NCBI GenBank assembly: GCA_013812505.1
Contig: JACCTH010000043.1
Span: 3,008-67,007 of the forward strand
DNA: 64,000 nucleotides
Source of the DNA: Acidimicrobiia bacterium
Lineage (GTDB): Bacteria > Actinomycetota > Acidimicrobiia > Spongiisociales > ZC4RG35
Reading direction: 5' to 3'
The notes under the pieces are model-generated. The model had not been told where the DNA came from and did not search any database. It saw nothing but the letters and a program-made list of their open reading frames with translations. Both the position numbers and the translations under genes were made by a program. Of the stretch, positions 1 through 64,000 are shown one piece after another. Every line of letters begins with the position of its first letter. Position 1 is the stretch's first letter.

Positions 1-303
1 GTTGAAGAAGCTCACCTCCATGTCGGAAGTTCCGTCGCTCACTTTCATGCTGACGATCGACATATTGCGCTTGGGGCGGCGAATCGAGACCGATGTGACC
101 GTGGCCAGAAGCGTCACCTCCTCGCCTATGGGAGCAAGTGCCAGAGGCTCGATGCGGGAGCGGTCGAGATACCTTCGCGGGACGTGCAGCAAGAGGTCGG
201 CGACGGTGAGCAGCCCATTGCGACGCAGAATGTCGCCGGTCGGTCCCGACAGACCGCGAACGTTCTCAATCCCAATCGTCGCCAACTTGGCCAGCGTTGC
301 CAC
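1..303 (-). CDS. recG: ATP-dependent DNA helicase RecG, N-terminal part (gene runs off the window start)
   Basis: Not in the ORF track because it is open-ended. Minus-strand translation from GTG at 303 reads VATLAKLATIGIENVRGLSGPTGDILRRNGLLTVADLLLHVPRRYLDRSRIEPLALAPIGEEVTLLATVTSVSIRR. The LLxHxPRRYxDR motif followed by a wedge/OB-like segment is the typical RecG N-terminus. Divergent from rpmB. Start codon uncertain. Confidence 0.7.
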   Translation of the reverse strand, partial: MATLAKLATIGIENVRGLSGPTGDILRRNGLLTVADLLLHVPRRYLDRSRIEPLALAPIGEEVTLLATVTSVSIRRPKRNMSIVSMKVSDGTSDMEVSFFN

Positions 304-337
304 AAGCCAAAGGTAACGGGCTAATCTTGCGACTTCT

Positions 338-526
338 ATGTCCTACCGCTGTGAAGTGTGCGGCAAGGAGCCGAGCTACGGGAACACCGTTAGCTTTTCG
401 CATAAGCGCAACAACCGGCGCTGGCTCCCCAACATCCAAATCGTCCGCGTCAAACATGGCTCGAACACGCGTCGAGCCCGCATTTGCACGTCGTGCATTC
501 GGGCAGGAAAGGCCGAAAAGGTCTGA
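338..526 (+). CDS. rpmB: 50S ribosomal protein L28 (Cys-containing form)
   Basis: 62 aa, MSYRCEVCGKEPSYGNTVSFSHKRNNRRWLPNIQ. This is the L28 core (GNxVSxSxxxxxRRxxPNxQ) with CxxC near the N-terminus and CTSC near the C-terminus. Confidence 0.93.
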   Translation: MSYRCEVCGKEPSYGNTVSFSHKRNNRRWLPNIQIVRVKHGSNTRRARICTSCIRAGKAEKV

Positions 527-529
527 TTC

Positions 530-742
530 GTGCAGGGTGTCGTCAAGATTTACGACCCCGTCACCGGTGCCGGCGTGATCGTTCGTGACGATGACCGTTC
601 CGAGGTTTTTCTAAGACCCGGCTCGTTGGCCGGGTCGATCTTTCGCAGCCTTCGCCAAGGGCAGCGCATCGTTTTCGAGGTCGACGACTCAAGCGGCCAA
701 CCCTTTGCCACCACCGTTCGCATCGGCTCGGACGGCTACTGA
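530..742 (+). CDS. Small cold-shock-domain-like OB-fold protein
   Basis: 70 aa. GVVKIYDPVTGAGVIVRDD..EVFLRPGSL..FRSLRQGQRIVFEV follows the CSD layout. GTG start lies 4 nt after the rpmB stop. Confidence 0.55.
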   Translation: MQGVVKIYDPVTGAGVIVRDDDRSEVFLRPGSLAGSIFRSLRQGQRIVFEVDDSSGQPFATTVRIGSDGY

Positions 743-750
743 CCTGTCGG

Positions 751-774
751 CCGACGCGGCGAAAGCCCCGTCGG
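751..774 (+). terminator. Candidate stem-loop after the CSD-like gene
   Basis: ccgacg-cggcgaaagcc-c-cgtcgg: 6-bp outer stem plus inner ggc-GAAA-gcc. No clear U-tract follows. Confidence 0.3.
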
Positions 775-805
775 TATAGTCGCAGCAGGGTTCCCTAACG
801 ACCGT

Positions 806-811
806 AGGAGG
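806..811 (+). promoter_or_regulatory. Shine-Dalgarno AGGAGG for the GTG start at 816
   Basis: taGGAGGtctcGTG; 4-nt spacing to the start codon. Confidence 0.5.
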
Positions 812-815
812 TCTC

Positions 816-1049
816 GTGGTTCAGGCATTCGTGCTAATCCAGACCGAGGTTGGCAAAGCCGCCAACGTCGCCGAGCAGGTCCGGACTATTCAAGGGGTCG
901 AGTCGGCGGATGACGTCACCGGTCCCTACGACGTGATCGTCAAAGCCGAAGCGGCGGACGTCGATGCTCTCGGCAAGCTGGTCGTCTCCAAGATCCAGTC
1001 GATCGAAGGCATCACGCGGACGCTCACCTGCCCGGTGGTCCACCTCTAA
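816..1049 (+). CDS. Lrp/AsnC ligand-binding (RAM) domain-only protein
   Basis: 77 aa. AFVLIQTEVGKAANVAEQVRTIQGVESADDVTGPYDVIVKAEA..LGKLVVSKIQSIEGITRT matches the stand-alone AsnC-type effector domain pattern. Confidence 0.7.
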   Translation: MVQAFVLIQTEVGKAANVAEQVRTIQGVESADDVTGPYDVIVKAEAADVDALGKLVVSKIQSIEGITRTLTCPVVHL

Positions 1050-1108
1050 TCATCCCTGCGTAAAAAACCCCGGGATTAAGGGCGCAGATTTACGCAAGAA
1101 TGGGATTG

Positions 1109-2176
1109 TTAAGCCAGTTTGCTTTGGATCGTTCCCGCGTTGCGGAGCGCAGAGCCGTCGGCGCCAGCTATCGAGAAGCGACGCGTTGGCCGGTTTAGGG
1201 CTTCTTCGATCATGCCTCGGAACAAGTCGAGTCGGCTGAGCTTGGGGTCGATCCAGAGGTAGGCGGCCATCGACCCGGGGATGGTGTTGACCTCGTTGAC
1301 AAACACCTCGCCGTTGCGTTCGAGGAAGTCAATCCGGCAGATCCCGCGCAGGCCCGCGGCGAGCGTCACCGAGGCGGCCAGTTGACGAAGCCGGTTCTCG
1401 GTGTGGGCGTCCATTTGCGCTGGAAGTTGGCGACCGCCGCTTACCTCGCCACCCCAGGCCAAGTATTTCTGGCTGTACGAATAGATCCCGCTCCCGCTCC
1501 GCACGGGCTCCTCGATCGCCGAGAGCTCGGTCGAAGGCCAGGTACGAACCGCGACCTGCAGATCGCGGCTATCGGCCAGGAAAATCTCAGCGACCCCGCC
1601 TGACCAATAGAACGGCGAGGTCTGCACGAGCGCCAAAGCCGTCTCCCAATCCTCGACCACCTCGATCCCGATCGAGGAACCGCCGAAACGGGGTTTGCAG
1701 ATAAATGGTCCGTCAAAGCCAGGTTGCGCGTTGGCCGACACGAGAACCCGAGGGAGCGTTGGCATGCCGGCCGCGGCCATCGCCGCGCCGAACGCGAGCT
1801 TGTCCATCCCCAGCGCCGACGCCGCCTGACCTGGACCGGTGTAGCGCAGCCCGGCGAGGTCGAAGATCCCTTGCAGGGTGCCGTCCTCGCCGGGACCGCC
1901 GTGACAGCAAACGACCACCGCGCTGACCGCGATCGGTTTCTTGCTGACGAATCCCTGTCCGGGAGACGCAATTAGCTGCACCGCTCTCGACTTCCGCGGA
2001 GGGCCGTCGACAAAGTCTCGGGCCTCCGAGTCGGCGTCGACCTGGAACCAATCGCCACCTTTGGTCCAGTAGAACGCCTCGACATCAGAAAGCGCATGGG
2101 CGGCCTGCAAGCCGGTGAGGATCGAGATGTCGTGCTCGTCGGAAGGTCCTCCGAAGACGACCGCGGGCCGGCTCAT
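1109..2176 (-). CDS. ddl: D-alanine--D-alanine ligase-type ATP-grasp enzyme
   Basis: 355 aa. N-terminus VVFGGPSDEHDISILTG and C-terminus RIDFL...GEVFVNEVNTIPG are classic Ddl signatures. Confidence 0.85.
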   Translation of the reverse strand: MSRPAVVFGGPSDEHDISILTGLQAAHALSDVEAFYWTKGGDWFQVDADSEARDFVDGPPRKSRAVQLIASPGQGFVSKKPIAVSAVVVCCHGGPGEDGTLQGIFDLAGLRYTGPGQAASALGMDKLAFGAAMAAAGMPTLPRVLVSANAQPGFDGPFICKPRFGGSSIGIEVVEDWETALALVQTSPFYWSGGVAEIFLADSRDLQVAVRTWPSTELSAIEEPVRSGSGIYSYSQKYLAWGGEVSGGRQLPAQMDAHTENRLRQLAASVTLAAGLRGICRIDFLERNGEVFVNEVNTIPGSMAAYLWIDPKLSRLDLFRGMIEEALNRPTRRFSIAGADGSALRNAGTIQSKLA

Positions 2177-2182
2177 GTGGGT

Positions 2183-3673
2183 TTATGGATAATGGTCGGG
2201 AAGGTCGTTTTCATAGAGGACGGCGTCGCCGGGTCCGAGGTTGGCGCGAACCCATTCCACCGCTTGCGATCGAGAATCGACCACGGTAACGAGGGCGCGC
2301 CCGGTTTCTGCTCCTTCGATCAGGGCCCGTCGGTTGGTCCGGCCCACGACGACGAGGTCGGTCGCTTCATAGGCCGCCTCGGCAGCGAATGACCTGTTGG
2401 CCAGGCTCTGCTTATCGCCGAGCTCGACCATCCCTGGGGTCACCACCACCCGTCGACCGTCGCCGTCAACGGCCAACAGCCTCTCCAGCGCTGCTCTGGC
2501 CCCGGCAGGGTTCGAGTTGTAGGTGTCGTCAATGACAGTCACACCACGATCGGAAACCGAGAAATGTCGCCGGTGGGCCGTGGTCGGCAGATCGGGCAAC
2601 CGACCGACGATGTGATCGACAGACGTTCCCAGCGCGCGCGCCGCACCGATCGCGCAGGCAAGGTTGGCCGCGAACACCTCGGCGCCAACGATTCCGACTT
2701 CTCGCTCGTCGATCCAGACCGATCCGTCGACAACGGCAACATTCGCTCCCCGGTCGAGGGCGGAGCATCTCACCACGTCACCGCCGAAGCGGCTTGCAAG
2801 CTCGGCCAACAACGGATGGTCGACATTCAGCACGGCGACCTTGGCGTCAGCCAGGATTTCGGACTTCGCAGCTGCGATCTTCTCTTCGCTGCCGAATCTT
2901 TCGAGATGAACCGGGCCAATCGAGGTGATCACCGCGATCCCGGGTGGAGCCAGCGAGCAGAGGTCGGCGATCTCGCCCGGGCCGTAGGTCCCCATCTCGG
3001 CGACAAAGACGTCGGTCCCCGAGGCAACTTGTTCGTTGATGGCCCGAGCGATGCCGAGGCGGTTGTTGAACGATGCCGGAGTGAGCACCGTGGCTTTGAA
3101 GCCGGCCAGCAGATGACCGAGGTAGGCCTTGGTGGTGGTCTTGCCGTAGCTCCCGGTGATTCCGACGACACGGGCACCGCTCGCCTTGAGGCGTTCCCTC
3201 GCCTTCGTCACCCATTTCTCGCCCAGGCGACGCTCGATCGGCTGGACCAACCACAATCCGGCATCGATCAACAGAGGCAGTCCCACTACAGCCGCCAACG
3301 CCGGTCCCGGGTGGCCTATGGCCGCTGACCCGACGATAAGAGGCGCGACCAAAAGGCCGGTGAGGATTGCCAAGCGCCGCAGCCGCCCCGTCCAGGCGAG
3401 CTGGGAGGTGCGACCCCTCCAGGACAGTCCTACTGGGGCGATCACTGCCAGCAATCCGAACCAAGCCAGGCGAGGTTCGAGGACGAATGATCCTGCCAGA
3501 CCAACGAGGGCCAGCAATCCTAAGGCTTGGTTGAGCGAAGAAACCTTCCACCACCGCCAGGCGAATCGACTCGCGGCCGCCGGGAGATAGTGCTCCCGTT
3601 GGGCGACCCGGAACCAACGAATCGAGGCGAGCGCCGCCCCGACACAAGCACCGACCAGCGCCAGCCAGATCAT
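2183..3673 (-). CDS. MurF-like Mur ligase with an N-terminal multi-TM region replacing the usual soluble N-domain
   Basis: 496 aa. Motifs GITGSYGKTTTK, VAEMGTYGPGEI, ITSIGPVHLERFGS, DDTYNSNP and TPGMVELG are MurF-type. The first ~150 aa are five hydrophobic segments. ATGA overlap with the upstream hydrolase gene. Confidence 0.75.
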   Translation of the reverse strand: MIWLALVGACVGAALASIRWFRVAQREHYLPAAASRFAWRWWKVSSLNQALGLLALVGLAGSFVLEPRLAWFGLLAVIAPVGLSWRGRTSQLAWTGRLRRLAILTGLLVAPLIVGSAAIGHPGPALAAVVGLPLLIDAGLWLVQPIERRLGEKWVTKARERLKASGARVVGITGSYGKTTTKAYLGHLLAGFKATVLTPASFNNRLGIARAINEQVASGTDVFVAEMGTYGPGEIADLCSLAPPGIAVITSIGPVHLERFGSEEKIAAAKSEILADAKVAVLNVDHPLLAELASRFGGDVVRCSALDRGANVAVVDGSVWIDEREVGIVGAEVFAANLACAIGAARALGTSVDHIVGRLPDLPTTAHRRHFSVSDRGVTVIDDTYNSNPAGARAALERLLAVDGDGRRVVVTPGMVELGDKQSLANRSFAAEAAYEATDLVVVGRTNRRALIEGAETGRALVTVVDSRSQAVEWVRANLGPGDAVLYENDLPDHYP

Positions 3674-4389
3674 CTGCGAAGCGACTCGACTGCTCGGCGG
3701 AGCTCTTCCGGGTGACTAAGTGGCAAGAGATGACCGGCGCCTTTGACCACGCGGAGATCGGCCTGAGGGATAACGGCTGCCGCCGCCTCGGCGACGGTCA
3801 ACGGCACCTCGCGATCGTCCGCGCCCCAAAGCAACACCACCGGCGGCTTGAGACGAGGAAGAAGCTCGGCGTAATCGTCGTTAACGGCCTTAACCAAAAT
3901 CTCGCGCATCACGCCCGTCGCTGCTCGATAGTCGGTGGAGCCATAACGCTGCCGCAAGGTCTCGATAGCCGAGTCCGGGAGCAGCTTGCGACGGTGGGCC
4001 CAACGTGTCAGCCGGTAAAGCAGCGGCGGCCGGCTCGGCGTTGTCGTTCTTATCAACGGAACGCCGGTGAGCACCAGTCCTGCGAAACGGTCGGGGTGAT
4101 TGGCCGCCAAGACGGCGGCGATCCGGCCACCGAACGAATGGCCGATCAGAATCGGCTCTGAGCCGAGCGAGTCGAGCAACGGCTCCAAGAGGGAGGCGTA
4201 GCCGTCAACCCCGATTGCCGCCGCGGGTTCCGGTGAGGCGCCAAATCCGGGCAGATCCGGGGCGAGGTACCCCAGCCCATTGAGCGCAACCCTGAAATCA
4301 GAGCCCCGCCGGGCCCAGCCATGGAGAGCAAGGATCCGCGGATCCCCCTCGACCACAGCAAAAATCGACCCAAAGGCCCTTAAGGCCAA
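3670..4389 (-). CDS. Alpha/beta-fold hydrolase
   Basis: 239 aa. ILALHGWARRGSDF and the nucleophile elbow GHSFGG. Start is TTG at 4389 or an internal GTG, uncertain. Confidence 0.75.
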   Translation of the reverse strand: MALRAFGSIFAVVEGDPRILALHGWARRGSDFRVALNGLGYLAPDLPGFGASPEPAAAIGVDGYASLLEPLLDSLGSEPILIGHSFGGRIAAVLAANHPDRFAGLVLTGVPLIRTTTPSRPPLLYRLTRWAHRRKLLPDSAIETLRQRYGSTDYRAATGVMREILVKAVNDDYAELLPRLKPPVVLLWGADDREVPLTVAEAAAAVIPQADLRVVKGAGHLLPLSHPEELRRAVESLRR

Positions 4390-4435
4390 GAGAACCGCTC
4401 GAGGATTGGCTCCTCCCTCGCCGGGGAGTTACTCA

Positions 4436-6289
4436 ATGACCGGGCCACAGAGGTCGAGAATACAGATGAACCCCTACCCGAAAAGGCCAACAGTTCCTGC
4501 CCCGACATCTGACGTAGCCCCCGTGTGGCGCTTCCGGGCTGCCGCGATGAAGCGGTCGGTCGCTTTGGCATGGGTGGTCTTGGTGATTTTGGCCGCACAG
4601 GCCGTCCGCGAAGGGGCCTTCGTCTACCTAGGGCTGTCCCTATCGGTCGTCCTGATGGCGATCGTGCTCATCGCCTCCTCGTTGCTCGATTGGCAGCGAA
4701 TCATGCCAACGAATAGCGGACCATGGGCAACGCTTGCCTGGATCGGAACAATCATTGTGTGCCTGATCGTCATCGGCTCGCCCAAGGAGATGCAAACCCT
4801 CGCCTCCCCCATGTTCTTTGGGCTGGTCGCCCTGAGTGGGCTGGTCCTCGACCGGGTCAAGCATGTCATCGTGAGCGTGCTAGCTGTCGCGGGACTCGGA
4901 TTTCTGTCGTTTCTCGCCGCGACCCAGGTGGCGACGCTGCTCGTCCAGATCTTCTCTGTGGTGGTAGTCGCGACGGCCACTGCCTTGATGGGGTATGAGT
5001 TCGAGCAAGAATCCGTGCGGAGCGCGCGCCGCCTGACCGACCTCCAGCGCCAACGCGCCGACTTCGAGAGGCTCTACGCGGTCTCAACGACCCTCGCCGG
5101 CGCCGATTCTCTTGCAGAAGTCCTCCCCGAGTTAGTCGGGCGTATATGCAACTACCTCAATGCGCAGGTGGGGGTGGTGATGCTTTATGTGCCCGACACC
5201 CACGAGTTGCGTTTGATGAACCCGCTCTGGGTCAGCGGCTACCCGGTCGAAGCCGGCGATTTCACCGTGCCGGTAAGTACCGGTGGGGTGCTGGCCCAGG
5301 TCTTCAAATCGGGAAAGCCCCTCCACCTCGACCGTATTTCTGATCGACCGGACGCATTCGGCATCCTCGGCGAACTGGGTCTAACCGAGGCGATCCTGGC
5401 TCCCTTGCGAGTGGAGCAATTCAAGGTCGGGGTGATCGCGGTGGGCGATCCTGCTGCCGGCACTTTCGGCGAGGAACAGGCCGAAGCGCTCTCCTCGCTC
5501 GGCGCCCCGGCGGCGTTGGTCCTTAGCCAGCTGGGCAGATACGAGGCGGTGGCCGAGATGACGAGACGGCTCGAGGAAGTGGCGCAGATGAAGACCGACT
5601 TCGTCTCCGTGGTCAGCCACGAGTTGCGCACACCGTTGACCTCGATCATCGGATCGCTCGACACCGTTGCTCGGCCGGAGCTAGCACCCGGGTCCGAAGC
5701 GGCGAGGAACCTGCTCAGCACGGCGCGGCGTCAGGCCGGGCGCCTGCAGCGACTGATCGAAGACCTTCTCATCGTCAGCCGCCTAGAGAGGAATGCGGTC
5801 CCGATTCAACTCGAGAAGGTCGTGCTGGAAACTTTCTTGGCGGACGTTGTTGGCGCGCTGCAAATTGCACAGGTCCAGATCGATGTCGAGCCCGCCGACC
5901 TAACTGTGCTATCCGACCCCGATCACCTCGATCGCATCTTTCTCAACCTGCTCGAGAACGCAGTGAAGTACGCGCCCGACAGCCCGGTTGAGGTGAAGGC
6001 AATCGCCTTGGCTAATCGGGTGGAAGTGTCTGTGATCGATCATGGATTTGGCATCCCGGCCGGCCAACGCGAACGGATCTTTCATCGCTTCACCCAGCTC
6101 GAAGGCTCGGCGACCCGCACCCGCGGAGGCACCGGTCTGGGCCTGAACATCGTCAAAGGGTTGGCGGAAGCGATGAAAGGCGGAGTCGAAATGCGCGACA
6201 CCTCCGGCGGCGGCGCCACCTTCGTGGTGACCTTGCCTCGCACCGCGCCGGTGCCTCTGGCCGCGGCGGCGAACTACTCGAGCTACTAG
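4436..6289 (+). CDS. Membrane sensor histidine kinase with GAF domain
   Basis: H-box SHELRTPLTSI, N-box LLENAVKYAP, G-boxes DHGFGIP and GTGLGLNIV. Multi-TM N-terminal half, GAF-like middle. The ORF-track start 4280 overlaps the divergent hydrolase, so I use ATG 4436. ATG 4466 or 4547 are also possible. Confidence 0.85.
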   Translation: MTGPQRSRIQMNPYPKRPTVPAPTSDVAPVWRFRAAAMKRSVALAWVVLVILAAQAVREGAFVYLGLSLSVVLMAIVLIASSLLDWQRIMPTNSGPWATLAWIGTIIVCLIVIGSPKEMQTLASPMFFGLVALSGLVLDRVKHVIVSVLAVAGLGFLSFLAATQVATLLVQIFSVVVVATATALMGYEFEQESVRSARRLTDLQRQRADFERLYAVSTTLAGADSLAEVLPELVGRICNYLNAQVGVVMLYVPDTHELRLMNPLWVSGYPVEAGDFTVPVSTGGVLAQVFKSGKPLHLDRISDRPDAFGILGELGLTEAILAPLRVEQFKVGVIAVGDPAAGTFGEEQAEALSSLGAPAALVLSQLGRYEAVAEMTRRLEEVAQMKTDFVSVVSHELRTPLTSIIGSLDTVARPELAPGSEAARNLLSTARRQAGRLQRLIEDLLIVSRLERNAVPIQLEKVVLETFLADVVGALQIAQVQIDVEPADLTVLSDPDHLDRIFLNLLENAVKYAPDSPVEVKAIALANRVEVSVIDHGFGIPAGQRERIFHRFTQLEGSATRTRGGTGLGLNIVKGLAEAMKGGVEMRDTSGGGATFVVTLPRTAPVPLAAAANYSSY

Positions 6290-7080
6290 GAGCTCTCGCC
6301 TTTCGTCGGGGGAGCGGAGATGGCATGGAATCCACCATCGACGTGGATCACCTCGCCAGTGGTCAACGGGGCCCAGTCGGAGAGAAGGACGCAGATCATC
6401 TTCGCTACCGCCTCCGGGTTGGAGGAATCCCACGGGAGCGGAGCTCTTTCGGCCCAGGTGTCGTGCAGATGGTCGAACCCGGGAATCGACTTGGCGGCGA
6501 CGGTCCGAAGCGGCCCGGCCGAGACCAGATTGACCCTCACCTGATGCTGGCCGAGGTCGCGAGCGAGGTAGCGGCAGACTGATTGCAGCGCCGACTTGGC
6601 CACTCCCATCCAGTCGTATGCGGGCCAGGCCGTGCGGTTGTCGAAGTCGAGTCCCACCAGCGCTCCTCCGCCGGCCTTTTGCAGTAGCGGAAGCACGCCC
6701 ACCGCCAGCGTCTTGAACGAAAACGCCGAGGTGAGAAAGGCGGTTGCGGCGGATTCGGCTGGAGTGTTGAGAAAGTTGCCCCCGAGGGCGTCGGCCGGGG
6801 CGTAGGCGATGGCATGGAGGGCGCCGTCGAGGCTCCCCCATCGTTGCTCGAGATCGCCCACCACCGCGGTGACGTCGGCTGGCTCGTTGATGTCGAGCTC
6901 GAGAACTGGCGGTGGAGTCGGCAGCCTCTGCACGGCCCGCTCAGTCAGGCGCATCGCCCGCCCGAAACCCGTCACCACGATCTCCGCCCCTTGCTCCTGC
7001 GCCACCCGGGCGGCGGAAAAGGCGATCGAGTCGTCGGTGGTGATCCCGGTGATCAAAAGCCGCTTCCCCGCTAGCAACAT
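6286..7080 (-). CDS. fabI: Enoyl-ACP reductase (NADH), InhA/FabI type
   Basis: MLLAGKRLLITGITTDDSIAFSAARVAQEQGAEIVVTGFGR is the InhA-like N-terminus. AAGGAG lies 6 nt upstream of ATG 7080. Confidence 0.9.
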   Translation of the reverse strand: MLLAGKRLLITGITTDDSIAFSAARVAQEQGAEIVVTGFGRAMRLTERAVQRLPTPPPVLELDINEPADVTAVVGDLEQRWGSLDGALHAIAYAPADALGGNFLNTPAESAATAFLTSAFSFKTLAVGVLPLLQKAGGGALVGLDFDNRTAWPAYDWMGVAKSALQSVCRYLARDLGQHQVRVNLVSAGPLRTVAAKSIPGFDHLHDTWAERAPLPWDSSNPEAVAKMICVLLSDWAPLTTGEVIHVDGGFHAISAPPTKGESS

Positions 7081-7096
7081 CAGGCGCTCCTTGTGC

Positions 7097-7462
7097 TCAA
7101 AAGTTCCCTCCAAAGGTCATGATCCCGCGGATTCCGAGGCCCATCAGGAAAAGCAGGAGCAATCCGTAGTAAAGACCAGGCTTGCGACGGAATTGGGCGC
7201 GGTAGATGTAGGCGAAGGTGAGGGTGAAGGAGATGACCACGCCGTAGAAGACGTGCTGGTTGCCCGGATCCTTGCTCTCGAAGTTCATCGCCCCCAGACC
7301 TAGCAACACCTGCAGCAACAGAGCCGTGATGGCGATAGCGACGATGATCCAAAAACCGCGACCGATTGGACGCTTCCGCCAATGGATCGCCAGCGCCACC
7401 AACCCGGCCAGACCCGTACTCGCGACCGCGACCCAGCCCCATGCCTGATGCAGCTCGCCCAA
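7097..7462 (-). CDS. Small integral membrane protein (about 3 TM)
   Basis: Hydrophobic segments WVAVASTGLAGLVALAI, FWIIVAIAITALLLQVLLGLG and LYYGLLLLFLMGLGI. The long ORF (to 7678) overlaps the fadD 3' end, so a TTG start near 7462 is assumed. Start uncertain. Confidence 0.5.
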   Translation of the reverse strand: MGELHQAWGWVAVASTGLAGLVALAIHWRKRPIGRGFWIIVAIAITALLLQVLLGLGAMNFESKDPGNQHVFYGVVISFTLTFAYIYRAQFRRKPGLYYGLLLLFLMGLGIRGIMTFGGNF

Positions 7463-7470
7463 ACCGGCAA

Positions 7471-9084
7471 CTAGCCCATGAGAAGGTCGGCGTACTGATC
7501 GCGTACCACCTTCTTGTCGAACTTGCCGGTCCCGGTCTTGGGGATGGCCTCGATGAAGACCACCTTGTCCGGCAGCCACCACTTGGCGACTTTGTCGGCG
7601 AGGAATCCGACCAGCTCCTCCTGATCGGCGTTGGCGTTGGGCCGCAAGACCACAAAGGCCACCGGACGCTCGTCCCATTTGGCGTGCTTCAGCCCGACCA
7701 CGGTCGCTTCGGCGACTGCCGGGTGGGCCATCAGCGTGTTCTCGAGGTCAAGAGAGGAGATCCACTCGCCGCCTGATTTGATGACATCTTTGGCGCGGTC
7801 GGTGATCTTGATGTAGCCCTCGGGGGTGATCTTGCAGACGTCACCGGTCCGCATCCAGCCATCCTGGAAAGTCTGTGCCGATCGGGCGTCTCGGTAGTAC
7901 TCGGCGGCAATCCAGGGGCCGCGAATCAACAGCTCACCGAAGGCCTCGCCATCTTCTGGGAGCCGGTTTCCCTCGTCGTCGACAATCTTCACCTGCAGAC
8001 CGGCGGCGGGCAGACCCGCTGTTTCCAAGACGTCGAGCTGCCGATCGAACTCCCAGTCGGCCATGTGCGGCTTCAGCATCGCCACCGACGCCACCGGGTT
8101 CGTCTCAGTCATGCCCCAGCCTTGCTTGATGAGAATGCTGCGATTCTTCCAGAACCAGTCGATCATCACGCGGGGAACCGCCGACCCGCCGCACAGGAAT
8201 CCGCGCATCGAGGAGAGGTCGGCCTCGGGGTGCTCACTCAGATAATGCATGATCCCCAACCAAACCGTCGGCACTCCCGCCGCGAACGTCACCCGCTCCT
8301 TCTCGAACAAGTTGACGAGGCCGGCCGGAGTGAGGTCGGGACCCGGGTAGGTGAGCTTGGCGCCCACCGCCGTGGCCATAAACGGATAGCCCCAGGCCGA
8401 GGCGTGGAACATCGGCACGACCGGAAGGACGTTGTCGTCCGCGGTAAGCGAAACCATCGCCAGGTTGGATATGGCATGGATGTACGTCGAGCGCTGGGTG
8501 TAGGCGACGCCTTTGGGGTTTCCGGTCGTTCCCGACGTGTAACAGAGCATCATCGGGGAACGCTCGTCAAGGAACGGCCACTCTCCCCAAGGCTCGGCTT
8601 CGTCGAGCAGATCCTCGTAGGCGATGGCATTCGGCAGCGAGGTGTCTCCGACCGAGTCACCCATCACGATGTAGTGACGGACGGTTTCCAAGTTCGGGGC
8701 GATCCGCTCCATCAGCGGAACGAGATCGGGATCGACGAACAAGGCGCCATCCTCAGCATGGTTGACGATGTAGGCGACCTGCTCAGGGAACAGCCGCAGG
8801 TTGATCGTGTGACAGATGCGGCCAGTGTTGGCGGTTGCCCAATAGAGCTCGTGGTGGCGGCGGTTGTTCCACGCGAAAGTGGCGATGGCCTGGCCTTGAT
8901 CGATTCCGAGGCGGTTCTGTAGCGCGCTCGCCAGCCGGCGAACTCGCCCATCAACCTCGCCGTAGTTGGTCCGGACCAGGCTGCGATCGGATTCCACCGA
9001 GACGATCTCTTGACCGGGATGAATCCGAACCGTCCGCTCGTAAAGGGTCGAAAGATTGAGGGGGAAGTCCATCATGTGCGTCAT
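7471..9084 (-). CDS. fadD: Fatty-acid--CoA ligase (AMP-binding superfamily)
   Basis: [14 protein letters not shown]-binding motif, GWMRTGD, and IKSGGEWIS near the C-terminus. AGGAG lies 6 nt upstream of ATG 9084 ([10 protein letters not shown]). Confidence 0.9.
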
Positions 9085-9103
9085 CGGTGACTCCTGATCG
9101 GGT

Positions 9104-9703
9104 TTAGCCGAGGACCTGGCGCTTTTGCGCCTCGTACTCCGCATCGGTGAGACGGCCCTCGTCGTGGAGCTTCGAGAGGATCTGCAGCTGCTCGGCTCTC
9201 GACACTCCCTGGCCGCCGCGCTCAAGGGTCAGCATCCGCTCTTCCCGAGCCTTATAGATCAGATTCTTCTTCTCTTCGGCTCGCGGAATGTCGCTATAGA
9301 GGGTCTGTCCGGTCTCTCCCGCCGATTCGATCATCACATCGCCGCTACCCACCATCCGTTCAAACACGGACTGATTGAAGGAGACGGTGTTGATCATCTC
9401 GAGCGGGATCTCTTTGCCCGCCTTGCTGATGAAGCCACTGCGCTGGATGACCCGCTCGTTCGTGATGACATGGTCGGTCGTCATCCAATCGACCAATTTG
9501 CGGATCGTCACAACGAACCACAACACCGCCACCGCAATTGGGCCCCAAAAGGACCAGGGAGCAGGGCTGAACACCAGCAACACGACGACCAGCGCGATCG
9601 CGAGCAGAGTAAGACCGAGGGGACCGAGGATGGCGGTCCAATGGGGTTTGAACTCGGATACCACCTCTTCGCCAGGACTGAGCAGCTTTTTCGAGTAGGC
9701 CAC
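9104..9703 (-). CDS. Membrane bacterial-PH (YdbS/T-like) domain protein with C-terminal SHOCT domain
   Basis: 199 aa. Two TM helices, then a bPH-like segment (DHVITNERVIQRSGFISKAGKEIPLEMINTV). The C-terminus AEQLQILSKLHDEGRLTDAEYEAQKRQVL is a SHOCT-type motif. Confidence 0.75.
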   Translation of the reverse strand: MAYSKKLLSPGEEVVSEFKPHWTAILGPLGLTLLAIALVVVLLVFSPAPWSFWGPIAVAVLWFVVTIRKLVDWMTTDHVITNERVIQRSGFISKAGKEIPLEMINTVSFNQSVFERMVGSGDVMIESAGETGQTLYSDIPRAEEKKNLIYKAREERMLTLERGGQGVSRAEQLQILSKLHDEGRLTDAEYEAQKRQVLG

Positions 9704-9752
9704 GCAGCGACGTTAGCAATCGGGCCTTGGCGCGGACCTCCGCGAAAACATG

Positions 9753-9781
9753 TTGCAGCAACTCGACTCGTCGTTTACATT
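9753..9781 (+). promoter_or_regulatory. Candidate sigma70-type promoter TTGCAG-N17-TACATT
   Basis: -35 at 9753-9758 and -10 at 9776-9781 (TANNNT). No ORF follows; it precedes a chain of hairpins. Confidence 0.3.
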
Positions 9782-9787
9782 CGCTGG

Positions 9788-9975
9788 TGCGGCGGTCTTC
9801 GGACCCCACGCAATTGTCACCCTGAGATTGTGGGCCTTCGGGTCGTCGTCTCAGCGAGGACGTAGTCCCTAGATGGGACTCGTGTGCGACCTTCGGGTCA
9901 GCACCTGGAAGGCCCCGAGAGGGTGGAGATTCGTCAAAGCTCCCTCGGGGTCTTCTCTTTCTGTTTCTCCCCCCG
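9788..9975 (+). ncRNA. Candidate structured small RNA (three C(UUCG)G hairpins plus a terminator-like hairpin)
   Basis: Hairpins at 9794-9805, 9805-9834, 9833-9844, 9847-9862, 9864-9880 and 9888-9899. Terminal hairpin at 9913-9950, followed by a T/C-rich tail to about 9975. No credible ORF. Confidence 0.3.
9913..9975 (+). terminator. Terminator-like hairpin, copy 1 of a paralogous pair
   Basis: ccccgagaggg-N18-ccctcgggg followed by tcttctctttctgtttctcc. Similar in sequence to 10467-10519. Confidence 0.4.
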
Positions 9976-10246
9976 CAAGTGTCGCTTTATCCGGGCCGAA
10001 ATCGCCTGCCCGCCGCCAACTCTCCGACTGCGCGTAATTTGTCCTCAGGCGAACGCCCAAAACCAAATCTGTCCCGTGGCGAACGGTACTCGTTAGCCAC
10101 AGGACGAATTTCCCAAATAGCGTTCCTGTGGCGACAAATTATGTCGGGAGCCAGGTGGGGTCCGCTCCCTTTGATGATTCGGTTGTGAGCGGTCGATTTC
10201 TTCCGATGCTGGGCGTCACCGCGGTAGAGACTGGGGGCGGTTTTGC

Positions 10247-10274
10247 TTTCTTCCCCCCGAAAGGGGGGAAGAAA
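10247..10274. repeat. Perfect 12-bp hairpin tttcttcccccc-GAAA-ggggggaagaaa
   Basis: Read directly from the sequence. A relative (ttctcccc-ccgaa-ggggagaa) sits at 30335-30357. Confidence 0.85.
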
Positions 10275-10331
10275 CGCGGGAAGAGAGCGAAAACAAAACA
10301 GCCGGTCGCGAAATTTTGATAGGCCTCCGGC

Positions 10332-10361
10332 TTGACGTCCCGACTTTCCGTCGCCTAAGTT
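10332..10361 (+). promoter_or_regulatory. Candidate sigma70-type promoter TTGACG-N18-TAAGTT
   Basis: -35 matches TTGACA in 5 of 6 positions. -10 fits TANNNT. Lies about 240 nt upstream of the nuclease gene start. Confidence 0.4.
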
Positions 10362-10367
10362 GGCAAA

Positions 10368-10519
10368 GTCGGTTGGAGGCGACTCCAGCAGACCCAAGTC
10401 AGCCGAGAGGCGGGACGGGAGTCGGGTGAAGAACGAGCTTTGTCTCGGAGTTCAAACGACAGAGGACCCCGAGAGGGTACGAGCTTGTCTCGCAGCTCTC
10501 TCGGGGTTTTCTTCTTTTC
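10368..10519 (+). ncRNA. Candidate ~150-nt small RNA or terminated leader
   Basis: Starts downstream of the 10332-10361 promoter. Contains ggag-GCGA-ctcc (10375-10386). Ends in the hairpin 10467-10506 plus ttttcttcttttc. Confidence 0.3.
10467..10519 (+). terminator. Intrinsic-terminator-like hairpin, copy 2
   Basis: ccccgagag(gg)-loop-(ct)ctctcgggg: 9 perfect bp, extendable to 11 with one G-U. Followed by TTTTCTTCTTTTC. Confidence 0.5.
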
Positions 10520-10589
10520 GAGGGTCCAATCTTTCACCCGAACCGGGGGGTTCCACGGGGTAAATTCCAAATCTGTCATTTGCTCGCCG

Positions 10590-10595
10590 TATATT
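10590..10595 (+). promoter_or_regulatory. -10 box TATATT positioned for a leaderless transcript of the nuclease gene
   Basis: TATATT ends 6 nt before ATG 10602. No SD-like sequence lies between them. Confidence 0.35.
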
Positions 10596-10601
10596 CCCAA
10601 C

Positions 10602-11381
10602 ATGACCTTGGAGACGTTGTCGCCCAGTCGAGCCGGTGATTTCAAGACCTGTCCGCAGCTGTTCCGGTTTCGGGCCATCGACCATCTCCCCGAGCCCACC
10701 ACTCCGCAGCAAGCCAGGGGGACAACTTCGCATCTGGCTCTGCAACGGTTCTACGAGCTGGAGCGAGCCGACCGCTCCCCAAACCGCCTCTATGACCTTT
10801 TTCGCCAGGCGTGGGGAGAGATCCGCAACGAGGAGGAGTTCACCGACCTTTTTGCCAGCCCTGACGAGGAGCGCCAATGGGGAATCGACTCGTTGGAGCT
10901 GCTCGCCAACTACTTCCAACTCGAAGACCCCAACTCCTTCGACCCCCTAGAACGCGAGCTCGACCTGCTCGAACCAATTGGCGAGGGAATGATGATTCGG
11001 GGCATCCTCGACCGAGTGGACCGGCGTACTGACGGCCGGATCGTCATTACCGACTACAAAACCGGGACAGCGCCGCCCGAGACCTATTCAATCCCCGCCT
11101 TCTTCGCTCTCAAGATCTATGCGTTGCTCATCCGACGCCATCTCGGAGAGACCCCGGTCGAAGTACGGCTGCTCTATCTCAACGGTCCCACGATGTATCG
11201 GTTCCCGGTCGATGATCGTCAGCTCGACGCCATGGAGCGCCAGCTCAACGCCTTATGGTCGGCGATCAACCGGGCCATCGAACGTGATCACTTCCCCCCC
11301 CGAACCGGACCGTTGTGCAACTGGTGCTCGTTCCGGCCTCAGTGCCCTGCTTGGCAGAATCTGGAAGCTCTCGCTGGTTAG
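10602..11381 (+). CDS. PD-(D/E)XK nuclease, RecB/Cas4-like with C-terminal Cys cluster
   Basis: MTLETLSPSRAGDFKTCPQLFRFRAI; DRVD....IVITDYKTG (nuclease D..(D/E)xK core); C-terminal CNWCSFRPQCP. ATG 10602 chosen because the ORF-track start 10440 lies in the non-coding repeat region. Confidence 0.82.
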   Translation: MTLETLSPSRAGDFKTCPQLFRFRAIDHLPEPTTPQQARGTTSHLALQRFYELERADRSPNRLYDLFRQAWGEIRNEEEFTDLFASPDEERQWGIDSLELLANYFQLEDPNSFDPLERELDLLEPIGEGMMIRGILDRVDRRTDGRIVITDYKTGTAPPETYSIPAFFALKIYALLIRRHLGETPVEVRLLYLNGPTMYRFPVDDRQLDAMERQLNALWSAINRAIERDHFPPRTGPLCNWCSFRPQCPAWQNLEALAG

Positions 11382-11483
11382 GTAGGGCTCAAGTCCCTAA
11401 AGCAATTTCGCCAAAGCGCCGATAACCCTTCCTCGGATAGGGATGCACCGGGTCCGAGCCCGGTAGGACCTCGGGAGGGTCGA

Positions 11484-12317
11484 GTGAAGCGAGCGATTTT
11501 GCTGGGCATCACCACGGTGATGTGGGTAGCTGCAAGCCAGGTCATCAGCGGTGCAACCGCACCACCACGAGTCGTCGACCTCACTGCCAACGATCTCGAC
11601 GCGGAACGAAATCTCGAGACTCCGTTGCAGAACCTCAACGCAGATGGCATCGGAGTAATTATCGAAGGCGCCTTGTACGACTCCTTCGAAGCCTTCCTCA
11701 ACCGGGTGGGACGATCCCCGGCTTCGACTTTCTCGGTCGAGGAGATCCCCCTGCCAACCGCTCCGGCAACGACTTCCGCGGCAACGACCACCACCACCGG
11801 TCCAACCGCAACCAATCCATCGACCACAGTCACCGCCCGTCCTGTGGCGACGACAGCGCCGCCGGCAACCACCTCCGCCCCGGCAACTACCGCGCCACCC
11901 ACGACGGCTCCGCCACCCATCACCACCGCCCCGCCTGCCACCACAATCCCCGCGGGAAATTTCGACGGCGGGGCCGAGGCAGACTTCCTCGGTCGAATCA
12001 ACGGGCTGCGAGGCTCGGTTGGGGTTGGGGCGCTCACGTCGAATGCGGAGCTGAACAATTACGCTCGCTGGTGGGCCAAGGAGATGGCGGACTCTGACAA
12101 CTTTGCCCACTCCAACATCGGCTCGCTGCTCAACCCCTGGACCATCGTCGGCGAGAACATCGCCTACGGGGCCAGTGTGTCGGCCATGTTCACGGGCTTG
12201 ACCAACAGCTCCGGCCACTACAACAACATGATCGAATCCCGGTACACCTCGGTCGGAGTTGGCGTCTACGTAGACTCAAGCGGCCGTCTCTGGACCTGTC
12301 ACGTCTTCGCCGGCTAA
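11484..12317 (+). CDS. Secreted CAP/SCP (PR-1-like) domain protein with Thr/Pro-rich linker
   Basis: Signal-like N-terminus, a long T/P/A linker, and a C-terminal CAP domain (NNYARWWAKEMA..FAHSN, GENIAYG, SSGHYNNM, YTSVGVG). GGGAGGG lies upstream of the GTG start. Confidence 0.82.
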   Translation: MKRAILLGITTVMWVAASQVISGATAPPRVVDLTANDLDAERNLETPLQNLNADGIGVIIEGALYDSFEAFLNRVGRSPASTFSVEEIPLPTAPATTSAATTTTTGPTATNPSTTVTARPVATTAPPATTSAPATTAPPTTAPPPITTAPPATTIPAGNFDGGAEADFLGRINGLRGSVGVGALTSNAELNNYARWWAKEMADSDNFAHSNIGSLLNPWTIVGENIAYGASVSAMFTGLTNSSGHYNNMIESRYTSVGVGVYVDSSGRLWTCHVFAG

Positions 12318-12476
12318 CGATCGGTTCTTGTCACACCGAGCCGATAGGTTCGGCTGTATGGAAATCAATCAAGCCCTCGACATCATTGCCAGCGCTGGTC
12401 TCGTCTTTGAGGTTGTATACGCAGGTGACGGAACCCACTGTCCGCTCTGCCTCCGGCGGGAGACCCAGCAGGCCGC

Positions 12477-15452
12477 ATGACCGCTGATCTCAGGATCGGT
12501 CCGTCCGACTGGGATCCAGCGATTACCCATACCGATGGGCCTCAGATCATCGTGGCCGGACCGGGCACCGGGAAGACCGAGTTCCTGGTTCGCAGGGCGG
12601 TCTACCTCATTCATGCCAATCGGGCCTTGTCCGGTGAGGTCCTGTTGCTCTCCTTCTCACGACGAACCGCGGCCGACCTCACCCGTCGGGCCAGCCGCAC
12701 CGGCCTGCCGATCCCCGGCATCGCGACCTTTCACGCGTTCTGCCGCCGCCTGCTCGAGACCTTCGCCACCAAGGGCGTCGAACCGGTGCCGGCTCTCCTC
12801 ACCGGACTCGAGCAGGTCGGCCTGGTACACGAGCTGCTGACCACCGAGGATCCGGCGAAATGGCCGGTCCCTCTCCGGGCATTGCTCATCTCGCCGACGT
12901 TGGCCGACGAAGTCGCCGACTTTCTCCTGCGGTGCCAGGAGCGCCTAATCGACGAAACCCGCTTGCGAACGCTCGCATTGCAACGGCCTCGGTGGGCAGC
13001 CCTCCCCGACTTCATGACCCGCTATCAGGCCGAGCTCGACACTCGCCGGCGACTTGATTACGCCGCTCTCCTCTCGCGGGCGACCACTCTGTTAGAAAGC
13101 GACGACGTCCGCCGGCAGGTTGCCCGGCAGTTCCCCTACGTGCTCGTCGACGAGTACCAAGACACATCGCCGGCCCAAGCCCGGCTGCTCGAGCTGCTGA
13201 CCGCAGACCATCGCAACCTGACAGTCACCGGTGACCCCTACCAATCGATTTACTCGTTTCGCGGGGCCGAGCTCGGCAACGTCGCCGAGTTCCCCGAGCG
13301 CTTCCGCGATCTCTCTGGCGAGCAGGGACAGCGAATCATCCTCACGACCAGCTTTCGCGTGCCGGCGGCGATCCTCGCCGGGGCAGGGCGAGTAGTTGCC
13401 GGTGGTGACCTTCCTGGCGAGGCGGGACCGGTGACTCCCGCGCCTCACACCGGGCGGGTCGAGGCTCACGTCTTTGACCAAGCCAGCGGTGAAGCTGATT
13501 GGATCGCATCGGAAGCCGAACGGATCCATCTCGAAGAACGTATCCCCTACCGACGGCTTGGAGTGCTCGTCCGCTCGAGCCGCCACCTGCTGCCGGAGCT
13601 CTCACGTGCCCTCGACCGGCGCTCGATCCCCCATCGCCGGCCCGATCGCCGGTTGACCGACCATCCCGCGGTCAAGGTGATCTTCGACCTGGCCAAAGCG
13701 GCTTGGGCCGACGAGCTCGCCAAGGATCCGAACAACGGACCTGGACTAGTCGACGAGGCCGACCGCGCGATGCGTCGACTCCTGCTCGGACCACTTCTCC
13801 AGCTCTCGCTCGGACAGGAAAGGGAGCTCTTGCGTATCCGTCGCCGCACCCACCGGCCGTGGAGCTCGATCCTCGCCGAGGCAAGCGTGGGCTCGTCCCA
13901 ACTTCACTCGCTATTGGCCGAGACCGGTTGGTGTCTGAAGGTGCCGGCAATAAAGGGTTTCTGGGAAGCCTGGACCACCGTTCCCGAGTTCCTTCGGTAT
14001 GTGAGCGACCCGGGCTGTCGCGAAGATCGCCAAGCGTTGAGCGACTTTGCCCAAACCCTCGATCAACAGGCTGAACGAGATGCCGGAGTCGACTTGATTG
14101 CCTACGAAAGGTTGGCCAGCCAGGATGACTTCGAGGCGGTGCCTTTGCTGAGCCTCCAGCCAAGTCGCGGCGACCAGCTCATCCTCACCACCCTCCACCA
14201 GGCGAAGGGCATCGAATTCGATGTTGTCTTCATCGCCGACTCGGCCGAAGGAGTGTTTCCGAACCTGGCCCGGAGCCGGGCGTTGTTGCGCCCCGAACAG
14301 CTCGCTGTCGGCACCGATCCCGACGCCCTTCATCGATTTCGGTTGCAGGAAGAGATGCGTCTCGCGTACACCGCCATGACCCGCGCCAAAGCCAGGGTGA
14401 TCTGGACCGCAACGGCCGCCGCGATCGATGAAGGGGAACGGCGCCCGAGCCGGTTTTTGCTGGCGGCCGTCGGCGCCGCGTCATTCAACGAGATCGGTCC
14501 CCCGGCTGAGACGCGCCCCCCGGTCACGCCCAACGAGGCGCAGGCCCACCTGCGCCTCACCATCTCTGATCCGGCGTTACCCGCCGTCGATCGCCTCGCC
14601 GCGCTGGCGGTCCTTGTTGAAACCGAACCCGATCCGCGACGTCTGGCCGGTATCTCAGAACCCGGACCCGACCACGGCGTCATCACCACACCCTTGCGGA
14701 TGAGCCCGACCAGCGCCCAGGCTTACGACACTTGCCCTCGCCGATATGTCCTCGAAAACCATCTCGACGCCACCGATGGATCTTCGGTGTATGCCCAATA
14801 CGGGGGTCTCGTTCACCTAGCGCTGGAGCACACCGAAAAGGACGCGATCGCGGCCGGGCTTCCTCATGGCACCACCGAATCCGCTGTGTCGCACCTCGGC
14901 CGGATCTGGGAAGCAAATGCCGACTTTGGCTCGCCGGTCCTGAACCATGCTTGGAAACGAAAAGCGCAAAAGCTCCTTACCCAGATGTACGAGAACTGGC
15001 CCGGCAAAGATGCGATCGGACTGCAAGCGGAGTGCAAGGTGAGCACCGACATCGGCAATGTTGTGTGGACCGGACGGGTCGACCGAATCGAAACGCAGTC
15101 GTCGGGCCACCTTCGAATCGTCGACTACAAGACGGGCACCGGAGCGCCGCCGCAGGCTGAGGCGGCCGAATCTCTCCAGTTGGGCTTCTACATGCTGGCT
15201 GTCCAAAACGACCCCGAGCTATCGCGCCTCGGCCTCGCTACCGAAGCCCAGCTCTGGTATCCGGAACGCGACATGGCGGTTCGGTCCTTCAACGCCAACA
15301 ATCTGGCCAACGTCACTGTCAAGCTCGGTGAGGTCGCCGGTTCGATCTTGTCCGAAGACTGGGCGCCGAGACCAGGCAGCCATTGCGACCGTTGCACGGT
15401 TCGGCTTGTTTGCCCGGCCTGGCCAGAGGGCCGAGAAGGGTTTCGGCAATGA
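12477..15452 (+). CDS. adnA: UvrD-like helicase / RecB-like nuclease subunit (AdnA-type)
   Basis: 991 aa. Walker A AGPGTGKTE, DEYQDTSP, TSFR, and a C-terminal nuclease core GRVDRIE...LRIVDYKTG plus Cys cluster CDRCTVRLVCP. Confidence 0.78.
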   Translation: MTADLRIGPSDWDPAITHTDGPQIIVAGPGTGKTEFLVRRAVYLIHANRALSGEVLLLSFSRRTAADLTRRASRTGLPIPGIATFHAFCRRLLETFATKGVEPVPALLTGLEQVGLVHELLTTEDPAKWPVPLRALLISPTLADEVADFLLRCQERLIDETRLRTLALQRPRWAALPDFMTRYQAELDTRRRLDYAALLSRATTLLESDDVRRQVARQFPYVLVDEYQDTSPAQARLLELLTADHRNLTVTGDPYQSIYSFRGAELGNVAEFPERFRDLSGEQGQRIILTTSFRVPAAILAGAGRVVAGGDLPGEAGPVTPAPHTGRVEAHVFDQASGEADWIASEAERIHLEERIPYRRLGVLVRSSRHLLPELSRALDRRSIPHRRPDRRLTDHPAVKVIFDLAKAAWADELAKDPNNGPGLVDEADRAMRRLLLGPLLQLSLGQERELLRIRRRTHRPWSSILAEASVGSSQLHSLLAETGWCLKVPAIKGFWEAWTTVPEFLRYVSDPGCREDRQALSDFAQTLDQQAERDAGVDLIAYERLASQDDFEAVPLLSLQPSRGDQLILTTLHQAKGIEFDVVFIADSAEGVFPNLARSRALLRPEQLAVGTDPDALHRFRLQEEMRLAYTAMTRAKARVIWTATAAAIDEGERRPSRFLLAAVGAASFNEIGPPAETRPPVTPNEAQAHLRLTISDPALPAVDRLAALAVLVETEPDPRRLAGISEPGPDHGVITTPLRMSPTSAQAYDTCPRRYVLENHLDATDGSSVYAQYGGLVHLALEHTEKDAIAAGLPHGTTESAVSHLGRIWEANADFGSPVLNHAWKRKAQKLLTQMYENWPGKDAIGLQAECKVSTDIGNVVWTGRVDRIETQSSGHLRIVDYKTGTGAPPQAEAAESLQLGFYMLAVQNDPELSRLGLATEAQLWYPERDMAVRSFNANNLANVTVKLGEVAGSILSEDWAPRPGSHCDRCTVRLVCPAWPEGREGFRQ

Positions 15453-18400
15453 ACCCGGTCCCGGTCCCCGAACAACTGGCGGTCGTCGAATATCCATTGG
15501 CTCCGCTGCGAGTCGCCGCCGGCGCCGGGACTGGCAAGACCGCCACGATCGCAATGCGAATCGTTCGGCTCGTCACCGAGCTCGGGATCGAACCTGAATC
15601 GATTCTCAGCATCACTTTCACCAACAAGGCAGCCGCCGAGCTCGCCGACCGCATCCGGGCCGCGTTGGGAACGCGAGTTGAGGGCGGACGAGAAATCGAG
15701 GTTCATACCTATCACGGCTTTGCCCATCAGATCTTGCGGGAATATGGAGCGCTGGTTGGAGTCGAGCGGGCCACCCAAGTCATCACCCCGACGTTCTCCC
15801 GCCAGCTCATCGAGGTCGTGATGGCCGGAGTCGATCTGCCTTCGCTCAATCCCGCCAACCGCGCGAATGTCGACGACATCCGCTCGCTCGGCTCTGCCCT
15901 CGGCGACAATCTGCTCGTGCCGGACGACATCGCGGTGCCGGACCCCGCTCCGCACAAGGCGTGGGAAAGCCGCACGTCGCTGTTGAAGGCGCTGCGCGCC
16001 TATCAACATGAGAAGACTCGCCGCGGGGTCGTCGACTATGCCGACCTGATCCTCGCCGCGCACCGGCTGGTCGAGAGCTATCCGGAGGTCGCCGGTGAGA
16101 TTCGATCTCGGTACCAGGCGGTCATGCTCGACGAGTACCAGGACACCAACCCTGCCCAGCGGGAGCTATTGCGCAAGCTTTTCGGGAACGGATTCCCAAT
16201 CACCGCCGTCGGCGACGTCGATCAGACGATCTACGAATGGCGCGGGGCATCGTCACACAACTTCATCCACTTCCCCAGCCACTTTCGAACGACCGCGGGC
16301 GAGGAGGCGGCGAGCCTGCCCTTGACCCTCAACCGTCGCTCCCTGCCCGTGGTGGTCGAAGTCGCCAACGCTGTTCGGTCCCGGACCGGGTCTGAGCAGC
16401 AACTGCTCCGCCCCCTCGATGCCAACATCGGCGGCGAGGTTGCGGTGTCGTGGCACGCGGACGCGGTTCTCGAGGCACAAGAAATCGCCCGCAAGATCGA
16501 GGAGCTTTCCACCCAATATCAGTGGAAACAGATGGCGGTCCTGTTCCGGAAGAACAAGGACATGACCCTCGTCCATGACGCGTTGCGAGCCGCCGGGATT
16601 CCGGTCGAGGTGGCCAACTTGGGAGGCCTCCTGGCCGTGCCCGAGGTTGCCGATCTTCACGCCTGGCTGCGCCTGCTCCATGACCCCGAAGACACGCCGG
16701 CACTGTTCCGAATCCTGTTCGGCGCCCGCTACCGATTGGGCATGGGCGACCTGGTGCACCTGACCCGGTGGGCCAAGGCCCAGAACCGTTCCCAGATCGC
16801 CGATGAGGACGTCGAGCTCCCGCTCAACACTCTCCTCGAAGCCACCGACCACGTCGATGAGTTGGCCGATCTACGATCGCCGGCCCGGGCCGCGCTCGGC
16901 ACCTTCCGCGAGGAGTACCGGCGGTTGCTCGTCGACGCCCAGGGAGTCTCGTTGGTGGAGCTTTGCCGGCGAGTCCTCGACGCCACGGGTGCCTGGAATG
17001 ACCTCGCGGCGATGCCAGCTTCGTCACAGCTCAGCGCTCGCCTCAATCTCTACCGCTTCCTCGATCTGGCCGAAGATTGGAGCCCTTTGGAAGGGGCGCC
17101 ATCGCTTCAGGCATTTCTCTCTCATCTCGGGGCAATGGCCGAAGAGAAAGCAGAGGAGCTCGACACGGCGCGGCTGTCGGGCGAGGACGCGGTCACGCTC
17201 GTCACGGTCCATCGGGCAAAAGGCCTCGAGTGGGATGTCGTGTTTCTCCCGGCGGTCTACCAGAAGAACTTTCCCGCCGGCTCGATGGGTTTTGACAATC
17301 CCTTCACCAAGGGCCGAGTCTTGCCCTACGAGTACCGGCTCGATCGGGAGTGGCTCCCGGCCATCGACTCCCAGTTGTCCGATGACGAGAACAACGACCT
17401 CCTCCGAGAACAGCACGAACGGCAGGAATGGAGGATTGCGTACGTGGCAACCACCCGCGCCAAGGAGCGATTATTCGTCTCCGGGGCCTCCTGGTATGGG
17501 CGCACTGAGACCAACCGGAGACCGTCGCTACCGAGTGAGCTTTGGGAGGTCATCGCCAACCACCCCGCCACCAGAGTTGACTCGCGTCCACCTCCGCGTC
17601 ATCCGCCGCAGCCGACCGTGCTTCGCTTCGAGCACGAAGGTCCGGCGCCAGATCCGTTGTTCGCGGACGGCTGGGAAGCCGCCGTGAGGGCCGAGATCGA
17701 AAGTCCGGGAACTGCCGAAGAAACGGCTGTGGACCACGAGCTGTTCGGCGTGCGCAAACAAGAGTTCCAACAAATGCTCTTCGACCTGCCCGCACCGCTC
17801 GACCCGCTGGCCGAAGAGACCCCAACCTCCTCGGTCACCGGGTTGGTCACATTTGCCTCCTGCCCGCTGCGTTATCACTGGAGCGAGGTCGATCGCCTCC
17901 CGCGCATCTCGTCGGCCGCGGCTCGGCGTGGATCACTCGTCCATCGGGCGATCGAGCTCCACAACCGCGGCCAGGTGCCGCTCGAGGACTTGGAGACTTC
18001 AGACACCGACCCTCTCGATGCGTACGAGGGAACGTCGAGCTGGAACGGATTCCAAAAGAGCCGATTCGCAGAGGTTGCCCCGGCGATGATCGAGCAGCCG
18101 TTCCAAATGCGTTGGGACGGCCTCGATATCCGCGGTCGCATCGACGCGATTTACGGAGATGACGATTGGGAGATTGTCGACTTCAAGACCGGATCGGAAA
18201 GCCCTGATCCGGCGGTGCGAGCGGCGAGTCTCGTCCAGCTCCAAGCGTATGCCATCGCCGCTTCTGAGGGGCACCTCGGACGGCATCCAACCGGAACCAT
18301 CGCGGTCACGTTTGCTTATCTCGGAGCGAACGGAAGCGAAGTCACCTATCAAGCCGACGGCGAATGGCTGGCGGCGGCGCTCGAGCGAATCGACGAGATC

Positions 18401-18508
18401 GTGAGCGGGATCAATCGCGGCGCCAACCAGCCGACCCCGTCGCTGGCCTGTCACGGGTGCGACTTCCTTCATGTCTGCCCCACCGGCCAGCGGTATGTCG
18501 GCGGCTAG
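15449..18508 (+). CDS. adnB: UvrD-like helicase / RecB-like nuclease subunit (AdnB-type)
   Basis: Walker A AGAGTGKTA, LDEYQDTNPAQ, VHRAKGLEWDVVF, C-terminal GRIDAIY...WEIVDFKTG and CHGCDFLHVCP. ATGA overlap with the adnA stop. Confidence 0.78.
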   Translation: MNPVPVPEQLAVVEYPLAPLRVAAGAGTGKTATIAMRIVRLVTELGIEPESILSITFTNKAAAELADRIRAALGTRVEGGREIEVHTYHGFAHQILREYGALVGVERATQVITPTFSRQLIEVVMAGVDLPSLNPANRANVDDIRSLGSALGDNLLVPDDIAVPDPAPHKAWESRTSLLKALRAYQHEKTRRGVVDYADLILAAHRLVESYPEVAGEIRSRYQAVMLDEYQDTNPAQRELLRKLFGNGFPITAVGDVDQTIYEWRGASSHNFIHFPSHFRTTAGEEAASLPLTLNRRSLPVVVEVANAVRSRTGSEQQLLRPLDANIGGEVAVSWHADAVLEAQEIARKIEELSTQYQWKQMAVLFRKNKDMTLVHDALRAAGIPVEVANLGGLLAVPEVADLHAWLRLLHDPEDTPALFRILFGARYRLGMGDLVHLTRWAKAQNRSQIADEDVELPLNTLLEATDHVDELADLRSPARAALGTFREEYRRLLVDAQGVSLVELCRRVLDATGAWNDLAAMPASSQLSARLNLYRFLDLAEDWSPLEGAPSLQAFLSHLGAMAEEKAEELDTARLSGEDAVTLVTVHRAKGLEWDVVFLPAVYQKNFPAGSMGFDNPFTKGRVLPYEYRLDREWLPAIDSQLSDDENNDLLREQHERQEWRIAYVATTRAKERLFVSGASWYGRTETNRRPSLPSELWEVIANHPATRVDSRPPPRHPPQPTVLRFEHEGPAPDPLFADGWEAAVRAEIESPGTAEETAVDHELFGVRKQEFQQMLFDLPAPLDPLAEETPTSSVTGLVTFASCPLRYHWSEVDRLPRISSAAARRGSLVHRAIELHNRGQVPLEDLETSDTDPLDAYEGTSSWNGFQKSRFAEVAPAMIEQPFQMRWDGLDIRGRIDAIYGDDDWEIVDFKTGSESPDPAVRAASLVQLQAYAIAASEGHLGRHPTGTIAVTFAYLGANGSEVTYQADGEWLAAALERIDEIVSGINRGANQPTPSLACHGCDFLHVCPTGQRYVGG

Positions 18509-18960
18509 ACCAGCCGGCCCGATCTCGTTTCGAGCAGGATCGTGACCGGTCCATCGTTGACCGAACGGACCGCCATTCGCGCCCCAAACCTTCCGCGCGC
18601 CACGACCACCCCGTCTTGCTCAACCCGTATCGCGACGGCTTCGACCAACGGCTCGGCTTCCTCGCCCGCCGCGGCGGCGGTGAACGACGGCCGGCGTCCT
18701 TTGACTGCGTCGCCGTAGAGCGTGAACTGGCTGACGACCAAAACCGAGCCGCCAACGTCTTTGACCGAAAGGTTCATGTGGCCGGCGTCGTCGGCAAAAA
18801 CCCGCAGCCCGGCGATCTTGGCGGCGATTGCCTGGGCGTCGGCCTCACTGTCGGATCGCGCCACTCCGACAAGGACCAGCAAGCCCGCATCGATCGCCCC
18901 GACGATCTCGCCATCGACCTCAACCGAGGCTCTGGCTACCCGTTGTACAACCGCCTTCAT
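18505..18960 (-). CDS. dtd: D-aminoacyl-tRNA deacylase
   Basis: MKAVVQRVARASVEVDGEIVGAIDAGLLVLVGV...VSQFTLYGD...GRRPSF is the canonical Dtd pattern. ATG 18960 preferred over GTG 18963. Confidence 0.9.
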   Translation of the reverse strand: MKAVVQRVARASVEVDGEIVGAIDAGLLVLVGVARSDSEADAQAIAAKIAGLRVFADDAGHMNLSVKDVGGSVLVVSQFTLYGDAVKGRRPSFTAAAAGEEAEPLVEAVAIRVEQDGVVVARGRFGARMAVRSVNDGPVTILLETRSGRLV

Positions 18961-18975
18961 CACTCCCCTTCTCGC

Positions 18976-19009
18976 GCATCAAACGCAGGCTATAGCCTGC
19001 GTTTGATGC
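18976..19009. promoter_or_regulatory. Perfect 34-bp palindrome in the dtd/plsB divergent region (candidate operator)
   Basis: gcatcaaacgcaggcta|tagcctgcgtttgatgc: 17-bp arms, no mismatch, checked base by base. The right arm contains the plsB ATG (19006). Confidence 0.6.
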
Positions 19010-21186
19010 ACCAGAAGCGAGTTGTCTTGGCCGATGCTTCCAGCCAGGTCGAGAACCGACTGATAAGGGAGTGGGTCGCGGATAACACGCCGGCGGGGAC
19101 CGAGATCATCCGTCTGGCCCCCTCGCGCCGTCGCAAGGCGCGACGGAGCACGGAACCACAGATTGAAGAACGGGCAGGACGGGGCGATAACCCTTTCTTC
19201 CTCCCGGTGAGGGTGGTGTGGTCGCCGTCGGCGCGATCGGGTGACCGCCGCGTCTCCTGGTGGGATGTGCTCAAGCTCGGCGACCCGCGTGATCCCGATG
19301 TGTTGCGGCAGCGGGTGATCCTGGCCCGGTGGCCTGATCGGGTCGCGGTAGTCAGTGGAGAGGGGGCAACGGCGGAACAACTCCTGGCCGATCGCGCCAC
19401 GTCGTCGAGCCCAATGTTCATCACGAGGCGGGCGTGGCGAGCGCTCGATCGGGCCGAGCGAGCCTTGCGGGGGGATAGGTACAAGGTGCCGAAGTTCCTC
19501 CACGAAGAAATGGCCACGAGCCCCGAGTTCTTGGCTGGAGCCAAACGGTACGGAGCAGAACGAGGACTCAGCCCTCACACGGCCGAGGCTCGCGCTCGTC
19601 ACTACTTGCGCGAGATCGCGGCTTCGCACAGCCCGTTTGTCATCGACCTCGTCGCCAATGTGATCCATTGGATGATCAAGCAGGGCTATGGAGCTGTTCT
19701 CTATGACCGGCAACGAGTCGCCGAGCTGAACGCGATCGGACGCGAGCTTCCCCTAGTCTTTTTGCCCGCCCATCGATCGAACCTAGATCGTCTCTCCCTC
19801 CAGTTCCTGAAATGGGAGAACGATCTCCCGCCAAACCACACCGCCGGCGGAATCAACATGAACTTCTTCCCGGTCGGCCCACTCGTCCGCAGAACCGGCG
19901 TGTTCTTCATCCACCGCAGCTTCAAAGGCAACGACCTCTACCGGTTCGTACTTAAGTCGTACATCGACTACCTGATTGAGAATCGCTTTCCTCTCGAGTG
20001 GTACATGGAAGGCGGCAGGTCACGGTCGGGAAAGCTGCTCCCGCCCAAGTACGGCCTGCTCTCTTATGTCGTCGACTCGTGGAAGTCCGAGAAAAGCGAA
20101 GACGTGATGTTGGTCCCGGTCTCGATCGTCTACGACCAGATCCAGGATCTCGGCTCGTATACCGACGAGGCGCAAGGAGGTTCCAAGGAAGGGGAGTCGT
20201 TTAGCTGGGCGCTCAAAATGATCGGCTCGCTCCGCCGACGCTATGGCGACATCCACATTCGTTTTGGCGAGCCCGTGTCAGTGGCGAAGACGATGAGCGT
20301 TGTCGACAAGGGCGATGACGCCAACAATTTGGCCAAGCTCGGTTTGGAGGTGATGCACCGGGTGGCCGCGGTCACGCCGATAACCCCTGCCGCCGTAGTC
20401 TCGATCGGCCTGCTCCAAAACAAGGGACAAGCGCGATCCCTTTCCGAACTCCTAGCGGTTTGTCGATCGGTCGTCGACTTAATAGCCGAGCTCAAATTGC
20501 CTACCACTGAAAAGCTCATCCTCGAAAATGAGGCGGCGGTTGGCCGAGTGCTGCGGCTCCTCGCAGAGCACGGCAACGTTTCTTCCCACGCTGGCCCCGA
20601 GCATCTCTTCTATTTGAACCCCAACCAGGCGCTGCGCGCCGGCTACTACCGCGGCCTGGTCGCCCATCACTTCCTGCCTAGGGCCATCCTCGAGATGGCC
20701 CTAGAGGACCAGGTCGGAAAGTTGAGTGAGACCCGACTTTGGCGCCGGGTCGGCGAGCTGCGCGACCTGTTGAAGTTTGAGTTCTTCTTTCCCGAGAAGG
20801 ACGAGTTCCGCAACGCGATCGCCCTCGACCTCGATTCGATAGATCCCGAGTGGCGGGAGTCCAAACCGAAAGCCCTTCTCAAGATGCTCGACCCGAAGAC
20901 GGCGCCGTGGGCGATTCGACCGTTTCTCCAGTCCTACCTGGTCGTGGCTGACGAGCTGGCCACCGGACCGGGTGCATTGAGGAACGAGTCGGCCTTTCTC
21001 AAGGCTTGCCTGAGTCGGGGCGAGTCCTACCGCCTCCGTGGGCTGATCGAAGCGGACGGGGTGTCGACGATCATCTTCCGCCAGGCGCTGGGCCTCGCCC
21101 AGAATCGTGAACTCCTTGGCGAGGATGCCATCGCCGGGAGACAGGCTCTCGCCGCCGAGGTGCGCCGAGCGCTCAGGGTCGAGTGA
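19006..21186 (+). CDS. plsB: Glycerol-3-phosphate acyltransferase, PlsB type
   Basis: 726 aa from ATG 19006. HX4D acyltransferase motif FLPAHRSNLD, then YMEGGRSRSGK and VPVSIVYD. Confidence 0.82.
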   Translation: MHQKRVVLADASSQVENRLIREWVADNTPAGTEIIRLAPSRRRKARRSTEPQIEERAGRGDNPFFLPVRVVWSPSARSGDRRVSWWDVLKLGDPRDPDVLRQRVILARWPDRVAVVSGEGATAEQLLADRATSSSPMFITRRAWRALDRAERALRGDRYKVPKFLHEEMATSPEFLAGAKRYGAERGLSPHTAEARARHYLREIAASHSPFVIDLVANVIHWMIKQGYGAVLYDRQRVAELNAIGRELPLVFLPAHRSNLDRLSLQFLKWENDLPPNHTAGGINMNFFPVGPLVRRTGVFFIHRSFKGNDLYRFVLKSYIDYLIENRFPLEWYMEGGRSRSGKLLPPKYGLLSYVVDSWKSEKSEDVMLVPVSIVYDQIQDLGSYTDEAQGGSKEGESFSWALKMIGSLRRRYGDIHIRFGEPVSVAKTMSVVDKGDDANNLAKLGLEVMHRVAAVTPITPAAVVSIGLLQNKGQARSLSELLAVCRSVVDLIAELKLPTTEKLILENEAAVGRVLRLLAEHGNVSSHAGPEHLFYLNPNQALRAGYYRGLVAHHFLPRAILEMALEDQVGKLSETRLWRRVGELRDLLKFEFFFPEKDEFRNAIALDLDSIDPEWRESKPKALLKMLDPKTAPWAIRPFLQSYLVVADELATGPGALRNESAFLKACLSRGESYRLRGLIEADGVSTIIFRQALGLAQNRELLGEDAIAGRQALAAEVRRALRVE

Positions 21187-22333
21187 TCGCGACTCGCAAG
21201 CGCCAAGAAGCAAAGAGGATCAGCACCACGGCGTAGGCGGCCAGCACACCCAGCTCGGGGGCGATGTCAATGATGTTGCCCTGGTCCCTGATCTTGGCAA
21301 ACGCATCTGAGGCCCAGGCATGGGGAGTGAAGTGAGCGATTCGCTGCAGAGTTGGTGAGAACAGTTGCAGTGGCAGCATCGCCCCGCCCAAGGCGGCCAT
21401 CCCCAGCCCCACCATGATTCCAACTCCGGCTGCTTGCTCGGCGTTGCGGAAAAGGGTGCCGATCACCATCGCCGCGCCGGCTCCTACCGCCGAAAACACC
21501 AGGACAATCGCAATGGCGGCAACCGGGTCGCCCCAATGGACACCGAAGATGAGCAGCGCGCCGATCATGATGTAGATCCCCTGCAGCGCCACCACCGCGA
21601 ACCGGCCCAATGCCTCGCCGCCGATGATCGTGGTCACCGAAGTAGGAGTCGAAAGCATGCGTCGGGAGAGACCGAGCTGACGCGTCTGGATGAGGACCGC
21701 GCCTCCCGAAAGGGCAGTGATGAACATGAAGAGGATCAGTTGGCTCGACGCTCCGAGATCGAATCGTCCGAGACTGGCCGGGAAGAGCGACTCGCCCACG
21801 GTCTCCTCGGTGACCTCCGCGGCCGGGATTCCGTTCTCCACCTGTTGGGCGAGGGCGACGCTCGTCGGGAAGTCGCCGAGGCCTTGGACACTGACAAAGG
21901 CGGCGGCGTTCGCAGCCAAGAGGCTGCGTTGGACGACCTCGCCGACCACCGGCGCCAGGGCAGCGCCCGTGCCTCCGGGGCGAGCAATGAAGCCAAGCTC
22001 GGCGGGTTGACCTGCGGCCAGGCTTTGGTCGAGTCCTGCCGGAATGGTGAGGGCGGCGTCGAGGTTCCCGCGCTCCACCTGGTCGACCAGCTCGGCTTCC
22101 GTCCGCAGCGGCACGACTTCGAGGCCGGGCTCGGCCTCGAGGGCGTCAACGATCTCGGTCGCAGTCGTGCCTTCCTCGGTGGCGAGAACCCCGACCTGGG
22201 GTAGGAAATCGCCGCCGAATTGGAGCCCGATGAGGAGGATCAACGCCAGCGGGAAGATGAAAACGAAGAAGTAAGTCGAGCGGTCCCGGAACAGACGCTT
22301 GAGGTTCACCCAGGCGATGGTGAAAGGCTTCAT
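21173..22333 (-). CDS. ABC-2 type exporter permease
   Basis: N-terminal TM, a large extracytoplasmic loop, then 5 C-terminal TMs. ATGA overlap with the upstream permease gene. ATG 22333 (MKPFTIAWVNLKRLFRDRS). Confidence 0.8.
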   Translation of the reverse strand: MKPFTIAWVNLKRLFRDRSTYFFVFIFPLALILLIGLQFGGDFLPQVGVLATEEGTTATEIVDALEAEPGLEVVPLRTEAELVDQVERGNLDAALTIPAGLDQSLAAGQPAELGFIARPGGTGAALAPVVGEVVQRSLLAANAAAFVSVQGLGDFPTSVALAQQVENGIPAAEVTEETVGESLFPASLGRFDLGASSQLILFMFITALSGGAVLIQTRQLGLSRRMLSTPTSVTTIIGGEALGRFAVVALQGIYIMIGALLIFGVHWGDPVAAIAIVLVFSAVGAGAAMVIGTLFRNAEQAAGVGIMVGLGMAALGGAMLPLQLFSPTLQRIAHFTPHAWASDAFAKIRDQGNIIDIAPELGVLAAYAVVLILFASWRLRVAITRP

Positions 22334-23487
22334 CTCGACACCTGCTTTCTGATTACGAAGGCCGCGACGAGGGCGGTGACTGCGGCGATCACGAAGAGCC
22401 AACCCGCGGCGGGAAGCGCGGCGCCCACCCCGCCGCCGCTGGCCAGGTCGGAGAGGCCGCGGTTGAACCAATAATGAGGTGTCAACGCGGTCAACCGAGC
22501 GAGGATGCCGCCGTCCTGTCCGATTGGGAAGAAGGCGCCTCCCAGCAGACCCAGTACGGTCCCGACGATCCCCTGGATGTTTCCGGCTTGCTCGGCAGTT
22601 TTGGCGAAGCCGCTCGTGACGGCGGCAATACCAACCGCAGCGAGCACGCCCACGACAACCAAGAGCGCCACTCCGAGCGGGTCACCCCATTTAGCGTCCA
22701 TCAGCAAGATCCCGGCGATGATCAGCACGACTAGCGAGACGATGCCGAGCACGACCGAGACGGCGGCTTTGGCACCGAGGATCGAGGCCGGTCGCGTTGG
22801 AGTCGACAGCATCCGATCGAGCGTGCCCCCGTTACGTTCCTCGAGCAGGCTCAAGAATCCGGCCTGCGCAGTGAAGAGGAGAAAGAACATTGCCATTCCG
22901 GCAACCGTCTGCGTATTGAGATCGAGCTGACGGATCTCGGCTTCGATCTCGCCCAGGGAGACGAGCGACTGACCGGAGCTGGCCAGCGCAGCCGGTACCA
23001 CGGTGGCGGGGTCGCCACCAGCCGCGATGGCCGAGGCGATGCTGACCTGGGTCTGTCTTAGCGAATGGGCGTAACCGCGGGCGATCCCGGCCGCGATGTC
23101 GCCGGTGATTCCCGCGTCGATCCCGGAGATCACGCCGATCGTCCCGATGCGGCCCGTAGCCAACCCCGAATCGAAGTCGTCCGGCACCACGAAGACTGCG
23201 TGGAGCTCCCCCTCCTCGATCGCGGTCTCGGCTTCGGACTTGGAACCGAGCTCTTGCCACGACGCTCCAACCTGTTGTGCGATGTTCGCCAACACTTGGG
23301 CACTGTCGACGCTTTCCGTATCCACGATCCCGAGCTGAGGCTCGGCCACGTCGGAGAACGCCGAACCGAAGACGGTGTTGAAGATGAAGGCCAGCGCCAG
23401 CGGGGCCAGGAGCCCGATGATGAAGAACGACTTATCCCTGATTCGCAGCCGCAGATCCTTAGCAGTGATGAGAAGAAAGTTCCTCAT
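22330..23487 (-). CDS. ABC-2 type exporter permease (paralog)
   Basis: MRNFLLITAKDLRLRIRDKSFFI; same architecture as the neighbouring permease. ATGA overlap with the ATPase gene. Confidence 0.8.
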   Translation of the reverse strand: MRNFLLITAKDLRLRIRDKSFFIIGLLAPLALAFIFNTVFGSAFSDVAEPQLGIVDTESVDSAQVLANIAQQVGASWQELGSKSEAETAIEEGELHAVFVVPDDFDSGLATGRIGTIGVISGIDAGITGDIAAGIARGYAHSLRQTQVSIASAIAAGGDPATVVPAALASSGQSLVSLGEIEAEIRQLDLNTQTVAGMAMFFLLFTAQAGFLSLLEERNGGTLDRMLSTPTRPASILGAKAAVSVVLGIVSLVVLIIAGILLMDAKWGDPLGVALLVVVGVLAAVGIAAVTSGFAKTAEQAGNIQGIVGTVLGLLGGAFFPIGQDGGILARLTALTPHYWFNRGLSDLASGGGVGAALPAAGWLFVIAAVTALVAAFVIRKQVSR

Positions 23488-24428
23488 ACGTCGCGCAGAG
23501 CCTTTCCGGTCAAGTGCAGAAAGACCGCTTCGAGGTCGGGCTCTTCGATCGTCACCCCAGAAACCGAGATGCCGTTTTGGCTCAGCTCGCTGAGAATCAC
23601 AGGCAGCAAACGGCCGGCTTCCACCACGAGCAGAGTGATTCCCTGATCGTCGGCGCCGGCTTCCTCGACTCCTTCGAGGCCACTGAGCCGGCGAGCAGCC
23701 TCTTGGAGTTGGCCACCAGCAGCGGCGATCGTGACTCGATCCTTCTGACCGACCAGATTCACCAGCTCGCGGCGGGTGCCTTCAGCTTTGATTCGGCCCT
23801 GGTCAATTATTCCCACGCGGTCGCAGAGACGCTCGGCCTCTTCCATGTAGTGGGTGGTGTACAGCACGGCCATCCCTTCCCCCGACAACGCTTCCACTGC
23901 TTCGAGGATCGCATTGCGCGATTGGGGATCGACTCCGACCGTCGGTTCATCGAGGATGAGCAACTCGGGACCGTGGAGCAATCCAATCCCGATGTTGAGC
24001 CGGCGCTTCATGCCGCCCGAGTACTCCTTGGTGAGGTCGTCGGCACGGTCGGTCAACCCGATCATCTCCAGCACTCGATTCGACCGCTCCTTGACCTCGT
24101 TGTTGTCCATGCCGTAGAGGCGGCCAAAGAAGTGGAGGTTCTCCCGCGCCGTGAGATCCGGGTAAATCGCCAGGTCCTGGGGCACCAGACCCATCCTCCG
24201 CTTGGGTCCGATCGCTGAAGGCGAGATCGTCTCCCCACCGACTTCGACCTTGCCGGCGTCCGCCTCGAGCAGGCCGGCGATGATCGAGATCGTTGTCGTC
24301 TTGCCGGCGCCGTTGGGGCCCAACAAGCCATAGGTCTCACCCGGGGCGATCGAGAATCCAACGCCATCGACTGCCACGAGGTCGCCAAAGCGCTTGGCCA
24401 GATCGTGGGCTTCCATCACATTTGCCAT
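23484..24428 (-). CDS. ABC transporter ATP-binding protein
   Basis: Walker A GPNGAGKTT, signature YSGGMKRR, Walker B LLILDEPT. Confidence 0.92.
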   Translation of the reverse strand: MANVMEAHDLAKRFGDLVAVDGVGFSIAPGETYGLLGPNGAGKTTTISIIAGLLEADAGKVEVGGETISPSAIGPKRRMGLVPQDLAIYPDLTARENLHFFGRLYGMDNNEVKERSNRVLEMIGLTDRADDLTKEYSGGMKRRLNIGIGLLHGPELLILDEPTVGVDPQSRNAILEAVEALSGEGMAVLYTTHYMEEAERLCDRVGIIDQGRIKAEGTRRELVNLVGQKDRVTIAAAGGQLQEAARRLSGLEGVEEAGADDQGITLLVVEAGRLLPVILSELSQNGISVSGVTIEEPDLEAVFLHLTGKALRDV

Positions 24429-24740
24429 CTATTTCTCCTTGACTCCAACTCGATTGATCAACTCCTGCATTGCCCGCAGATGCTCGTTCAATGCCTTGCG
24501 TCCGCGCCGTGTCGCATCGACGATCGTCCTCGGTTTCCGGCCTTCAAAGGTCTTCTTGATCGACACCAAACCCTGTTCCTCGAGCACCGACAGGTGACGG
24601 CTGAGGTTGCCGTCGGTGAGATCGAGCACCTCCTTCAGATATCCGAAGTCGACGAAATCGGCCTCGGCCAGCACCGCCAGAATCCCCAACCGATTCTTCT
24701 GGTGGATGACCTCATCGAGCGATCGGCTCGGATGGGTCAT
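24429..24740 (-). CDS. Winged-helix transcriptional regulator (ArsR/HTH_34-like)
   Basis: IHQKNRLGILAVL..FGYLKEVLDLTDGNLSRHLSVLEEQGLVSIKK. ATGA overlap with the upstream membrane gene. Its stop abuts the ATPase start. Confidence 0.78.
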   Translation of the reverse strand: MTHPSRSLDEVIHQKNRLGILAVLAEADFVDFGYLKEVLDLTDGNLSRHLSVLEEQGLVSIKKTFEGRKPRTIVDATRRGRKALNEHLRAMQELINRVGVKEK

Positions 24741-25294
24741 GACCTTCTTGCCCAAAGCCACAGCCCAAACGACGTGGCGGCGGTGATCAAGGTGAAGATC
24801 ATCGCCAGCACCGGATAGAGCTGGAAAGTGTCCTCAGTGGTGAGTCCGAGCAGCAGCGCCAGCAAGCTCAGCGCGGCAAACAGCGCCGCCGCCAACGGCT
24901 GGCGATCGATCCAGGAAAGCACGGCGAAGCCAACCCCCAACACCACCCAGACGGCGACCACGATCGCCTCGTCGGGCAGTACAAACGAGGCCACCATGTT
25001 GACGATCCCGATGCCGATGCCCGTAACCGCGTAGGGCCAGGACTTAGCGCCAACCCTGTCGTCGTTGACATTGCGGTAGGCGAGGTACATCCCCAAGTAG
25101 CCGAGCGGCACTCCGATCACCCAGTACCAACCAGCCAAGTCGGAGAGAAAGCTCGAGAAAAAGGCCCCGAGGAAAACCACCGACCACACCGCGAGGTAGC
25201 GCCATGATTCCCCGCGTACATCAAGCTTCGTCTTTCGCTGGATGCGGGCGAGCTCCTCGAGCAGCTCCGACGAAGGGGTGAGCGGTTCTTCCAT
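24737..25294 (-). CDS. Integral membrane protein (about 5 TM), first gene of the regulator/ABC operon
   Basis: 185 aa, hydrophobic throughout after a charged N-terminal ~30 aa. No recognisable motif. Confidence 0.65.
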   Translation of the reverse strand: MEEPLTPSSELLEELARIQRKTKLDVRGESWRYLAVWSVVFLGAFFSSFLSDLAGWYWVIGVPLGYLGMYLAYRNVNDDRVGAKSWPYAVTGIGIGIVNMVASFVLPDEAIVVAVWVVLGVGFAVLSWIDRQPLAAALFAALSLLALLLGLTTEDTFQLYPVLAMIFTLITAATSFGLWLWARRS

Positions 25295-25295
25295 G

Positions 25296-25332
25296 ACAAA
25301 GTACTTTACGCTACAAAGTACTTTGCTATCAA
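25296..25332 (-). promoter_or_regulatory. Promoter TTGATA-N18-TAAAGT with two copies of the palindrome AAAGTACTTT (candidate operator pair)
   Basis: On the minus strand: TTGATA (25332-25327), TAAAGT (25308-25303), ATG at 25294. Palindromes at 25298-25307 and 25315-25324; 12-nt direct repeat ACAAAGTACTTT. Confidence 0.55.
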
Positions 25333-25337
25333 GAGCC

Positions 25338-26654
25338 TCAATTGCGAATCGACACCAACTGTTGGTGGGTTGGTTCCGAACAACAAAACCACGACTCCGT
25401 CAGGCGTAAACGCTGGCGAGCTGGCACCGGTGGGAATGGCCTCGTCATCACGTTCTCCCAGATCGTTTGCGTAGTTGCGAGTGGCGGCTGACCGATCCCT
25501 GCCTCGGCCAGCGCCGCGACTCGCTCTTGCATCTGCTCAACTTCTGGGTAGGGCGAGACCCACTCATAGGAGAGGCGCGAAGCGTCGTACTCCCCCATCT
25601 CGGGACGGTCGGCGAGCAGCGAGCCATACGGCACCAGCAGTCGGATTGAGAGCTGCACGGGGTCGACGGAATCGAGCAAGTCTTGTTCGGCGAGGAACGT
25701 GAGCATCCGGGCAAAATCTTCTGGCTCGGTCCACGGAGTGAACGGAAGCCAGGAAGGGCGCAACTCGATCCTCGCCCGTTTCAGTATCTCAACCGCCTCC
25801 GCCATATCGGCGGCCGTGTGGCCCTTGTCGAGGATGGCGAGGATCCGATCGTTGGTCGTCTCAAACGCCGATACCACCATCACCACTCCGACCGAGGCCA
25901 TCTCTGGCCAGAGACCGCGGTGATCGAGGATGTGGGAGACCTTCACGGTGACGTCAAAGGTAAGGTCAGGATGCCTGAGGTGCGACGCTTTCAGAACGTC
26001 GAGCGAATAGCGGGGAGCGTTGAGAAAGTCCGAGTCGCCAAAGGTGACGTGCTCGGCGCCTGCCTCGACGAGCTGATCGATATCGACCCGGACCGTTTGC
26101 ATCCCGGTGATCCGGTAGCGGCCGTCGTAGACCGCTGGAATTGGACAGTGTCGACAACGGTGACGGCAGCCGTGGCTGGCTTCGACGTAACCGACCCGAC
26201 GCTCACGCCCTCGGCCGACTAGTCGGGCGTAGGTGGACAGCGGAGCGAGGTCGGTCCGATCCGGGACCAGGAACTTCTGCTGAGAAACGTCGGCTCGAAC
26301 TCGCGGGGACAACGCGCCCGCCCACTCGATCAACGCCGGCTCGTACTCCCCCACCAGTTGCGATATCCCCAGCTCGCCACCTCCCATCCCGGCATAGAGC
26401 CCGTAGAAGGCGATGGGCACCACCGGATGGGTGGCACGGATACCTGCCGCCGACTCGATGGCGAGTCGCAACGCCGTGTGCATCGGCACGGAATAGGCGA
26501 TGGCTTCGGGCCAGTTGGCGTCGATCGCCTCACCGTCGACGCTCAAATCGACCACCCAGACGTCATGTCCATGCTGGCGGAGCCGGGCCGCCGGGGAGGC
26601 CAGATGGAGCGGTTGGTGCCCGAGTTCGTACGTTGACACCAAAAGGATTCGCAC
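25338..26654 (-). CDS. B12-binding-like / radical SAM protein with C-terminal CC-x-EP tail
   Basis: 438 aa. CRHRCRHC is a CX3CX2C cluster motif. The Rossmann-like N-terminus RILLVSTYELGH resembles a B12-binding-like domain. The C-terminal tail is WFCCSEPTHQQLVSIRN. Confidence 0.82.
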   Translation of the reverse strand: MRILLVSTYELGHQPLHLASPAARLRQHGHDVWVVDLSVDGEAIDANWPEAIAYSVPMHTALRLAIESAAGIRATHPVVPIAFYGLYAGMGGGELGISQLVGEYEPALIEWAGALSPRVRADVSQQKFLVPDRTDLAPLSTYARLVGRGRERRVGYVEASHGCRHRCRHCPIPAVYDGRYRITGMQTVRVDIDQLVEAGAEHVTFGDSDFLNAPRYSLDVLKASHLRHPDLTFDVTVKVSHILDHRGLWPEMASVGVVMVVSAFETTNDRILAILDKGHTAADMAEAVEILKRARIELRPSWLPFTPWTEPEDFARMLTFLAEQDLLDSVDPVQLSIRLLVPYGSLLADRPEMGEYDASRLSYEWVSPYPEVEQMQERVAALAEAGIGQPPLATTQTIWENVMTRPFPPVPARQRLRLTESWFCCSEPTHQQLVSIRN

Positions 26655-26677
26655 CCGGCCAGGCTACTGTCGAGCAG

Positions 26678-27577
26678 GTGCATGGCACTTTTGTGCATAT
26701 CCCCTCAGGGGTCGTCTTTGCCCGCGATCTCGGCGGCGAGGGCTCGCCCATTGTTTGCGTTCATGGGCTCGGCGGGTCGCATCTCAATTGGGTTCCGCCG
26801 GCGCCCCCTCTCGCCGCCCTTGGATCAGTTTCAGCGTTCGATCTGCCCGGTTTCGGCTACAGCCCCCCTTCACGTTCGTACTCCATGCAGCGGCATGCCC
26901 GGGTGACCATTGAGTATTTGGAGCACCTTGATGAGCCCGCCTTGCTCATCGGTAACTCGATGGGTGGGCTCGTCTCGATCCTCGTCGCCGCGCAACGGCC
27001 CGACCTGTTGACAGGCCTTGTGTTGCTGGCGCCCGCGGTCGCGCCGCGTTGGGGAGACCCCCGCATCGACCCGGTCGTGTCACGTCGGCTGCTGCTCCAA
27101 GGAATCCCCGGAGTGGGCATCCCGATGATCGAGAAATACTGGCGCTCGACCACCGCTCGCCAGCAGATCGCCGACACCCTCGCAGTCGTCTGCCATCACC
27201 CCGAACGCATTCCCGCCGAACTGCTCACTGAGAGCTTGGAGATGACCGAGATTCGCCGCCGCCAGCCATGGGCAATCGAGGCAATCGTGCGCTCGGGTCG
27301 ATCGACCGGCTTCACCGTCGCTCGCCGGCAGGAGTTCAGGCAGGTCGTAGAACGAGTCACAACTCCCACGTTGCTCATCCAGGGTGAGTTCGACCGCGTA
27401 ATCCCCGGTTCGGGAGTGGAACGGTTGGCTGAGTTGCGTCCCGACTGGACCCACGTTCTCATGAAAGATGTGGGCCACTGCCCCCAACTCGAAGCTCCTA
27501 CGGAGTTCACCCGTTTTGTCGCCGAATGGCGGTCGACCGCGGGCATTGCCGCAAATGCACCGGGGAAGCAACGATAA
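26678..27577 (+). CDS. Alpha/beta-fold hydrolase
   Basis: IVCVHGLGGSHLNW, nucleophile elbow GNSMGG, and late HVLMKDVGHCPQLE. GTG 26678 chosen because the longer ORF is antisense to the radical SAM gene. Confidence 0.8.
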   Translation: MHGTFVHIPSGVVFARDLGGEGSPIVCVHGLGGSHLNWVPPAPPLAALGSVSAFDLPGFGYSPPSRSYSMQRHARVTIEYLEHLDEPALLIGNSMGGLVSILVAAQRPDLLTGLVLLAPAVAPRWGDPRIDPVVSRRLLLQGIPGVGIPMIEKYWRSTTARQQIADTLAVVCHHPERIPAELLTESLEMTEIRRRQPWAIEAIVRSGRSTGFTVARRQEFRQVVERVTTPTLLIQGEFDRVIPGSGVERLAELRPDWTHVLMKDVGHCPQLEAPTEFTRFVAEWRSTAGIAANAPGKQR

Positions 27578-27601
27578 GCACAGCATTAGGCTCGACGCTG
27601 C

Positions 27602-30334
27602 ATGACGGTCAACGATCCGGGCGAGGTCGCCCGCACCCTGCCGGACGACTTTCTCCATCAGCTTTACGATCCCGACCCCGAAGAGACCAAGGAGTGGCTC
27701 GAGTCGCTTGACGCGGTCAACAGTGCTCATGGTCCCGGCCGGGCGCGCTTTCTCTTGTCAAAGCTGATCGAACGCGCCCATTCGGTCAACATCGGGCTTC
27801 CCCCGGTCATCACCACCCCTTACATCAACTCGATCCCCGCCGAGGAAGAACCCGAGTATCCCGGCGACGCCGACCTCGAACGACGGATCAGGCGGTTCAT
27901 CCGTTGGAACGCAGCGGTGATGGTGATCAAGGCCAACCACCGTGAGAAAGGGATCGGCGGGCATCTCTCGACCTTTGCCTCCTCGGCCACGCTCTACGAG
28001 GTGGGTTTCAACCATTTCTTCCGGGGCAAGGCGGGAGAAAACCCCGGCGACCACGTCTACTTCCAAGGCCACGCCGCCACCGGCGTCTACGCCCGCGCTT
28101 TTCTCGAAGGTCGCATCGAAGAGAAGCACCTCGATAACTTCCGTTTCGAGATCAACGGTGATGGCCTCTCGTCCTACCCCCACCCGCGCCTCATGCCTGA
28201 GTTCTGGGAGTACCCGACGGTGTCGATGGGCCTCGGTCCGATCAACTCGATCTATCACGCCCGCTTCAATCGTTATCTCCACAACCGCGGTCTTGACGAC
28301 ACCTCCGAGTCAAACGTTTGGTGCTTCCTCGGTGACGGAGAATGCGACGAGCCGGAAACGCTCGGCTCGATCTCGCTCGCCAGTCGGGAAAAGCTCGACA
28401 ATCTGATTTGGGTCATCAACTGCAACTTGCAGCGCCTCGATGGACCTGTGCGCGGCAACGGGAAGATCATCCAGGAACTCGAATCGGTCTTTCGCGGCGC
28501 CGGTTGGAATGTCATCAAGGTTGTGTGGGGCAGCGGCTGGGATCCATTGCTTGAGGCGGACCATGAGGGCGCACTCGTCCAGGTGATGAACGACACCGTC
28601 GACGGCGAGTACCAACGATATAAAGTGGAGAACGGCGCGTTCGTCCGCGAGCAGTTCTTCGGCAAGGACCCGCGGGCACTGGCGTTGGTTGAGGATATGA
28701 CCGACGACGAGGTCTGGGCACTTAGGCGCGGTGGCCTCGACTACAAGAAGGTCTACTCGGCATACAAGCTGGCGACCGAGCTCACCGGCGCGCCGACGGT
28801 GATCCTCGCCAAGACCATCAAAGGGTGGACCCTCGGTCCAGATGTCGAAGGCCGCAACGCCACCCATCAGATCAAAGAGCTGACCAACGCCCAGCTCCGC
28901 GAATTGCGGGAGCGGCTGTCGCTGCAGAACGATGTTTCGGAAGAGTCGCTCGCCGGCGACAAAGAGCCCTCCTACCTCCGCTTCGCCGAAGGCTCGCCAG
29001 AGCTCGAATACCTGCTCCAGCGCCGCAAGGTCCTCCATGGATATCTCCCCAGCCGTGAAATCGAAACGAGGACTCCGCTGCCGCTCCCCCCGCCAGAATC
29101 GTTCGCCGAGATCTACTCCGGTTCGGGAAAGGTCGAAGCCTCCACCACCACCGCGTTCACCCGCCTGATCCGCAACCTTGCCCGCACCGAGGGCTTCGGG
29201 CCGCGGTTGGTGCCGATCGTCCCCGACGAGGCTCGCACCTTCGGGATGGACTCGCTGTTCCGAGAGCTCAAGATCTACGCCAGCCAGGGGCAGCTCTATG
29301 AACCGGTCGACGCCAAGCTGCTCTTGTCCTACGCCGAATCCCAAGGCGGGCAGATTCTCGAGGAAGGGATCACCGAAGCCGGCTCAATCGCCTCGTGGAT
29401 TGCGGCCGGCACCTCATATGCGGTGAGGGGCGTGCCGATGGTGCCCTTCTTCATCTTCTATTCGATGTTCGGGTTCCAACGGATCGGGGACCTCGCCTGG
29501 CTGGCTGGCGATGCTCGTGCGAAAGGTTTCCTGCTCGGGGCGACTGCTGGGCGGACCACACTCGCCGGCGAAGGCCTCCAACACCAGGACGGGCACAGCC
29601 TGATCCTCTCGGCCACCAACCCGGCCTGCGTGAGCTATGACCCCGCCTTCGCATACGAGGTCGGCACGATCATCGAGCACGGCATCCACCGAATGTACGG
29701 GGAGAATCCCGAAGACGTTTTCTTCTATCTCACCCTCTACAACGAGAACTATTCGCAGCCGCCGCGCCCGGAAGGGGTATCCGAGGGGATCGTCGATGGG
29801 CTCTACCGATTCAGTGCTGCCCCCGCCGGGATGGATCATCGGGCCACGATTCTCTTCTCCGGCACCGGCAACCTGGCCGCCCGCCGGGCGCAGGTCGAGC
29901 TCGCCGATCACTACGGAGTCGGCGCCGAACTGTGGTCGGTCACTTCCTATCAACAACTGCGGGACGAGGCCAACAGCGCCGAGCGTTGGAATCGGCTTCA
30001 TCCATCCGAGCAACCGCGGGTTCCCTTCGTCACATCGATCCTGGAAACCACCGAGGGTCCGATAGTGGCGGTGACCGACTTCATGAAACTGGTACCCGAC
30101 CAAGTCGGCCGGTTCGTCCCGCGCCGCTTTGTGATTCTCGGCACCGACGGCTTTGGTCGCTCCGACGGCCGGGCTGCCCTTCGCCACCATTTCGAGACCG
30201 ACCTCGGCCATGTGGTGCTCGCGGTGCTGTCGGCGCTAACCATGGACGGGCAGATTGACCAATCGGCGGTCAAGGACGCCATCGACCGCTACGGCATCGA
30301 CCCCGACGCCACCGATCCGCGCTTGTTGACCTAG
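27602..30334 (+). CDS. aceE: Pyruvate dehydrogenase E1 component, homodimeric type
   Basis: 910 aa. The N-terminus DPDPEETKEWLESLD, the GGHLSTFASSATLYEVGFNHFFRG motif and the overall length are typical of AceE. Confidence 0.93.
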   Translation: MTVNDPGEVARTLPDDFLHQLYDPDPEETKEWLESLDAVNSAHGPGRARFLLSKLIERAHSVNIGLPPVITTPYINSIPAEEEPEYPGDADLERRIRRFIRWNAAVMVIKANHREKGIGGHLSTFASSATLYEVGFNHFFRGKAGENPGDHVYFQGHAATGVYARAFLEGRIEEKHLDNFRFEINGDGLSSYPHPRLMPEFWEYPTVSMGLGPINSIYHARFNRYLHNRGLDDTSESNVWCFLGDGECDEPETLGSISLASREKLDNLIWVINCNLQRLDGPVRGNGKIIQELESVFRGAGWNVIKVVWGSGWDPLLEADHEGALVQVMNDTVDGEYQRYKVENGAFVREQFFGKDPRALALVEDMTDDEVWALRRGGLDYKKVYSAYKLATELTGAPTVILAKTIKGWTLGPDVEGRNATHQIKELTNAQLRELRERLSLQNDVSEESLAGDKEPSYLRFAEGSPELEYLLQRRKVLHGYLPSREIETRTPLPLPPPESFAEIYSGSGKVEASTTTAFTRLIRNLARTEGFGPRLVPIVPDEARTFGMDSLFRELKIYASQGQLYEPVDAKLLLSYAESQGGQILEEGITEAGSIASWIAAGTSYAVRGVPMVPFFIFYSMFGFQRIGDLAWLAGDARAKGFLLGATAGRTTLAGEGLQHQDGHSLILSATNPACVSYDPAFAYEVGTIIEHGIHRMYGENPEDVFFYLTLYNENYSQPPRPEGVSEGIVDGLYRFSAAPAGMDHRATILFSGTGNLAARRAQVELADHYGVGAELWSVTSYQQLRDEANSAERWNRLHPSEQPRVPFVTSILETTEGPIVAVTDFMKLVPDQVGRFVPRRFVILGTDGFGRSDGRAALRHHFETDLGHVVLAVLSALTMDGQIDQSAVKDAIDRYGIDPDATDPRLLT

Positions 30335-30357
30335 TTTCTCCCCCCGAAGGGGAGAGA
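30335..30357 (+). terminator. Hairpin directly after the aceE stop; member of the poly-C/poly-G hairpin family
   Basis: tttctcccc-CCGAA-ggggagaga: 9 bp including one G-U. Starts 1 nt after TAG. No U-tract. Confidence 0.45.
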
Positions 30358-30398
30358 ACTCGATCGCTCTCCGTCGCGGGCACGCCCGCGTACCGATC

Positions 30399-30680
30399 CG
30401 AAATTTGGAACTACATCCGTGCCGCTGGCGTAATTTGTGACTACATCCGCGTTTTTCCGCTGATCTAGTACCGAATTTGCTGCGGACGACCGATGTGCTG
30501 CCAAATTTCGAACTGTTGCTGCGTGGGTTGCGATCAGCTGAGAGGAACCTCTACACCCGCCTCGATAATTCGGCAGGTAAGGAACGCCTAAACGTTCTTT
30601 GGCGCGAGCGAACCGGCTTCCGACGCGCTGGTGCCGAATTTGCTGAAAAGAGCTCCTCACCTGCCGAATTTTGCCGCGAG
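30399..30680. repeat. Array of degenerate AAATT-box repeats in a 440-bp non-coding gap
   Basis: aatttgGAactacatccg (30402-30419) and aatttgTGactacatccg (30432-30449): 16/18 identity, 30-nt period. Identical 12-mers ccgaatttgctg at 30471-30482 and 30634-30645. ccgaattttgc at 30664-30674 and ccaaatttcg at 30501-30510. Confidence 0.6.
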
Positions 30681-30774
30681 TTGGTCGGAGCACTCACCTG
30701 CTTCTCGCTTCCCCCCAGATCCAAGTAAATCGACGCTTTCCCGGGCGAGAAACAGAAACCTATCGTGCGGGGCT

Positions 30775-32415
30775 GTGGAGAGACTGCCGGTCATCCTCGT
30801 CGTCGACGACGATCCATTGGTGGTGGCCGCGGTAGTGCGCGATCTCGAAGCGAGATACCAGGCGGACTACCAGATCATCGGCGCCGGGTCGGGGGCGGAG
30901 GGACTGGCCACCCTCAACGAACTCTCGGCGCGCGGCTCCCCCACCGCCCTTCTCATCGCTGACCAGCGAATGCCGGAGATGACCGGCGTCCAATTCCTCG
31001 AAGCAGCCCGCCGGTTAGATGAATCTGCCCGGCGGGTGTTGTTGACCGCCTACGCCGACACCGAAGCTGCAATTGCCGCCGTCAACCTCGCCGGGGCGAG
31101 CCACTACCTCCTCAAACCGTGGGAGCCACCGGAAGTTCGGCTCTATCCGGCTTTGGACGACGACCTCAGCACTTGGCGCGCCGGCTACCGGCCCGGATTC
31201 TCAGGGATTCGCGTCCTGGGCGATCGCTTTGCCGCTTCTACACATGAGATAAAGGACTTTCTTGCGCGCAACCAGGTTCCCTATCAAGCGATCGATGCGG
31301 GTGGGTTCGAGGGAAGCGCCTTGCTCGCAGCGATCCGTGTCGAGGCGTCTGATTTGCCTGTCGTGCTCTTCGAAGATCGTGAGCCTCTGATGAGTCCCAG
31401 TTTGGAAGCACTCGCCCACGCGGTCGCCCTCAAGACGCGGCCAGAGCTCGACACTTACGACCTCGTAATCGTCGGCGCCGGCCCGGCGGGACTGGCGGCA
31501 GCGGTCTATGCCGCCTCTGAAGGTCTTGACGTGATCGCGGTGGAACGGCAGGCCGCGGGCGGCCAGGCCGGTGAAAGCTCGCGGATCGAGAATTACCTCG
31601 GTTTTCCGGCCGGGTTGACCGGCGCCGAGCTGACGCGGCGGGCGGTGGCGCAGGCGGCCCGTTTCGAAGCAGAGATGGTGATACCGGTCGAAGCCGTCTC
31701 GATAACTCGCAACGATCCATTTCGGGTCGTGACCTTTGCCGACGGGACTCAGGCCAACGCTCGTTCGGTGATCATTGCGACCGGGGTCAGCTATCGGACC
31801 CTGCCCGCCGACGGTGCTGACAAGTTCGCCGGTCGTGGCATCTTCTACGGTGCCTCCCCGGTGGAAGCATTGGAGCACAAGGGCGAGACCGTCGCCGTCA
31901 TTGGCTCGGGGAACTCGGCCGGACAAGCTGCCATCTACCTCGCCGGCTACGCCGACAAGGTGGTGATTGTAATTCGGGGAGAGTCGCTCGCAGGGTCAAT
32001 GTCGTCCTACCTGATCGATCGCATCGAAGCTTCCAACATCGACGTTGTCACCCGTGCCACCGTGCAAGAAGTCAATGGCGAGCAACGGGTCGAGTCTCTT
32101 GCGCTGGCCGGGCCTGATGGCACGAGGACCTTGCCGATCTCGGCCGCTTTTGTCTTCATCGGTCAGGCGCCTCGCACCGATTGGCTGGCCAGCCAGCTCC
32201 AACGCGACGAGCAGGGCTTCATCCTCACCGGACGTGAATGCCAGCCCGAACCGGGATGGTCGGCCGACCGCAATCCCTTCCTGCTCGAAACCAGCCTGGC
32301 TGGGGTTTTCGCCGCCGGAGACGTCCGCTCTGGTTCGATCAAACGCATCGCCAGCGCCGCGGGCGAGGGAGCGATGGCGGTCAGCCTGGTCCATCAACAC
32401 TTAGCCAAGCTGTGA
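30775..32415 (+). CDS. Fused response-regulator receiver / thioredoxin-reductase-like flavoprotein (no CxxC)
   Basis: Receiver ILVVDDDP...LLIADQRMPEMTG...LLKPW. FAD site DLVIVGAGPAGLAAAVYAASEG, second dinucleotide site VAVIGSGNSAGQAA, GVFAAGDV. GTG 30775 chosen. Only one Cys in 546 aa. Confidence 0.82.
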   Translation: MERLPVILVVDDDPLVVAAVVRDLEARYQADYQIIGAGSGAEGLATLNELSARGSPTALLIADQRMPEMTGVQFLEAARRLDESARRVLLTAYADTEAAIAAVNLAGASHYLLKPWEPPEVRLYPALDDDLSTWRAGYRPGFSGIRVLGDRFAASTHEIKDFLARNQVPYQAIDAGGFEGSALLAAIRVEASDLPVVLFEDREPLMSPSLEALAHAVALKTRPELDTYDLVIVGAGPAGLAAAVYAASEGLDVIAVERQAAGGQAGESSRIENYLGFPAGLTGAELTRRAVAQAARFEAEMVIPVEAVSITRNDPFRVVTFADGTQANARSVIIATGVSYRTLPADGADKFAGRGIFYGASPVEALEHKGETVAVIGSGNSAGQAAIYLAGYADKVVIVIRGESLAGSMSSYLIDRIEASNIDVVTRATVQEVNGEQRVESLALAGPDGTRTLPISAAFVFIGQAPRTDWLASQLQRDEQGFILTGRECQPEPGWSADRNPFLLETSLAGVFAAGDVRSGSIKRIASAAGEGAMAVSLVHQHLAKL

Positions 32416-33674
32416 ACGCAACCGACATTCTCACCCAGGTCCCATACTTCGCGGCTCTGCCCGCACAGGAGATCGAACGGCTGGGAAGCATCTGCAACAT
32501 CGTCGACACCCCCCAAGGGACGGTGGTGATCGAAGAAGGGGCCGCGCCGGGCGATCTGTTCGTAGTCCTGGAGGGGACGTTTCGAGCTGCTCGCAAGGGT
32601 GCGAGCGGCGACCTGGTGTTGGGAACGTCAAGCGTCGGAGAGGTGATCGGGGAGATGTCGCTGCTCGAAGGGCGGCCAACGTCGGCGCAAGTTGTCGCCC
32701 AAACCCCCGGCAAGCTCCTGCGAATCCCGGGCACTGAGATCGAAACCCTCATGGCCTCCCCGGAGGTATCAATGCGAATGCTCCGCACTGTGACCACCCG
32801 ACTGCGAGAGCGCGAAACCGCCCTTGTGCAAGCGGAGAAGTTGGCTGCTTTGGGAACCATGACCGCCGGACTTCTGCACGAGGTCAACAATCCGGCGGCG
32901 GCGCTGATCAATGCCGGATCCCGCCTTGAGGAGGCAGTCGGTCGACTGGTCCCGTCTGCTGGCGCGGTCACCCTAAGCCCGCTCCAGCGATCCGATCGAG
33001 TTCGCGCTCTCGCCAGGCTGCTCGCCTCCTCGGGAGTCGACTCCAAACTCGCCGGCTCGCTCGTTGCCCAGGGGTGGGACGAGGAGAAGCTCGGGGCGAC
33101 TCCGGAGGCCGAGCGTCAAAAGGTCGCGGAGCTCGCCCAGATCCGCCAGCTGACGAGCGAAATGGTGCTGGCGGCAACGCGCCTATCAGATCTCGTGGGG
33201 ACCGTGAAGCGGTGGACTTTCCACGACCAGGGCGAGCGCAATGATGTTGACTTGGTCACAGTCGTCCTGGACAGTCTCACCTTGCTTCGCCACAAGTCGA
33301 GCTCGTTGCGGGTCTCCACGAAACTTCCAGATACTTTGACGGTCGAAGCGCAGGGCGGCGAGCTGAGCCAGGTGGTGACCAACCTCATCGACAATGCGAT
33401 CGACGCTGCGTCGCAGGAGATCGCCATCGAGCTCGTCGAAAACTCCGGGGAAGCGACCCTGGTCGTCGAAGACGACGGCCCTGGCATTCCGTCCGAAAAA
33501 GCAAACAAGATTTGGGAGCCATTCTTCACCACCAAAGCACCCGGAAAGGGAAGCGGTCTCGGGTTGGCAATCAGCCAAAGGATCGTGAACGATCACGGCG
33601 GGTCGCTCACCCTCGACTCCCAACCGGGCCGAACTCGCTTCGTCCTGCGGCTCCGCAAGAAGCTCGCCCCGTGA
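32412..33674 (+). CDS. Cyclic-nucleotide-binding domain histidine kinase
   Basis: cNMP domain ([12 protein letters not shown]...[21 protein letters not shown]). H-box LLHEVNNP. HATPase [28 protein letters not shown] overlap with the upstream stop. Confidence 0.82.
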
Positions 33675-36256
33675 CCTCTCTGCCCACGGGTGTCGTCACC
33701 TTCGTCTTCACCGACATCGAGGGGTCGACACGGCTGCTCAATGAGCTGGCATCTGGCTACAAGGACCTCGTCGAGAGACACAGCGACATCATCAAGTCGG
33801 CGGTCGAAAAGGCTGGGGGTCTTGTGGTGTCAACGGAAGGGGACTCGTTCTTCCTCGTTTTCACCTCGCCAACCGACGCCATACGGGCGATTGGCCAGTT
33901 TCAAAACGATCTGGCCGCCGAACCCTGGAGCAACGACCGGAAGGTGGCAGTACGCGTCGGGGTCCACACCGGAGAAGGGGCCCTCGGGGGCGAGAACTAC
34001 TGGGGAGTCGACGTGCACCGCGCCGCCCGGATCGCCGCCTCCGGTCATGGCGGCCAGGTTCTTCTCTCCGGCGTCACCGCTGCCCTCGCGGCGCCGCACG
34101 TGCCGCCGATGTTCGCGCTGAGGAGCCTGGGCATACATCGATTTAAGGACTTGGCCGAAGGCGAAGAGGTCTACCAACTACTCATCGAAGGGTTGCCCGC
34201 TGAATTCGGACCGCTCACGTCACTGCCGAGAACAAATCACAACCTTCCCGTCCAGTTGACCTCATTCGTCCACCGGGCCGAGCTGGTTCAGGTCGGAGAG
34301 CTCCTCTCTTCCTCGCGCTTGGTGACGCTCACCGGTCCTGGTGGCACCGGCAAAACTCGACTCGCCATCCAGGCCGGCGCCGAGGAGATCGATCGACATC
34401 GCGACGGCGTCTGGTTCGTTCCGCTTGCCGCCATCACCGACCACGAGCTGGTGACTTCAGCCGTAGCCTCGGTCCTCTCGCTGCAACTCCCCGAACGTCT
34501 GCCTGACGAGCGGCTGGGCGAGCTGCTCAACCGAAAGCAGATGCTCCTGATTCTCGACAACTTCGAGCAGGTCTTGAAGGCCGCGGAAAGCGTCGCCACC
34601 TGGCTGCACCACGCTCACGACCTGAAAATCCTCGTGACTTCGCGCTCCCCTTTGCACATCTCCGGAGAACGCGAATTCGCCGTCCCGGCGCTCGACTTAG
34701 ACAGTGAAGCCGTGGCGCTTTTCGTCGAGCGAGCGCAAGCGGCACGGCCCGGATTCATCATCGATGAGGACAATGCCTCCACCATTGCCCGAATTGTGGC
34801 CCGGCTCGATGGGCTGCCATTAGCGATCGAGCTCGCCGCCGCCCGTCTCCGGATCTTTTCGCTGGAAGCTATGTCCGAACGGCTCGGCTCCCGTCTCGGA
34901 CTTTTGACCGGCGGTGCTCGCGACCTTCCGGAACGCCAGCGGACGCTCCGGAAAGCGATCGAGTGGAGCTTCGACCTGCTTGAGCCCGAAAGCCAAAACC
35001 TTTTCACCCAGGCCGGCGTTTTCACCGGAGGACTCGCCTTGGAAGAAGCCGAGTTCGTGCTGGGGTCCAGCTACCCGCATGATCTCTTAGAGGGGCTCGA
35101 AGCCCTGGTCGATCAAAGCTTGCTGCGGCCGATTGTCGACGCGTCGACGCCTCGTTTCTTGATGTTGGAAACGATTCGGGAGTTGGCGGCTGAGCAGCTG
35201 GAGCCGCACCCCTCCTCCGACAAGATACGAGCCCGGCATGCGGAGGCGTATCTGAGCTTGGCGGAAAGAGCGGCGCCCCACCTCACCCAAGACGACCAGC
35301 GCTGGTGGCTCGACCGGATCAGCGAGGATCACGAGAATATGCGGGCAGCGTTGTCATTCTCGATCGCCGACGAAGATGCCGAGACGGCGCAGAGAATGTG
35401 TGGTGCGCTTTGGCGGTTCTGGCAGATGCGTGGCTTTCTCAGCGAAGGAAGAGTCCGGACCGATTCTGCGCTGGCTTTGGCGGGAGGCACGCCGCGCAGC
35501 CGGCTCCGGGCACTGGAAGCAGCGGGCGGGTTGGCCTACTGGCAGGCAGATGGTCCGGCCGCACACCGCTATTACGAAGAACAGGTGAGTGTTGCTCGCC
35601 AGCTCGGCGACAGACGAGAGCTGGCCTACGCCCTTTACAACCGTTCCTCAGCTGGCTGGCCCGAAACTGGCCTCGCGTTGGATCAGCTCGACGAAGCTGT
35701 GAAAATTGCCGAAGAGGTGGGCGACGCCACCTTGTTGGGAACCGTCTATTGGGGATTGGGGAGCATTCATTTCCTTGGCACCGGGTCCGACCACCCCCAA
35801 CGCACCGAGCACTTGGCGAAGGCGATCGACGCCCTCACCCGTGCCGAGGCCTTCCTGGCAGAGACAGGCTCAAGCTTTCAGATCGGGTGGACCGACAACA
35901 TGCTCGCGTTCTGCCTGCTAAACGACAATCGGCCGCATGAGGCGATTCTCCACCTGCGCGCCGGGCTGAAGCGTTTTGTCGCCGCCGGCGATCTTTCGGC
36001 CCTCCCCCTCCAGATCGCTTCGTACGCTGAGTACGTGCTCCAATTGGGGAATGTGGATTTGGGCGTCAAGCTGGCGGGAGCGAGTGAAGCTTTCCAGCGG
36101 CGCAGCGAGACGAGACTGCTCGACATCTCGGTCAACGAGGTTAGCGGAGCCCGGCAAGCCATTAGTGATCTCCGGCCAGCTCGGTCTGCGGCGTTGCTCG
36201 CCGAGGGGGCGGCGCTGACGGTCGACCAAACCCTCGAGATCGTCGACAAGCTCTGA
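33671..36256 (+). CDS. Class III adenylate/guanylate cyclase fused to STAND/AAA ATPase and TPR-like C-terminal region
   Basis: VTFVFTDIEGSTRL...EGDSFFLVF...VRVGVHTGE...GVDVHRAARI. P-loop LTGPGGTGKTRLA. Long helical-repeat C-terminus. GTGA overlap with the upstream stop. No LuxR HTH seen. Confidence 0.82.
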   Translation: MTSLPTGVVTFVFTDIEGSTRLLNELASGYKDLVERHSDIIKSAVEKAGGLVVSTEGDSFFLVFTSPTDAIRAIGQFQNDLAAEPWSNDRKVAVRVGVHTGEGALGGENYWGVDVHRAARIAASGHGGQVLLSGVTAALAAPHVPPMFALRSLGIHRFKDLAEGEEVYQLLIEGLPAEFGPLTSLPRTNHNLPVQLTSFVHRAELVQVGELLSSSRLVTLTGPGGTGKTRLAIQAGAEEIDRHRDGVWFVPLAAITDHELVTSAVASVLSLQLPERLPDERLGELLNRKQMLLILDNFEQVLKAAESVATWLHHAHDLKILVTSRSPLHISGEREFAVPALDLDSEAVALFVERAQAARPGFIIDEDNASTIARIVARLDGLPLAIELAAARLRIFSLEAMSERLGSRLGLLTGGARDLPERQRTLRKAIEWSFDLLEPESQNLFTQAGVFTGGLALEEAEFVLGSSYPHDLLEGLEALVDQSLLRPIVDASTPRFLMLETIRELAAEQLEPHPSSDKIRARHAEAYLSLAERAAPHLTQDDQRWWLDRISEDHENMRAALSFSIADEDAETAQRMCGALWRFWQMRGFLSEGRVRTDSALALAGGTPRSRLRALEAAGGLAYWQADGPAAHRYYEEQVSVARQLGDRRELAYALYNRSSAGWPETGLALDQLDEAVKIAEEVGDATLLGTVYWGLGSIHFLGTGSDHPQRTEHLAKAIDALTRAEAFLAETGSSFQIGWTDNMLAFCLLNDNRPHEAILHLRAGLKRFVAAGDLSALPLQIASYAEYVLQLGNVDLGVKLAGASEAFQRRSETRLLDISVNEVSGARQAISDLRPARSAALLAEGAALTVDQTLEIVDKL

Positions 36257-36299
36257 CTTGGGCTTTTTAGCCACTCAAGGCGCCTAGAGTTTCTCTGGG

Positions 36300-37832
36300 A
36301 TGATGGTTGGCGTGGGCTCGGAGAGGTGGGCTGCCCGCCCCAAGCGGGTGTGGTTTCTACGCGTCCTGTCGGTCCTGCTTCCCCTCGCCGCCGCCTATAC
36401 AGCCGCCAGCGTGGTCGGGGCCCTCTTGCCGGCGCCAACAGGGTGGTGGTGGTTGGCGGTCGCCGTCGCCGGCGTTCTGGCAGCTTGGGTGAGCCTTCCC
36501 TGGAGTAGTCGCCTACAGCTCCTGGCAATGACTTATGAGATCGAGCTTCTCTTTCCCGATCGGGCGCCGGAGCGTGTCGAGGTCGTCAGGCTGGTGGGAC
36601 GACCCGAGTTGTTGCGTTCGCCTCCGGGACAAACTTCCAACGCAGCGGCCTTCGTCATGGCGATGGTCCTGTCACTCCGGCGGAATCACTCCCGAAACAA
36701 TCGCCATCCCTACCGCGTCGCGGCCTTGACCGAACTCATCGGCCGCCAGCTCGATCTCAATGAGGCGGAGCTGGACCGCCTCCGTTGGGCGGCCATAAGT
36801 TATGAGATCGGCAAGCTCGCTCTCCCTCCCGAGCTGGCGACCCCGGAGCTGAGCCTCGAGCAGTCCGAGCTTCTTTCGACCTTTCCGACCACAGGAACCC
36901 GAATGCTCGGAGCTCTTACCGAATGGCTTGGCCCTTCGACGAGAGCGGTCGCTCATCACACTGAGAACTGGGACGGGTCCGGCCACCCCTACGGGCTGAA
37001 GGGTGAGGAGATTCCACTAGCGGCGCGAGTGGTCACGGTGGCGGTGACTTTCGACCATCTCGTCAATGGTGCGCTCGACTACCACGCGGCACGGCGACAG
37101 ATCGCGGGCGGAGCCGCCTCGGACTTCGACCCCGAGGTCGTTCGCGCTCTACTGAGCGTTGACGAAGCCGAGCTGCGGTCCGTCGCCGGGCTCTCGGCGC
37201 CGCTTCGACAGCTGGCCGCCCTGCGGCCGGGCCCGGTGGGTGCCCTCGTTGCCACCTTTTTCTTGATCACAGGGATGGCCCTGACCGGATCGCTGCTCCC
37301 CCGGGCCGCCTATTCGGTTCGCGTCGATGAGCTGCTGTCCTTTCTCGAAACGACCTCGACGAGCGCATCGATTTCTGCACAGGCGACAACAACACCGCTG
37401 CTCGCGTCGACCACTGAAGGCAACGATCCATCGACCACCTCGGCGACGTCGATCGGTGGATTGCCGAGCTCAACCACTGGAAGCTCTGCACCTGGGACGA
37501 CGGTTCCTGCCTCGGAAATCAGGCGGCCAGGGGCCACCACTTCCACCACCCGGCCGGGCTCCACGACCTCCACCGCCTCGACCACGTCGATCCCCGGCGT
37601 GACGACCACGGCCGGAGCCACGACCACAGCGCCAACCACCACGACCACCCGCCCGCCGGTTACGACGACGACCCAGGCGCCGACCACGACCCAAGCACCA
37701 ACGACGACCACCACCCTCGAGCCAACCACCACGACCCTCGAGCCGACCACCACCACCCTCGAGCCAACCACCACCACCCTCGAGCCAACCACCACCACCC
37801 TCGAGCCAACCACGACAACAGAGGTCCCCTAA
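36300..37832 (+). CDS. Membrane HD-GYP-like domain protein (degenerate metal ligands) with Thr-rich repetitive C-terminal tail
   Basis: HPYRVAAL...ISYEIGKLALP...HHTENWDGSGHPYGL...VTFDHL aligns to the HD-GYP layout, but HD is replaced by YE and HHE by HHT. TM segments at the N-terminus and before a ~170-aa T/P/S tail. Confidence 0.75.
   Translation: MMVGVGSERWAARPKRVWFLRVLSVLLPLAAAYTAASVVGALLPAPTGWWWLAVAVAGVLAAWVSLPWSSRLQLLAMTYEIELLFPDRAPERVEVVRLVGRPELLRSPPGQTSNAAAFVMAMVLSLRRNHSRNNRHPYRVAALTELIGRQLDLNEAELDRLRWAAISYEIGKLALPPELATPELSLEQSELLSTFPTTGTRMLGALTEWLGPSTRAVAHHTENWDGSGHPYGLKGEEIPLAARVVTVAVTFDHLVNGALDYHAARRQIAGGAASDFDPEVVRALLSVDEAELRSVAGLSAPLRQLAALRPGPVGALVATFFLITGMALTGSLLPRAAYSVRVDELLSFLETTSTSASISAQATTTPLLASTTEGNDPSTTSATSIGGLPSSTTGSSAPGTTVPASEIRRPGATTSTTRPGSTTSTASTTSIPGVTTTAGATTTAPTTTTTRPPVTTTTQAPTTTQAPTTTTTLEPTTTTLEPTTTTLEPTTTTLEPTTTTLEPTTTTEVP
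37716..37820 (+). repeat. Five tandem copies of a 21-bp unit ctcgagccaaccaccaccacc (encodes LEPTTTT)
   Basis: Units start at 37716, 37737, 37758, 37779 and 37800; near-identical; each contains CTCGAG. Confidence 0.9.
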
Positions 37833-37840
37833 CTGGGCGC

Positions 37841-38617
37841 GTGACCTGCGATCATCGGCCCATGCGCGCCGAGGATGTTCACGACTTCATCTCCTTCCGC
37901 GATCCTGACGAGAACCGCACCTGGCTCTTCGATGCGACCTTCCTTCGTTCGTCGTGGCTGTGCATCTTTGGACGAGGTTGCCAGGGGATCTACACGACGC
38001 CAACGCCCGAGCTCTCCCAGGGATGCTGTTCGATGGGAGCGTGGTTCACCGACGAAGAAGATGTGGCCAAAGTCGAACGCCATGCCGCGCTGCTTACCGA
38101 CGACAACTGGCAGTTTCGCAAGAAGGCGGGGACGAAGATCTGGCGACAGCGAGGCGATGACCAGACATCGCGGCTCGTCGACGATGCGTGCATCTTTCTC
38201 AATCGTCCGGATTTCAAACGCGGCGCGGGCTGTGCACTCCACCTCGGCGCTCTTGACGCCGGAGAACGGCCTCTCGAATGGAAACCGAATGTCTGCTGGC
38301 AACTACCCCTGCGGCTCGAAGAGGACACCGACGGTCATGGCCACATCACCTCCGTGCTTCGTGAATGGAAGCGGCGGGACTGGGGTGACGGCGGCGCTGA
38401 GTTTGCGTGGTGGTGCACCGACAGCCCCCTGGCCTTTGTCGGTGGCGAGCCGGTCTACGAAAGTCTGAAGGACGAGATCATCGAAATGATCGGCAACAAG
38501 GCCTATGCGCTCTTGGTCGAGCAGTTGAACCGGCCCCAGCCACTTCCCCACCCGGCTCTGCGAAAAAAGGACAAGGCCCGCCGCTCACGAATCCCGGTGA
38601 CGCCGGTCCAAGGCTGA
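37841..38617 (+). CDS. Conserved-looking cysteine-rich hypothetical protein
   Basis: 258 aa. Cys motifs CIFGRGCQG, GCCSMGAW, DACIFLN, GCALH and CWQLP. Basic C-terminal tail. Start is GTG 37841 or ATG 37862. Confidence 0.6.
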   Translation: MTCDHRPMRAEDVHDFISFRDPDENRTWLFDATFLRSSWLCIFGRGCQGIYTTPTPELSQGCCSMGAWFTDEEDVAKVERHAALLTDDNWQFRKKAGTKIWRQRGDDQTSRLVDDACIFLNRPDFKRGAGCALHLGALDAGERPLEWKPNVCWQLPLRLEEDTDGHGHITSVLREWKRRDWGDGGAEFAWWCTDSPLAFVGGEPVYESLKDEIIEMIGNKAYALLVEQLNRPQPLPHPALRKKDKARRSRIPVTPVQG

Positions 38618-38629
38618 CGTTCCTCCCCC

Positions 38630-38680
38630 GTTTTCGCGACTAAATCGGTACCTCAGACGGACCGATTCGGTAGCGAAAAC
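38630..38680. terminator. Bidirectional hairpin filling the gap between convergent genes
   Basis: gttttcgc..aatcggt-loop-accgatt..gcgaaaac: 8-bp outer and 7-bp inner stems with an internal loop. Confidence 0.45.
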
Positions 38681-38683
38681 GCA

Positions 38684-39238
38684 TCAGGGCTGCTTGCGAA
38701 ACAGGCCCTTTACCCAGGAGACAAGGCTTGTCAAGAAGAGCCGAAAGGGTTTGACATCAGCCGCCTTTATCTCCGAGGCCGCCGCCTCGGAGGGGGCTGC
38801 CATCTTGGCTTCGAGGCAGCCGGCAAAGTCGGTGATGAGCCGGCGGCTCATCTCATTGATCAGACCGGTGCGACCGAACTGGGCGGCGGGGCCTGCAAGG
38901 GTGATGTCGGCATCGATCTTGACGTTGGTGCCTGAGCCAGCGGCGGTGAGGAAGTAGTTCACCTTGACCTGTCCGCGGCTTCCACCCCGTTTGTCGACTC
39001 CTTTGCCGTCGATAAGAGCGGTGCGGTTGGCGGGGTCAGAGGTGACGTTGGCTTCGCCCTCGAAAGTTGCCGCGATCGGGCCGAGCTTCACTGAGATGTT
39101 GCCGGCGTACACCCCTCCGCCTTTGTCCTCGGTGAGGGTCGCACCCGGCAGGCACTCGGCGACGGCAGGAACGTCTTGAAACTGCTCCCAGACCGCCTCG
39201 ACCGGCCGATCGACAGTGAACTCCTGGGTGATCTTCAT
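38684..39238 (-). CDS. coxG: SRPBCC-fold CoxG-like protein
   Basis: MKITQEFTVDRPVEAVWEQFQDVPAVAECLPGA...GNISVKLGPIAATFEGEA is the CoxG pattern. ATG 39238 chosen. Confidence 0.78.
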   Translation of the reverse strand: MKITQEFTVDRPVEAVWEQFQDVPAVAECLPGATLTEDKGGGVYAGNISVKLGPIAATFEGEANVTSDPANRTALIDGKGVDKRGGSRGQVKVNYFLTAAGSGTNVKIDADITLAGPAAQFGRTGLINEMSRRLITDFAGCLEAKMAAPSEAAASEIKAADVKPFRLFLTSLVSWVKGLFRKQP

Positions 39239-39245
39239 CGGCTCT

Positions 39246-40292
39246 CTACGGTAACGGGCGCCAGCCGGCCGGGCCCTTTTTCTCGACCAGCGGTCCGCCT
39301 TGGCGATTTCGCCGCACCGCCATGATCTCCGAAAGGATCGACCAGGCGATCTCGATGGGCCCGTCGGCCCCAACGTCAAGCCCCGCGGGACCATAGATCC
39401 GATCGGTGGGGTCGGGGACAAGACCACGAGCGTTGAGGTCTTTCAGCATCCTCTCCAGCCGCTCGCCGGGGCCGAGGCAGCCGATGTAGGCCGCGCCTTT
39501 TCCCAGAAGCGAGCCGAGGAAGTCGACGTCCCGCAGGTAGTTGTGCGACATGACTACGAAAGCAGTGCGATCGTCGACTTCGATGCGCTCCGAGAGCTCG
39601 GCCGGAGCGCACTGGATCAAACGGTCGGCCTCCGGGAAGCGCTCGCGGGTCAGGAAGGCTCGGCGGTCGTCGACCACCGTCACTTCGTGCCCGAGCTCCT
39701 TTCCCAGCCGGACCAGAGGAACTGCATCGTGACCCGCTCCGCACACCACCAGCCGGGGCGGTGCTGAGTTGACCTCCAGCAAATAGTCGACTCCCTCCCG
39801 GTGGAGCCGCCGGTGACGGCCGTCGCGCATCGCCGCGGCCACCTCGGTTCCCCAGCCCGGGTCGACTTCGCTGATCGCCTGATGGCGGCCGATCTCCGGC
39901 CCGGAAAGGGTGTGCAGGATCGCCACCGGCCGCTCGCTGATGACCGTCGAGAATTGCGCGGCAGAGTTGGCCGACTCGATCAGCAACTCGGTGACCCCAT
40001 TGCAACCGATCCCCCAACCCCAAACGGCTTCGTCATCCGCGGTGAGATCGAACTTCACTAGTCGCGGTTCGGCGTCACGTCCCATCTCGGCGGCAATCGC
40101 GATCAGATCGTTGTCGAGACAGCCCCCGGAGACAGTCCCCACCATGGTCCCGTCGGCCGAAACCAGTTGGCGCGCCGCCAAACCTCGATAGGTCGAACCT
40201 CGCACACCGACCACGGTCGTCAGGACGAAATCGATCTGGCGCCGATTCCAATCGGGAATGGTGGGGAGAACGTCCTCGGTCATCAACCCCAA
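39246..40292 (-). CDS. xdhC: XdhC/CoxI family molybdoenzyme maturation factor
   Basis: VLTTVVGVRGSTYRG...GTVSGGCLD in the N-domain and LVVCGAGHDAVPLVRLGKELGHEVTVVDDR in the Rossmann-like C-domain. Confidence 0.82.
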   Translation of the reverse strand: MGLMTEDVLPTIPDWNRRQIDFVLTTVVGVRGSTYRGLAARQLVSADGTMVGTVSGGCLDNDLIAIAAEMGRDAEPRLVKFDLTADDEAVWGWGIGCNGVTELLIESANSAAQFSTVISERPVAILHTLSGPEIGRHQAISEVDPGWGTEVAAAMRDGRHRRLHREGVDYLLEVNSAPPRLVVCGAGHDAVPLVRLGKELGHEVTVVDDRRAFLTRERFPEADRLIQCAPAELSERIEVDDRTAFVVMSHNYLRDVDFLGSLLGKGAAYIGCLGPGERLERMLKDLNARGLVPDPTDRIYGPAGLDVGADGPIEIAWSILSEIMAVRRNRQGGPLVEKKGPAGWRPLP

Positions 40293-40304
40293 ACTTAGGC
40301 GGGT

Positions 40305-40775
40305 CTAGTGGCCGGTGTCACCGCCGAGCAGATCGAGCGCATGCGACAGCACCGCTGACAGCGCCTCGAAACCCTCCTCGACGGCTCGCGGGCTGCCGGG
40401 CAGGTTGACAATCAAGGAGGACCCTTTCACCCCAACCACGGCACGGGACAAGGCGGCCATCGGAGTCGATTCGAGCCCTTTGCTCACGAGAAGATGGCTG
40501 AGACCGGGAACGACGCGCTCGACCACCTGCATGGTCGCCTCGGGCGTGACATCACGCGGTCCGAGACCCGTGCCACCGGTGGTCATGATCAGGCGGGCAT
40601 CGACAGCGAGCCTCTGGAGAGCTTGAGTTATCGCCTCGATCTCGTCGGGCACGACCTCGTGGTCGGTCACCTCGAAGCCGGCCCTCCCCAAGAGCTCGAC
40701 TAAGAGCTCGCCAGAAGCGTCTTGACGAGTTCCAGCAGTCACCCCATCAGAGACGGTGACCACCGCCGCCCTCAC
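40305..40775 (-). CDS. mog: MogA/MoaB-type molybdopterin adenylyltransferase
   Basis: AAVVTVSDG...[16 protein letters not shown]...LPGSPRA. GTG 40775 forms a GTGA overlap with the upstream stop. Confidence 0.82.
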
Positions 40776-41635
40776 GAAACGAAGAACGTTTCCGGGTCGG
40801 GTGGGATTGGAATCCCGCGGGCGAGGGCGAAGCGGAACACCACAAACAGGATCACCACCGCCGCGACCAAACCCCAACTGAACCGTCGGGCCGTCGTGTG
40901 TGGGTCGTGTTCGACGGCTTTGCTCCCAGGTGCAGACAAAAGCGTCGCGGCTGTGAAGAGACCAAAGAGCGGGATGGCGGACACGAGCCCGCTACCGGTG
41001 TCGGGCACGAAGAACAACACCGCCAGCAAGGCACCGGCCAGACCGCCTCCCAAACCGATCCGCGCTACGAAGCCGACACGCCGCGGCGGGGTGGCGATCT
41101 CACTGCGCGAAGTGGCGAACGCCAGAAACGCCGGGGCCGCAGCCAAGGAGACCAAGAGCAGGCCAATTGCTCCACCCACTCCAACAACCATGTCGATCCC
41201 CGCCGGCAGATCGAAGTGGGTCAAGGCGAGAGCAACGTCGCTCTGTCTGTCGACCCCCGCCAGCGCCATGGGCACGAATCCTTGCCGGAAGCAGTGCAGG
41301 ATCAGCCAGAGCACGCAAAGACGGGCCGGGTCGTGGCGGCGACTAGCCGGATAGATGGCGAGGAAGGACGCTCCGACAATCAGGGCGGCGAGAGCGCCGC
41401 CGGCGAGGGCCAGCGGGTTGTCACCAGTGAGGAACTCAACCCGGTCGTGGTAGATGATCGGGTCCCGGTCGACGAGCCAGCCCACGATGAATCTGCCAAG
41501 CGAGTCGGCGAGGACGGCGATGACAATCCCAACGGTGGAGGCAAGGGCCGAATTGACGAGCAAGGTCACCCCGGTCGGGCGGTCACTCCCGTCGACAATT
41601 GTGGTCAGCCGCTGCTCGGCGATCGTTGCAGGCAT
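40772..41635 (-). CDS. Polytopic membrane protein, unknown function
   Basis: 287 aa with about 7 hydrophobic segments. No recognisable motif. Confidence 0.6.
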
Positions 41636-41665
41636 CCTAAAACTTCGACCAATCTCGACCGAAGA

Positions 41666-42757
41666 TCAAACGGTTTCCAAGTCCTCGAGACTTTCCGATT
41701 CGATGACGTCGTGGCGGCTTATGACAGTCGAGATCACTGCCTGGATAGTGGCGGTGAGCGGCAGAGCCAGAATGGCGCCGACGCCTCCCAGCAGGCTGGC
41801 CCCTGCGATCACCGCCCCGATCGACACCGCCGGATGGATCGACATGGTTCGGCTGGTGATCCTCGGGGCGATGAGGTAGTTCTCTAGTTGCTGGTATCCG
41901 ATGAGCGCCACCACTACCCACAAGCCTTTGATCGGGCTCACCGCCATCCCCGCAATCGCCGGCAGGACGAGACCTAGATACGTACCGACGACGGGGATGA
42001 ATTGGGAGATGACACCCATCCAGACGGCCAGCGGAAGGGGCGAGGGGACCCCGATGATGGCCAAAGCTCCCCAGGTGAAAAATGCGCACACGATCGCCAA
42101 CAGTGCCCGCGAGTAGACGTATTGACCTGTCTTCTCGACTGCCGTGTCCCAGGTCGAAAGCGCCCGCTCTTGCCGTTTGGCGGAAAGAGTGGAAAGGAGC
42201 AACCGCCGCCAGGTCGGGCCTTCGGCGAGCAGGTAGTAGCCAAAGAGGGTGACGGATGCGAGTTGGAAGATGAGACCGAAGACCGTGTTGCCGACCGCCA
42301 AGAGCCCCCCGGCCACCTGCGACCCGTACTGCTCGATTAGCGAGCCCAGGTCCGAGAAGTCGGCCCCGATCTCTGGGACAGAGAGCTCGAGGCCAAACGT
42401 GGCGTTCGCCCAGGTCGTGAGCGATTCGGCATAACCCGGCAAGTTCTCTATCAGCATTGTGCCTTGGGTGACCAAAACCGGCACGAGGAGGAAGAGAAAA
42501 CCGGCAAAGAGGACCCCGGAGGCGGCGAACACCACCGCGGCGGCAACCCGCCGGCGCCAGTTTCGCTTGACCAGAGCCTGCACGGCCGGTTCGAGGGCCA
42601 CCGCGAGGAAAAGCGCCAGGAACACGAAGTAGAGAAGGGTGCGGATCTGGTACGTGATCCAAAGGGCGACAACGGCTAGGAGCAGAACGCCGACCACGAT
42701 CCAAACTGCACGAGCCAGCCAGTCGGGCGGCCTTTTCCGATTGGGGAGTGCTACCAC
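41666..42757 (-). CDS. AI-2E (PerM/UPF0118) family transporter
   Basis: 363 aa. The topology and the C-terminal region FIPVVGTYLG...GLWVVVALIGYQQLENYLIAPRI are typical of the family. Confidence 0.8.
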   Translation of the reverse strand: MVALPNRKRPPDWLARAVWIVVGVLLLAVVALWITYQIRTLLYFVFLALFLAVALEPAVQALVKRNWRRRVAAAVVFAASGVLFAGFLFLLVPVLVTQGTMLIENLPGYAESLTTWANATFGLELSVPEIGADFSDLGSLIEQYGSQVAGGLLAVGNTVFGLIFQLASVTLFGYYLLAEGPTWRRLLLSTLSAKRQERALSTWDTAVEKTGQYVYSRALLAIVCAFFTWGALAIIGVPSPLPLAVWMGVISQFIPVVGTYLGLVLPAIAGMAVSPIKGLWVVVALIGYQQLENYLIAPRITSRTMSIHPAVSIGAVIAGASLLGGVGAILALPLTATIQAVISTVISRHDVIESESLEDLETV

Positions 42758-42784
42758 TGCGGGCTCAGGCTACCGGAGGGCGCT

Positions 42785-45478
42785 TCAGCGGCGTTTGCGG
42801 CGCATCAGCCGCTGCAGGGTTTCCGACTCTGAAAGCACCTCGGGCTTCTGACCCGAAGCCGCCGCCTCCTCTTTGACCGTCTCCACCCGCTTCTTTTCCC
42901 GGGTACGCGCCGTCACCATTCCTTCGCGCCAAAGATCCACATCACCGGCGGTGAACACGAGCCGGCGCATCGCCACGTCAACCAGGAAGAGGGCTAGCGC
43001 CATTGCGGCCAGCCACGGCCAGATCGAAATCTCAGCGCGACCCTGTTCGGGAGCGGGATCGAAAATCGAGGCGATGTCGGGATTGAGGCGCCCACCGGTC
43101 AAGCTCGTCAGGTCGTTGCCGAGGGTGGGGTCGGGCTCGCGGAAGGCGAACTCCTCTTCATAGGCCGAAACCGCCCCCGAACCCGAGGTCACCTGGGAGC
43201 CGTCCGGGTTTTGTTGCGTGACTGCCACCCAGTAGGCGCCGGCCGGTCCGAGCGGGGCCGACCCGGAGAACTCCGACTCGGATGTGCGAGTCAAAGGGAC
43301 GACACTGAGCTGACCATCGGGACCTCGCACCCGGGCCGTGGCGGTGCTGTCCAAGTCGGCACCCACCGCCGAATACCGGATTTGGAGCTGGCCGTCTTCG
43401 ACAAACGTGACCGGAGGGTTGTCACGGCCGGCGGGGAGGACGTCACGGACCACGTTGCCCCAAAAATCGGAGTATCCCTCCCAGTCGACCCATTGGGTCA
43501 GCCAGCGAGCGGTGGCATCCGAGGTCCAGGCCGTCGCTCTTCCGAGCCCGCGCTGCCAGGTCGCCAGCAACGGGTCGGCTTGGCCGATCTCCATCAGCAC
43601 CGACGCTGTTCCCTTCGCCTTGGTGAGGACATAACCAAGGAGCGGTGGGGACTCAACGAGCTCAGCCGTCACCGGGGAAGGAGCGGAGAGAACCGGAAAG
43701 AAAGTTCCCTCGGTGGCAAGGTTGCGAGCCACTGTCAGCGTCTCCTGGACAAAGATCTCGGGAATTGCCTCGAGATCCTCGCCGGCGTAGTAGCGGCCCC
43801 CGCCCAGCTCAGCCATCCGCTCAAGAGTTGTGCCGGGACCCTCACCCGTGCCGAGCACGGAGAGGGTGACTCCGGCGTCGGCGATCTCGCGCGCGATTGG
43901 AAGCAAGTTGGCGTCGCTCGGGTCCCAACCGTCGGTGAAGAGAACGATGTGACGGAGTTGCTCGGGTGCTCCAGCCAGCTCCGCCAACGCCACCTCGAGG
44001 GCATTGGAGATCTCAGTGTCGCCGTTGGCGGTGATGCCGCTGAGGGCATCGGCCGCATCAGTGATCCCCGACCGCTCCTGGAGGGGAATTACCCAGTCGG
44101 TGCCGGAGGTAAAGGTCAACACGCCCACCCGATCGGAAGCCGAAAGAGCCTCAATCGCCAGCTCAGCTCCAGCCCGGGCGATATCGGTCTTGACGACTCC
44201 GGTGTTGACGGCGCTGCCCATGTCGCAGTGGCAGGCGCCCATCGACCCGGAGGTGTCGATCACGAGCACTTCCGCCACCGGCTGGCGACGCACGAGGTCG
44301 TCGGGGTTCGAGGAGACCGGCAGAACCGCCTCGAGTGGAGTCTGGTGATAGTCGCCGAGCCCGAAGGAGCGGTCACCCCCAATCACGACTAGGCCACGAC
44401 CCAGCTCCTCAACGAAGGCCGCCAGCGCTTCAGCGTCGTCGGTGTCGGGGCGATCGAAGTTGACCAGGATCACCGCGTCGTAATTGAGCAGCTCGGCCGC
44501 AGTGGGGATCGAACGGCGTTCCTCGACGTCGATCCCGCCTGCAATCAATGCGCGGGATAACGCGTCGGCTTCACCATCGACTCCCTCGACCACCGCGACC
44601 TTGGCCGGGCCGAGGATGCGGGTTATTCCCTCCGCCTGGTTGTTCTCGGCTCGAGTGTCGAAACCGGCCTCGACCGTTGCCGCGACCGAGAGGAACCCCG
44701 ATCCGGTTCCCGCGAGCTCGACCGTGATTTCGTTGCGGCCCGAAACCAGGTCGACTTGGATCAGTTGCTCTTCGCCACCGCTCTCGACGATGAGCGTGGC
44801 GCTGCCGGCTTGGTTCGATCGGATCACCACCGTGGCGTCGACGCTGTCGCCTTCGCGCACAACGGCAGGCAACTGCACGCTCTCCACCAACGCGTCGGCA
44901 CTCCTCGAGGCGTCCAACTCAACAATGTCGAGGGCGATCCCAGCCTCCGCCAGGCGCCGGGCCGCGGCTCGTGCGTCGCCGGTCGTCGGCACCAGATCGG
45001 TCAGAAGCACGACCCGTCTCGATCCTTCGCTGGGCATCAGCGCGGCGATTGCGTCCAGAGCAGAGGCGAGGTCGGTGGCGGAGTCGTCGGGGTTCGTTCG
45101 GATTGGGCCGGGCTGGCGATCGATACGGAAGGCCGAGTCGAGCTGGGTATTGCGCCCGAACACCCCGATGGCGGTCCGTTCATCGCCCCTCGCGGCGGCG
45201 AGCGCAGCGGCGAGGAAAGCCTCTTGGTCGGCCGCGGCCGCGCTGGAGATGGAGGCCGATCGATCAAGAAGGAAGAGCACCGAACGCTGGTCGACCGCTC
45301 GGGTGAGGATCGGCTGGGCGGCGGCCAGGACGAGAGCAGCCACCGCGACCAAGCGGATCACCACCGCCCACCGATGCTGGCGTCGAGGAACGGTCCGCCC
45401 GCCGCGCCGGGCGATCAGCCAAATGAGGGCCAACCCAGGCAGAAGCGCCACCAACCACCAGGGGTTGGCAAAGGTCAC
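42785..45478 (-). CDS. Double-TM-anchored protein with two VWA domains flanking a GATase1-like domain, C-terminal TM
   Basis: The N-terminus FANPWWLVALLPGLALIWLIARR is BatA-N-like. MIDAS motifs DRSASIS and DTSGSMG. Middle part AVILVNFD...LVVIGGDRSFG. GTG 45478 forms a GTGA overlap with the upstream stop. Confidence 0.82.
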   Translation of the reverse strand: MTFANPWWLVALLPGLALIWLIARRGGRTVPRRQHRWAVVIRLVAVAALVLAAAQPILTRAVDQRSVLFLLDRSASISSAAAADQEAFLAAALAAARGDERTAIGVFGRNTQLDSAFRIDRQPGPIRTNPDDSATDLASALDAIAALMPSEGSRRVVLLTDLVPTTGDARAAARRLAEAGIALDIVELDASRSADALVESVQLPAVVREGDSVDATVVIRSNQAGSATLIVESGGEEQLIQVDLVSGRNEITVELAGTGSGFLSVAATVEAGFDTRAENNQAEGITRILGPAKVAVVEGVDGEADALSRALIAGGIDVEERRSIPTAAELLNYDAVILVNFDRPDTDDAEALAAFVEELGRGLVVIGGDRSFGLGDYHQTPLEAVLPVSSNPDDLVRRQPVAEVLVIDTSGSMGACHCDMGSAVNTGVVKTDIARAGAELAIEALSASDRVGVLTFTSGTDWVIPLQERSGITDAADALSGITANGDTEISNALEVALAELAGAPEQLRHIVLFTDGWDPSDANLLPIAREIADAGVTLSVLGTGEGPGTTLERMAELGGGRYYAGEDLEAIPEIFVQETLTVARNLATEGTFFPVLSAPSPVTAELVESPPLLGYVLTKAKGTASVLMEIGQADPLLATWQRGLGRATAWTSDATARWLTQWVDWEGYSDFWGNVVRDVLPAGRDNPPVTFVEDGQLQIRYSAVGADLDSTATARVRGPDGQLSVVPLTRTSESEFSGSAPLGPAGAYWVAVTQQNPDGSQVTSGSGAVSAYEEEFAFREPDPTLGNDLTSLTGGRLNPDIASIFDPAPEQGRAEISIWPWLAAMALALFLVDVAMRRLVFTAGDVDLWREGMVTARTREKKRVETVKEEAAASGQKPEVLSESETLQRLMRRKRR

Positions 45479-47283
45479 GACGTCACCACCTTCCGCCGGG
45501 GAAGGAACGGCCGCTGGTGGCCCACCCACCATTCAATCGCCATCAGCGCCAAAGCCAGGGCGATAACCCACGGCGCCCATTCCCTGATCCGGACCGAGGC
45601 CTCTTCGGCCGCGGTGACGGCGCCGGTGGTGGCGATGTCCCGGCTGGCCCCGGCCGATTCGTCGGCGACAAATGTTCGCACTGCGACCGGCCCCCCGGTG
45701 ACGGCGCCCTCGGCGTCGATATAGGACACTTCGTAGACGCCGGGCTGATCGGTGTCGGCAAACTGCGCTGATCCTTCGACCAACTCGCGAACCTCGCCAC
45801 CGGGCATGGTCACCCGGGCCAACGAGCCTGCCGGAGTGGCAAGGCCAATGGGGGTCCCGGCGGCATCGGTGGAGGCGTTGATCGACGTGGCGCCGGCCAG
45901 CCAGCTCAAGATCCGGGCGCCCAGGATGGGAAAGCCCACCTGAACGGGCAGGTTGGACTTGGTGATGTCGAAAGTGAAATAGGCAACTCGCTGTCCGTTG
46001 ATCTCACCGAGCAGGATCAAAGGGACGTCGCCGGCGCGCACCAACGTCAGCCAGCGCGGGGCGACGACAACTTGCGCTTCGCCGACAACCAACCCTGAGA
46101 GGTCGACCGCATCGAGGATCGGCTCTCCGGGCCGCTGATAGGTAACAGCCAAGTTGCCCGCGAATTGGCTGGCGGTCACACCTTCGGGGGTGGCTTCGGG
46201 GGCGATGAGCCAGGTCGGACGATCGATCGTCGGCAACGGACCGCCGTCGGAGATGACAATCGCGGGGGTGCCTTCGCCCTGGTTGGTGAAACCGGGCACC
46301 GCATCGACCAACGCCTCGAGGAAGGGCGAGCCCTCCCCCAGCACGGAGACGAGCTGTTCGGGCGCCGAGCCCACAATCAACGTCGCGGAGTCGTCGAGCG
46401 GCAGGGAGTCGGCGTTGTCGAGCAGCCGGACTGTCAGCCGGTCGCCGGGGCCGGCGTCGATCGGGGTGGTCTCACGAGCCGAACCTTGCGCCGGGACTTC
46501 CAGCTCGATCGAACCGGCCGGAAGATCGTTGACCGCCATCTCCGCTCGCACGGTTCGTGTTTCCGCTCCGTAGTTGACAAGGTTTAGAAAAGCTCGCGTG
46601 GTTCCCTCGGTCGAAGGCGCGAGACTCCAAGCCGCCACCGCCAGGTTGTCGCCGAAGTCGTCGTAGCGGAGCATCTCGGCTCCTTCCACCGGTTCCTCGG
46701 GCAAGGGTTGGCTGCCTCCGTCGGTGAGCAACAGGACGCTGGTCGGTCGATCAGGGGTGGCGAGCCCGCGAGCCAGACGCACCGCTCCGGAGAGATCGGC
46801 GACGCCCCCGCCCGCTTCGAGCGAATTGATCGCCTCGGTGACCAACGCCGGGTCGCGGCCAAAAGCGAGCAGCACCCGCGGGTTCGGACCGGCTTCGATG
46901 ATCGAAACCTGGTTCGCCTCCGAGAGGTCGCTGACCAAGGAGAGCGCCTGCGTCTTCGCGGTCTCGAGCCGGCCCGCCATCCCCATCGACCCCGAGGTGT
47001 CAAAAACCAACGCGGTGTGGGGACCGAGCAGCGTTCGCTCGCGGTAGAAAGGCCGGGCAAGGGTGAGGACGAAGGCGGCGAGGACCGCCAGTTGGAGGAG
47101 CAACAAGGGAGTCCATCGGAGCTTTTGCCAGGGAACGGCCGACGACACCGGGATCTCGGCCTTCTCCCACAGCATGATGCTCGGCACCTCCACCCGGGGC
47201 CGGCGGCTTCGCAGCATGTAAAGGACGATGAGCGGCCCGGCCAATGCCGCCAGGCCGAAGCCGGCGGGTATCAAGAAACTCAT
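45475..47283 (-). CDS. BatA-like VWA protein (N-terminal double-TM aerotolerance-regulator-type domain)
   Basis: MSFLIPAGFGLAALAGPLIVLYMLRSRR, MIDAS DTSGSMG, LLLTDGG, plus a ~350-aa uncharacterised C-terminal region and a C-terminal TM. Confidence 0.82.
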   Translation of the reverse strand: MSFLIPAGFGLAALAGPLIVLYMLRSRRPRVEVPSIMLWEKAEIPVSSAVPWQKLRWTPLLLLQLAVLAAFVLTLARPFYRERTLLGPHTALVFDTSGSMGMAGRLETAKTQALSLVSDLSEANQVSIIEAGPNPRVLLAFGRDPALVTEAINSLEAGGGVADLSGAVRLARGLATPDRPTSVLLLTDGGSQPLPEEPVEGAEMLRYDDFGDNLAVAAWSLAPSTEGTTRAFLNLVNYGAETRTVRAEMAVNDLPAGSIELEVPAQGSARETTPIDAGPGDRLTVRLLDNADSLPLDDSATLIVGSAPEQLVSVLGEGSPFLEALVDAVPGFTNQGEGTPAIVISDGGPLPTIDRPTWLIAPEATPEGVTASQFAGNLAVTYQRPGEPILDAVDLSGLVVGEAQVVVAPRWLTLVRAGDVPLILLGEINGQRVAYFTFDITKSNLPVQVGFPILGARILSWLAGATSINASTDAAGTPIGLATPAGSLARVTMPGGEVRELVEGSAQFADTDQPGVYEVSYIDAEGAVTGGPVAVRTFVADESAGASRDIATTGAVTAAEEASVRIREWAPWVIALALALMAIEWWVGHQRPFLPRRKVVTS

Positions 47284-48140
47284 ACCAGCGCCTCGGTCCG
47301 CGAGAGGGCGCTCAGCACGTTCATTGGAGCATCGTCGGTTGCCGGAACGAGGACATAGTCGACACCCGCCCGCCGCGCTCGTGCGGCAGCTTCGGTGGCA
47401 AAAGCCTCGAGCGCCGCCCGGTAACGCCGCATCGCCTCTTCCGAGGTCGACACCTCGACTTCGCCCCCGGATTCGGAATCAGCCAAACGCAGGTCGCCGG
47501 CCAAACCCGGATCAAGCTCCTCCTCGCCGAGAACATGGAGGATGATCCCTCCGGCGCCGATCCCGAGGCCGTCGAGAGCGGACCCAAAGTCGGGGCTGAG
47601 AAGGTCGGAGACGAGGATGAGGGCGCCGCGTGTCGTGCCTTCGCCGACCAGCTTGCGCAATGTAGGAGCGAGCTCGCCTCCGCCCCCGGTCGGCAGTTGT
47701 TCCAGCCAGGCTTCGAGCTGCGGCCAGCGGGAGAGATGCCGCCCGGCGGGACCGACCTGCAACGACGTACCTCCGACCGCGTAGACCTGAACCCGATCGC
47801 CGCCCGCCAGCCCGAGGTAAACAATCATCCCCGCCAGGACCTTTCCGATCTCAGCCTTGCGGTAGAAACCCATCGATTTCGAGACATCCAGAACCACGCG
47901 CAGCGGGAGCTCTTCTTCCGCTTCGAATTGGCGGACCAGGAGCACGCCCAGCCTTGCCCAGAGGTTGTGATCGATTCGGCGAAAGTCATCGCCCGGGACG
48001 TATTGGCGGTAGTCGGCGAAGTCGAGGCTTTCCCCTTTGTGGCGCGAACGGTGCCGGCCCGCCCATTGCGCGATCACTCGCCGGCGAGTCACGAGGGAAA
48101 GCCGCTCGAGACGGCCGCGCAGCTCGGCCGGGAGCAGCAT
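47280..48140 (-). CDS. DUF58 family protein
   Basis: GESLDFADYRQYVPGDDFRRIDHNLWARLGVLLVRQFEAEEE is the DUF58 hallmark. Confidence 0.85.
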   Translation of the reverse strand: MLLPAELRGRLERLSLVTRRRVIAQWAGRHRSRHKGESLDFADYRQYVPGDDFRRIDHNLWARLGVLLVRQFEAEEELPLRVVLDVSKSMGFYRKAEIGKVLAGMIVYLGLAGGDRVQVYAVGGTSLQVGPAGRHLSRWPQLEAWLEQLPTGGGGELAPTLRKLVGEGTTRGALILVSDLLSPDFGSALDGLGIGAGGIILHVLGEEELDPGLAGDLRLADSESGGEVEVSTSEEAMRRYRAALEAFATEAAARARRAGVDYVLVPATDDAPMNVLSALSRTEALV

Positions 48141-49108
48141 CAGGAAACTGGTTGTGGCGAAGGGTGGGCTTCGAGCACCTCGGAAACGATTTGGTCGGCG
48201 CGGACGCCGTCGGCCAGTGCCTCGTATCCGAGAACCAGCCGGTGCCGGAGCGACATCGGGGCGACCTTCCAGATGTCCTCTGCTGCCAGGTTGGGGCGGC
48301 CGGCGAAGAGGGCAAATGCCTTGCCGCCGAGGATGAGGGCTTGGGCTCCCCGGGGGCTGGCGCCGTTGCGGACATAGCGCTTCACCAGCTCGGGTGCTTT
48401 CTCGCTTTCCGGATGGGTCGCTTCCACCAGCGTCGCCGCGTAGTGAAGGAGATGCGACCCCGCGGGAAGGTCGCGCACCAACTCCGACATCTCGACGATT
48501 GCCGCCCCGTCCATGACCGCGTTCGGCTCCGTCTCGGGTCCGGCCGTCGTTCGTTTGAGGATCTCGACCACGTCGTCTGCCGGCGGGAACCCAACCAGCG
48601 CCTTGAACAAGAAGCGGTCGAGTTGCGCTTCTGGCAGCGGATAGGTGCCTTCCTGCTCAATCGGATTCTGGGTGGCCATCACCAGGAATGGCCGGGGCAG
48701 TTGATGCGTCTCCCCGCCCAGGGTCACCCGTCGTTCTTGCATCGCTTCGAGCAGGGCGGACTGAGTCTTCGGCGTGGCGCGGTTGATCTCGTCAGCAAGG
48801 ACGAGGTTGGCGAAGATCGGGCCTTGGTGGAACTTGAAGTCGTTGCCTGTGAGGACCTTGGTGCCGAGGATGTCGGCTGGCATCAAGTCGGGAGTGAACT
48901 GGACCCGGCCGAACTCGACGTCGAGCACTTTCCCCAACGTCGCCAGGAGCTTGGTCTTGCCCAGGCCCGGCACCCCTTCGAGGAGAACATGGCCTTCGCA
49001 AATCGCGGCGACCAGCACGGTCTCGACGAGATCTTTCTGCCCGACGATGACCTTGCCGACCTCGGCGCGAGCGGCGGCTAGGTGGGTGGCGAACTCTTCT
49101 GGGTTCAT
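48140..49108 (-). CDS. moxR: MoxR-family AAA+ ATPase
   Basis: HVLLEGVPGLGKT, LLADEINRATPKTQSALLEAMQE and ATQNPIEQEGTYPLPEAQLDRF. Confidence 0.92.
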   Translation of the reverse strand: MNPEEFATHLAAARAEVGKVIVGQKDLVETVLVAAICEGHVLLEGVPGLGKTKLLATLGKVLDVEFGRVQFTPDLMPADILGTKVLTGNDFKFHQGPIFANLVLADEINRATPKTQSALLEAMQERRVTLGGETHQLPRPFLVMATQNPIEQEGTYPLPEAQLDRFLFKALVGFPPADDVVEILKRTTAGPETEPNAVMDGAAIVEMSELVRDLPAGSHLLHYAATLVEATHPESEKAPELVKRYVRNGASPRGAQALILGGKAFALFAGRPNLAAEDIWKVAPMSLRHRLVLGYEALADGVRADQIVSEVLEAHPSPQPVS

Positions 49109-50736
49109 GGCTCCAACTCCGTGAAGTATTGGCGGACGAGGTCGGCCAAATCGGCCGGGATGACCATACGGTCTAGCGAGTCGAGAGCCGTGTTTCGATA
49201 GTCCGTGAACCGATCGGTGTAGCTCTGCAATGGGACGTTTTCGAGACCCTGGCCGGTCGCGGTCCCGAGCGGGTCGCCCGGAGTCGTGCCGCCGGTGAGA
49301 TCGACTCGAACTTCGTCGCCCAAGCCGGCCTCGACCGGGTCGAAGACGCTGCTGCGGCTCGGGTCGCGGCTCGGGTCGTGATCTCCGCTGCCGCTGCCGA
49401 CGGTGCCCGACCCGGTGCCCCCCGAAGTCGAGCCGGTGCCGCTTTGCCCACCAGCACCCGCACCGCCACCGGCGCCACCCTGTCCCTGACCTTGTCCCTG
49501 GCCTTGGCCTTGTCCCTGGCCCTGACCTTGTCCCTGACCCTGACCTTGTCCCTGGCCCTGACCTTGTCCCTGGCCCTGACCTTGCCCTTGGCCCTGTCCC
49601 TGGGCTTGGCCTTGGGCCTGGGCGTCGCTTAGCCGCTGTTGGGCGTCGCGGACGTCGGCCTGGGCCTGGGCACGGTTGGCCGCGCCTGCGGCGGCGGCAT
49701 TGCTGGCGTCGAGCTGGCCTGCGGCGTCCGCCAAAGCCTCGGCTGCGGCGGCAGCCGCGTCGGGGTTTGCGGCCGCCTCGCCCAGAGCCTGCGCGGCACC
49801 GGCGAGAGCATCGGAAAGCTCCTGGTCGATGCCGGCCAGGTCCTCGGCCCGGGCCGAAAGTTCGGCCGCCGCGGCTGCCATCTCGGCGGGGCTGGCGTTG
49901 GCTAGACCCGCCGCCAGATTGCGCAGTTGCTCGGCTGCCGACGCTCCCGTGGCGAGGGGATTTTGCTGCAAGCGGCGCTCGAGACCGGCCAGAGCTGTTC
50001 GCTGCGCCAGTTCAGCCGGATCGGCCTGGCTCGCTAGTTCCTGGCGGGCCTCGCCCAATGCCGCTACTGCTTGTTCCAACGTCTCGGCTTGCGCCAGCTC
50101 GGCCAGCAGCGCTTCGAGAGTCTCTTTCACCTCGGGGGTGGCTTCGGCGGCGGCTTCGGTGAGCCGATCGATCTCGTCCTGGATGAGCTGTTGTTGCGCT
50201 CGCCGCTCGGCCAGCGCCACATCGGCCGCCGACGGGACCAGCGCCATGAGCAAGGTCGCGGCAAGGGCCACAATCACCAGCCGTGGCAGCCAGCCCCGCG
50301 GAACCACCCGGACCAGCCCGTCGAGGCTGCGGCCGCTCGCCCAAACGTCTGCTGCTCGAAGCTGAAGATCCTCGTACTCGTGTCGTTCGTCGAGAGCACC
50401 GAGCTCGAGCGCGGTGGAAATCCGGTCGAAGCCGCCCAATCGGCGATCGACCGAGAGGGCGGCGCCCGCCGGGGAGGAGCGCCGCCACAACGCCAACCCC
50501 ACTCCAACCAGGACCGCCAAACCGATCACCCCAAAAGCGACAGGTTCGGCCCAGGGGATCACCGTGTAACGAGCGACGCCCACAAGGATTGAGGCGAGCG
50601 CTGCTGCGACTCCGACCGCGACCAGGATCGTCTGCAGGAGGCCCGCGACCAGCAGACGGCCCCGAGCTCGTCCCACCAAATCCCGAACGCCAGTGGGGAC
50701 CGTGGGGTTGCGAAGAGGGCTCATAGTCTTAGACAT
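49105..50736 (-). CDS. Membrane-anchored Ala-rich coiled-coil protein with long (Gly-Gln)n tract
   Basis: Three TM segments in the first ~170 aa, then an A/E/Q/L-rich region, a (GQ)n run, a G/S/T-rich tract and a short conserved-looking C-terminus. Start is ATG 50736 or 50724. Confidence 0.7.
   Translation of the reverse strand: MSKTMSPLRNPTVPTGVRDLVGRARGRLLVAGLLQTILVAVGVAAALASILVGVARYTVIPWAEPVAFGVIGLAVLVGVGLALWRRSSPAGAALSVDRRLGGFDRISTALELGALDERHEYEDLQLRAADVWASGRSLDGLVRVVPRGWLPRLVIVALAATLLMALVPSAADVALAERRAQQQLIQDEIDRLTEAAAEATPEVKETLEALLAELAQAETLEQAVAALGEARQELASQADPAELAQRTALAGLERRLQQNPLATGASAAEQLRNLAAGLANASPAEMAAAAAELSARAEDLAGIDQELSDALAGAAQALGEAAANPDAAAAAAEALADAAGQLDASNAAAAGAANRAQAQADVRDAQQRLSDAQAQGQAQGQGQGQGQGQGQGQGQGQGQGQGQGQGQGQGQGQGQGQGQGGAGGGAGAGGQSGTGSTSGGTGSGTVGSGSGDHDPSRDPSRSSVFDPVEAGLGDEVRVDLTGGTTPGDPLGTATGQGLENVPLQSYTDRFTDYRNTALDSLDRMVIPADLADLVRQYFTELEP
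49479..49623. repeat. Hexanucleotide microsatellite (ctgKcc/ttgKcc units) encoding (GQ)n
   Basis: About 145 bp of near-perfect 6-nt periodicity on the plus strand (ccctgaccttgtccctggccttgg...). It lies inside the 543-aa CDS. Confidence 0.9.
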
Positions 50737-51763
50737 TGCGTCTCCGTTTCGTGAGGAAGATCCTGCGAGCCGGTGCCCGAACTACAAAGGCTGCCCGCAG
50801 CAGGGCGAGAGCGGTGATGGCGGCGTAGATGATCAGCGTGCGCGTCCAAACCGGACCGCGCCTGACCCGAACTGCAAGCTCGTCCTGTCCCGGCGCGGGA
50901 AAGGGCTGTATGACCGCCATTTCCGCGGCGAAGCCAACCCCAAACTGCCCGCCGAAGCCCCCTCCCATCGAGATCGCGGGTGTCGACACCCCCTGGCGCG
51001 CATAGACGATCGCGTCGAACGCCGCGAAGGGGGTGAGGGTGTAGTCGGTGGGGACACGCAAAGGCTGACGGATGGCATCGACCATGCCGACATAGGGATT
51101 GAGCCACGACGAATAGAACTCGCGGCCACGAGCCGGGATCAAAGCCTGGTCGGAAGGACGAGCCAAGAAGAGCTCGCCAAGAAAGATCGCCAAGCTCAAG
51201 AAGCCGATGATGAAGGCAATCGCGTACGAGCCGGCAACTGCTCCGCGACTGGAACGAGCGCGCGAGGACACGGCGATGGCGACGCTCCCCAGGGTGATCG
51301 CGGTGGCGAGCATCATCGCCAACGCGGCGCCGATGTCACCGGCCGACATTCCGCCAAAGAGCAGCGGGATCGCCACGACCGGTCCGACAGCGATGAGCAG
51401 CAGGAGGAAGTAGCCGATCGAAGAGGAGAGCTTGCCGAGCACCAATTGGATTGGGCTCAACTGCGTCACCTGGAGCAGAGGCAGGGTTTGGCGTTCGCGT
51501 TCGGTGACAATCGACAACGCGGTCACCCCCGGGACAATCAGGACTACGGCGGTCATCATCAACACCGCCATCGCCTGAAACAGGAATCGGCCCATGTACT
51601 GGGTGGCGATGAGCCGGCCGAGAACCTGGTTGGCGACCTGCTGGCTGACCAGATAGGCAACGTAGCCGATCATGCCGACGCCGATCGTCCAGGCAAATAG
51701 GAACCAGGGGGCGCGCCGGCTGCGGAAGCGCTCCATCACCTCGCGGCGCAAGACCGGGTTCAT
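50729..51763 (-). CDS. ABC-2/NosY-GldF-like permease with C-terminal extension
   Basis: TERERQTLPLL motif after TM2, six TMs, then a ~110-aa extension and a final TM. ATGA overlap with the ATPase gene. Confidence 0.78.
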   Translation of the reverse strand: MNPVLRREVMERFRSRRAPWFLFAWTIGVGMIGYVAYLVSQQVANQVLGRLIATQYMGRFLFQAMAVLMMTAVVLIVPGVTALSIVTERERQTLPLLQVTQLSPIQLVLGKLSSSIGYFLLLLIAVGPVVAIPLLFGGMSAGDIGAALAMMLATAITLGSVAIAVSSRARSSRGAVAGSYAIAFIIGFLSLAIFLGELFLARPSDQALIPARGREFYSSWLNPYVGMVDAIRQPLRVPTDYTLTPFAAFDAIVYARQGVSTPAISMGGGFGGQFGVGFAAEMAVIQPFPAPGQDELAVRVRRGPVWTRTLIIYAAITALALLRAAFVVRAPARRIFLTKRRRNV

Positions 51764-52701
51764 GAGTCGTTGCTTTCGCTGCCCGTGATACTCAAGAAGA
51801 GCTCCTCGAGGCCGGCGACCTCGAGCCGCCAGTCATAGATACGGCGACCGGAGCCGATCACGAGCGCCAGGATGCGGGCCGAGTCTTCGTCTTCGCCAGT
51901 CAGGACGAAACGCAGGCGCCCTCGCTCCACATCGACTTCGCTCACCTCGGGCTGTCCTGACAGGATGGTGGCCACCTCGTCGACTTCTTCGTCGGGGGTG
52001 CGCAGAGTGATCCGGCGATTGGCGGTGAGGGTCCGGCGAATCTCGTTCAGATCGCCGGACGCCTTGACCTTGCCTTCGTCGATGACGGCCAGGTGTGAGC
52101 AGATGCCCTCTAGCTCGGAGAGGATGTGGGAAGAGATGATCACTGTCTTTCCCATTCGCGACAGTTCGGCGATCAGCTCGCGGAGATGAACTCGGGCGCG
52201 AGGGTCGAGGCCGGAAGCCGGCTCGTCGAGAACAAGAAGCTGGGGGTCATGGATCAAGGCGCGGGCGAGTGAGAGGCGTTGCTTCATTCCCCGCGACAAG
52301 GTGTTGACATCTGCGTCCGCCTTGCCTTCGAGATCAACGAGGCCCAAGAGGTCGGCGATCAGCGCCGGACGTTTGGCGGCTGGGACTTTGGTGGCCGCAG
52401 CGAAGAAGTCGAGATACTCCGTGGTGGTTAAGTTTTCGTAGAACCCGAACACGTCGGGCATATAGCCGAGGACTTTGCGTACCGCTCTCGGCTCGACCTG
52501 GGGGTCCTTGCCCGCCACTTCCACCTTGCCCGCGTCGCGGGCGAGCAGGCTCGAGATGACCAGCATCGAGGTCGTTTTGCCGGCACCGTTAGGCCCGATT
52601 AACCCATAAATCGACCCCTCGGGAACGTCGAGGTCGATGCCGTTCATCGCCATCACCTCGCCGTAGCGCTTCTCTACCCCTTCCAGGATGGCGATTCCCA
52701 T
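51760..52701 (-). CDS. ABC transporter ATP-binding protein
   Basis: GPNGAGKTT, LSRGMKQRL and LLVLDEPASGLD. Confidence 0.92.
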   Translation of the reverse strand: MGIAILEGVEKRYGEVMAMNGIDLDVPEGSIYGLIGPNGAGKTTSMLVISSLLARDAGKVEVAGKDPQVEPRAVRKVLGYMPDVFGFYENLTTTEYLDFFAAATKVPAAKRPALIADLLGLVDLEGKADADVNTLSRGMKQRLSLARALIHDPQLLVLDEPASGLDPRARVHLRELIAELSRMGKTVIISSHILSELEGICSHLAVIDEGKVKASGDLNEIRRTLTANRRITLRTPDEEVDEVATILSGQPEVSEVDVERGRLRFVLTGEDEDSARILALVIGSGRRIYDWRLEVAGLEELFLSITGSESNDS

Positions 52702-54785
52702 CAGCTCACCATTTCCAGGGCGAAGGAATAGGGGGAGAAACCCGACTCGACAAAAACGTCATCGTCGTTGGCAACGCGCAGTATCACCTCTCCACGATCG
52801 TTGCGGAACCGGGCGAGGTCGATCACGTCCTGATCGGCCACCTCGACGAAGGTACGTCCCTCCCAGTCATACATATCGAGCAGGGCGGGCACTTCCCCAA
52901 AGTTCTGGTTCACCACCAGGGTCGGGTTGGCGATGCCGGCGGGGACTTCCCAACCCATCATCGCACTTCGCCCCTGCACATAGACATAGCCGGGTCCAAA
53001 GTCGATGAAGCTGGCGTCCTCGGCATCGAGCAGCTGCGAAGAGAGCGCGTTGCCTTCGACGGCCATCACTTCGGCCAAGTCGATCGGGACCACGACCAGG
53101 CTGGTGCCGGTGGCCTCCACACGGTCTCCGTCGACGACGAGCGAGACCGCGAGCTGATCGGTGAAACCGAAGAAGTAGGAATCGTGGTCGGTGGTCAGCG
53201 CGGCCGCCACCTGGCTCAAAGGACCAAGCCGGTTCCAGATGAACGGATCCTCCCAAAGCTGCATTTGATTGATGACCGCGTCGCCGACGGTGCCAAACTC
53301 GTTGAAGCCGTTCTGCCCTGGGACCAGCGAACGCGAGCCACTGCCGCCCGGCTCCAATGGATCATCTTCGACAACCACTCGACCGCGGGCGACCACTCCC
53401 CAGCTCCAAAAGCTGAGGTCGGTGGTGTTGGACACTTCCACTTCGAGCTGATTGCCGTCGGCCTTGGCATCAACTTGGGGGATGTCTGCTACCGAGCCTT
53501 GCCACCGGCTGGACAGGCCGGCCGCTCCCAGCTCACCCAGCTCGAAGCTGTAGCCGCCGGCGGGATCGACGCGGGCGTAAACCGAGGCCGTGTTTGGCAT
53601 GTTGAAGTCGGCGGTCGCCTCGGCCGGCACGGTGTCCCAGCCGTCAGCGGTGTTGAAGGTCCGATTTCCTTCACCACCGACGACCAGGACCGAGGCGGTG
53701 CGTCCTTCGACGCCCGTCTCGTTGGCAACGACTACTGACGCATGACTGACAACGTGCTCCTGGAGCCGCTCCCGGCCCGCGGTCCAGAAACCTAAGACGC
53801 CCGCGAGTGCCAGCACCGGGACTGTCGCCCAGGCGAACTCCCGCCGTCCGATTTTCTTCAGAATGGCGAAGTTGACTGGCCCGACAAGCACCGCATAGCC
53901 GAGCAAGGCGCCGAGGAGCCAGGGCAGCGAAGGCACCCGTTGGTCGCCACCGCTGATCGCGGACTGCATCAGTTGGATCTCGGGGCTTTGCCAGGTCTCG
54001 CGCGCTGCAAAGCGATATGGCACGGGTGAGAAGACGTGGGCCCATTGCTCATCGCCGAGCTGGGCGAGACCGTCGAGGGCCATGACCCAACCAGAGCCAA
54101 AGGGAAAGTTGCCCGTCCCGGTGGGAAGGTCGACCCCGAGCGCGCCGAGGTCCGCGGTGTCAACCACCAAGCGGCCGCCGCGACTTAGCCAGCTCACCGA
54201 CGCTTCTGGGAGCTCGGTTGGGTCGGCGAGCACCAAGTAACGCGCTGGGTCGAGCTCCTGACCGAGCTGATCGGCTGAAATCCCGACCCCGACCACGTCA
54301 CGTTCGGTGACCGCGGAGATCGATTCGTCGATGGTCTTGACCAGCTCATCGGGACCTACCACGGCAACGATCAGTTGGTCAGTCGCGACTTTGAGCGAGA
54401 GGTTGAGCGTGGCCGCCGGATCCTCGCTGGCTTCGGAAAGAAGGCGTAGTCGTACTTGGGGGTTGCCGACGGGGAGGCCGAGGCGAAGGTTATAGACCTT
54501 GGACCCACCGGCAGGTACCTCGATCGGGAGCACCTGGGTGACGGCTCCGAGCTTTGCTTCAAGGAGCCCGGCGAAAAGGACGTCGGTAGACACGGTGACG
54601 TCGACATCCATCGGCGTGAACCCGTCGACGAAACCTGCGAGCCCCGCTTCGGCTTCCATTCGGGTCGGCGGATCAGGGTTGGCCGGATCAGGGTTGGCCG
54701 GATCAGGGTTGGTCTGGGCGCCGAGCGGCAGGCCGATGCTCGCAAAGATGAAGGCGGCAGCAACTACGGCGAGCCGGCGGGGCAT
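52701..54785 (-). CDS. Large secreted/membrane protein of unknown function, first gene of the MoxR-VWA-ABC operon
   Basis: Signal-like start MPRRLAVVAAAFIFASIGLPLGAQT (ATG 54785), an NPDPA x3 repeat, and two central TM segments (LPWLLGALLGYAVLVGPV, WATVPVLALAGVLGFW). No recognisable catalytic motif. Confidence 0.68.
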   Translation of the reverse strand: MPRRLAVVAAAFIFASIGLPLGAQTNPDPANPDPANPDPPTRMEAEAGLAGFVDGFTPMDVDVTVSTDVLFAGLLEAKLGAVTQVLPIEVPAGGSKVYNLRLGLPVGNPQVRLRLLSEASEDPAATLNLSLKVATDQLIVAVVGPDELVKTIDESISAVTERDVVGVGISADQLGQELDPARYLVLADPTELPEASVSWLSRGGRLVVDTADLGALGVDLPTGTGNFPFGSGWVMALDGLAQLGDEQWAHVFSPVPYRFAARETWQSPEIQLMQSAISGGDQRVPSLPWLLGALLGYAVLVGPVNFAILKKIGRREFAWATVPVLALAGVLGFWTAGRERLQEHVVSHASVVVANETGVEGRTASVLVVGGEGNRTFNTADGWDTVPAEATADFNMPNTASVYARVDPAGGYSFELGELGAAGLSSRWQGSVADIPQVDAKADGNQLEVEVSNTTDLSFWSWGVVARGRVVVEDDPLEPGGSGSRSLVPGQNGFNEFGTVGDAVINQMQLWEDPFIWNRLGPLSQVAAALTTDHDSYFFGFTDQLAVSLVVDGDRVEATGTSLVVVPIDLAEVMAVEGNALSSQLLDAEDASFIDFGPGYVYVQGRSAMMGWEVPAGIANPTLVVNQNFGEVPALLDMYDWEGRTFVEVADQDVIDLARFRNDRGEVILRVANDDDVFVESGFSPYSFALEMVS
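54670..54714. repeat. 15-bp x3 tandem repeat (ggatcagggttggcc) encoding NPDPA x3
   Basis: Units at 54670, 54685 and 54700; the third is slightly diverged. Confidence 0.85.
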
Positions 54786-54837
54786 GTCAGTCAGACGTGC
54801 GGCCAAGCGCTCCGGTTCCAAGAAGACCTTTGCGGGG

Positions 54838-55449
54838 CTACTTCTTCGAGCTTTGGAAGTAGGGGTCAGAACCGGACGCATGATCCGTTACATCGACTAC
54901 TTCGCTCAGTTCCGAGATCGACTCTTTCAGAATCCGCTCGATGCCCTGTTTGAGGGTCACCGCCGCCATGCCGCAGCCCTGGCAGCCGCCGCTCAGCTTA
55001 AGGTAGGCGATCGTCCCGTCCACCGACACCAACTCTGCTCGCCCCCCGTGGGCGGCGATGGCTGGGTTCACTGCCTCGGCGATCACCTGGGAGACTTGTT
55101 CGGCGAGCGGACCTTCGAGGGTGCCTTGGGGGGCGGCCATCGCCGGGCTCGCGAGCGGCCGGTTGGGATTATCCATCGCCAGGCCGTCGGGACCGATCGA
55201 TAGCGAGGCGCCCCGCAGGGGTTCGACGCTTTGTTGGGGGATCAGGATGGCAAGGTCGCCATGCCGTTCGAGATGATGGCCTTCGTCTTCGTCGTCGATC
55301 GGCACGAAGGCCAACTCGTAGGCGTACTGGCCCTGGCGAGTGCCGGTGACCTCGATCAACAAGGCCACCTCGGACTCCCCTGGCTCCTGGTCGCGCAGCC
55401 CGATGATCATCCCGAGGGCTTCCGTCGCGACGGAGAGCACGTTTTCCAC
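54838..55449 (-). CDS. NfuA/NifU-like Fe-S cluster carrier
   Basis: C-terminal Nfu domain: IAAHGGRAELVSVDG..AYLKLSGGCQGCGMAAVTLKQGIE. N-terminal IscA-like fold without Cys. Confidence 0.78.
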   Translation of the reverse strand: MENVLSVATEALGMIIGLRDQEPGESEVALLIEVTGTRQGQYAYELAFVPIDDEDEGHHLERHGDLAILIPQQSVEPLRGASLSIGPDGLAMDNPNRPLASPAMAAPQGTLEGPLAEQVSQVIAEAVNPAIAAHGGRAELVSVDGTIAYLKLSGGCQGCGMAAVTLKQGIERILKESISELSEVVDVTDHASGSDPYFQSSKK

Positions 55450-55480
55450 GGGCTAATTCTATCTCGTAGCCTCAGATGAC

Positions 55481-56671
55481 GTGCCTCGGGTCCTTCTGAT
55501 CGTCCCCACCGGCTCATATCGCGCGGCGGACTTCTTTGCCGCTGCCGAAGCATTGGGCGTCGAAGTGGCGGTGGCAGCCGAGCAGCCGTTGCCGCTGGTC
55601 GAGCCTGAGCGCTTTCTGACGATTGATTGCAACGATCCGGAAGGAGCCGCCAGGTCGATCGTCGAGCTGGCTGCGCGGACGCCTATCGACTCCATCATCC
55701 CAATCGACGACGCCGGAGTGGTGATTGCGGCCATCGCCTCCGCCGAGCTGGGGCTTCCCCACAATCCCCCCCAAGCGGCGCGGGCCACCCGCGACAAGAG
55801 CCTGATGAGACGTTTGCTCGACATCGGCGAGGTAAATCAGCCCCGCTCGCGGGTGGTCGAGGTCGCCCGGCCCGACCCCGGTGATCTGGCTTTCCCGTTG
55901 GTAGTCAAACCGCTGGCGCTGGCGGGAAGCAAGGGCGTGATCAAAGTCGATTCTCCCGCTCAACTGGCGTCGATTGTGTCGCGCGTTGGCGCGATCGCTT
56001 CCGCGGACGTGGTGCTCTTGGAGGAATTCGTGCCAGGGCCCGAAGTGGCGGTGGAGGGCATCGTCTGGCAGGGCAACCTCGAGGTCCTGGCGGTCTTCGA
56101 TAAGCCCGACCCGCTTACAGGTCCTTACTTCGAAGAGACCATCTACGTCACGCCGAGCCGGCTCCCGCAAAGCACCCAAACCGAGATAACCAGGGTGACC
56201 GAAGAAGCGGTGGCCGCCCTCGGCCTCGTCGAAGGCCCAATCCATGCCGAGCTGCGAGTCGCCGGTCCCCACGATGTCAAGGTGATCGAAGTCGCGGCCC
56301 GCTCGATCGGAGGCGTGTGCGGCCGTTCGCTCTCCTTCGGATTGCTCGAGACCTCGCTTGAAGCTCTCATCCTGAGACACGCCCTTGGTCGACACCGTTC
56401 GACCCAACGGCGCGGCCGCCCCACGGGAGTCATGATGATCCCGACTCCGGCCAGCGGCGTTCTTGAAGGTTGGAGCGGGGTCGACGAGGCCAAGGACATT
56501 CCGGGTATCGAAAGCGTGGAAATCGCGGCGCCCATCGGCAGCACCATCCGGATGGTCCCGGAAGCGGACCGATATCTCGGATTTATCTTTGCGAAGGGAT
56601 CTGACCCGGCCGAGGTGGAGTCAGCGCTTCGCAAGGCACACGACTGCCTCCGCTTTGAGATCAGAGGCTGA
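55481..56671 (+). CDS. ATP-grasp domain protein (ligase of unknown specificity)
   Basis: 396 aa. A pre-ATP-grasp N-domain, then DKSLMRRLL...FPLVVKPLALAGSKGV...LLEEFVPGPEVAVEG...EVAARSIGG. Confidence 0.78.
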   Translation: MPRVLLIVPTGSYRAADFFAAAEALGVEVAVAAEQPLPLVEPERFLTIDCNDPEGAARSIVELAARTPIDSIIPIDDAGVVIAAIASAELGLPHNPPQAARATRDKSLMRRLLDIGEVNQPRSRVVEVARPDPGDLAFPLVVKPLALAGSKGVIKVDSPAQLASIVSRVGAIASADVVLLEEFVPGPEVAVEGIVWQGNLEVLAVFDKPDPLTGPYFEETIYVTPSRLPQSTQTEITRVTEEAVAALGLVEGPIHAELRVAGPHDVKVIEVAARSIGGVCGRSLSFGLLETSLEALILRHALGRHRSTQRRGRPTGVMMIPTPASGVLEGWSGVDEAKDIPGIESVEIAAPIGSTIRMVPEADRYLGFIFAKGSDPAEVESALRKAHDCLRFEIRG

Positions 56672-57743
56672 GCACGCCCTGGATCGCCTCCATCCGACGG
56701 ACCCGATCCATCGTTACCGAACTCGTCCCATCGAGCAGCGCGGTCGTTTCCTCCAGCACATCCGCGATCGGAAACAGCCGGATCCAACTGTCGCTGGTCG
56801 GGTCTCCGGCCTCGGTGTGGTTCCAGCCGACCATCCGATCGGTGACTCCCGATAGGACCGCCTCCACCGCTACCAGGCCGAACCGTCCCGCGAGGAGCCG
56901 ATCGCGAAAGCTGGCGTTGCCCCCTCGAACCAAGTGGCCAAGAACGGTGCTGCGAACTTCGATGTCGGGAGGGACCACCTTCTCGACCTCGTCGAGCAGC
57001 TCGTGAGTCGTGATGTCGACACCTTCCGCTTTGAGAATCAGCACCCTGGTCTTGTCGCGAGCCTGGCCGAAGCTCTCGACGATGCACTCGATGACTGCCT
57101 TCACCACCTCCTCGCGGTTTCGCCGATGCTCGGGGAGCAACACCCCGTCTGCTGCGGTGGCGACCGCGGCCGCCATCGCGAGATAGCCCGACTGGCGGCC
57201 CATCACCTCAACAATGAAAGCTCGATGGTGGCTGCGGGCAGTGTCGGTGATGCGGTCGCACGCGTCGATGATTGTGTTGAGGGCGGTGTCGACTCCGAGT
57301 GCCTCGCGACTGAGACCGATGTCGTTGTCGATCGAGGCCGGGATCCCCACTACCGGGATCGAGCTCTCTTGAGCGAGGACATGAGCCCCGGCAAGTGAGC
57401 CGTTCCCACCAATCACAATAAGGCCCTCGACCGAGTAGCTGTTCAGCTGAGCGACAGCTTGCGCTCTGCCTTCTCGGGTGTGGAAGCGAGGGCTACGGGA
57501 GGAGCCGAGGACGGTGCCGCCGAGGCTCCCCATCGCCTCGACATCTCCGACCGGGGTTAGGTTCTTGTTTTTGGCGTTGAGTCGGGTCAGCGGCCGAAAG
57601 TTGCCGTCGATCAACCCGTCATAACCCATCTCGACTCCCCAGACCGAAACGCCGCGCGAGGCGGCGACCTTCGTCACCGCGCGGATGGCCGCGTTCATCC
57701 CGGGGGCGTCCCCGCCCGAGGTCAGGACCGCAATCGCAGACAT
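56661..57743 (-). CDS. pfkA: 6-phosphofructokinase
   Basis: IAVLTSGGDAPGMNAAIRAV, IGGNGSL, GIPASIDND, MGRQSGYLA. Confidence 0.92.
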   Translation of the reverse strand: MSAIAVLTSGGDAPGMNAAIRAVTKVAASRGVSVWGVEMGYDGLIDGNFRPLTRLNAKNKNLTPVGDVEAMGSLGGTVLGSSRSPRFHTREGRAQAVAQLNSYSVEGLIVIGGNGSLAGAHVLAQESSIPVVGIPASIDNDIGLSREALGVDTALNTIIDACDRITDTARSHHRAFIVEVMGRQSGYLAMAAAVATAADGVLLPEHRRNREEVVKAVIECIVESFGQARDKTRVLILKAEGVDITTHELLDEVEKVVPPDIEVRSTVLGHLVRGGNASFRDRLLAGRFGLVAVEAVLSGVTDRMVGWNHTEAGDPTSDSWIRLFPIADVLEETTALLDGTSSVTMDRVRRMEAIQGVLSL

Positions 57744-57815
57744 TGGTAGTCAGGCAGCGTAGAACTGGGCGGGCAGAAACCTTCCGCCAATACGGCGTAT
57801 TCCGCCGCCAAAGAG

Positions 57816-59054
57816 TTAGGGCGATCTCCCGCTGGTGGTGTATTGGTGGCCGGTGCGGCTTTGGAAGAGGTAGTCGCCATTGGGGATGGGTCGATAACTC
57901 CATTGGCCTTGGTGGCGCAGGATGTGGTGGTGGCGACAGAACGGGCCGAGATGATCGGTGCGGGTGGGTCCCCCTTTGGCCCATTCGATGCGATGGTCGA
58001 GATCGGCTCTGATCGCCGGGGCCCGACAGCCGGGGTGGATACAGGTGGGGTTGAGCGCCTCCACCCGCCGTCTTTGGGCCGAGGTCGGTCTTCTCCGCAC
58101 CAGCCCGTTGGTCAAGGGGTGGCTGCCGGTGGCATCGTCGAGGGTCCAGCGCCACTCGCCTTGGTGTTGTTGGGCGGCGATCTGGCGGGCGATGTCGGCG
58201 ATCACCGGCCCATACCCGACCAGCTCGCCGGGATGCTGGTTGAGCTCGGCCAGGGTGGCCAGATCGACGTGGAGATGGATGACCCCCGGCTTCTTCCCCT
58301 CCCCACCTTTTAAGAGCAGGTCCAAGTAGACATCGGCCCGGAGCTCATTGAGGGTGCGGTGGTCCCCGGGGATCCGGGCTACCTCGGCCAAAGAACAGAT
58401 CCGGGCCATGGCCTTGACTGCCAGCTCGGGGGGAAGATCCAAAGCGGAGAGATGGGCGGTGCCCTCGACGGTGCCCTCGAGCTGCACTCGGCGATTCTTC
58501 ACCGCCTCCTCGTAGCGCCTCTGGGCGGCTCCGGGGTCGTGGGCCAGACCGCGCTTGCGCAACACCGCTTCGAGCTGGGTGGGAGTCGACCTCGCTGCAA
58601 GCTCGGCCAACTCGGTGACCAACTCGGAGGCGGTCTCGGGGTCGAGATGACAGGTCCCCCGGGCCAACACCCTTGCCCGGCGGAGATCGATCCGTCCCTG
58701 CCGGAGCAGCTCCCCGATCCGGGGAAGACGGGAATGGATCTCGAGGGCCAGGTCGAGCTCGTATTCCGCCGCTCGGCGGGTGAGATGCAAAGGGGCGGCG
58801 ATCTCGGAAGCGGTGCCGTCCCAGGCCAGCTCGAAATCCCCGTCCTCGAAGATGAAGGCGGCATAGAGGGAAGCGATCTGCTCGTAAGCCTGGGCTTGAT
58901 AGTGGGCCACCTGCCGTTGGCAGGCCGCCAATACGCTCACCCGGTCAAAAGGAGAAAGTGAGTCCGCTTCGACCTGGGCCAACGCGGTCGCCAGCTCGAC
59001 ACCCGGTTCCAACCCCTCCAACCCCTCCATGACCCCTACCCCACTTTCCATCAC
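57816..59054 (-). CDS. DUF222-type HNH endonuclease (13E12-repeat-like family)
   Basis: 412 aa. C-terminal CIHPGCRAPAIRADLDHRIEWAKGGPTRTDHLGPFCRHHHILRH is an HNH motif. The long helical N-terminal region is typical of actinobacterial DUF222 proteins. Confidence 0.82.
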   Translation of the reverse strand: MMESGVGVMEGLEGLEPGVELATALAQVEADSLSPFDRVSVLAACQRQVAHYQAQAYEQIASLYAAFIFEDGDFELAWDGTASEIAAPLHLTRRAAEYELDLALEIHSRLPRIGELLRQGRIDLRRARVLARGTCHLDPETASELVTELAELAARSTPTQLEAVLRKRGLAHDPGAAQRRYEEAVKNRRVQLEGTVEGTAHLSALDLPPELAVKAMARICSLAEVARIPGDHRTLNELRADVYLDLLLKGGEGKKPGVIHLHVDLATLAELNQHPGELVGYGPVIADIARQIAAQQHQGEWRWTLDDATGSHPLTNGLVRRRPTSAQRRRVEALNPTCIHPGCRAPAIRADLDHRIEWAKGGPTRTDHLGPFCRHHHILRHQGQWSYRPIPNGDYLFQSRTGHQYTTSGRSP

Positions 59055-59276
59055 CCTCGACTATATCGAACAAACGTTCGACTGTCAAGGGCTTTCTCAT
59101 CGGGAAATCCTTGAATCGATGGAACGAGATTGGAAGAAGAGATGCCTGGTGTGTCACGAGACCATCCACCGGTCTCTCGGGTTGGGTCGGGAGTTGCATC
59201 TTGCTCTCCGCGCCAGCGGGGCCCGTTGTCGATGTGTCTATCGACCCGGAGGTCGAGGGAAGTCGAGGATGCGGTG

Positions 59277-59357
59277 ACGATCTCAGCGCGGTCCGCCGCG
59301 GTCGAGGATCGGGCAGTCCCGGGCCACTGGGAAGGAGATCACATCATCGGCCAAGGG
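59277..59357 (+). pseudogene. Relic of an IS30-family transposase (about 27 codons)
   Basis: TISARSAAVEDRAVPGHWEGDHIIGQG matches the conserved IS30 segment (..ISERPxEVEDRxVPGHWEGDLIxG). No intact transposase ORF or inverted repeats were found around it. Confidence 0.6.
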
Positions 59358-59474
59358 ATAGCAACTCTCCGGTCTGGGCCCCACCGAGCCGAAACGCGAA
59401 AATCATAAGTCGCCAGTCTTCCGCCGAAGCCTTGATTACACCTAGCCTATCGACAAAATCGGCACAAGGCGCAA

Positions 59475-60632
59475 ATGCAGTCTCATGGCAGGAACTACCG
59501 ACAACCCCGTCGTGATTTCGCGGCCAAGGCGCTTTTTGCTTTATCGGTGTGCCTGTTAGGTCTGACGCAGTCTGACATCGCGCATACCTACGAGATCACG
59601 ACTGACGACACCGGCTATTGCGGCGACGGTCAATTCAATTACTTCTTTTCGGATATCGGAGATGCGGCGTGGATTCCCCAACTGAGAAGCGAGGTTAATG
59701 CAGCAGCGGACCTTTGGGAGATTGAGCGCGAGTACACGGGGAACTCCCTCGTGGTTCTCAACGAAGGATTGAGTGGTTGGTCGCTTAGACTGGTCGACCT
59801 AATTGGTGGGGACCCGACCGTACAGGGGCGCACAATCTGTGCCACTAAGGTGATCCAAATTCGATCGGACCTGACCGGAAACCTACTGCGGGATGTTGCG
59901 AGTCATGAGTTCGGCCACGCCCTGGGGTTTTACCATACCGGAATGTTCGACTCCGATGACGGCAGGACTCCACTCATGGCGACCTGCCTGGACCCGCCGG
60001 GCACCGATGTCAGATCATTCTCAAATGACGACGCCGGCGTCATACAGAAAGAGCTCTCAAATTCGGGCGGCGCCGCCGGGAGCCTTCACGCCAATTGGGG
60101 CTTCGAAAGGTGGTCAGGCAACATCCCTCTGTATTGGACGTTCTCTCTGACCCACTCCAAGGTGAAGCTCACGACCGGCCAGCAGTTCGGGACCGCCGCC
60201 TTGGGATGGAAGCCGCTTGAGGACAGCGCCCATGTTGCTCAGCGCGTGACTCTGCATCGGCAGGCGCAAACATTGACCGCCAGAGCGAGCGTAAATCGAC
60301 AATCGCCTGGAACCATCCTCGGGTCCGTCAGCGTCATAATCGATTGGAGACGACGCGATTATGCGGCTGTGGAGCCTGGCAGCTGTGCTGAAGGGAACTA
60401 CCCGACGGGCCGTGATCAAAACGAGGTGACATTTCTTGGCGAGTGGGCCGTCCTGGCTAGCGGTTCGTTCATCCCGACGACGACGTGGGTCAGCATGGAT
60501 TTTGCCTCGGCCCCGATGCCATCGGCGGGTGATGCCATCGACATTCGAATTCGCGCCGTCAGCAGCGTCAAGGGCACGGACGGACAGTTCCGACAGATCA
60601 ACTTTGACAACACTCGGGTGTGGGAATCATGA
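59475..60632 (+). CDS. Secreted metzincin metalloprotease (matrixin-like zinc site) with ~200-aa C-terminal domain
   Basis: Signal-like AKALFALSVCLLGLTQS. HEFGHALGFYH is HExxHxxGxxH, followed by a candidate Met-turn PLMAT. Hand-counted GC is about 50-53%. Confidence 0.8.
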   Translation: MQSHGRNYRQPRRDFAAKALFALSVCLLGLTQSDIAHTYEITTDDTGYCGDGQFNYFFSDIGDAAWIPQLRSEVNAAADLWEIEREYTGNSLVVLNEGLSGWSLRLVDLIGGDPTVQGRTICATKVIQIRSDLTGNLLRDVASHEFGHALGFYHTGMFDSDDGRTPLMATCLDPPGTDVRSFSNDDAGVIQKELSNSGGAAGSLHANWGFERWSGNIPLYWTFSLTHSKVKLTTGQQFGTAALGWKPLEDSAHVAQRVTLHRQAQTLTARASVNRQSPGTILGSVSVIIDWRRRDYAAVEPGSCAEGNYPTGRDQNEVTFLGEWAVLASGSFIPTTTWVSMDFASAPMPSAGDAIDIRIRAVSSVKGTDGQFRQINFDNTRVWES

Positions 60633-61732
60633 ATCGAAGACTTGCAAGGCTTTCTGGGTTCGTGGCTCTGTTCGCTCTGTATGCCTGCGGACAACCTGTC
60701 GGCCAGGGCAACCTCCCGAACCCGGATTGGGGGCAATGCGGCGGGCTAGGGAAACCAGAAGTCGCACTAAGAAACGTCCTGACCATTCCGGACATAGGCT
60801 GGCTGCATATTTCGGCTTCATATGCGGAGACCGCATTGGCTGGTGCTGAGACGCACGCATCGGGAGACTTGATCATCGATACCACCGGCGCCGAGCCTGT
60901 TACCGACCACGCCGTGCCCGAGAGACTCAGGTTGCACTTCTTAGTTGTAGAGCACACGCGGGAGGCGGTGGGTTTGGGAGCGGACCTGATGGTGGGATAC
61001 CTTCTTAAGAATTCATTCGCCTCAACGGAGGTCGTACTGGCGCTGATGTCCTCGACCGACACCGCCACCCTCCTGTTGCCGTGCTCGGTCGAGCAGACCG
61101 AGCAGATCAGGGTCGCTGCCGTCGCCAGCGGCGTTAACTCCGAGATCGAGTTCGTCGAGCGAGCGGCGGTGCCGGGATCGGCGGAACAAGGCTTTATCCC
61201 CCAGCCGGTGGAGCCAACTCCGGACATCGATCTGCCCACCTGGTACGAGCTCGACCCCAACCAGCGCTCCCTCGACCCCTCCGATGCTCCCCCCGAGATC
61301 GGCGAGCAGCTCAGATACGTCCCTCTGCTAGTGCAATGGCCCAGCACCTGGAGCGGAGTTCCGGGGCGGGTCTGTGCCCGCAACCCGCTCGGGTGGGCGG
61401 GGATCTGTGTCGAGACCGACAACCCCTCGCCGATCGCCATTCTCTACCTGGTGATTGCCGAGGGAGAACCCGCCGAGATCTGGATCAAAACCCCAACCGG
61501 TCAAGCGCCGGAGGGATTGGTCTTGCTCGCTTCCTTCGAGCCGGACGTGTTGGCGGCGATCCCCAAGGGAAGCGCGGTCTCGGTCTCGCTCGGCGGCAAG
61601 CCCACCAGCGCCGAGGAGGCGCAAGCCCTGGTCTCCTCCGGGGAGGTCGTGGTCGAGGTGCTCGAATCCGCCGAGGCGGACGCACTGGTAATCGAGCTCA
61701 TGCCCCCAGGTGTCCCGGTCGAAGGTCCTTGA
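60629..61732 (+). CDS. Lipoprotein, unknown function
   Basis: MNRRLARLSGFVALFALYACGQP contains a lipobox (LYAC). ATGA overlap with the metzincin stop. Confidence 0.68.
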   Translation: MNRRLARLSGFVALFALYACGQPVGQGNLPNPDWGQCGGLGKPEVALRNVLTIPDIGWLHISASYAETALAGAETHASGDLIIDTTGAEPVTDHAVPERLRLHFLVVEHTREAVGLGADLMVGYLLKNSFASTEVVLALMSSTDTATLLLPCSVEQTEQIRVAAVASGVNSEIEFVERAAVPGSAEQGFIPQPVEPTPDIDLPTWYELDPNQRSLDPSDAPPEIGEQLRYVPLLVQWPSTWSGVPGRVCARNPLGWAGICVETDNPSPIAILYLVIAEGEPAEIWIKTPTGQAPEGLVLLASFEPDVLAAIPKGSAVSVSLGGKPTSAEEAQALVSSGEVVVEVLESAEADALVIELMPPGVPVEGP

Positions 61733-61802
61733 GCGGTAGGGATCGGCGAGCCAACTAGACACCTACCGGAATTTCGATACTGACGAAGCGTAGGATCAGG
61801 GC

Positions 61803-62891
61803 ATGGTCCGACGGTTGCTGACGAGCTTGGTGCTCGCTGGCCTCGTGGCCTGCTCGCAGTCAGCGAAGCTTCCGCCGTTGCTCGTTCAAGCCGAAGGGCT
61901 GCTGGCAGTCGATCAAGACGGAGGCCAGGTCGAGCTGCTGTCGGGGGAAGCCGGACCAGTGGCCTCCCAACCGAGCTGGGCCCCGGACTCGACCTTCGCG
62001 GTTTGGACCGAGTTCGACGCCACCGAGAACGTCGCCCGGATTGCGATGGGGAACGGCGAAAGCCAGCGCCGGGTCGACGGCAGCACGATCCCGTTCTTCT
62101 ACGGCTTCAGCCCCGATGGCAAAACTCTCGCGTATCTCGGCAACGACCCTGCCGGGGGTGGGGTTGCTCTGGGTTTGCTTGACGTGGCCTCATCGACGCC
62201 TCGTTTGGTCGACGTCGGCCAACCGTTCTACTTCGATTGGTCAGCGGACAGCACTCAGTTGCTGGTTCACGCCAACCAGTCGGATACCTACCTGCTCGAC
62301 CTGGACGGAGGATCGCAGCCGCTCGACATCGCCCCCGGGGTCTACCAGGCGCCGCTGTTCCTCGACGACGGCCGCGTGTTGGTGGTTGAAAACCGCTCGC
62401 TCGTCGCGGTCGATCACGGCTCCGAGGACAGGGAGGTGATCGCCGATATTGGTGGGTTCAGCTTGTTCACGGCAGCGGGCGACAGGGTGGCGTTCACCTC
62501 GAACGATGCGTACGCGGCTGGACCTCTTGCGGTCAGCACCGTCGGCGATGACAACCAAACCCTCATCACCGACCAACCGGTGATCGCTTTCGAGTGGTCA
62601 CCAAACGGTGAGCTCCTTTACTACCTCTCCCTCTCGCCTGACGGCCTGATCCCGGCGATCTGGGACGGGAACGACTCGGTCGAATTCGAAGTCACGCTCC
62701 CCTCCACCGTCTATCTCCAGAGCTACCTGCCATTTTGGGATCAATACAGCCGCTTCCACACTCTCTGGAAGGCCGACTCGAGTGGGTTTTTCTTGCCTCG
62801 GGCCGGAGACGAGATAGCCCTCTACTCAGTTGGCGGCGAGGAGGCCACCGTCGTCGCGGAAGGAGCCATGGCTCTTTCCGCACCCGGTTGA
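61803..62891 (+). CDS. Lipoprotein with PD40/TolB-like beta-propeller repeats
   Basis: Lipobox LAGLVACS. Repeated W(S/A)PD..., FSPDGKTLAY and WSPNGELLYY motifs. Confidence 0.68.
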   Translation: MVRRLLTSLVLAGLVACSQSAKLPPLLVQAEGLLAVDQDGGQVELLSGEAGPVASQPSWAPDSTFAVWTEFDATENVARIAMGNGESQRRVDGSTIPFFYGFSPDGKTLAYLGNDPAGGGVALGLLDVASSTPRLVDVGQPFYFDWSADSTQLLVHANQSDTYLLDLDGGSQPLDIAPGVYQAPLFLDDGRVLVVENRSLVAVDHGSEDREVIADIGGFSLFTAAGDRVAFTSNDAYAAGPLAVSTVGDDNQTLITDQPVIAFEWSPNGELLYYLSLSPDGLIPAIWDGNDSVEFEVTLPSTVYLQSYLPFWDQYSRFHTLWKADSSGFFLPRAGDEIALYSVGGEEATVVAEGAMALSAPG

Positions 62892-62909
62892 CGGGGTACA
62901 TTCTTCCGG

Positions 62910-64000
62910 GTGCAGCCGCTCACCGCCCATCGTCTCTGGGAGCTTCCCCGAGTCGGAGCCCCGGCCGTGGCGGGCGCCGGCCGGCTCGTCGTCCCGGTTA
63001 CTACCAATGACGTTGCTGCCAACGAAGGCAAGAGCCGCCTCTGGCTGATCGGTGATCGTGTAAAACGACCGCTGACCCCGGAGGAGCTCAACGCCAGCAA
63101 ACCGGTCGTCTCCCCCGATCGCCAGCAGATCGCCTTCATCGCCCCCGTCGATGGTCAGAAACAACTCCACTTGCTCGGGCTCGAAGGTGACGAACCCGTA
63201 GCAGTAACCGATCTTCCTCTAGGAACCCTGGGGGCGAAATGGCTCCCCAACGGACAAGGCCTCGTCATTCTGGCGTATCTCTTCAACGGTCATCTGACTC
63301 CGGAGGAGACGAGTGAGGAAATGAAGCGGCGAACGGAGGCGAAATTCGTCGTCCATGCCACCGAGCTCGCCACCTATAGATATTGGGACACCTGGCTGAC
63401 CACCGGTGAGGTGCCCCACCTGTTTCTTTTTGATATCGAAACCTCTGAGCTCACCGACCTCATGCCCAAAGCCACCCGCTGGTGGGCCTGGCCGAGCACC
63501 GACGACCCCTGGGACTGCTTTGACATCTCTCCCGATTCGAGGTTTGTGGCCTTCTCCGCCGACGCCTCGCTTCCTCCCCATCGCCAGTTGCGACACTCGA
63601 TCTTCGAGATTGAGATCGAATCGGGAACCGAAACCGAGCTGACTCCGGAGGCGCCCGCGCACGCCACCCGTCCCCGCTACTCGCCAGGCGGCGACGCCCT
63701 GCTTTATGGTCAGCAGCTTCTGGCGGGCTTCTATGGCGACCGGGTGCGGTTGGTGATCCATCCCCGCGCAACCGACCTGCATCGGGTCATCACCGAGGAC
63801 CTCGACCGGTCGGCCGAAGGCTGGGAGTTCGACGGCCACGGCGACATCGTCTTCTTCGCTGAAGACCAGGCGCGGACCACGCTGTATCGGCTCACCGAAA
63901 GGGGGCCCTATCCCCTGACAACTGGCGGGACGCTGGCCTCGCCAGTGATCGACGACCACGGAACCGTCTTCCTGCTCCGGCACTCGCTTCAGCAGCCGCC
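62910..64000 (+). CDS. Beta-propeller (PD40-type) protein, probably the N-terminal half of an S9-family peptidase (3' end outside the window)
   Basis: Not in the ORF track because it is open-ended. My translation from GTG 62910 is VQPLTAHRLWELPRVGAP...VSPDRQQIAFIAP...ISPDSRFVAFSAD...RYSPGGDALLY. The catalytic domain is not visible, so the S9 assignment is an inference. Confidence 0.55.
   Translation, partial: MQPLTAHRLWELPRVGAPAVAGAGRLVVPVTTNDVAANEGKSRLWLIGDRVKRPLTPEELNASKPVVSPDRQQIAFIAPVDGQKQLHLLGLEGDEPVAVTDLPLGTLGAKWLPNGQGLVILAYLFNGHLTPEETSEEMKRRTEAKFVVHATELATYRYWDTWLTTGEVPHLFLFDIETSELTDLMPKATRWWAWPSTDDPWDCFDISPDSRFVAFSADASLPPHRQLRHSIFEIEIESGTETELTPEAPAHATRPRYSPGGDALLYGQQLLAGFYGDRVRLVIHPRATDLHRVITEDLDRSAEGWEFDGHGDIVFFAEDQARTTLYRLTERGPYPLTTGGTLASPVIDDHGTVFLLRHSLQQP

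Follow-up and report, generated by a model that had tools for sequence, protein, structure and literature searches.

The locus analyzed here is a real, uncharacterized variant of two-component signaling with an enzymatic redox output. It lies in a stretch of 64,000 nucleotides (the window) and comprises four co-directional genes, A to D, with the following features (E-values in brackets are from Pfam unless stated otherwise):

30775-32415, + strand: gene A, response regulator with a flavoenzyme output, 546 amino acids
30787-31140, + strand: receiver (REC) domain of A, residues 5-122 (Response_reg, 1.5e-16)
31201-31425, + strand: middle domain of A, residues 143-217, thioredoxin/glutaredoxin fold (secondary structure of the AF2 model)
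31450-32409, + strand: TrxR-like flavoprotein module of A, residues 226-545 (Pyr_redox_2, 1.9e-37; alignment to TrxR 7jyp)
32412-33674, + strand: gene B, soluble histidine kinase with an N-terminal CNB (cNMP-binding-type) sensor, 420 amino acids
32418-32756, + strand: CNB beta-barrel sensor of B, residues 3-115 (cNMP_binding, 2.5e-16; alignments to PKA RI and 2pqq)
32760-33659, + strand: transmitter of B (HATPase_c, 9.2e-25; AF2 model)
33671-36256, + strand: gene C, class III nucleotidyl cyclase-STAND (NB-ARC) NTPase with a helical, TPR-like C-terminus, 861 amino acids
33683-34240, + strand: cyclase domain of C, residues 5-190 (Guanylate_cyc, 4.5e-12; alignment to Ma1120, PDB 4wp3, E-value 7.8e-18)
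34310-36253, + strand: STAND NTPase of C, NB-ARC at residues 214-433 (NB-ARC, 9.7e-10; AAA_22)
36300-37832, + strand: gene D, membrane protein with a degenerate HD-GYP domain
36657-37133, + strand: HD-GYP domain of D, residues 120-278 (HD_5, 7.9e-26)

Gene order and conservation

The original prediction described four co-directional genes with GTGA overlaps between A and B (32412-32415) and between B and C (33671-33674) and a 43-bp gap between C and D; direct reading of the sequence agrees on each point, and the Pfam annotation bore out every one of its domain calls. The start codons chosen for A, B, and C are backed by the lengths of the orthologs (546, 420, and 863 amino acids, respectively). 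The gene order and the 4-bp overlaps are beyond chance and recur in relatives at 46-90% identity.

The universal unit of the locus is a deeply conserved two-gene module, A-B; at least 600 species-level genomes from at least eight phyla contain it. A same-strand kinase lies within 600 bp of A in 69 of the 80 sampled species-level loci, which come from Acidobacteriota, Bacteroidota, Cyanobacteria, Chloroflexota, Actinomycetota, Gemmatimonadota, and Planctomycetota, and the neighborhood survey detected no other conserved neighbors of the pair. Gene C is not part of this module but was added in one clade: in the wide survey, it adjoins A-B in 4 of 86 loci. The triad, with the same order and 4-bp overlaps, is confined to one Actinomycetota/Acidimicrobiia-like clade (L089 and L090, 90%; L091, L092, L093, and L094, 46-47% kinase identity), where it occupies two flanking contexts, aceE...DUF3109 and NIF3-CT398-RNaseH...DUF3090-SRAP. 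In L095, B and C are adjacent although A is missing, and cyclase-STAND genes independently adjoin A-B-type loci in L003 and L023. The co-conservation on which the original prediction depends holds within this clade for A-B-C, a translationally coupled unit.

The receiver-flavoenzyme and its sensor kinase

As predicted, the output of A is a flavoprotein, and Pfam detects no DNA-binding domain in it, only Response_reg and Pyr_redox_2. The REC domain contains the predicted phospho-acceptor Asp63 (30961-30963) along with Asp11/12, Thr91, and Lys114, and all these residues (D11, D12, D63, T91, and K114) are invariant among 61 homologs. The homologs of A number at least 8000 clusters. In the AF2 model of A (pLDDT 88.3), for which the top Foldseek matches are AhpF and TrxR, the middle domain adopts the beta-alpha-beta-alpha-beta-beta-alpha topology. 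A glutaredoxin-like fold of this domain is consistent with a sub-threshold Glutaredoxin match on a Leptolyngbya homolog (E-value 3.6e-4) and with PF00462 being listed for P0081, and its expected CxxC site reads 'RFA/RWS'. The flavoprotein module retains the FAD motif GAGPAG (at 234) and the second dinucleotide-binding motif GSGNSAG (at 377), with 'YGASPVEA' (at 358) in place of the CxxC redox center, opposite 'YCAA-CDG' of TrxR 7jyp. The sole cysteine of the entire protein, C489, is not conserved. Because the redox cysteines are absent, A is not a thioredoxin reductase, and with the CxxC replaced and the Trx/Grx-like fold devoid of cysteines, disulfide-relay chemistry is impossible in this protein. 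The earlier designation of A as TrxR-like accordingly stands for the fold and fails for disulfide reductase activity.

The only sensor of B is the CNB domain, as originally proposed, both by Pfam and in the AF2 model (pLDDT 84.1), where one continuous helix leads from it to the predicted phospho-accepting histidine. This long helix (residues 117-179) bears the H-box His156 (32877-32879, 'LLHEVNNP') and is followed by a three-helix insert (residues 190-228) and by the N (324), G1 (354), F (371), and G2 (380) boxes of the CA domain; H156, N324, N328, and G380/382/384 are invariant in the homolog alignment. Together, the invariant D-D-D-T-K set of the receiver, the complete kinase boxes, and the continuous CNB-to-DHp helix support the signaling competence of the A-B pair. 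The link between CNB domains and the flavoenzyme is supported by a direct fusion, in L083 (ORF 929-3316, minus strand), of cNMP_binding, Grx-like, and Cys-less TrxR-like domains, about half identical to A over the common module (an estimate from the printed alignment).

These findings bear on whether A-B-C are ordinary neighbors without a common function, A being a plain thioredoxin reductase and B and C unrelated signaling proteins. The JGI label of the A homologs, 'thioredoxin reductase (NADPH)', the best PDB sequence match of A, which is a TrxR, and the size of the paralogous cyclase-STAND family, most members of which do not adjoin A-B, would all be expected in that case. However, A lacks CxxC and falls below the NCBIfam TrxR cutoff (TIGR01292 score of 227.9 against 343.45), the overlaps and gene order are kept in two genomic contexts, A and B are adjacent in most of the sampled species, and a CNB-flavoenzyme fusion exists. 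This explanation is largely refuted by the neighborhood data, and we consider it most improbable.

The phosphate-binding cassette of B (17 residues, 32649-32699) departs from the canonical pattern. Thr90 (32679-32681) sits where the arginine that binds the cyclic phosphate is expected, by comparison with PKA RI ('NRPRAATVVA') and 2pqq ('GPRTATGTA'). The change of Arg to Ala or Thr spans the clade (about 60 nearest kinase clusters), in which the cassette is otherwise kept (Gly-Glu ... Ser-Ala-Thr), and the alignment of the nearest kinases reveals no conserved compensating arginine in the pocket. More distant relatives retain PR[STN]A, and most family kinases outside the clade contain a quite different motif, 'LPFSRM', so that the family-wide ligand need not be a cyclic nucleotide.

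The cyclase-STAND protein and the proposed circuit

Orthologs of C (863-898 amino acids) directly follow B in L089-L095. Downstream of the cyclase domain, C contains a Walker A motif, GPGGTGKT, with Lys228, and 'LLILDNFE' (at 292), beyond which lie a winged-helix region and a long helical-repeat sensor arm; HTH_77 and TPR_12 are both detected in orthologs, TPR_12 only faintly. In the alignment to Ma1120, the closest solved relative, the cyclase domain keeps the metal-binding Asp15 and Asp58 and Arg120, all three invariant at 36-54% identity, and carries Ser54 for the substrate Lys, Asn109 for the substrate Asp, and His116 for the transition-state Asn, a set conserved in orthologs at 49-54% identity. 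The corresponding residues of Ma1120 have assigned roles (K101, D157, A164, and R168), and this adenylyl cyclase is active even though Ala takes the Asn position (PMC4215837). Given this precedent and the retained metal ligands and arginine, C is plausibly active. With Ser54/Asn109 instead of Lys/Asp or Glu/Cys, its product is not readable from the sequence. Of the catalytic residues, the metal and arginine positions are kept and the other three are non-canonical, so that the original assignment of cAMP or cGMP to C goes beyond the sequence. Stand-alone cNMP_binding genes lie immediately upstream of at least 10 of the 80 best paralogs of C, linking this family to CNB proteins.

The data show the gene structure, domain content, state of the catalytic residues, co-conservation, and fusion links; every biochemical step of the circuit that follows, its ligand, and the flavoenzyme substrate are inferred. 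Our tentative reading, to which we assign not quite an even chance, is that A and B belong together as cognate two-component partners, in a very widespread and uncharacterized family, and that the STAND-gated class III cyclase C was recruited in the Acidimicrobiia-like clade as a dedicated, translationally coupled cyclic-nucleotide input controlling the flavoenzyme. The helical/TPR arm of C would sense a ligand, after which the NB-ARC domain would oligomerize in a nucleotide-dependent manner and the cyclase domains would dimerize, making a cyclic nucleotide of uncertain identity. This nucleotide would bind the CNB barrel of B and alter autophosphorylation at His156; the phosphoryl group would pass to Asp63 of A and switch an NAD(P)H-dependent redox activity that does not involve disulfides, most likely through a shift of the REC and Grx-like domains with respect to the flavin module.

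Several observations count against this circuit: the loss, in the clade of B, of the pocket arginine, with which PKA, CRP, and 2pqq hold the cyclic phosphate; Ser54/Asn109 in C; the lack of a cNMP phosphodiesterase in the A-D cassette; the absence of C at about 95% of the A-B loci; and the Cys-less state of A. It is possible, if rather unlikely, that the operon and the pair are as described but that the barrel of B in this clade binds no 3',5'-cyclic nucleotide, responding to another ligand, to protein contact between C and B, or, through a co-adapted pocket, to a non-canonical nucleotide made by the cyclase. The clade-wide change to Thr or Ala in an otherwise preserved cassette fits this alternative, as does its coincidence with a cyclase bearing the unusual Ser/Asn/His; barrels of the CAP family, such as those of FNR, CooA, NtcA, and CprK, accommodate many ligands besides cNMPs. 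The pocket of L023, the other locus with a His-type cyclase neighbor, also lacks the arginine ('TPFVAS'), and L003, where the cyclase has the usual transition-state Asn (with Arg at the substrate-Lys position), has a canonical 'APRSAS' pocket; this correlation is, however, anecdotal, with three lineages compared. Conversely, the stand-alone CNB genes beside the closest C paralogs keep the arginine ('PRVAQ'), which suggests that the cyclase family makes ordinary cyclic nucleotides, and the conserved Gly80-Glu81 and Ser91-Ala92 of B argue for retained binding of a ribose-phosphate ligand.

The fourth gene is probably a lineage-specific local neighbor, not a core component. The predicted degeneracy of D is evident from the alignment to the solved HD-GYP proteins 5z7c and 4r8z: Tyr168-Glu169 replaces the His-Asp dyad ('SYEIGK' versus 'LHDIGK'), and Gly-His-Pro replaces GYP ('GSGHP' versus 'GTGYP'). 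The gene occurs in L002, L089, and L090 alone, with Tyr-Glu conserved, and is absent from the compared neighborhoods of L091-L095. Characterized HD-GYP family members hydrolyze c-di-GMP or cGAMP, not cAMP or cGMP. The description of the cassette as self-contained, therefore, does not hold: D is limited to the nearest relatives, lacks the HD dyad, and belongs to a family whose characterized members do not hydrolyze cAMP or cGMP.

Comparison with known systems

The literature searched yielded no functional study or characterization of the kinase-flavoprotein pair, in agreement with the original prediction that the chain is not a characterized system. The domain architectures themselves have been cataloged already: a census table includes a 'TrxB' class of response regulators (REC plus pyridine nucleotide-disulphide oxidoreductase), the same REC and Pyr_redox_2 architecture as in A, and its Leptolyngbya column lists one such regulator together with one cNMP_binding kinase, the remaining 16 strains having neither (PMC9953108). 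In Leptolyngbya FACHB-261, a genome other than that in the census, a REC-TrxR gene is followed by three cNMP kinases. The class is so far a catalog entry only, to which the literature searched assigns no partner kinase, substrate, or function. From sequence, the present analysis describes its Cys-less state, the Grx-like fold in the middle, and its conserved pairing with a CNB kinase.

Low-Mr TrxR and AhpF share with A the two-domain FAD/NAD(P)H fold (TM-score up to 0.92 against FR-state TrxRs; E-value of 7.7e-39 against TrxR 7jyp), and the alignment with AhpF extends over about 550-580 columns and takes in the N-terminal Trx folds of that enzyme. Unlike these enzymes, A has YGASPVEA for CxxC, a Cys-less Trx/Grx-like fold, and an N-terminal REC domain. 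The L083 fusion has the same Grx-like fold and Cys-less site ('YYAA..EA') as the output module of A, but its sensor, also without the canonical arginine, is joined straight to that module and bypasses any kinase/receiver relay. Such fusions presumably correspond to the NCBI name 'cyclic nucleotide-binding domain-containing thioredoxin-disulfide reductase'.

D shares the fold and most metal ligands with degenerate HD-GYP proteins, its best PDB matches being 5z7c, the regulatory N-terminal HD-GYP domain of V-cGAP3, and 4r8z; Pseudomonas aeruginosa PA2572 ('YN-GYP') is, we assume, another such protein. In contrast to these, D in the window is membrane-anchored, lacks REC, has GHP for GYP, and ends in a long Thr/Pro-rich tandem-repeat tail.

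The N-terminal cyclase, STAND-type NTPase, and helical repeats of C recall Mycobacterium tuberculosis proteins of the Rv0386/Rv1358/Rv2488c type (class III cyclase, ATPase, TPR, and LuxR HTH), and the closest solved cyclase domains are those of Ma1120 and Rv1900c/LipJ (1.5e-13). All these cyclases have non-canonical substrate or transition-state residues, which we take to be N342/H402 in Rv1900c and Gln/Asn in Rv0386. C differs in lacking a C-terminal DNA-binding domain, in combining Ser54/Asn109/His116, and in its translational coupling to a CNB kinase.

Finally, Pycsar (PycC plus a CNB effector) follows the same logic of a dedicated cyclase beside a CNB reader, raising the alternative of an anti-phage or stress alarm of the Pycsar/Avs type, in which the STAND module would see the invader, the cyclase would signal, and the CNB effector would respond. 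STAND NTPases are common invader sensors, gene pairs of a cyclase and a CNB protein recur, and PADLOC matches the CNB domain of B to that of PycTIR (3.9e-13) and, weakly, C to PycC (0.0019). We nevertheless consider a defense function very improbable: the PycTIR match is limited to the common CNB domain and the PycC match is marginal, no PADLOC defense family matches A or D, and A-B stands without a cyclase in hundreds of species. Unlike Pycsar, the triad keeps its place in conserved housekeeping synteny over the range of 46-90% identity rather than residing in variable islands, and its histidine kinase leads to a flavoenzyme under phospho-control instead of a TIR, membrane, or nuclease killer.

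Gene layout and genomic surroundings

Four co-directional genes fill positions 30775-37832 of the window:

30775-32415, + strand: gene A, receiver (REC)-flavoprotein
32412-33674, + strand: gene B, histidine kinase with a cNMP-binding-type barrel (CNB)
33671-36256, + strand: gene C, class III nucleotide cyclase-STAND protein
36300-37832, + strand: gene D, degenerate HD-GYP membrane protein

The sequence reads as the original prediction described it: the stop codon of A and the GTG start of B share a GTGA at 32412-32415, the stop of B and the GTG start of C share another at 33671-33674, and the ATG of D, at 36300, lies 43 bp past the stop of C. The start codons chosen for A, B, and C agree with the lengths of the orthologs (546, 420, and 863 aa, respectively). 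Pfam searches recovered the anticipated domains in all four products, namely, Response_reg (1.5e-16) and Pyr_redox_2 (1.9e-37) in A, cNMP_binding (2.5e-16) and HATPase_c (9.2e-25) in B, Guanylate_cyc and NB-ARC/AAA_22 in C, and HD_5 (7.9e-26, a fold-level match) in D.

The flanks consist of housekeeping genes, those for an ABC transporter, a radical SAM enzyme, an alpha/beta-hydrolase, and aceE on the 5' side, and DUF3109/Rv0495c-like, CoxG, XdhC, and MoCF on the 3' side; this synteny is shared with the related loci L002 and L089. A partial, 100% identical copy of B (P0123) has been deposited as originating from an Actinomycetota MAG, and relatives with 46-57% identity carry the name Acidimicrobiia. 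No Rfam elements were detected between 30000 and 38800 at E <= 0.1, and a promoter scan yielded no sigma-70-like promoters. Terminator-like sites occur at chance level, with none between A, B, and C and a single one just within D (36332-36350).

The 440 bp spacer between aceE and A (30335-30774) contains at least seven copies of the motif (T/C)GCCGAATTT(G), which shows no enrichment in the rest of the window. Three pairs of copies are spaced by exactly 30 nt (30399/30429, 30469/30499, and 30632/30662), and the motif is also found inverted (30567-30583 versus 30654-30670, 94% complementary). The corresponding spacer is 5 bp long in L089, a 90% relative, and 150 bp long in L002. The motif copies are possibly an array of operators, or else a small element that was inserted here.

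The flavoprotein and the neighboring kinase

The AlphaFold model of A (pLDDT 88.3) consists of three parts: a REC domain with the (beta-alpha)5 pattern (residues 1-122), a thioredoxin/glutaredoxin fold with the order beta-alpha-beta-alpha-beta-beta-alpha (residues 143-217), and a thioredoxin reductase (TrxR)-like two-Rossmann module (residues 226-545). The REC signature D11, D12, D63, T91, and K114 is invariant among 61 homologs, and a sub-threshold Glutaredoxin match was obtained for the middle domain of the Leptolyngbya homolog. The top Foldseek matches are to AhpF, over about 550-580 columns that include its N-terminal Trx folds, and to TrxRs in the FR state, for which TM-scores reach up to 0.92. 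The predicted TrxR-like character of this protein thus holds for the fold, a two-Rossmann FAD/NAD(P)H scaffold with GxGxxG/A motifs (GAGPAG at 234, GSGNSAG at 377), and fails for the redox centers. The 'YGASPVEA' stretch of A faces 'YCAA-CDG' of the TrxR structure 7jyp, so that the CxxC (CATC/CAAC) is missing, and the Grx-like fold carries RFA/RWS at its CxxC site. Not a single Cys is conserved among the 61 homologs, the sole Cys in the window protein being C489. Because both redox centers are gone, A is, as judged from its sequence, a flavoprotein on the TrxR/AhpF scaffold that should be incapable of dithiol-disulfide chemistry. Annotation of A as a thioredoxin reductase was rejected, given the absent CxxC and a TIGR01292 score below the NCBIfam cutoff (227.9 versus 343.45 bits); A also falls below the PRK10262 cutoff (134 versus 644). 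The JGI label 'thioredoxin reductase (NADPH)' attached to homologs of A is wrong in substance.

B was predicted to have a cNMP-binding domain as its only sensor, and this stands: the protein contains no membrane segment and no other sensor, so that the CNB barrel is its only input. In the AlphaFold model (pLDDT 84.1), the beta-barrel (residues 1-113) is followed by one helix (residues 117-179) that combines the CNB C-helix with the DHp helix bearing His156; the second helix of the DHp pair comes further on, and the CA domain is complete. The kinase boxes (HEVNNP 156, NLIDNA 324, DDGPGI 354, FFTTK 371, and GSGLGL 380) are invariant in 63 homologs; the HisKA model of Pfam had no match in B. At the tip of the DHp hairpin, residues 190-228 (window 32979-33095) form a three-helix insert of about 40 residues, unusual among histidine kinases, with a nearly invariant 'LVAxGW' (G221, W222), which may be a docking surface.

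The CNB barrel itself departs from the cyclic-nucleotide-binding norm at a key position. G80 and E81 are invariant and the model shows the strands of the barrel, but Thr90 occupies the site of the Arg that binds the cyclic phosphate in PKA RI and 2pqq ('GRPTSA' versus 'NRPRAA'), and the PR[AST]A form of the phosphate-binding cassette is absent. Among the best 120 homologs, the 64 sequences of the clade of the window have Ala, Thr, or Gly at this site (10 with Thr); the more distant homologs (35-42% identity, for example, Anaerolineae) mostly have PR[STN]A, with 51 Arg and a few His or Ala. The Arg two residues before the Thr90 site is not conserved, and the acidobacterial and Bacteroidota kinases have a different pocket motif, 'LPFSRM'. 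Because the pocket motif varies between clades, the family appears to sense through a CNB-fold domain the ligand of which has probably diversified. That the ligand in the clade of the window is an ordinary cNMP is possible, with doubt somewhat outweighing confidence. The main alternative to the circuit, with the same wiring but a different ligand or another kind of coupling, draws on this Arg-less pocket, and we regard it as possible but less likely than the circuit itself.

A search with A retrieved at least 8000 clusters; among the matches listed, full-length REC-TrxR-like proteins with 52-55% identity come from Cyanobacteria, Chloroflexota, and a MAG labeled as alphaproteobacterial. A scan with one genome per species yielded at least 600 matches. 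The kinase-flavoprotein pair occurs in no fewer than 600 species-level genomes, spread over most of the major soil and aquatic phyla. The best 80 of these loci, which were examined, include Acidobacteriota, Bacteroidota (Chitinophaga, Hymenobacter, Dyadobacter, and Chryseobacterium), Cyanobacteria (Nostoc), Chloroflexota, Actinomycetota (Streptomyces, Amycolatopsis, and Cellulosimicrobium), Gemmatimonadota, Planctomycetota, and others. In 69 of the 80 loci, the strand of A also encodes a histidine kinase (about 460-500 aa) no more than 600 bp away, downstream of A in 50 and upstream in 19. Among the 11 exceptions, five are at contig or locus ends with little or no sequence downstream of A, four have a kinase nearby, which lies beyond a zf-UBP gene, at a greater distance downstream, in divergent orientation, or in two separate ORFs, and only two lack any kinase. 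Pfam identified cNMP_binding plus HATPase_c proteins adjoining A in L002, L003, L004, L005, and Leptolyngbya, where three such kinases are arranged in tandem. All-against-all clustering of the neighbors revealed no third universal gene. The universal unit is, therefore, the A-B pair, and this genomic linkage makes it very likely that A and B are cognate partners.

One locus, L083, encodes a single protein in which a cNMP_binding domain is joined to the Grx-like fold and the Cys-less TrxR-like module of A. Apparently, a CNB domain can run the A-type output without an intermediary, or a CNB kinase can do so via a relay to a receiver, and this fusion is classic domain-fusion evidence of a functional tie between the CNB sensor and the flavoenzyme.

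Two further associations were observed around the pair. In 20 of the 80 species loci, from several phyla, it has beside it the gene for a small zinc-finger protein of the zf-UBP type, about 90-110 aa long; zf-UBP entries were recorded for L003, L004, L009, L022-L024, L027, L031, L032, L035, L038, L047, L052, L053, L058, L063, L070, L074, L078, L080, L086, L088, and L176. In three clusters (proteins P0210, P0223, and P0227), the CNB kinase carries zf-UBP as an N-terminal fusion, whereas no ORF of at least 70 aa in the window encodes a zf-UBP protein. This protein may be a third component or a partner of the flavoenzyme. Ergothioneine-type biosynthesis genes (EgtB-like FGE-sulfatase+DinB_2 and EgtD-like Methyltransf_33) lie about 1-3 kb from the A homolog in six Acidobacteriota and Bacteroidota loci, upstream of it in five (L022, L035, L047, L074, and L078) and past the upstream kinase in L024; this proximity hints at a thiol- or thione-related role of the flavoenzyme.

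All parts of the system are of known kinds, and the architectures themselves have been counted before: a census table has 'TrxB' among its classes of response regulators, and one of its columns, for Leptolyngbya, contains a single regulator of this class along with a single cNMP_binding kinase (PMC9953108). The literature searched yielded this table only and no functional study of the REC-TrxB/cNMP-kinase architecture, in line with the initial impression that this is not a characterized system. The conserved pairing of A with B, the Grx+TrxR output devoid of cysteines, the direct CNB-flavoenzyme fusion as an alternative, and the clade-specific recruitment of a STAND-cyclase together with an altered pocket all appear to be unreported.

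The cyclase-STAND protein and the HD-GYP neighbor

The closest solved relatives of the cyclase domain of C are Ma1120 (7.8e-18) and Rv1900c/LipJ (1.5e-13). In the alignment with Ma1120, C retains the metal-binding Asp15 (FTDIEGS) and Asp58 (EGDSF) and the polyphosphate/transition-state Arg120, all three invariant in 7 orthologs and paralogs, whereas Ser54, Asn109, and His116 face K101, D157, and A164. Thus, the catalytic residues expected of a cyclase are present in part: both metal Asp residues and the Arg are in place, but the substrate pair is neither Lys/Asp (ATP) nor of the Glu/Cys type (GTP), and the transition-state Asn is replaced by His116. The residue roles are those assigned for Ma1120, an enzyme that works with Ala in place of the Asn and loses activity completely or drastically when Asn is restored (PMC4215837); hence, the missing Asn is no proof that C is inactive. 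Because Ser54, Asn109, and His116 are kept in orthologs with 49-54% identity, the conservation pattern argues for a functional enzyme with non-canonical substrate residues rather than a decayed one. The STAND moiety shows the hallmarks of this NTPase class, Walker A, a Walker B-like hhhhD, a winged helix, and a sensor made of repeats at the C-terminus: NB-ARC was detected at residues 214-433 (9.7e-10), with an intact Walker A and core (GPGGTGKT 222, LLILDNFE 292), and HTH_77 and TPR_12 were found in the orthologs, TPR being only weakly indicated in C of the window. In L002 (12702-15483), an 86% relative, the cyclase and STAND parts are encoded by two ORFs that overlap out of frame (12702-14012 and 13408-15483), with the cyclase motifs intact, either because a real frameshift splits C or because of an assembly error in this long-read contig.

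Across the wide survey, C accompanies A-B in only 4 of 86 loci (the window, L002, L003, and L023), and an HMM built from four cyclase domains detected no other cyclases near A-B in the remaining loci of 88. One further candidate, L072, encodes a BTAD/SARP-type STAND protein without a cyclase and was left out of the count. The proposed co-conservation of the triad therefore applies to the clade of the window, in which it is constant, and not to A-B loci at large. Within this clade, the A-B-C order and the 4-bp overlaps are kept in L089/L090 (90% kinase identity) and in L091/L092, L093, and L094 (46-47%). The triad is located between aceE and DUF3109 in the lineage of the window and between NIF3-CT398-RNaseH-YdjM-luciferase-like genes and DUF3090-His_Phos-SRAP genes in sister lineages; these contexts are unrelated, so that the triad was either moved or retained as a unit. 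That the genes are mere neighbors is unlikely given the conserved order and overlaps, as well as the kinase found next to A in 69 of the 80 best loci. At L095 (6315-10887; Acidimicrobiia MAG GCA_035281425.1), B and C are kept in the usual context and the REC-flavoprotein gene is cleanly absent, with a gap of just 36 bp; at this locus, the link between B and C can thus outlast A.

As a reciprocal test, metagenome contigs were scanned with an alignment of C, and the best 80 paralogs were inspected. The C family is large and paralogous, and most members are not adjacent to A-B. Directly upstream of at least 10 of these 80 paralogs (L098, L099, L102, L103, L107, L108, L114, L117, L154, and L173) are stand-alone cNMP_binding genes, co-directional or divergent, one or two per locus and encoding about 140-150 aa; the co-directional ones whose pocket sequence was examined retain the Arg ('PRVAQ'). 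Pairing of this cyclase family with a CNB reader is therefore recurrent. C probably feeds B. The neighbor of the C paralog in L159 (3875-5524, minus strand) is a type 2A encapsulin shell protein (SrpI-like) with a CNB domain.

D is a degenerate HD-GYP protein as predicted: aligned with 5z7c and 4r8z, it has 'SYEIGK' at 'LHDIGK', so that Tyr168-Glu169 stands where the His-Asp dyad would be, and 'GSGHP' facing 'GTGYP'/'GRGFP', that is, GHP for GYP. The YE pair is conserved in the homologs from L002, L089, and L090, so that the degeneracy is maintained rather than accidental; GYP is retained in L002 only. Membership of D in the cassette did not hold up: neither L091-L095 nor any other A-B locus has the gene, and D is peripheral. 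The substrate of HD-GYP enzymes is c-di-GMP or cGAMP; a cAMP/cGMP loop would thus stay open even if D were active. The protein has predicted membrane segments and a Thr/Pro-rich, probably extracytoplasmic tail that ends in a repeat. A 21-bp tandem repeat within the gene (37707-37813, 5.1 copies, 95% matches), part of a wider imperfect repeat region (37620-37816), encodes the TTTLEPT units of this tail, and its copy number differs slightly in L089/L090.

A candidate pathway and known systems

In the proposed scheme, the helical/TPR arm of C would sense a ligand, and oligomerization driven by NB-ARC would join the cyclase domains; active sites of class III cyclases form at the dimer interface. 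The cyclic nucleotide presumably produced by C would bind the barrel of B and, through the predicted continuous helix, alter autophosphorylation of His156. The phosphoryl group would then pass to Asp63 of A, as the gene linkage suggests, and REC, probably together with the Grx-like domain, would gate the flavin module. We consider this chain, taken as a whole, to be tentative, its chances being just under even. A bolder joint reading is a private circuit in which C makes a non-canonical nucleotide, neither cAMP nor cGMP, a specific, co-evolved Arg-less pocket of B reads it, and phosphotransfer switches a new activity of A, a Cys-less Grx-TrxR flavoenzyme used by hundreds of species and possibly directed at the small zf-UBP metalloprotein or an ergothioneine-related substrate; with all its parts combined, this reading is improbable.

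What the clade of the window contributes, and other lineages lack, is the probable origin of the signal, namely, a STAND-gated cyclase that shares the translational unit of the pair, so that the whole path could be tested with three purified proteins. The pair itself is also available in cultivable Streptomyces, Amycolatopsis, Chitinophaga, Hymenobacter, and Nostoc. The system bears on what a Cys-less TrxR/Grx scaffold catalyzes, how receiver phosphorylation gates a flavoenzyme, and whether a CNB pocket devoid of its arginine is able to read a cyclic nucleotide.

An anti-phage role of the Pycsar/Avs type is suggested by a PADLOC match of the CNB domain of B to PycTIR, but the match of C to PycC is marginal (E 0.0019) and B carries a kinase rather than a TIR or transmembrane effector, which makes such a role unlikely; the PADLOC matches being domain-level only, defense was rejected as the main explanation. 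Pycsar combines a PycC-family cyclase with a CNB-TIR or CNB-membrane effector, and B and C do not have this composition. With AhpF and TrxR, A has the scaffold in common but not their CxxC center. To our knowledge, gene regulation, chemotaxis, or c-di-GMP turnover is the output of almost every two-component system that is understood; the A-B(-C) system, apparently, ends in a flavin redox enzyme.

Follow-up and report, generated by a model that had tools for sequence, protein, structure and literature searches.

An eight-gene operon joining an ABC-2 transporter-like module to a Bat-like MoxR-DUF58-VWA module in Acidimicrobiia and Chloroflexota

Operons of the MoxR-DUF58-VWA kind rank with the most widely distributed gene sets of bacteria that still lack an assigned molecular function, as does the GldAFG-type ABC set, and the locus described here raises the question of whether genes of both kinds, lying in one operon, encode a single machine, and where in the cell it would act. 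The window that we analysed, a stretch of 64,000 nucleotides from an Acidimicrobiia bacterium (GCA_013812505.1, JACCTH010000043.1:3008-67007), carries eight minus-strand ORFs between positions 42785 and 54785, placed as in the original prediction made from the sequence alone [Table 1]. The start/stop overlaps predicted for all seven junctions were seen on inspection of the sequence, with neighbouring genes sharing 1, 4 or 8 bases; at the gene 3/gene 4 junction an alternative start, the ATG at 50724, would leave a 4-nt gap. A promoter and terminator scan of the eight-gene unit found no enrichment of internal signals that would split it over chance (e.g., 9 terminator-like sites, where shuffled sequence gives 11.0 ± 3.2), and an Rfam search gave no match.

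Table 1. Positions of the eight genes, their junctions and associated features in the window
Feature	Position	Strand	Description
NifU-like gene	54838..55449	-	directly upstream of the operon; NifU 2.1e-21
Gene 1	52701..54785	-	694-aa envelope protein with signal peptide
Gene 1/gene 2 junction	52699-52703	-	TGATG, 1-nt overlap
Gene 2	51760..52701	-	ABC ATPase, 313 aa, DrrA/GldA/NodI type
Gene 2/gene 3 junction	51760-51763	-	ATGA, 4-nt overlap
Gene 3	50729..51763	-	ABC-2 family permease, 344 aa
Gene 3/gene 4 junction	50729-50736	-	ATGTCTAA, 8-nt overlap
Gene 4	49105..50736	-	543-aa all-helical membrane protein
Hexanucleotide array	49478..49621	-	CCCTGG x24 on + strand; Tandem Repeats Finder
Gene 4/gene 5 (MoxR) junction	49105-49108	-	ATGA
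Gene 5	48140..49108	-	MoxR-type AAA+ ATPase, 322 aa, predicted cytoplasmic
Gene 5/gene 6 junction	48138-48142	-	TGATG, 1-nt overlap, MoxR/DUF58
Gene 6	47280..48140	-	DUF58 protein, 286 aa, VWA-like, predicted cytoplasmic
Gene 6/gene 7 junction	47280-47283	-	ATGA
Gene 7	45475..47283	-	BatA-like protein, 602 aa
Gene 7/gene 8 junction	45475-45478	-	GTGA
Gene 8	42785..45478	-	897-aa membrane protein, GTG start

From our annotation of the eight proteins with Pfam and NCBIfam models, the domain anatomy that had been predicted proved essentially right. The ATPase of gene 2 has intact Walker A (GPNGAGKT), signature (LSRGMKQ) and Walker B (LLVLDE) motifs, kept in 67 of 70 loci, and matches ABC_tran (PF00005; 4.2e-27), DrrA1-3_C and, below the cut-off of that model, TIGR01188 (230 bits). 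The permease of gene 3, with six to seven hydrophobic segments by hydropathy, matches ABC2_membrane_2 (PF12679; 1.4e-9, 38 bits, cut-off 27.2) and ABC2_membrane_3 (PF12698; 2.1e-9, 37.4 bits, cut-off 31.6). The protein is a permease, as had been predicted, but its supposed C-terminal extension is a loop of about 100 aa (residues 201-303), predicted to be extracytoplasmic, between the fifth hydrophobic segment and the final TM (304-322). The two genes together encode the ABC_tran ATPase and ABC2_membrane permease of an ABC-2 transporter, and Pfam revealed no substrate-binding protein in the module.

The protein of gene 1, predicted as a signal-peptide protein of about 700 aa with two central TMs, has that anatomy, but its exact start is uncertain (ATG 54785, TTG 54806 or TTG 54821; the longest ORF, from 54881, runs into the upstream NifU-like gene). 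It matched no Pfam or NCBIfam family, although the family is large, with 5,140 representatives of 50% clusters at E<=1e-3. A confident AF2 model (pLDDT 86.6, pTM 0.81) divides it into a beta-sandwich (41-130), an alpha/beta domain (138-240), a TM hairpin (287-340) and beta-rich C-terminal domains (344-690). The hairpin bears the invariant motif of the family, the invariant residues being concentrated at 289-323, and both large domains are predicted from hydropathy and charge to be extracytoplasmic. DUF4350 was the only Pfam family to recur among the relatives (5 of 30 and 7 of 42 members), at best with an E of 1.5e-6 at residues 182-217, below the Pfam cut-off, and the protein of the window itself did not match it; the link of gene 1 to DUF4350, and with it the GldG-like character of the alpha/beta domain, is weak at the sequence level. 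Against the PDB, Foldseek with the model returned generic Ig-like/beta-sandwich folds only (TM-scores <0.2, no fold assigned), and a profile of the relatives returned designed Ig domains only. A GATase1-like domain common to the gene 1 and gene 8 families was considered and rejected (hhalign probability 1.3%).

Could these genes, then, belong to an apparatus for surface motility or adhesion like GldA/GldF/GldG, with external VWA domains as adhesins? VWA domains are classic adhesion modules, many of the Chloroflexota carriers are filamentous gliders, and Anaerolineae and Chloroflexia widely carry the cluster; moreover, GldA ranks second among the NCBIfam models matched by the ATPase, the permease has a faint match to GldF, and relatives of gene 1 show weak matches to DUF4350, a GldG-like family. 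Nevertheless, the Gld cut-offs were missed by the ATPase (GldA equivalog TIGR03522, 205.6 bits, cut-off 402.6) and the permease (GldF equivalog TIGR03518, 16.4 bits, cut-off 288.5), and the NCBIfam GldG model did not match gene 1. Acidimicrobiia are not known to glide, and Herpetosiphon, a genus of gliders, is alone among the groups in lacking the MoxR half (no MoxR within 8 kb of its gene 1/ABC/permease set). The proteins of genes 7 and 8, predicted to be membrane-anchored at both ends, are also ill-suited to act as a mobile adhesin, and we consider a motility apparatus improbable.

Gene 4 encodes, as had been proposed, a protein with three TMs, placed by hydropathy at about 37-55, 66-84 and 153-171, and a (GQ)n tract. 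On translation, the CCCTGG array is seen to encode this tract. It has a predicted cytoplasmic helical segment of 68 aa with the conserved motif A..D..LG...R..TALEL, a predicted extracytoplasmic helical-repeat region (170-381), a Gly/Gln-rich spacer that is disordered (385-501) and, at the C-terminus, a conserved two-helix motif (506-540). No Pfam or NCBIfam family was matched, the relatives giving coiled-coil noise only, and Foldseek with the AF2 model, also a confident one (pLDDT 78.8), found nothing under E = 1. The 100 homologues (456-614 aa) come from Acidimicrobiia and Chloroflexota, and the family was found within this operon context alone. A resemblance to alphaproteobacterial Gly/Gln-rich membrane proteins (DUF4175/TIGR02302) was considered and is unsupported, one weak match to DUF4175 and zero to TIGR02302 being found among 35 relatives. 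In Chloroflexia loci, gene 4 seemed at first to be fused to MoxR, but this is an artefact of stop-free off-frame GC-rich DNA, as every locus has a MoxR start of its own.

In the second half of the operon, the MoxR protein of gene 5 matches AAA_3 (PF07726; 1.9e-63, 212.6 bits, cut-off 27) and AAA_lid_2 (7.5e-16), and its Walker A (GVPGLGKT) and Walker B (LVLADE) motifs are intact and kept in 47 of 49 loci. The gene 6 protein belongs to DUF58 (PF01882; 3.2e-27) and has an intact DxSxS motif (DVSKS; DxSxS in 45/45 loci); a sequence search found no solved relative. As MoxR-vWA ternary conflict systems exist (PMC7159879) and gene 5 also matches the bpMoxR model (5.6e-12, 45.6 bits), we considered an anti-phage or conflict system of this type. 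AAA_3 is, however, a far better match, no beta-propeller, effector or sensor domain was found by Pfam in the eight proteins, and PADLOC gave no match for seven of them and otherwise generic ABC similarity only, with no defence-system match. The operon also resembles the remainder of the window in nucleotide composition, and in many Acidimicrobiia the block holds a stable position adjoining housekeeping genes. A role in conflict is thus scarcely credible.

The gene 7 protein, predicted to be BatA-like with an N-terminal double TM, agrees with the Pfam models BatA (PF07584; 8.1e-11, 42.6 bits, cut-off 25.9) and VWA_2 (1.6e-13), its match to TIGR02226 being weak. Its N-terminal double-TM anchor is followed by a VWA domain with the MIDAS motif DTSGS (kept in 37/37 loci), about 370 unannotated aa and a C-terminal TM. 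For gene 8 the GTG start is supported because a database protein (P0304) is 100% identical over 897 aa and relatives show a 4-nt overlap at the gene 7/gene 8 junction. Here the double-TM anchor precedes a first VWA domain (DRSAS), a GATase1-like domain split by a second VWA domain (DTSGS), a C-terminal TM and a charged tail of 62 aa, predicted to be cytoplasmic. Pfam found VWA_2 (two stretches), VWA and GATase1_like (1.4e-16), and a phmmer search of the PDB aligned residues 331-397 with the N-half and 590-679 with the C-half of solved GATase1-like proteins. The predicted content of two VWA domains and a GATase1-like domain is therefore present, but the nesting is reversed, as it is the second VWA domain that sits inside the GATase1-like domain and not the latter that is inserted. 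The search for gene 8 relatives returned close relatives only (at least 55% identity) and did not extend to other phyla, and both MIDAS motifs are invariant in the family alignment; by BLASTP, genes 7 and 8 have the VWA core alone in common.

From hydropathy and charge, on which all topology given here is based, the positive-inside rule assigns an extracytoplasmic position to the large domains of genes 1, 4, 7 and 8 (including the VWA domains of the latter two and the ~370-aa stretch of gene 7) and a cytoplasmic one to the ABC ATPase, MoxR and DUF58. This predicted outward orientation agrees with that of the BatA-like protein BB0173, whose VWA domain is experimentally periplasmic (PMC5700661). 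The topology bears on another reading, in which MoxR and VWA proteins would form a chaperone of the CoxD/CoxE or NorQ/NorD kind that inserts a metal cofactor into a nearby metalloenzyme, the ABC genes importing or exporting the metal. MoxR/VWA pairs are established in this role (PMC9976466, PMC13036017); molybdenum/CO-dehydrogenase maturation genes (CoxG, XdhC and MoCF biosynthesis) are found 2-4 kb away on the downstream side of the operon, a NifU-like gene lies directly upstream, and the gene 8 relatives show faint VWA_CoxE matches. Yet the flanking CoxG/XdhC genes are not conserved with the block, the MoxR protein is of the AAA_3 (MoxR-proper) and not the CoxD/NorQ type, genes 7 and 8 have VWA domains with a predicted extracytoplasmic position, where such chaperones have a cytoplasmic VWA partner, and a substrate-binding protein is lacking from the ABC-2 architecture. 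Metal insertion is, in our estimation, very unlikely.

We then compared the neighbourhoods of the 80 best loci, among which Planctomycetota were absent. In 43 of the 49 species-level genomes with sufficient flanking sequence the order is retained, with MoxR following the ABC genes, and these 43 loci span Actinomycetota and Chloroflexota at 25-90% identity. Because the same order recurs in this many informative genomes of two phyla, which exceeds chance, the eight genes form, as judged from the sequences, a real operon, and the predicted synteny of the ABC and MoxR-VWA genes extends to other genomes. Gene calls made independently in five relatives (loci L083-L087) recover the block, its genes overlapping by 4 to 14 nt. 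Flanking genes vary between loci, which leaves the eight genes as the core. The genes after the block differ (UDG, PorA or PLP decarboxylase in L086, L087, L083 and L085), and an AI-2E transporter directly downstream was rejected as a ninth member, being kept only in one 75%-identical relative. The upstream NifU-like gene, which is present in Acidimicrobiia loci (58-97% identity) and missing from L083 and L085, is a neighbour specific to the lineage and outside the conserved core, possibly co-transcribed with the operon.

The coupling is strong, but it is not fixed in the absolute sense of the original prediction. Besides Herpetosiphon, Acidimicrobiia carry paralogous pairs of gene 1 and permease without MoxR (L031, L034), and in some Anaerolineae a M3 peptidase, a TIM-barrel protein or a LMW phosphatase is inserted in the cluster. 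Two independent envelope-serving systems, an ABC-2 exporter with its accessory proteins (genes 1-4) and a Bat-like set (genes 5-8), may be co-regulated in one operon. Such an arrangement would accommodate the occurrence of the halves apart, the unrelated genes that sit exactly at the gene 4/MoxR seam in L043 and L055, and the MoxR-DUF58-VWA sets without ABC-2 genes in classical Bat operons and on plasmids, where our search found two distant VWA proteins adjoining MoxR (in Ketogulonicigenium and Deinococcus), neither with an ABC-2 module. It sits poorly with an order and adjacency kept across two phyla to ~25-50% identity, with a stop/start overlap at the seam itself that recurs in L083, L084 and other relatives, and with a gene 4 family confined to this context. 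We regard two independent systems as rather unlikely. The separable halves, and the functioning of Bat operons elsewhere without the ABC module, are observations that count against one machine.

With somewhat more belief than doubt, we favour the reading that the eight genes encode one membrane-embedded envelope machine with two cytoplasmic ATPases. Genes 1-4 would make up a module resembling ABC-2 transporters of the GldA/GldF class, in which the ATPase and permease are partnered by the proteins of genes 1 and 4. Gene 1 would be an accessory protein with its domains outside, its TM hairpin probably docking on the permease, and gene 4 a helical stalk, of which the long helical region and the Gly/Gln spacer might extend into the wall or across it. 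Genes 5-8 would form a Bat-like module, in which the MoxR AAA+ ring acts with the cytoplasmic VWA-like adaptor DUF58 and, by analogy with other MoxR/VWA pairs, may remodel or activate targets via the MIDAS site of the adaptor, the likely targets being those parts of the membrane proteins that lie in the cytoplasm. The proteins of genes 7 and 8 would display their three intact MIDAS sites on the outer face. Conceivably, the ABC module uses ATP to export an envelope component or to move the external domains mechanically, and the VWA scaffold, to which this component binds, is assembled or reset by MoxR-DUF58; overall, the machine would serve to build or maintain the cell envelope. The earlier idea of chaperone-assisted envelope assembly or export is consistent with the predicted topology and with the genetics of related operons: in Rhizobium leguminosarum, mutation of a related operon for MoxR, DUF58 and membrane proteins is reported to cause defects of the envelope and of morphology (work cited in PMC5700661 and PMC3893208). 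The phenotypes of Bat-type mutants are inconsistent, however, with aerotolerance affected in Bacteroides and none in Leptospira (PMC3557215).

Our literature search found no paper or characterised pathway for the combination of ABC and MoxR/DUF58/VWA genes; the pairing appears undescribed, each half being of a known kind. That two such sets are locked into one operon in two phyla suggests the cell envelope as their site of action, and the pairing hints that Bat-like systems act on it. Two unannotated families accompany the sets, one of which (gene 1) has thousands of members, and candidate partnerships can be named, between the hairpin of gene 1 and the permease and between DUF58 and those segments of genes 4 and 8 that are predicted to be cytoplasmic. 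Should the two halves form one complex, it would be one of few membrane machines that an ABC ATPase and an AAA+ ATPase drive together. A bolder and rather doubtful proposal is that monoderm-lineage bacteria (Acidimicrobiia, Chloroflexota) possess a hitherto unnoticed class of trans-envelope machine, with ABC-2 and MoxR motors on one VWA/GldG-like/stalk scaffold serving dual-ATPase secretion or wall assembly; such a machine would offer the first mechanistic handle on Bat-type MoxR/DUF58/VWA operons.

Among known systems, the second half of the operon is closest in layout to the Bat/MoxR-proper operons (MoxR, DUF58, BatA, BatB, with or without BatC/D/E; e.g., R. leguminosarum RL3499-RL3502 (cmdA-D) and Borrelia bb0170-bb0176), whose phenotypes concern envelope and stress. 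Both have an AAA_3 MoxR, DUF58 directly after it and a VWA protein with a BatA domain and double TM (gene 7) in the same order, with the VWA domains outward (experimentally in BB0173, by prediction here), and gene 8, a further membrane VWA protein, is a possible counterpart of BatB. Unlike BatB, gene 8 has two VWA domains and the split GATase1-like domain, and its BatA match of 17 bits is below the cut-off of 25.9; no BatC (TPR), BatD or BatE (SH3) family was found in the eight proteins or flanking genes. The coupling to an upstream ABC-2 module and two unannotated membrane families is a further difference, as are the hosts, which are Actinomycetota and Chloroflexota here and Bacteroidota, spirochaetes and rhizobia for the Bat-type operons studied. 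The first half resembles GldA/GldF/GldG of Flavobacteria in that an ABC-2 ATPase and permease go with a large, mostly extracytoplasmic, anchored accessory protein, here perhaps of the DUF4350/GldG kind. None of the three proteins reaches an equivalog threshold, though, gene 1 differs from GldG in its central TM hairpin and extra beta-sandwich domains, and the Gld system is not coupled to MoxR/DUF58/VWA genes. The MoxR-DUF58(vWA)-YebA-like transglutaminase operon, for which membrane-proximal protein degradation was proposed (Zhang and Aravind, 2012; PMC3495828), likewise has a MoxR and vWA pair at the membrane with a multi-TM partner, but Pfam found no transglutaminase-like peptidase in the operon here, and nothing suggests a protease. 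The archaeal arCOG01314 (DUF4350)-MoxR-vWA neighbourhood (Makarova, Galperin and Koonin, 2015; PMC5898192) is described with S-layer-like vWA and accessory proteins and without an ABC ATPase or permease, and its anchor is a C-terminal TM, whereas that of gene 1 is a central hairpin and its DUF4350 assignment weak. It shares with the operon MoxR, vWA proteins and further membrane proteins with external Ig-like domains and, less certainly, a GldG-like anchored extracellular protein, and these archaeal proteins are predicted to form a secretion or membrane-remodelling complex.

In our analysis of the minus strand between 42785 and 54881, eight ORFs were found in a row (genes 1 to 8), and their translations and junctions were checked directly on the sequence. 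Starts and stops overlap at the six junctions among genes 1-7 (see the table). The junction between genes 7 and 8 overlaps by 58 nt if the longest ORF is taken; the start at GTG 45478 gives instead the 4-nt GTGA at 45475-45478 that the original prediction had claimed, which is upheld by the identity of its 897-aa product to a database protein (P0304) and by 4-nt overlaps in the gene calls of relatives. The least certain start is that of gene 1 (candidates ATG 54785, TTG 54806, and TTG 54821), the longest ORF of which (54881) overlaps the NifU-like gene that ends upstream of it at 54838. The original prediction had named internal promoters or terminators as signals that would split the unit; a consensus scan of the region gave no excess of promoter-like (3 against 1.4 +/- 1.2) or terminator-like (9 against 11.0 +/- 3.2) sites. 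No RNA family of Rfam was matched in the region, the base composition of which is near that of the remaining window.

Features of the operon, its flanks and related loci (window coordinates unless a locus or residues are named)
Feature	Position	Strand	Remark
1-nt overlap TGATG	52701; 48140	-	
4-nt overlap ATGA	51760-51763; 49105-49108; 47280-47283	-	
8-nt overlap ATGTCTAA	50729-50736	-	
Tandem array CCCTGG x24	49478-49621		in-frame, coding; gives (GQ)n tract of gene 4
Perfect 15-nt unit x2.9	54669-54712		in-frame; encodes NPDPA x3 right behind gene 1 signal peptide
NifU-like gene, 203 aa	54838-55449	-	residues 119-185 form the NifU domain; gene 1 follows after 16-52 nt
AI-2E family transporter gene	41666-42757	-	begins 27 nt past gene 8
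CoxG-like, XdhC/CoxI-like and MoCF-biosynthesis genes, 287-aa ORF without family	38684-41635	-	same strand as operon
Gene 1 model, N-terminal helix			signal peptide
Gene 1 model, beta-sandwich	residues 41-130		
Gene 1 model, alpha/beta domain	residues 138-240		
Gene 1 model, two long helices	residues 287-340		match position of hydrophobic hairpin
Gene 1 model, beta-rich domains	hairpin to C-terminus		
Inserted genes, Anaerolineae	L043 16119-18883; L055 10134-12739; L040 12578-13009; L047 12758-13558		locus coordinates

Annotation of all eight proteins with Pfam and NCBIfam largely agreed with the gene content proposed from the sequence. Gene 2 is an ABC ATPase of the DrrA/GldA/NodI group, gene 3 a permease of the ABC-2 family, gene 5 a MoxR ATPase (AAA_3, 1.9e-63), gene 6 a DUF58 protein, gene 7 a BatA N-terminal domain with VWA, and gene 8 a GATase1_like protein with two VWA stretches, while genes 1 and 4 matched no family in either collection. 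Walker A, Walker B, and the ABC signature were all found in the operon's proteins, together with five DxSxS motifs; DUF58 and gene 7 have one each and gene 8 has three, two of them at the start of its VWA domains. Among related loci, the DUF58 motif is kept in 45/45, the gene 7 motif in 37/37, the MoxR Walker motifs in 47/49, and the ABC Walker motifs in 67/70, and in 20 aligned relatives of gene 8 neither MIDAS motif varies. The two VWA domains and the GATase1-like domain of gene 8 were borne out, but the latter is no insert: comparison with solved GATase1-like proteins placed residues 331-397 on their first half and 590-679 on their second, so that VWA2 lies within a split GATase1-like domain. 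Directly behind the VWA2 MIDAS (DTSGSMG), a Cys-His pair in GACHC (residues 416-417; 44228-44233, minus strand) is invariant in 20 relatives; it may serve as a further metal ligand or as a site sensitive to redox state. No effector domains were found and PADLOC was negative, which leaves a defence system as the least probable of the roles weighed.

To survey conservation, a gene 1 profile was scanned against one genome per GTDB species, giving 495 loci, the best 80 of which were fetched and compared with the window proteins by tblastn. Among these best 80 of 495, 49 loci have the ABC genes followed downstream by a same-strand MoxR in unchanged order. Where ~7.5 kb or more of sequence follows the ABC gene (49 loci), MoxR is present in 43, and the proposed synteny of the ABC and MoxR genes thus recurs in both Actinomycetota and Chloroflexota. 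All eight proteins were found in order in 20 of the fetched loci and all except gene 4 in a further seven, where gene 4 was missed because it is too divergent for tblastn; its slot is filled there by a 3-TM protein of 550-840 aa with equivalent topology. The carriers, nearly all uncultured, belong to Acidimicrobiia and other Actinomycetota, and to Anaerolineae, Chloroflexia, and Limnocylindrales of Chloroflexota, with identities to the window proteins from ~90% down to ~25-50%. Separate gene calls carrying precomputed Pfam hits gave the same block in a 55%-identical actinomycete (L083), a 75% relative (L084), two ~60% relatives (L086, L087), and an Anaerolineales contig (L085), the last with one extra 201-aa gene ahead of MoxR. 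The association is solid and widely conserved.

There are exceptions. Four Herpetosiphon genomes carry gene 1-like, ABC, and permease genes, but neither MoxR nor a gene 4-like gene within 8 kb, and two Anaerolineae loci carry genes 1-4 followed by other genes as far as the fetched sequence runs, beyond which MoxR may still lie. Acidimicrobiia also hold paralogous gene 1 and permease pairs without MoxR (L031, L034), and the L034 pair shares one MAG, LejiaC_62_17, with a full operon (L010). The second gene 1-like gene carried by genomes of this lineage (L034; also L031, L035) is ~29%-identical and is followed by an ABC-2 permease without the MoxR half, and the pair has therefore been duplicated and diverged. 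Some Anaerolineae have two genes, for an M3 oligopeptidase and a xylose-isomerase-like TIM-barrel protein, inserted between the gene 4-like gene and MoxR, and others have one of the LMW phosphotyrosine-phosphatase family separating the ABC ATPase from the permease. These exceptions and inserted genes indicate that the block consists of two separable halves, genes 1-4 and genes 5-8. The "fixed coupling" of the original prediction is strong (MoxR in 43/49 loci) yet has exceptions, as the halves occur apart in Herpetosiphon and the Acidimicrobiia paralogues. Such separability supports the main rival explanation, two independent systems sharing one operon, which we nevertheless consider unlikely given the conserved gene order and the overlap at the seam between the halves. 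The Herpetosiphon pattern also does not fit a role in gliding or adhesion, for which the Gld equivalog thresholds were missed as well; we regard such a role as quite improbable.

The flanks vary around the block, the eight genes of which therefore form a conserved core. Upstream, the NifU-like gene occupies the same place in Acidimicrobiia only (gaps of 8-78 nt), being absent in a more distant actinomycete and Chloroflexota; in this lineage the gene and the operon may share a transcript. Downstream, the AI-2E gene of the window recurs solely in the 75%-identical relative (L084); elsewhere its place is taken by UDG (L086, L087), a PorA on the opposite strand (L083), or a PLP decarboxylase (L085). 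An AI-2E transporter also stands behind a vWA-MoxR-DUF58 set on a Ketogulonicigenium plasmid (L082), which may be coincidence. The run at 38684-41635 consists of genes of the molybdenum-enzyme/CO-dehydrogenase maturation type and is conserved in L084. A metal-insertion chaperone serving these adjoining genes is very improbable, as they are not conserved alongside the block. Farther out, the window holds a plus-strand signalling cluster (30631-37832): an HD-domain protein, a fusion of a response-regulator receiver with an FAD-dependent disulfide oxidoreductase, a cNMP-binding protein that carries a histidine-kinase-type ATPase domain, and a 914-aa fusion of an adenylate/guanylate cyclase with an NB-ARC (STAND) NTPase. 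It also holds a minus-strand gene (57816-59054) for a protein of DUF222, a family typical of Actinobacteria, and three plus-strand ORFs of 362-385 aa without Pfam match (59475-62891).

A word-based search gave 55 relatives of gene 1, all unnamed and without Pfam domain, mostly from Acidimicrobiia MAGs. Against 1.84 billion cluster representatives, its profile matched 5,140 at E <= 1e-3 (2,167 at E <= 1e-10), and the family is therefore large and unannotated. The AlphaFold model is confident (pLDDT 86.6, pTM 0.81) and gave no global structural match in Foldseek. The invariant residues (W289, L290, G302, P303, N305, L309, A318, W319, T321, and P323) concentrate in the hairpin and a short, positively charged loop. 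Part of the hairpin motif served to find the loci; the G-P-x-N part, which did not, is kept in 80/80 loci fetched. DUF4350 was the sole Pfam family matched repeatedly (5/30 close and 7/42 distant relatives; best E 1.5e-6), one match mapping onto residues 182-217 within the alpha/beta domain. With the HHpred link between DUF4350 and GldG made in PMC5898192, this is a suggestive but weak tie of gene 1 to DUF4350/GldG. Gene 4 has 100 relatives of 456-614 aa in Acidimicrobiia and Chloroflexota, none assigned to a family, and a family scan of 35 of them gave coiled-coil noise only; repeat-length differences may lie behind their length spread. Its model, for which no structural match was found, is all-helical (pLDDT 78.8, >90 at residues 11-380), with three TM helices, the second and third linked by a small helical segment, helical repeats up to 381, a disordered Gly/Gln-rich stretch at 385-501, and two C-terminal helices. 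Conserved positions are A93 and D97 in the TM2-TM3 segment and Y513, P527, Y537, and F538 in a C-terminal motif.

From hydropathy and charge counts, genes 7 and 8 are predicted to have their large domains outside the membrane, as are gene 1 both of its own, gene 4 its long C-terminal part, and the permease a loop of ~100 aa. On the inside, the prediction places MoxR, DUF58, and the ABC ATPase, along with the gene 1 hairpin loop (residues 303-316), a 68-aa segment of gene 4 (85-152), and a 62-aa tail of gene 8 (836-897). The topology predicted for gene 7 accords with that of the BatA-like BB0173 of Borrelia, which by experiment has three TM helices and a periplasmic VWA domain (PMC5700661). The best-supported reading, to which we give somewhat better than even credence, is that the operon encodes one envelope machine with two cytoplasmic motors. 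It would assemble or maintain the envelope, either exporting an envelope component or handling one mechanically; our confidence in any specific mechanism is much lower. MoxR ATPases are described as remodelling a specific target, generally together with a VWA partner (PMC3893208, PMC9976466, PMC13036017). DUF58, with its intact DxSxS, would be the cytoplasmic partner of MoxR here, and candidate targets of the two are the gene 1 hairpin loop and those conserved segments of genes 4 and 8 that are predicted to be cytoplasmic. The three predicted outward MIDAS sites, together with the stalk and spacer of gene 4, hint that a wall or surface component is bound. In Rhizobium leguminosarum, mutation of a related MoxR-DUF58-membrane protein operon led to envelope and morphology defects (as cited in PMC5700661, PMC3893208), and Leptospira Bat mutants gave no role in oxidative stress (PMC3557215).

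In full-text literature, mostly outside subscription journals, we found no description of an ABC-2 module joined to MoxR/DUF58/VWA genes, nor of the cluster as an already characterised pathway. The closest published idea is the archaeal DUF4350-MoxR-vWA neighbourhood, a predicted secretion or membrane-remodelling complex (PMC5898192), for which section 3.2 and Table 2 of that paper list no ABC module. The joining of ABC-2 to MoxR/DUF58/VWA, with two unannotated families in the same unit, is apparently new, and it helps to narrow down what Bat-type systems do, its own function being a proposed one. The ABC-2 part is similar to, yet not a member of, GldAFG, an ABC-2 system with a GldG-like accessory protein that is required for gliding (PMC5682007). 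The MoxR-DUF58-BatA part, from which BatC, BatD, and BatE are absent, is a member of the widespread Bat/MoxR-proper kind.
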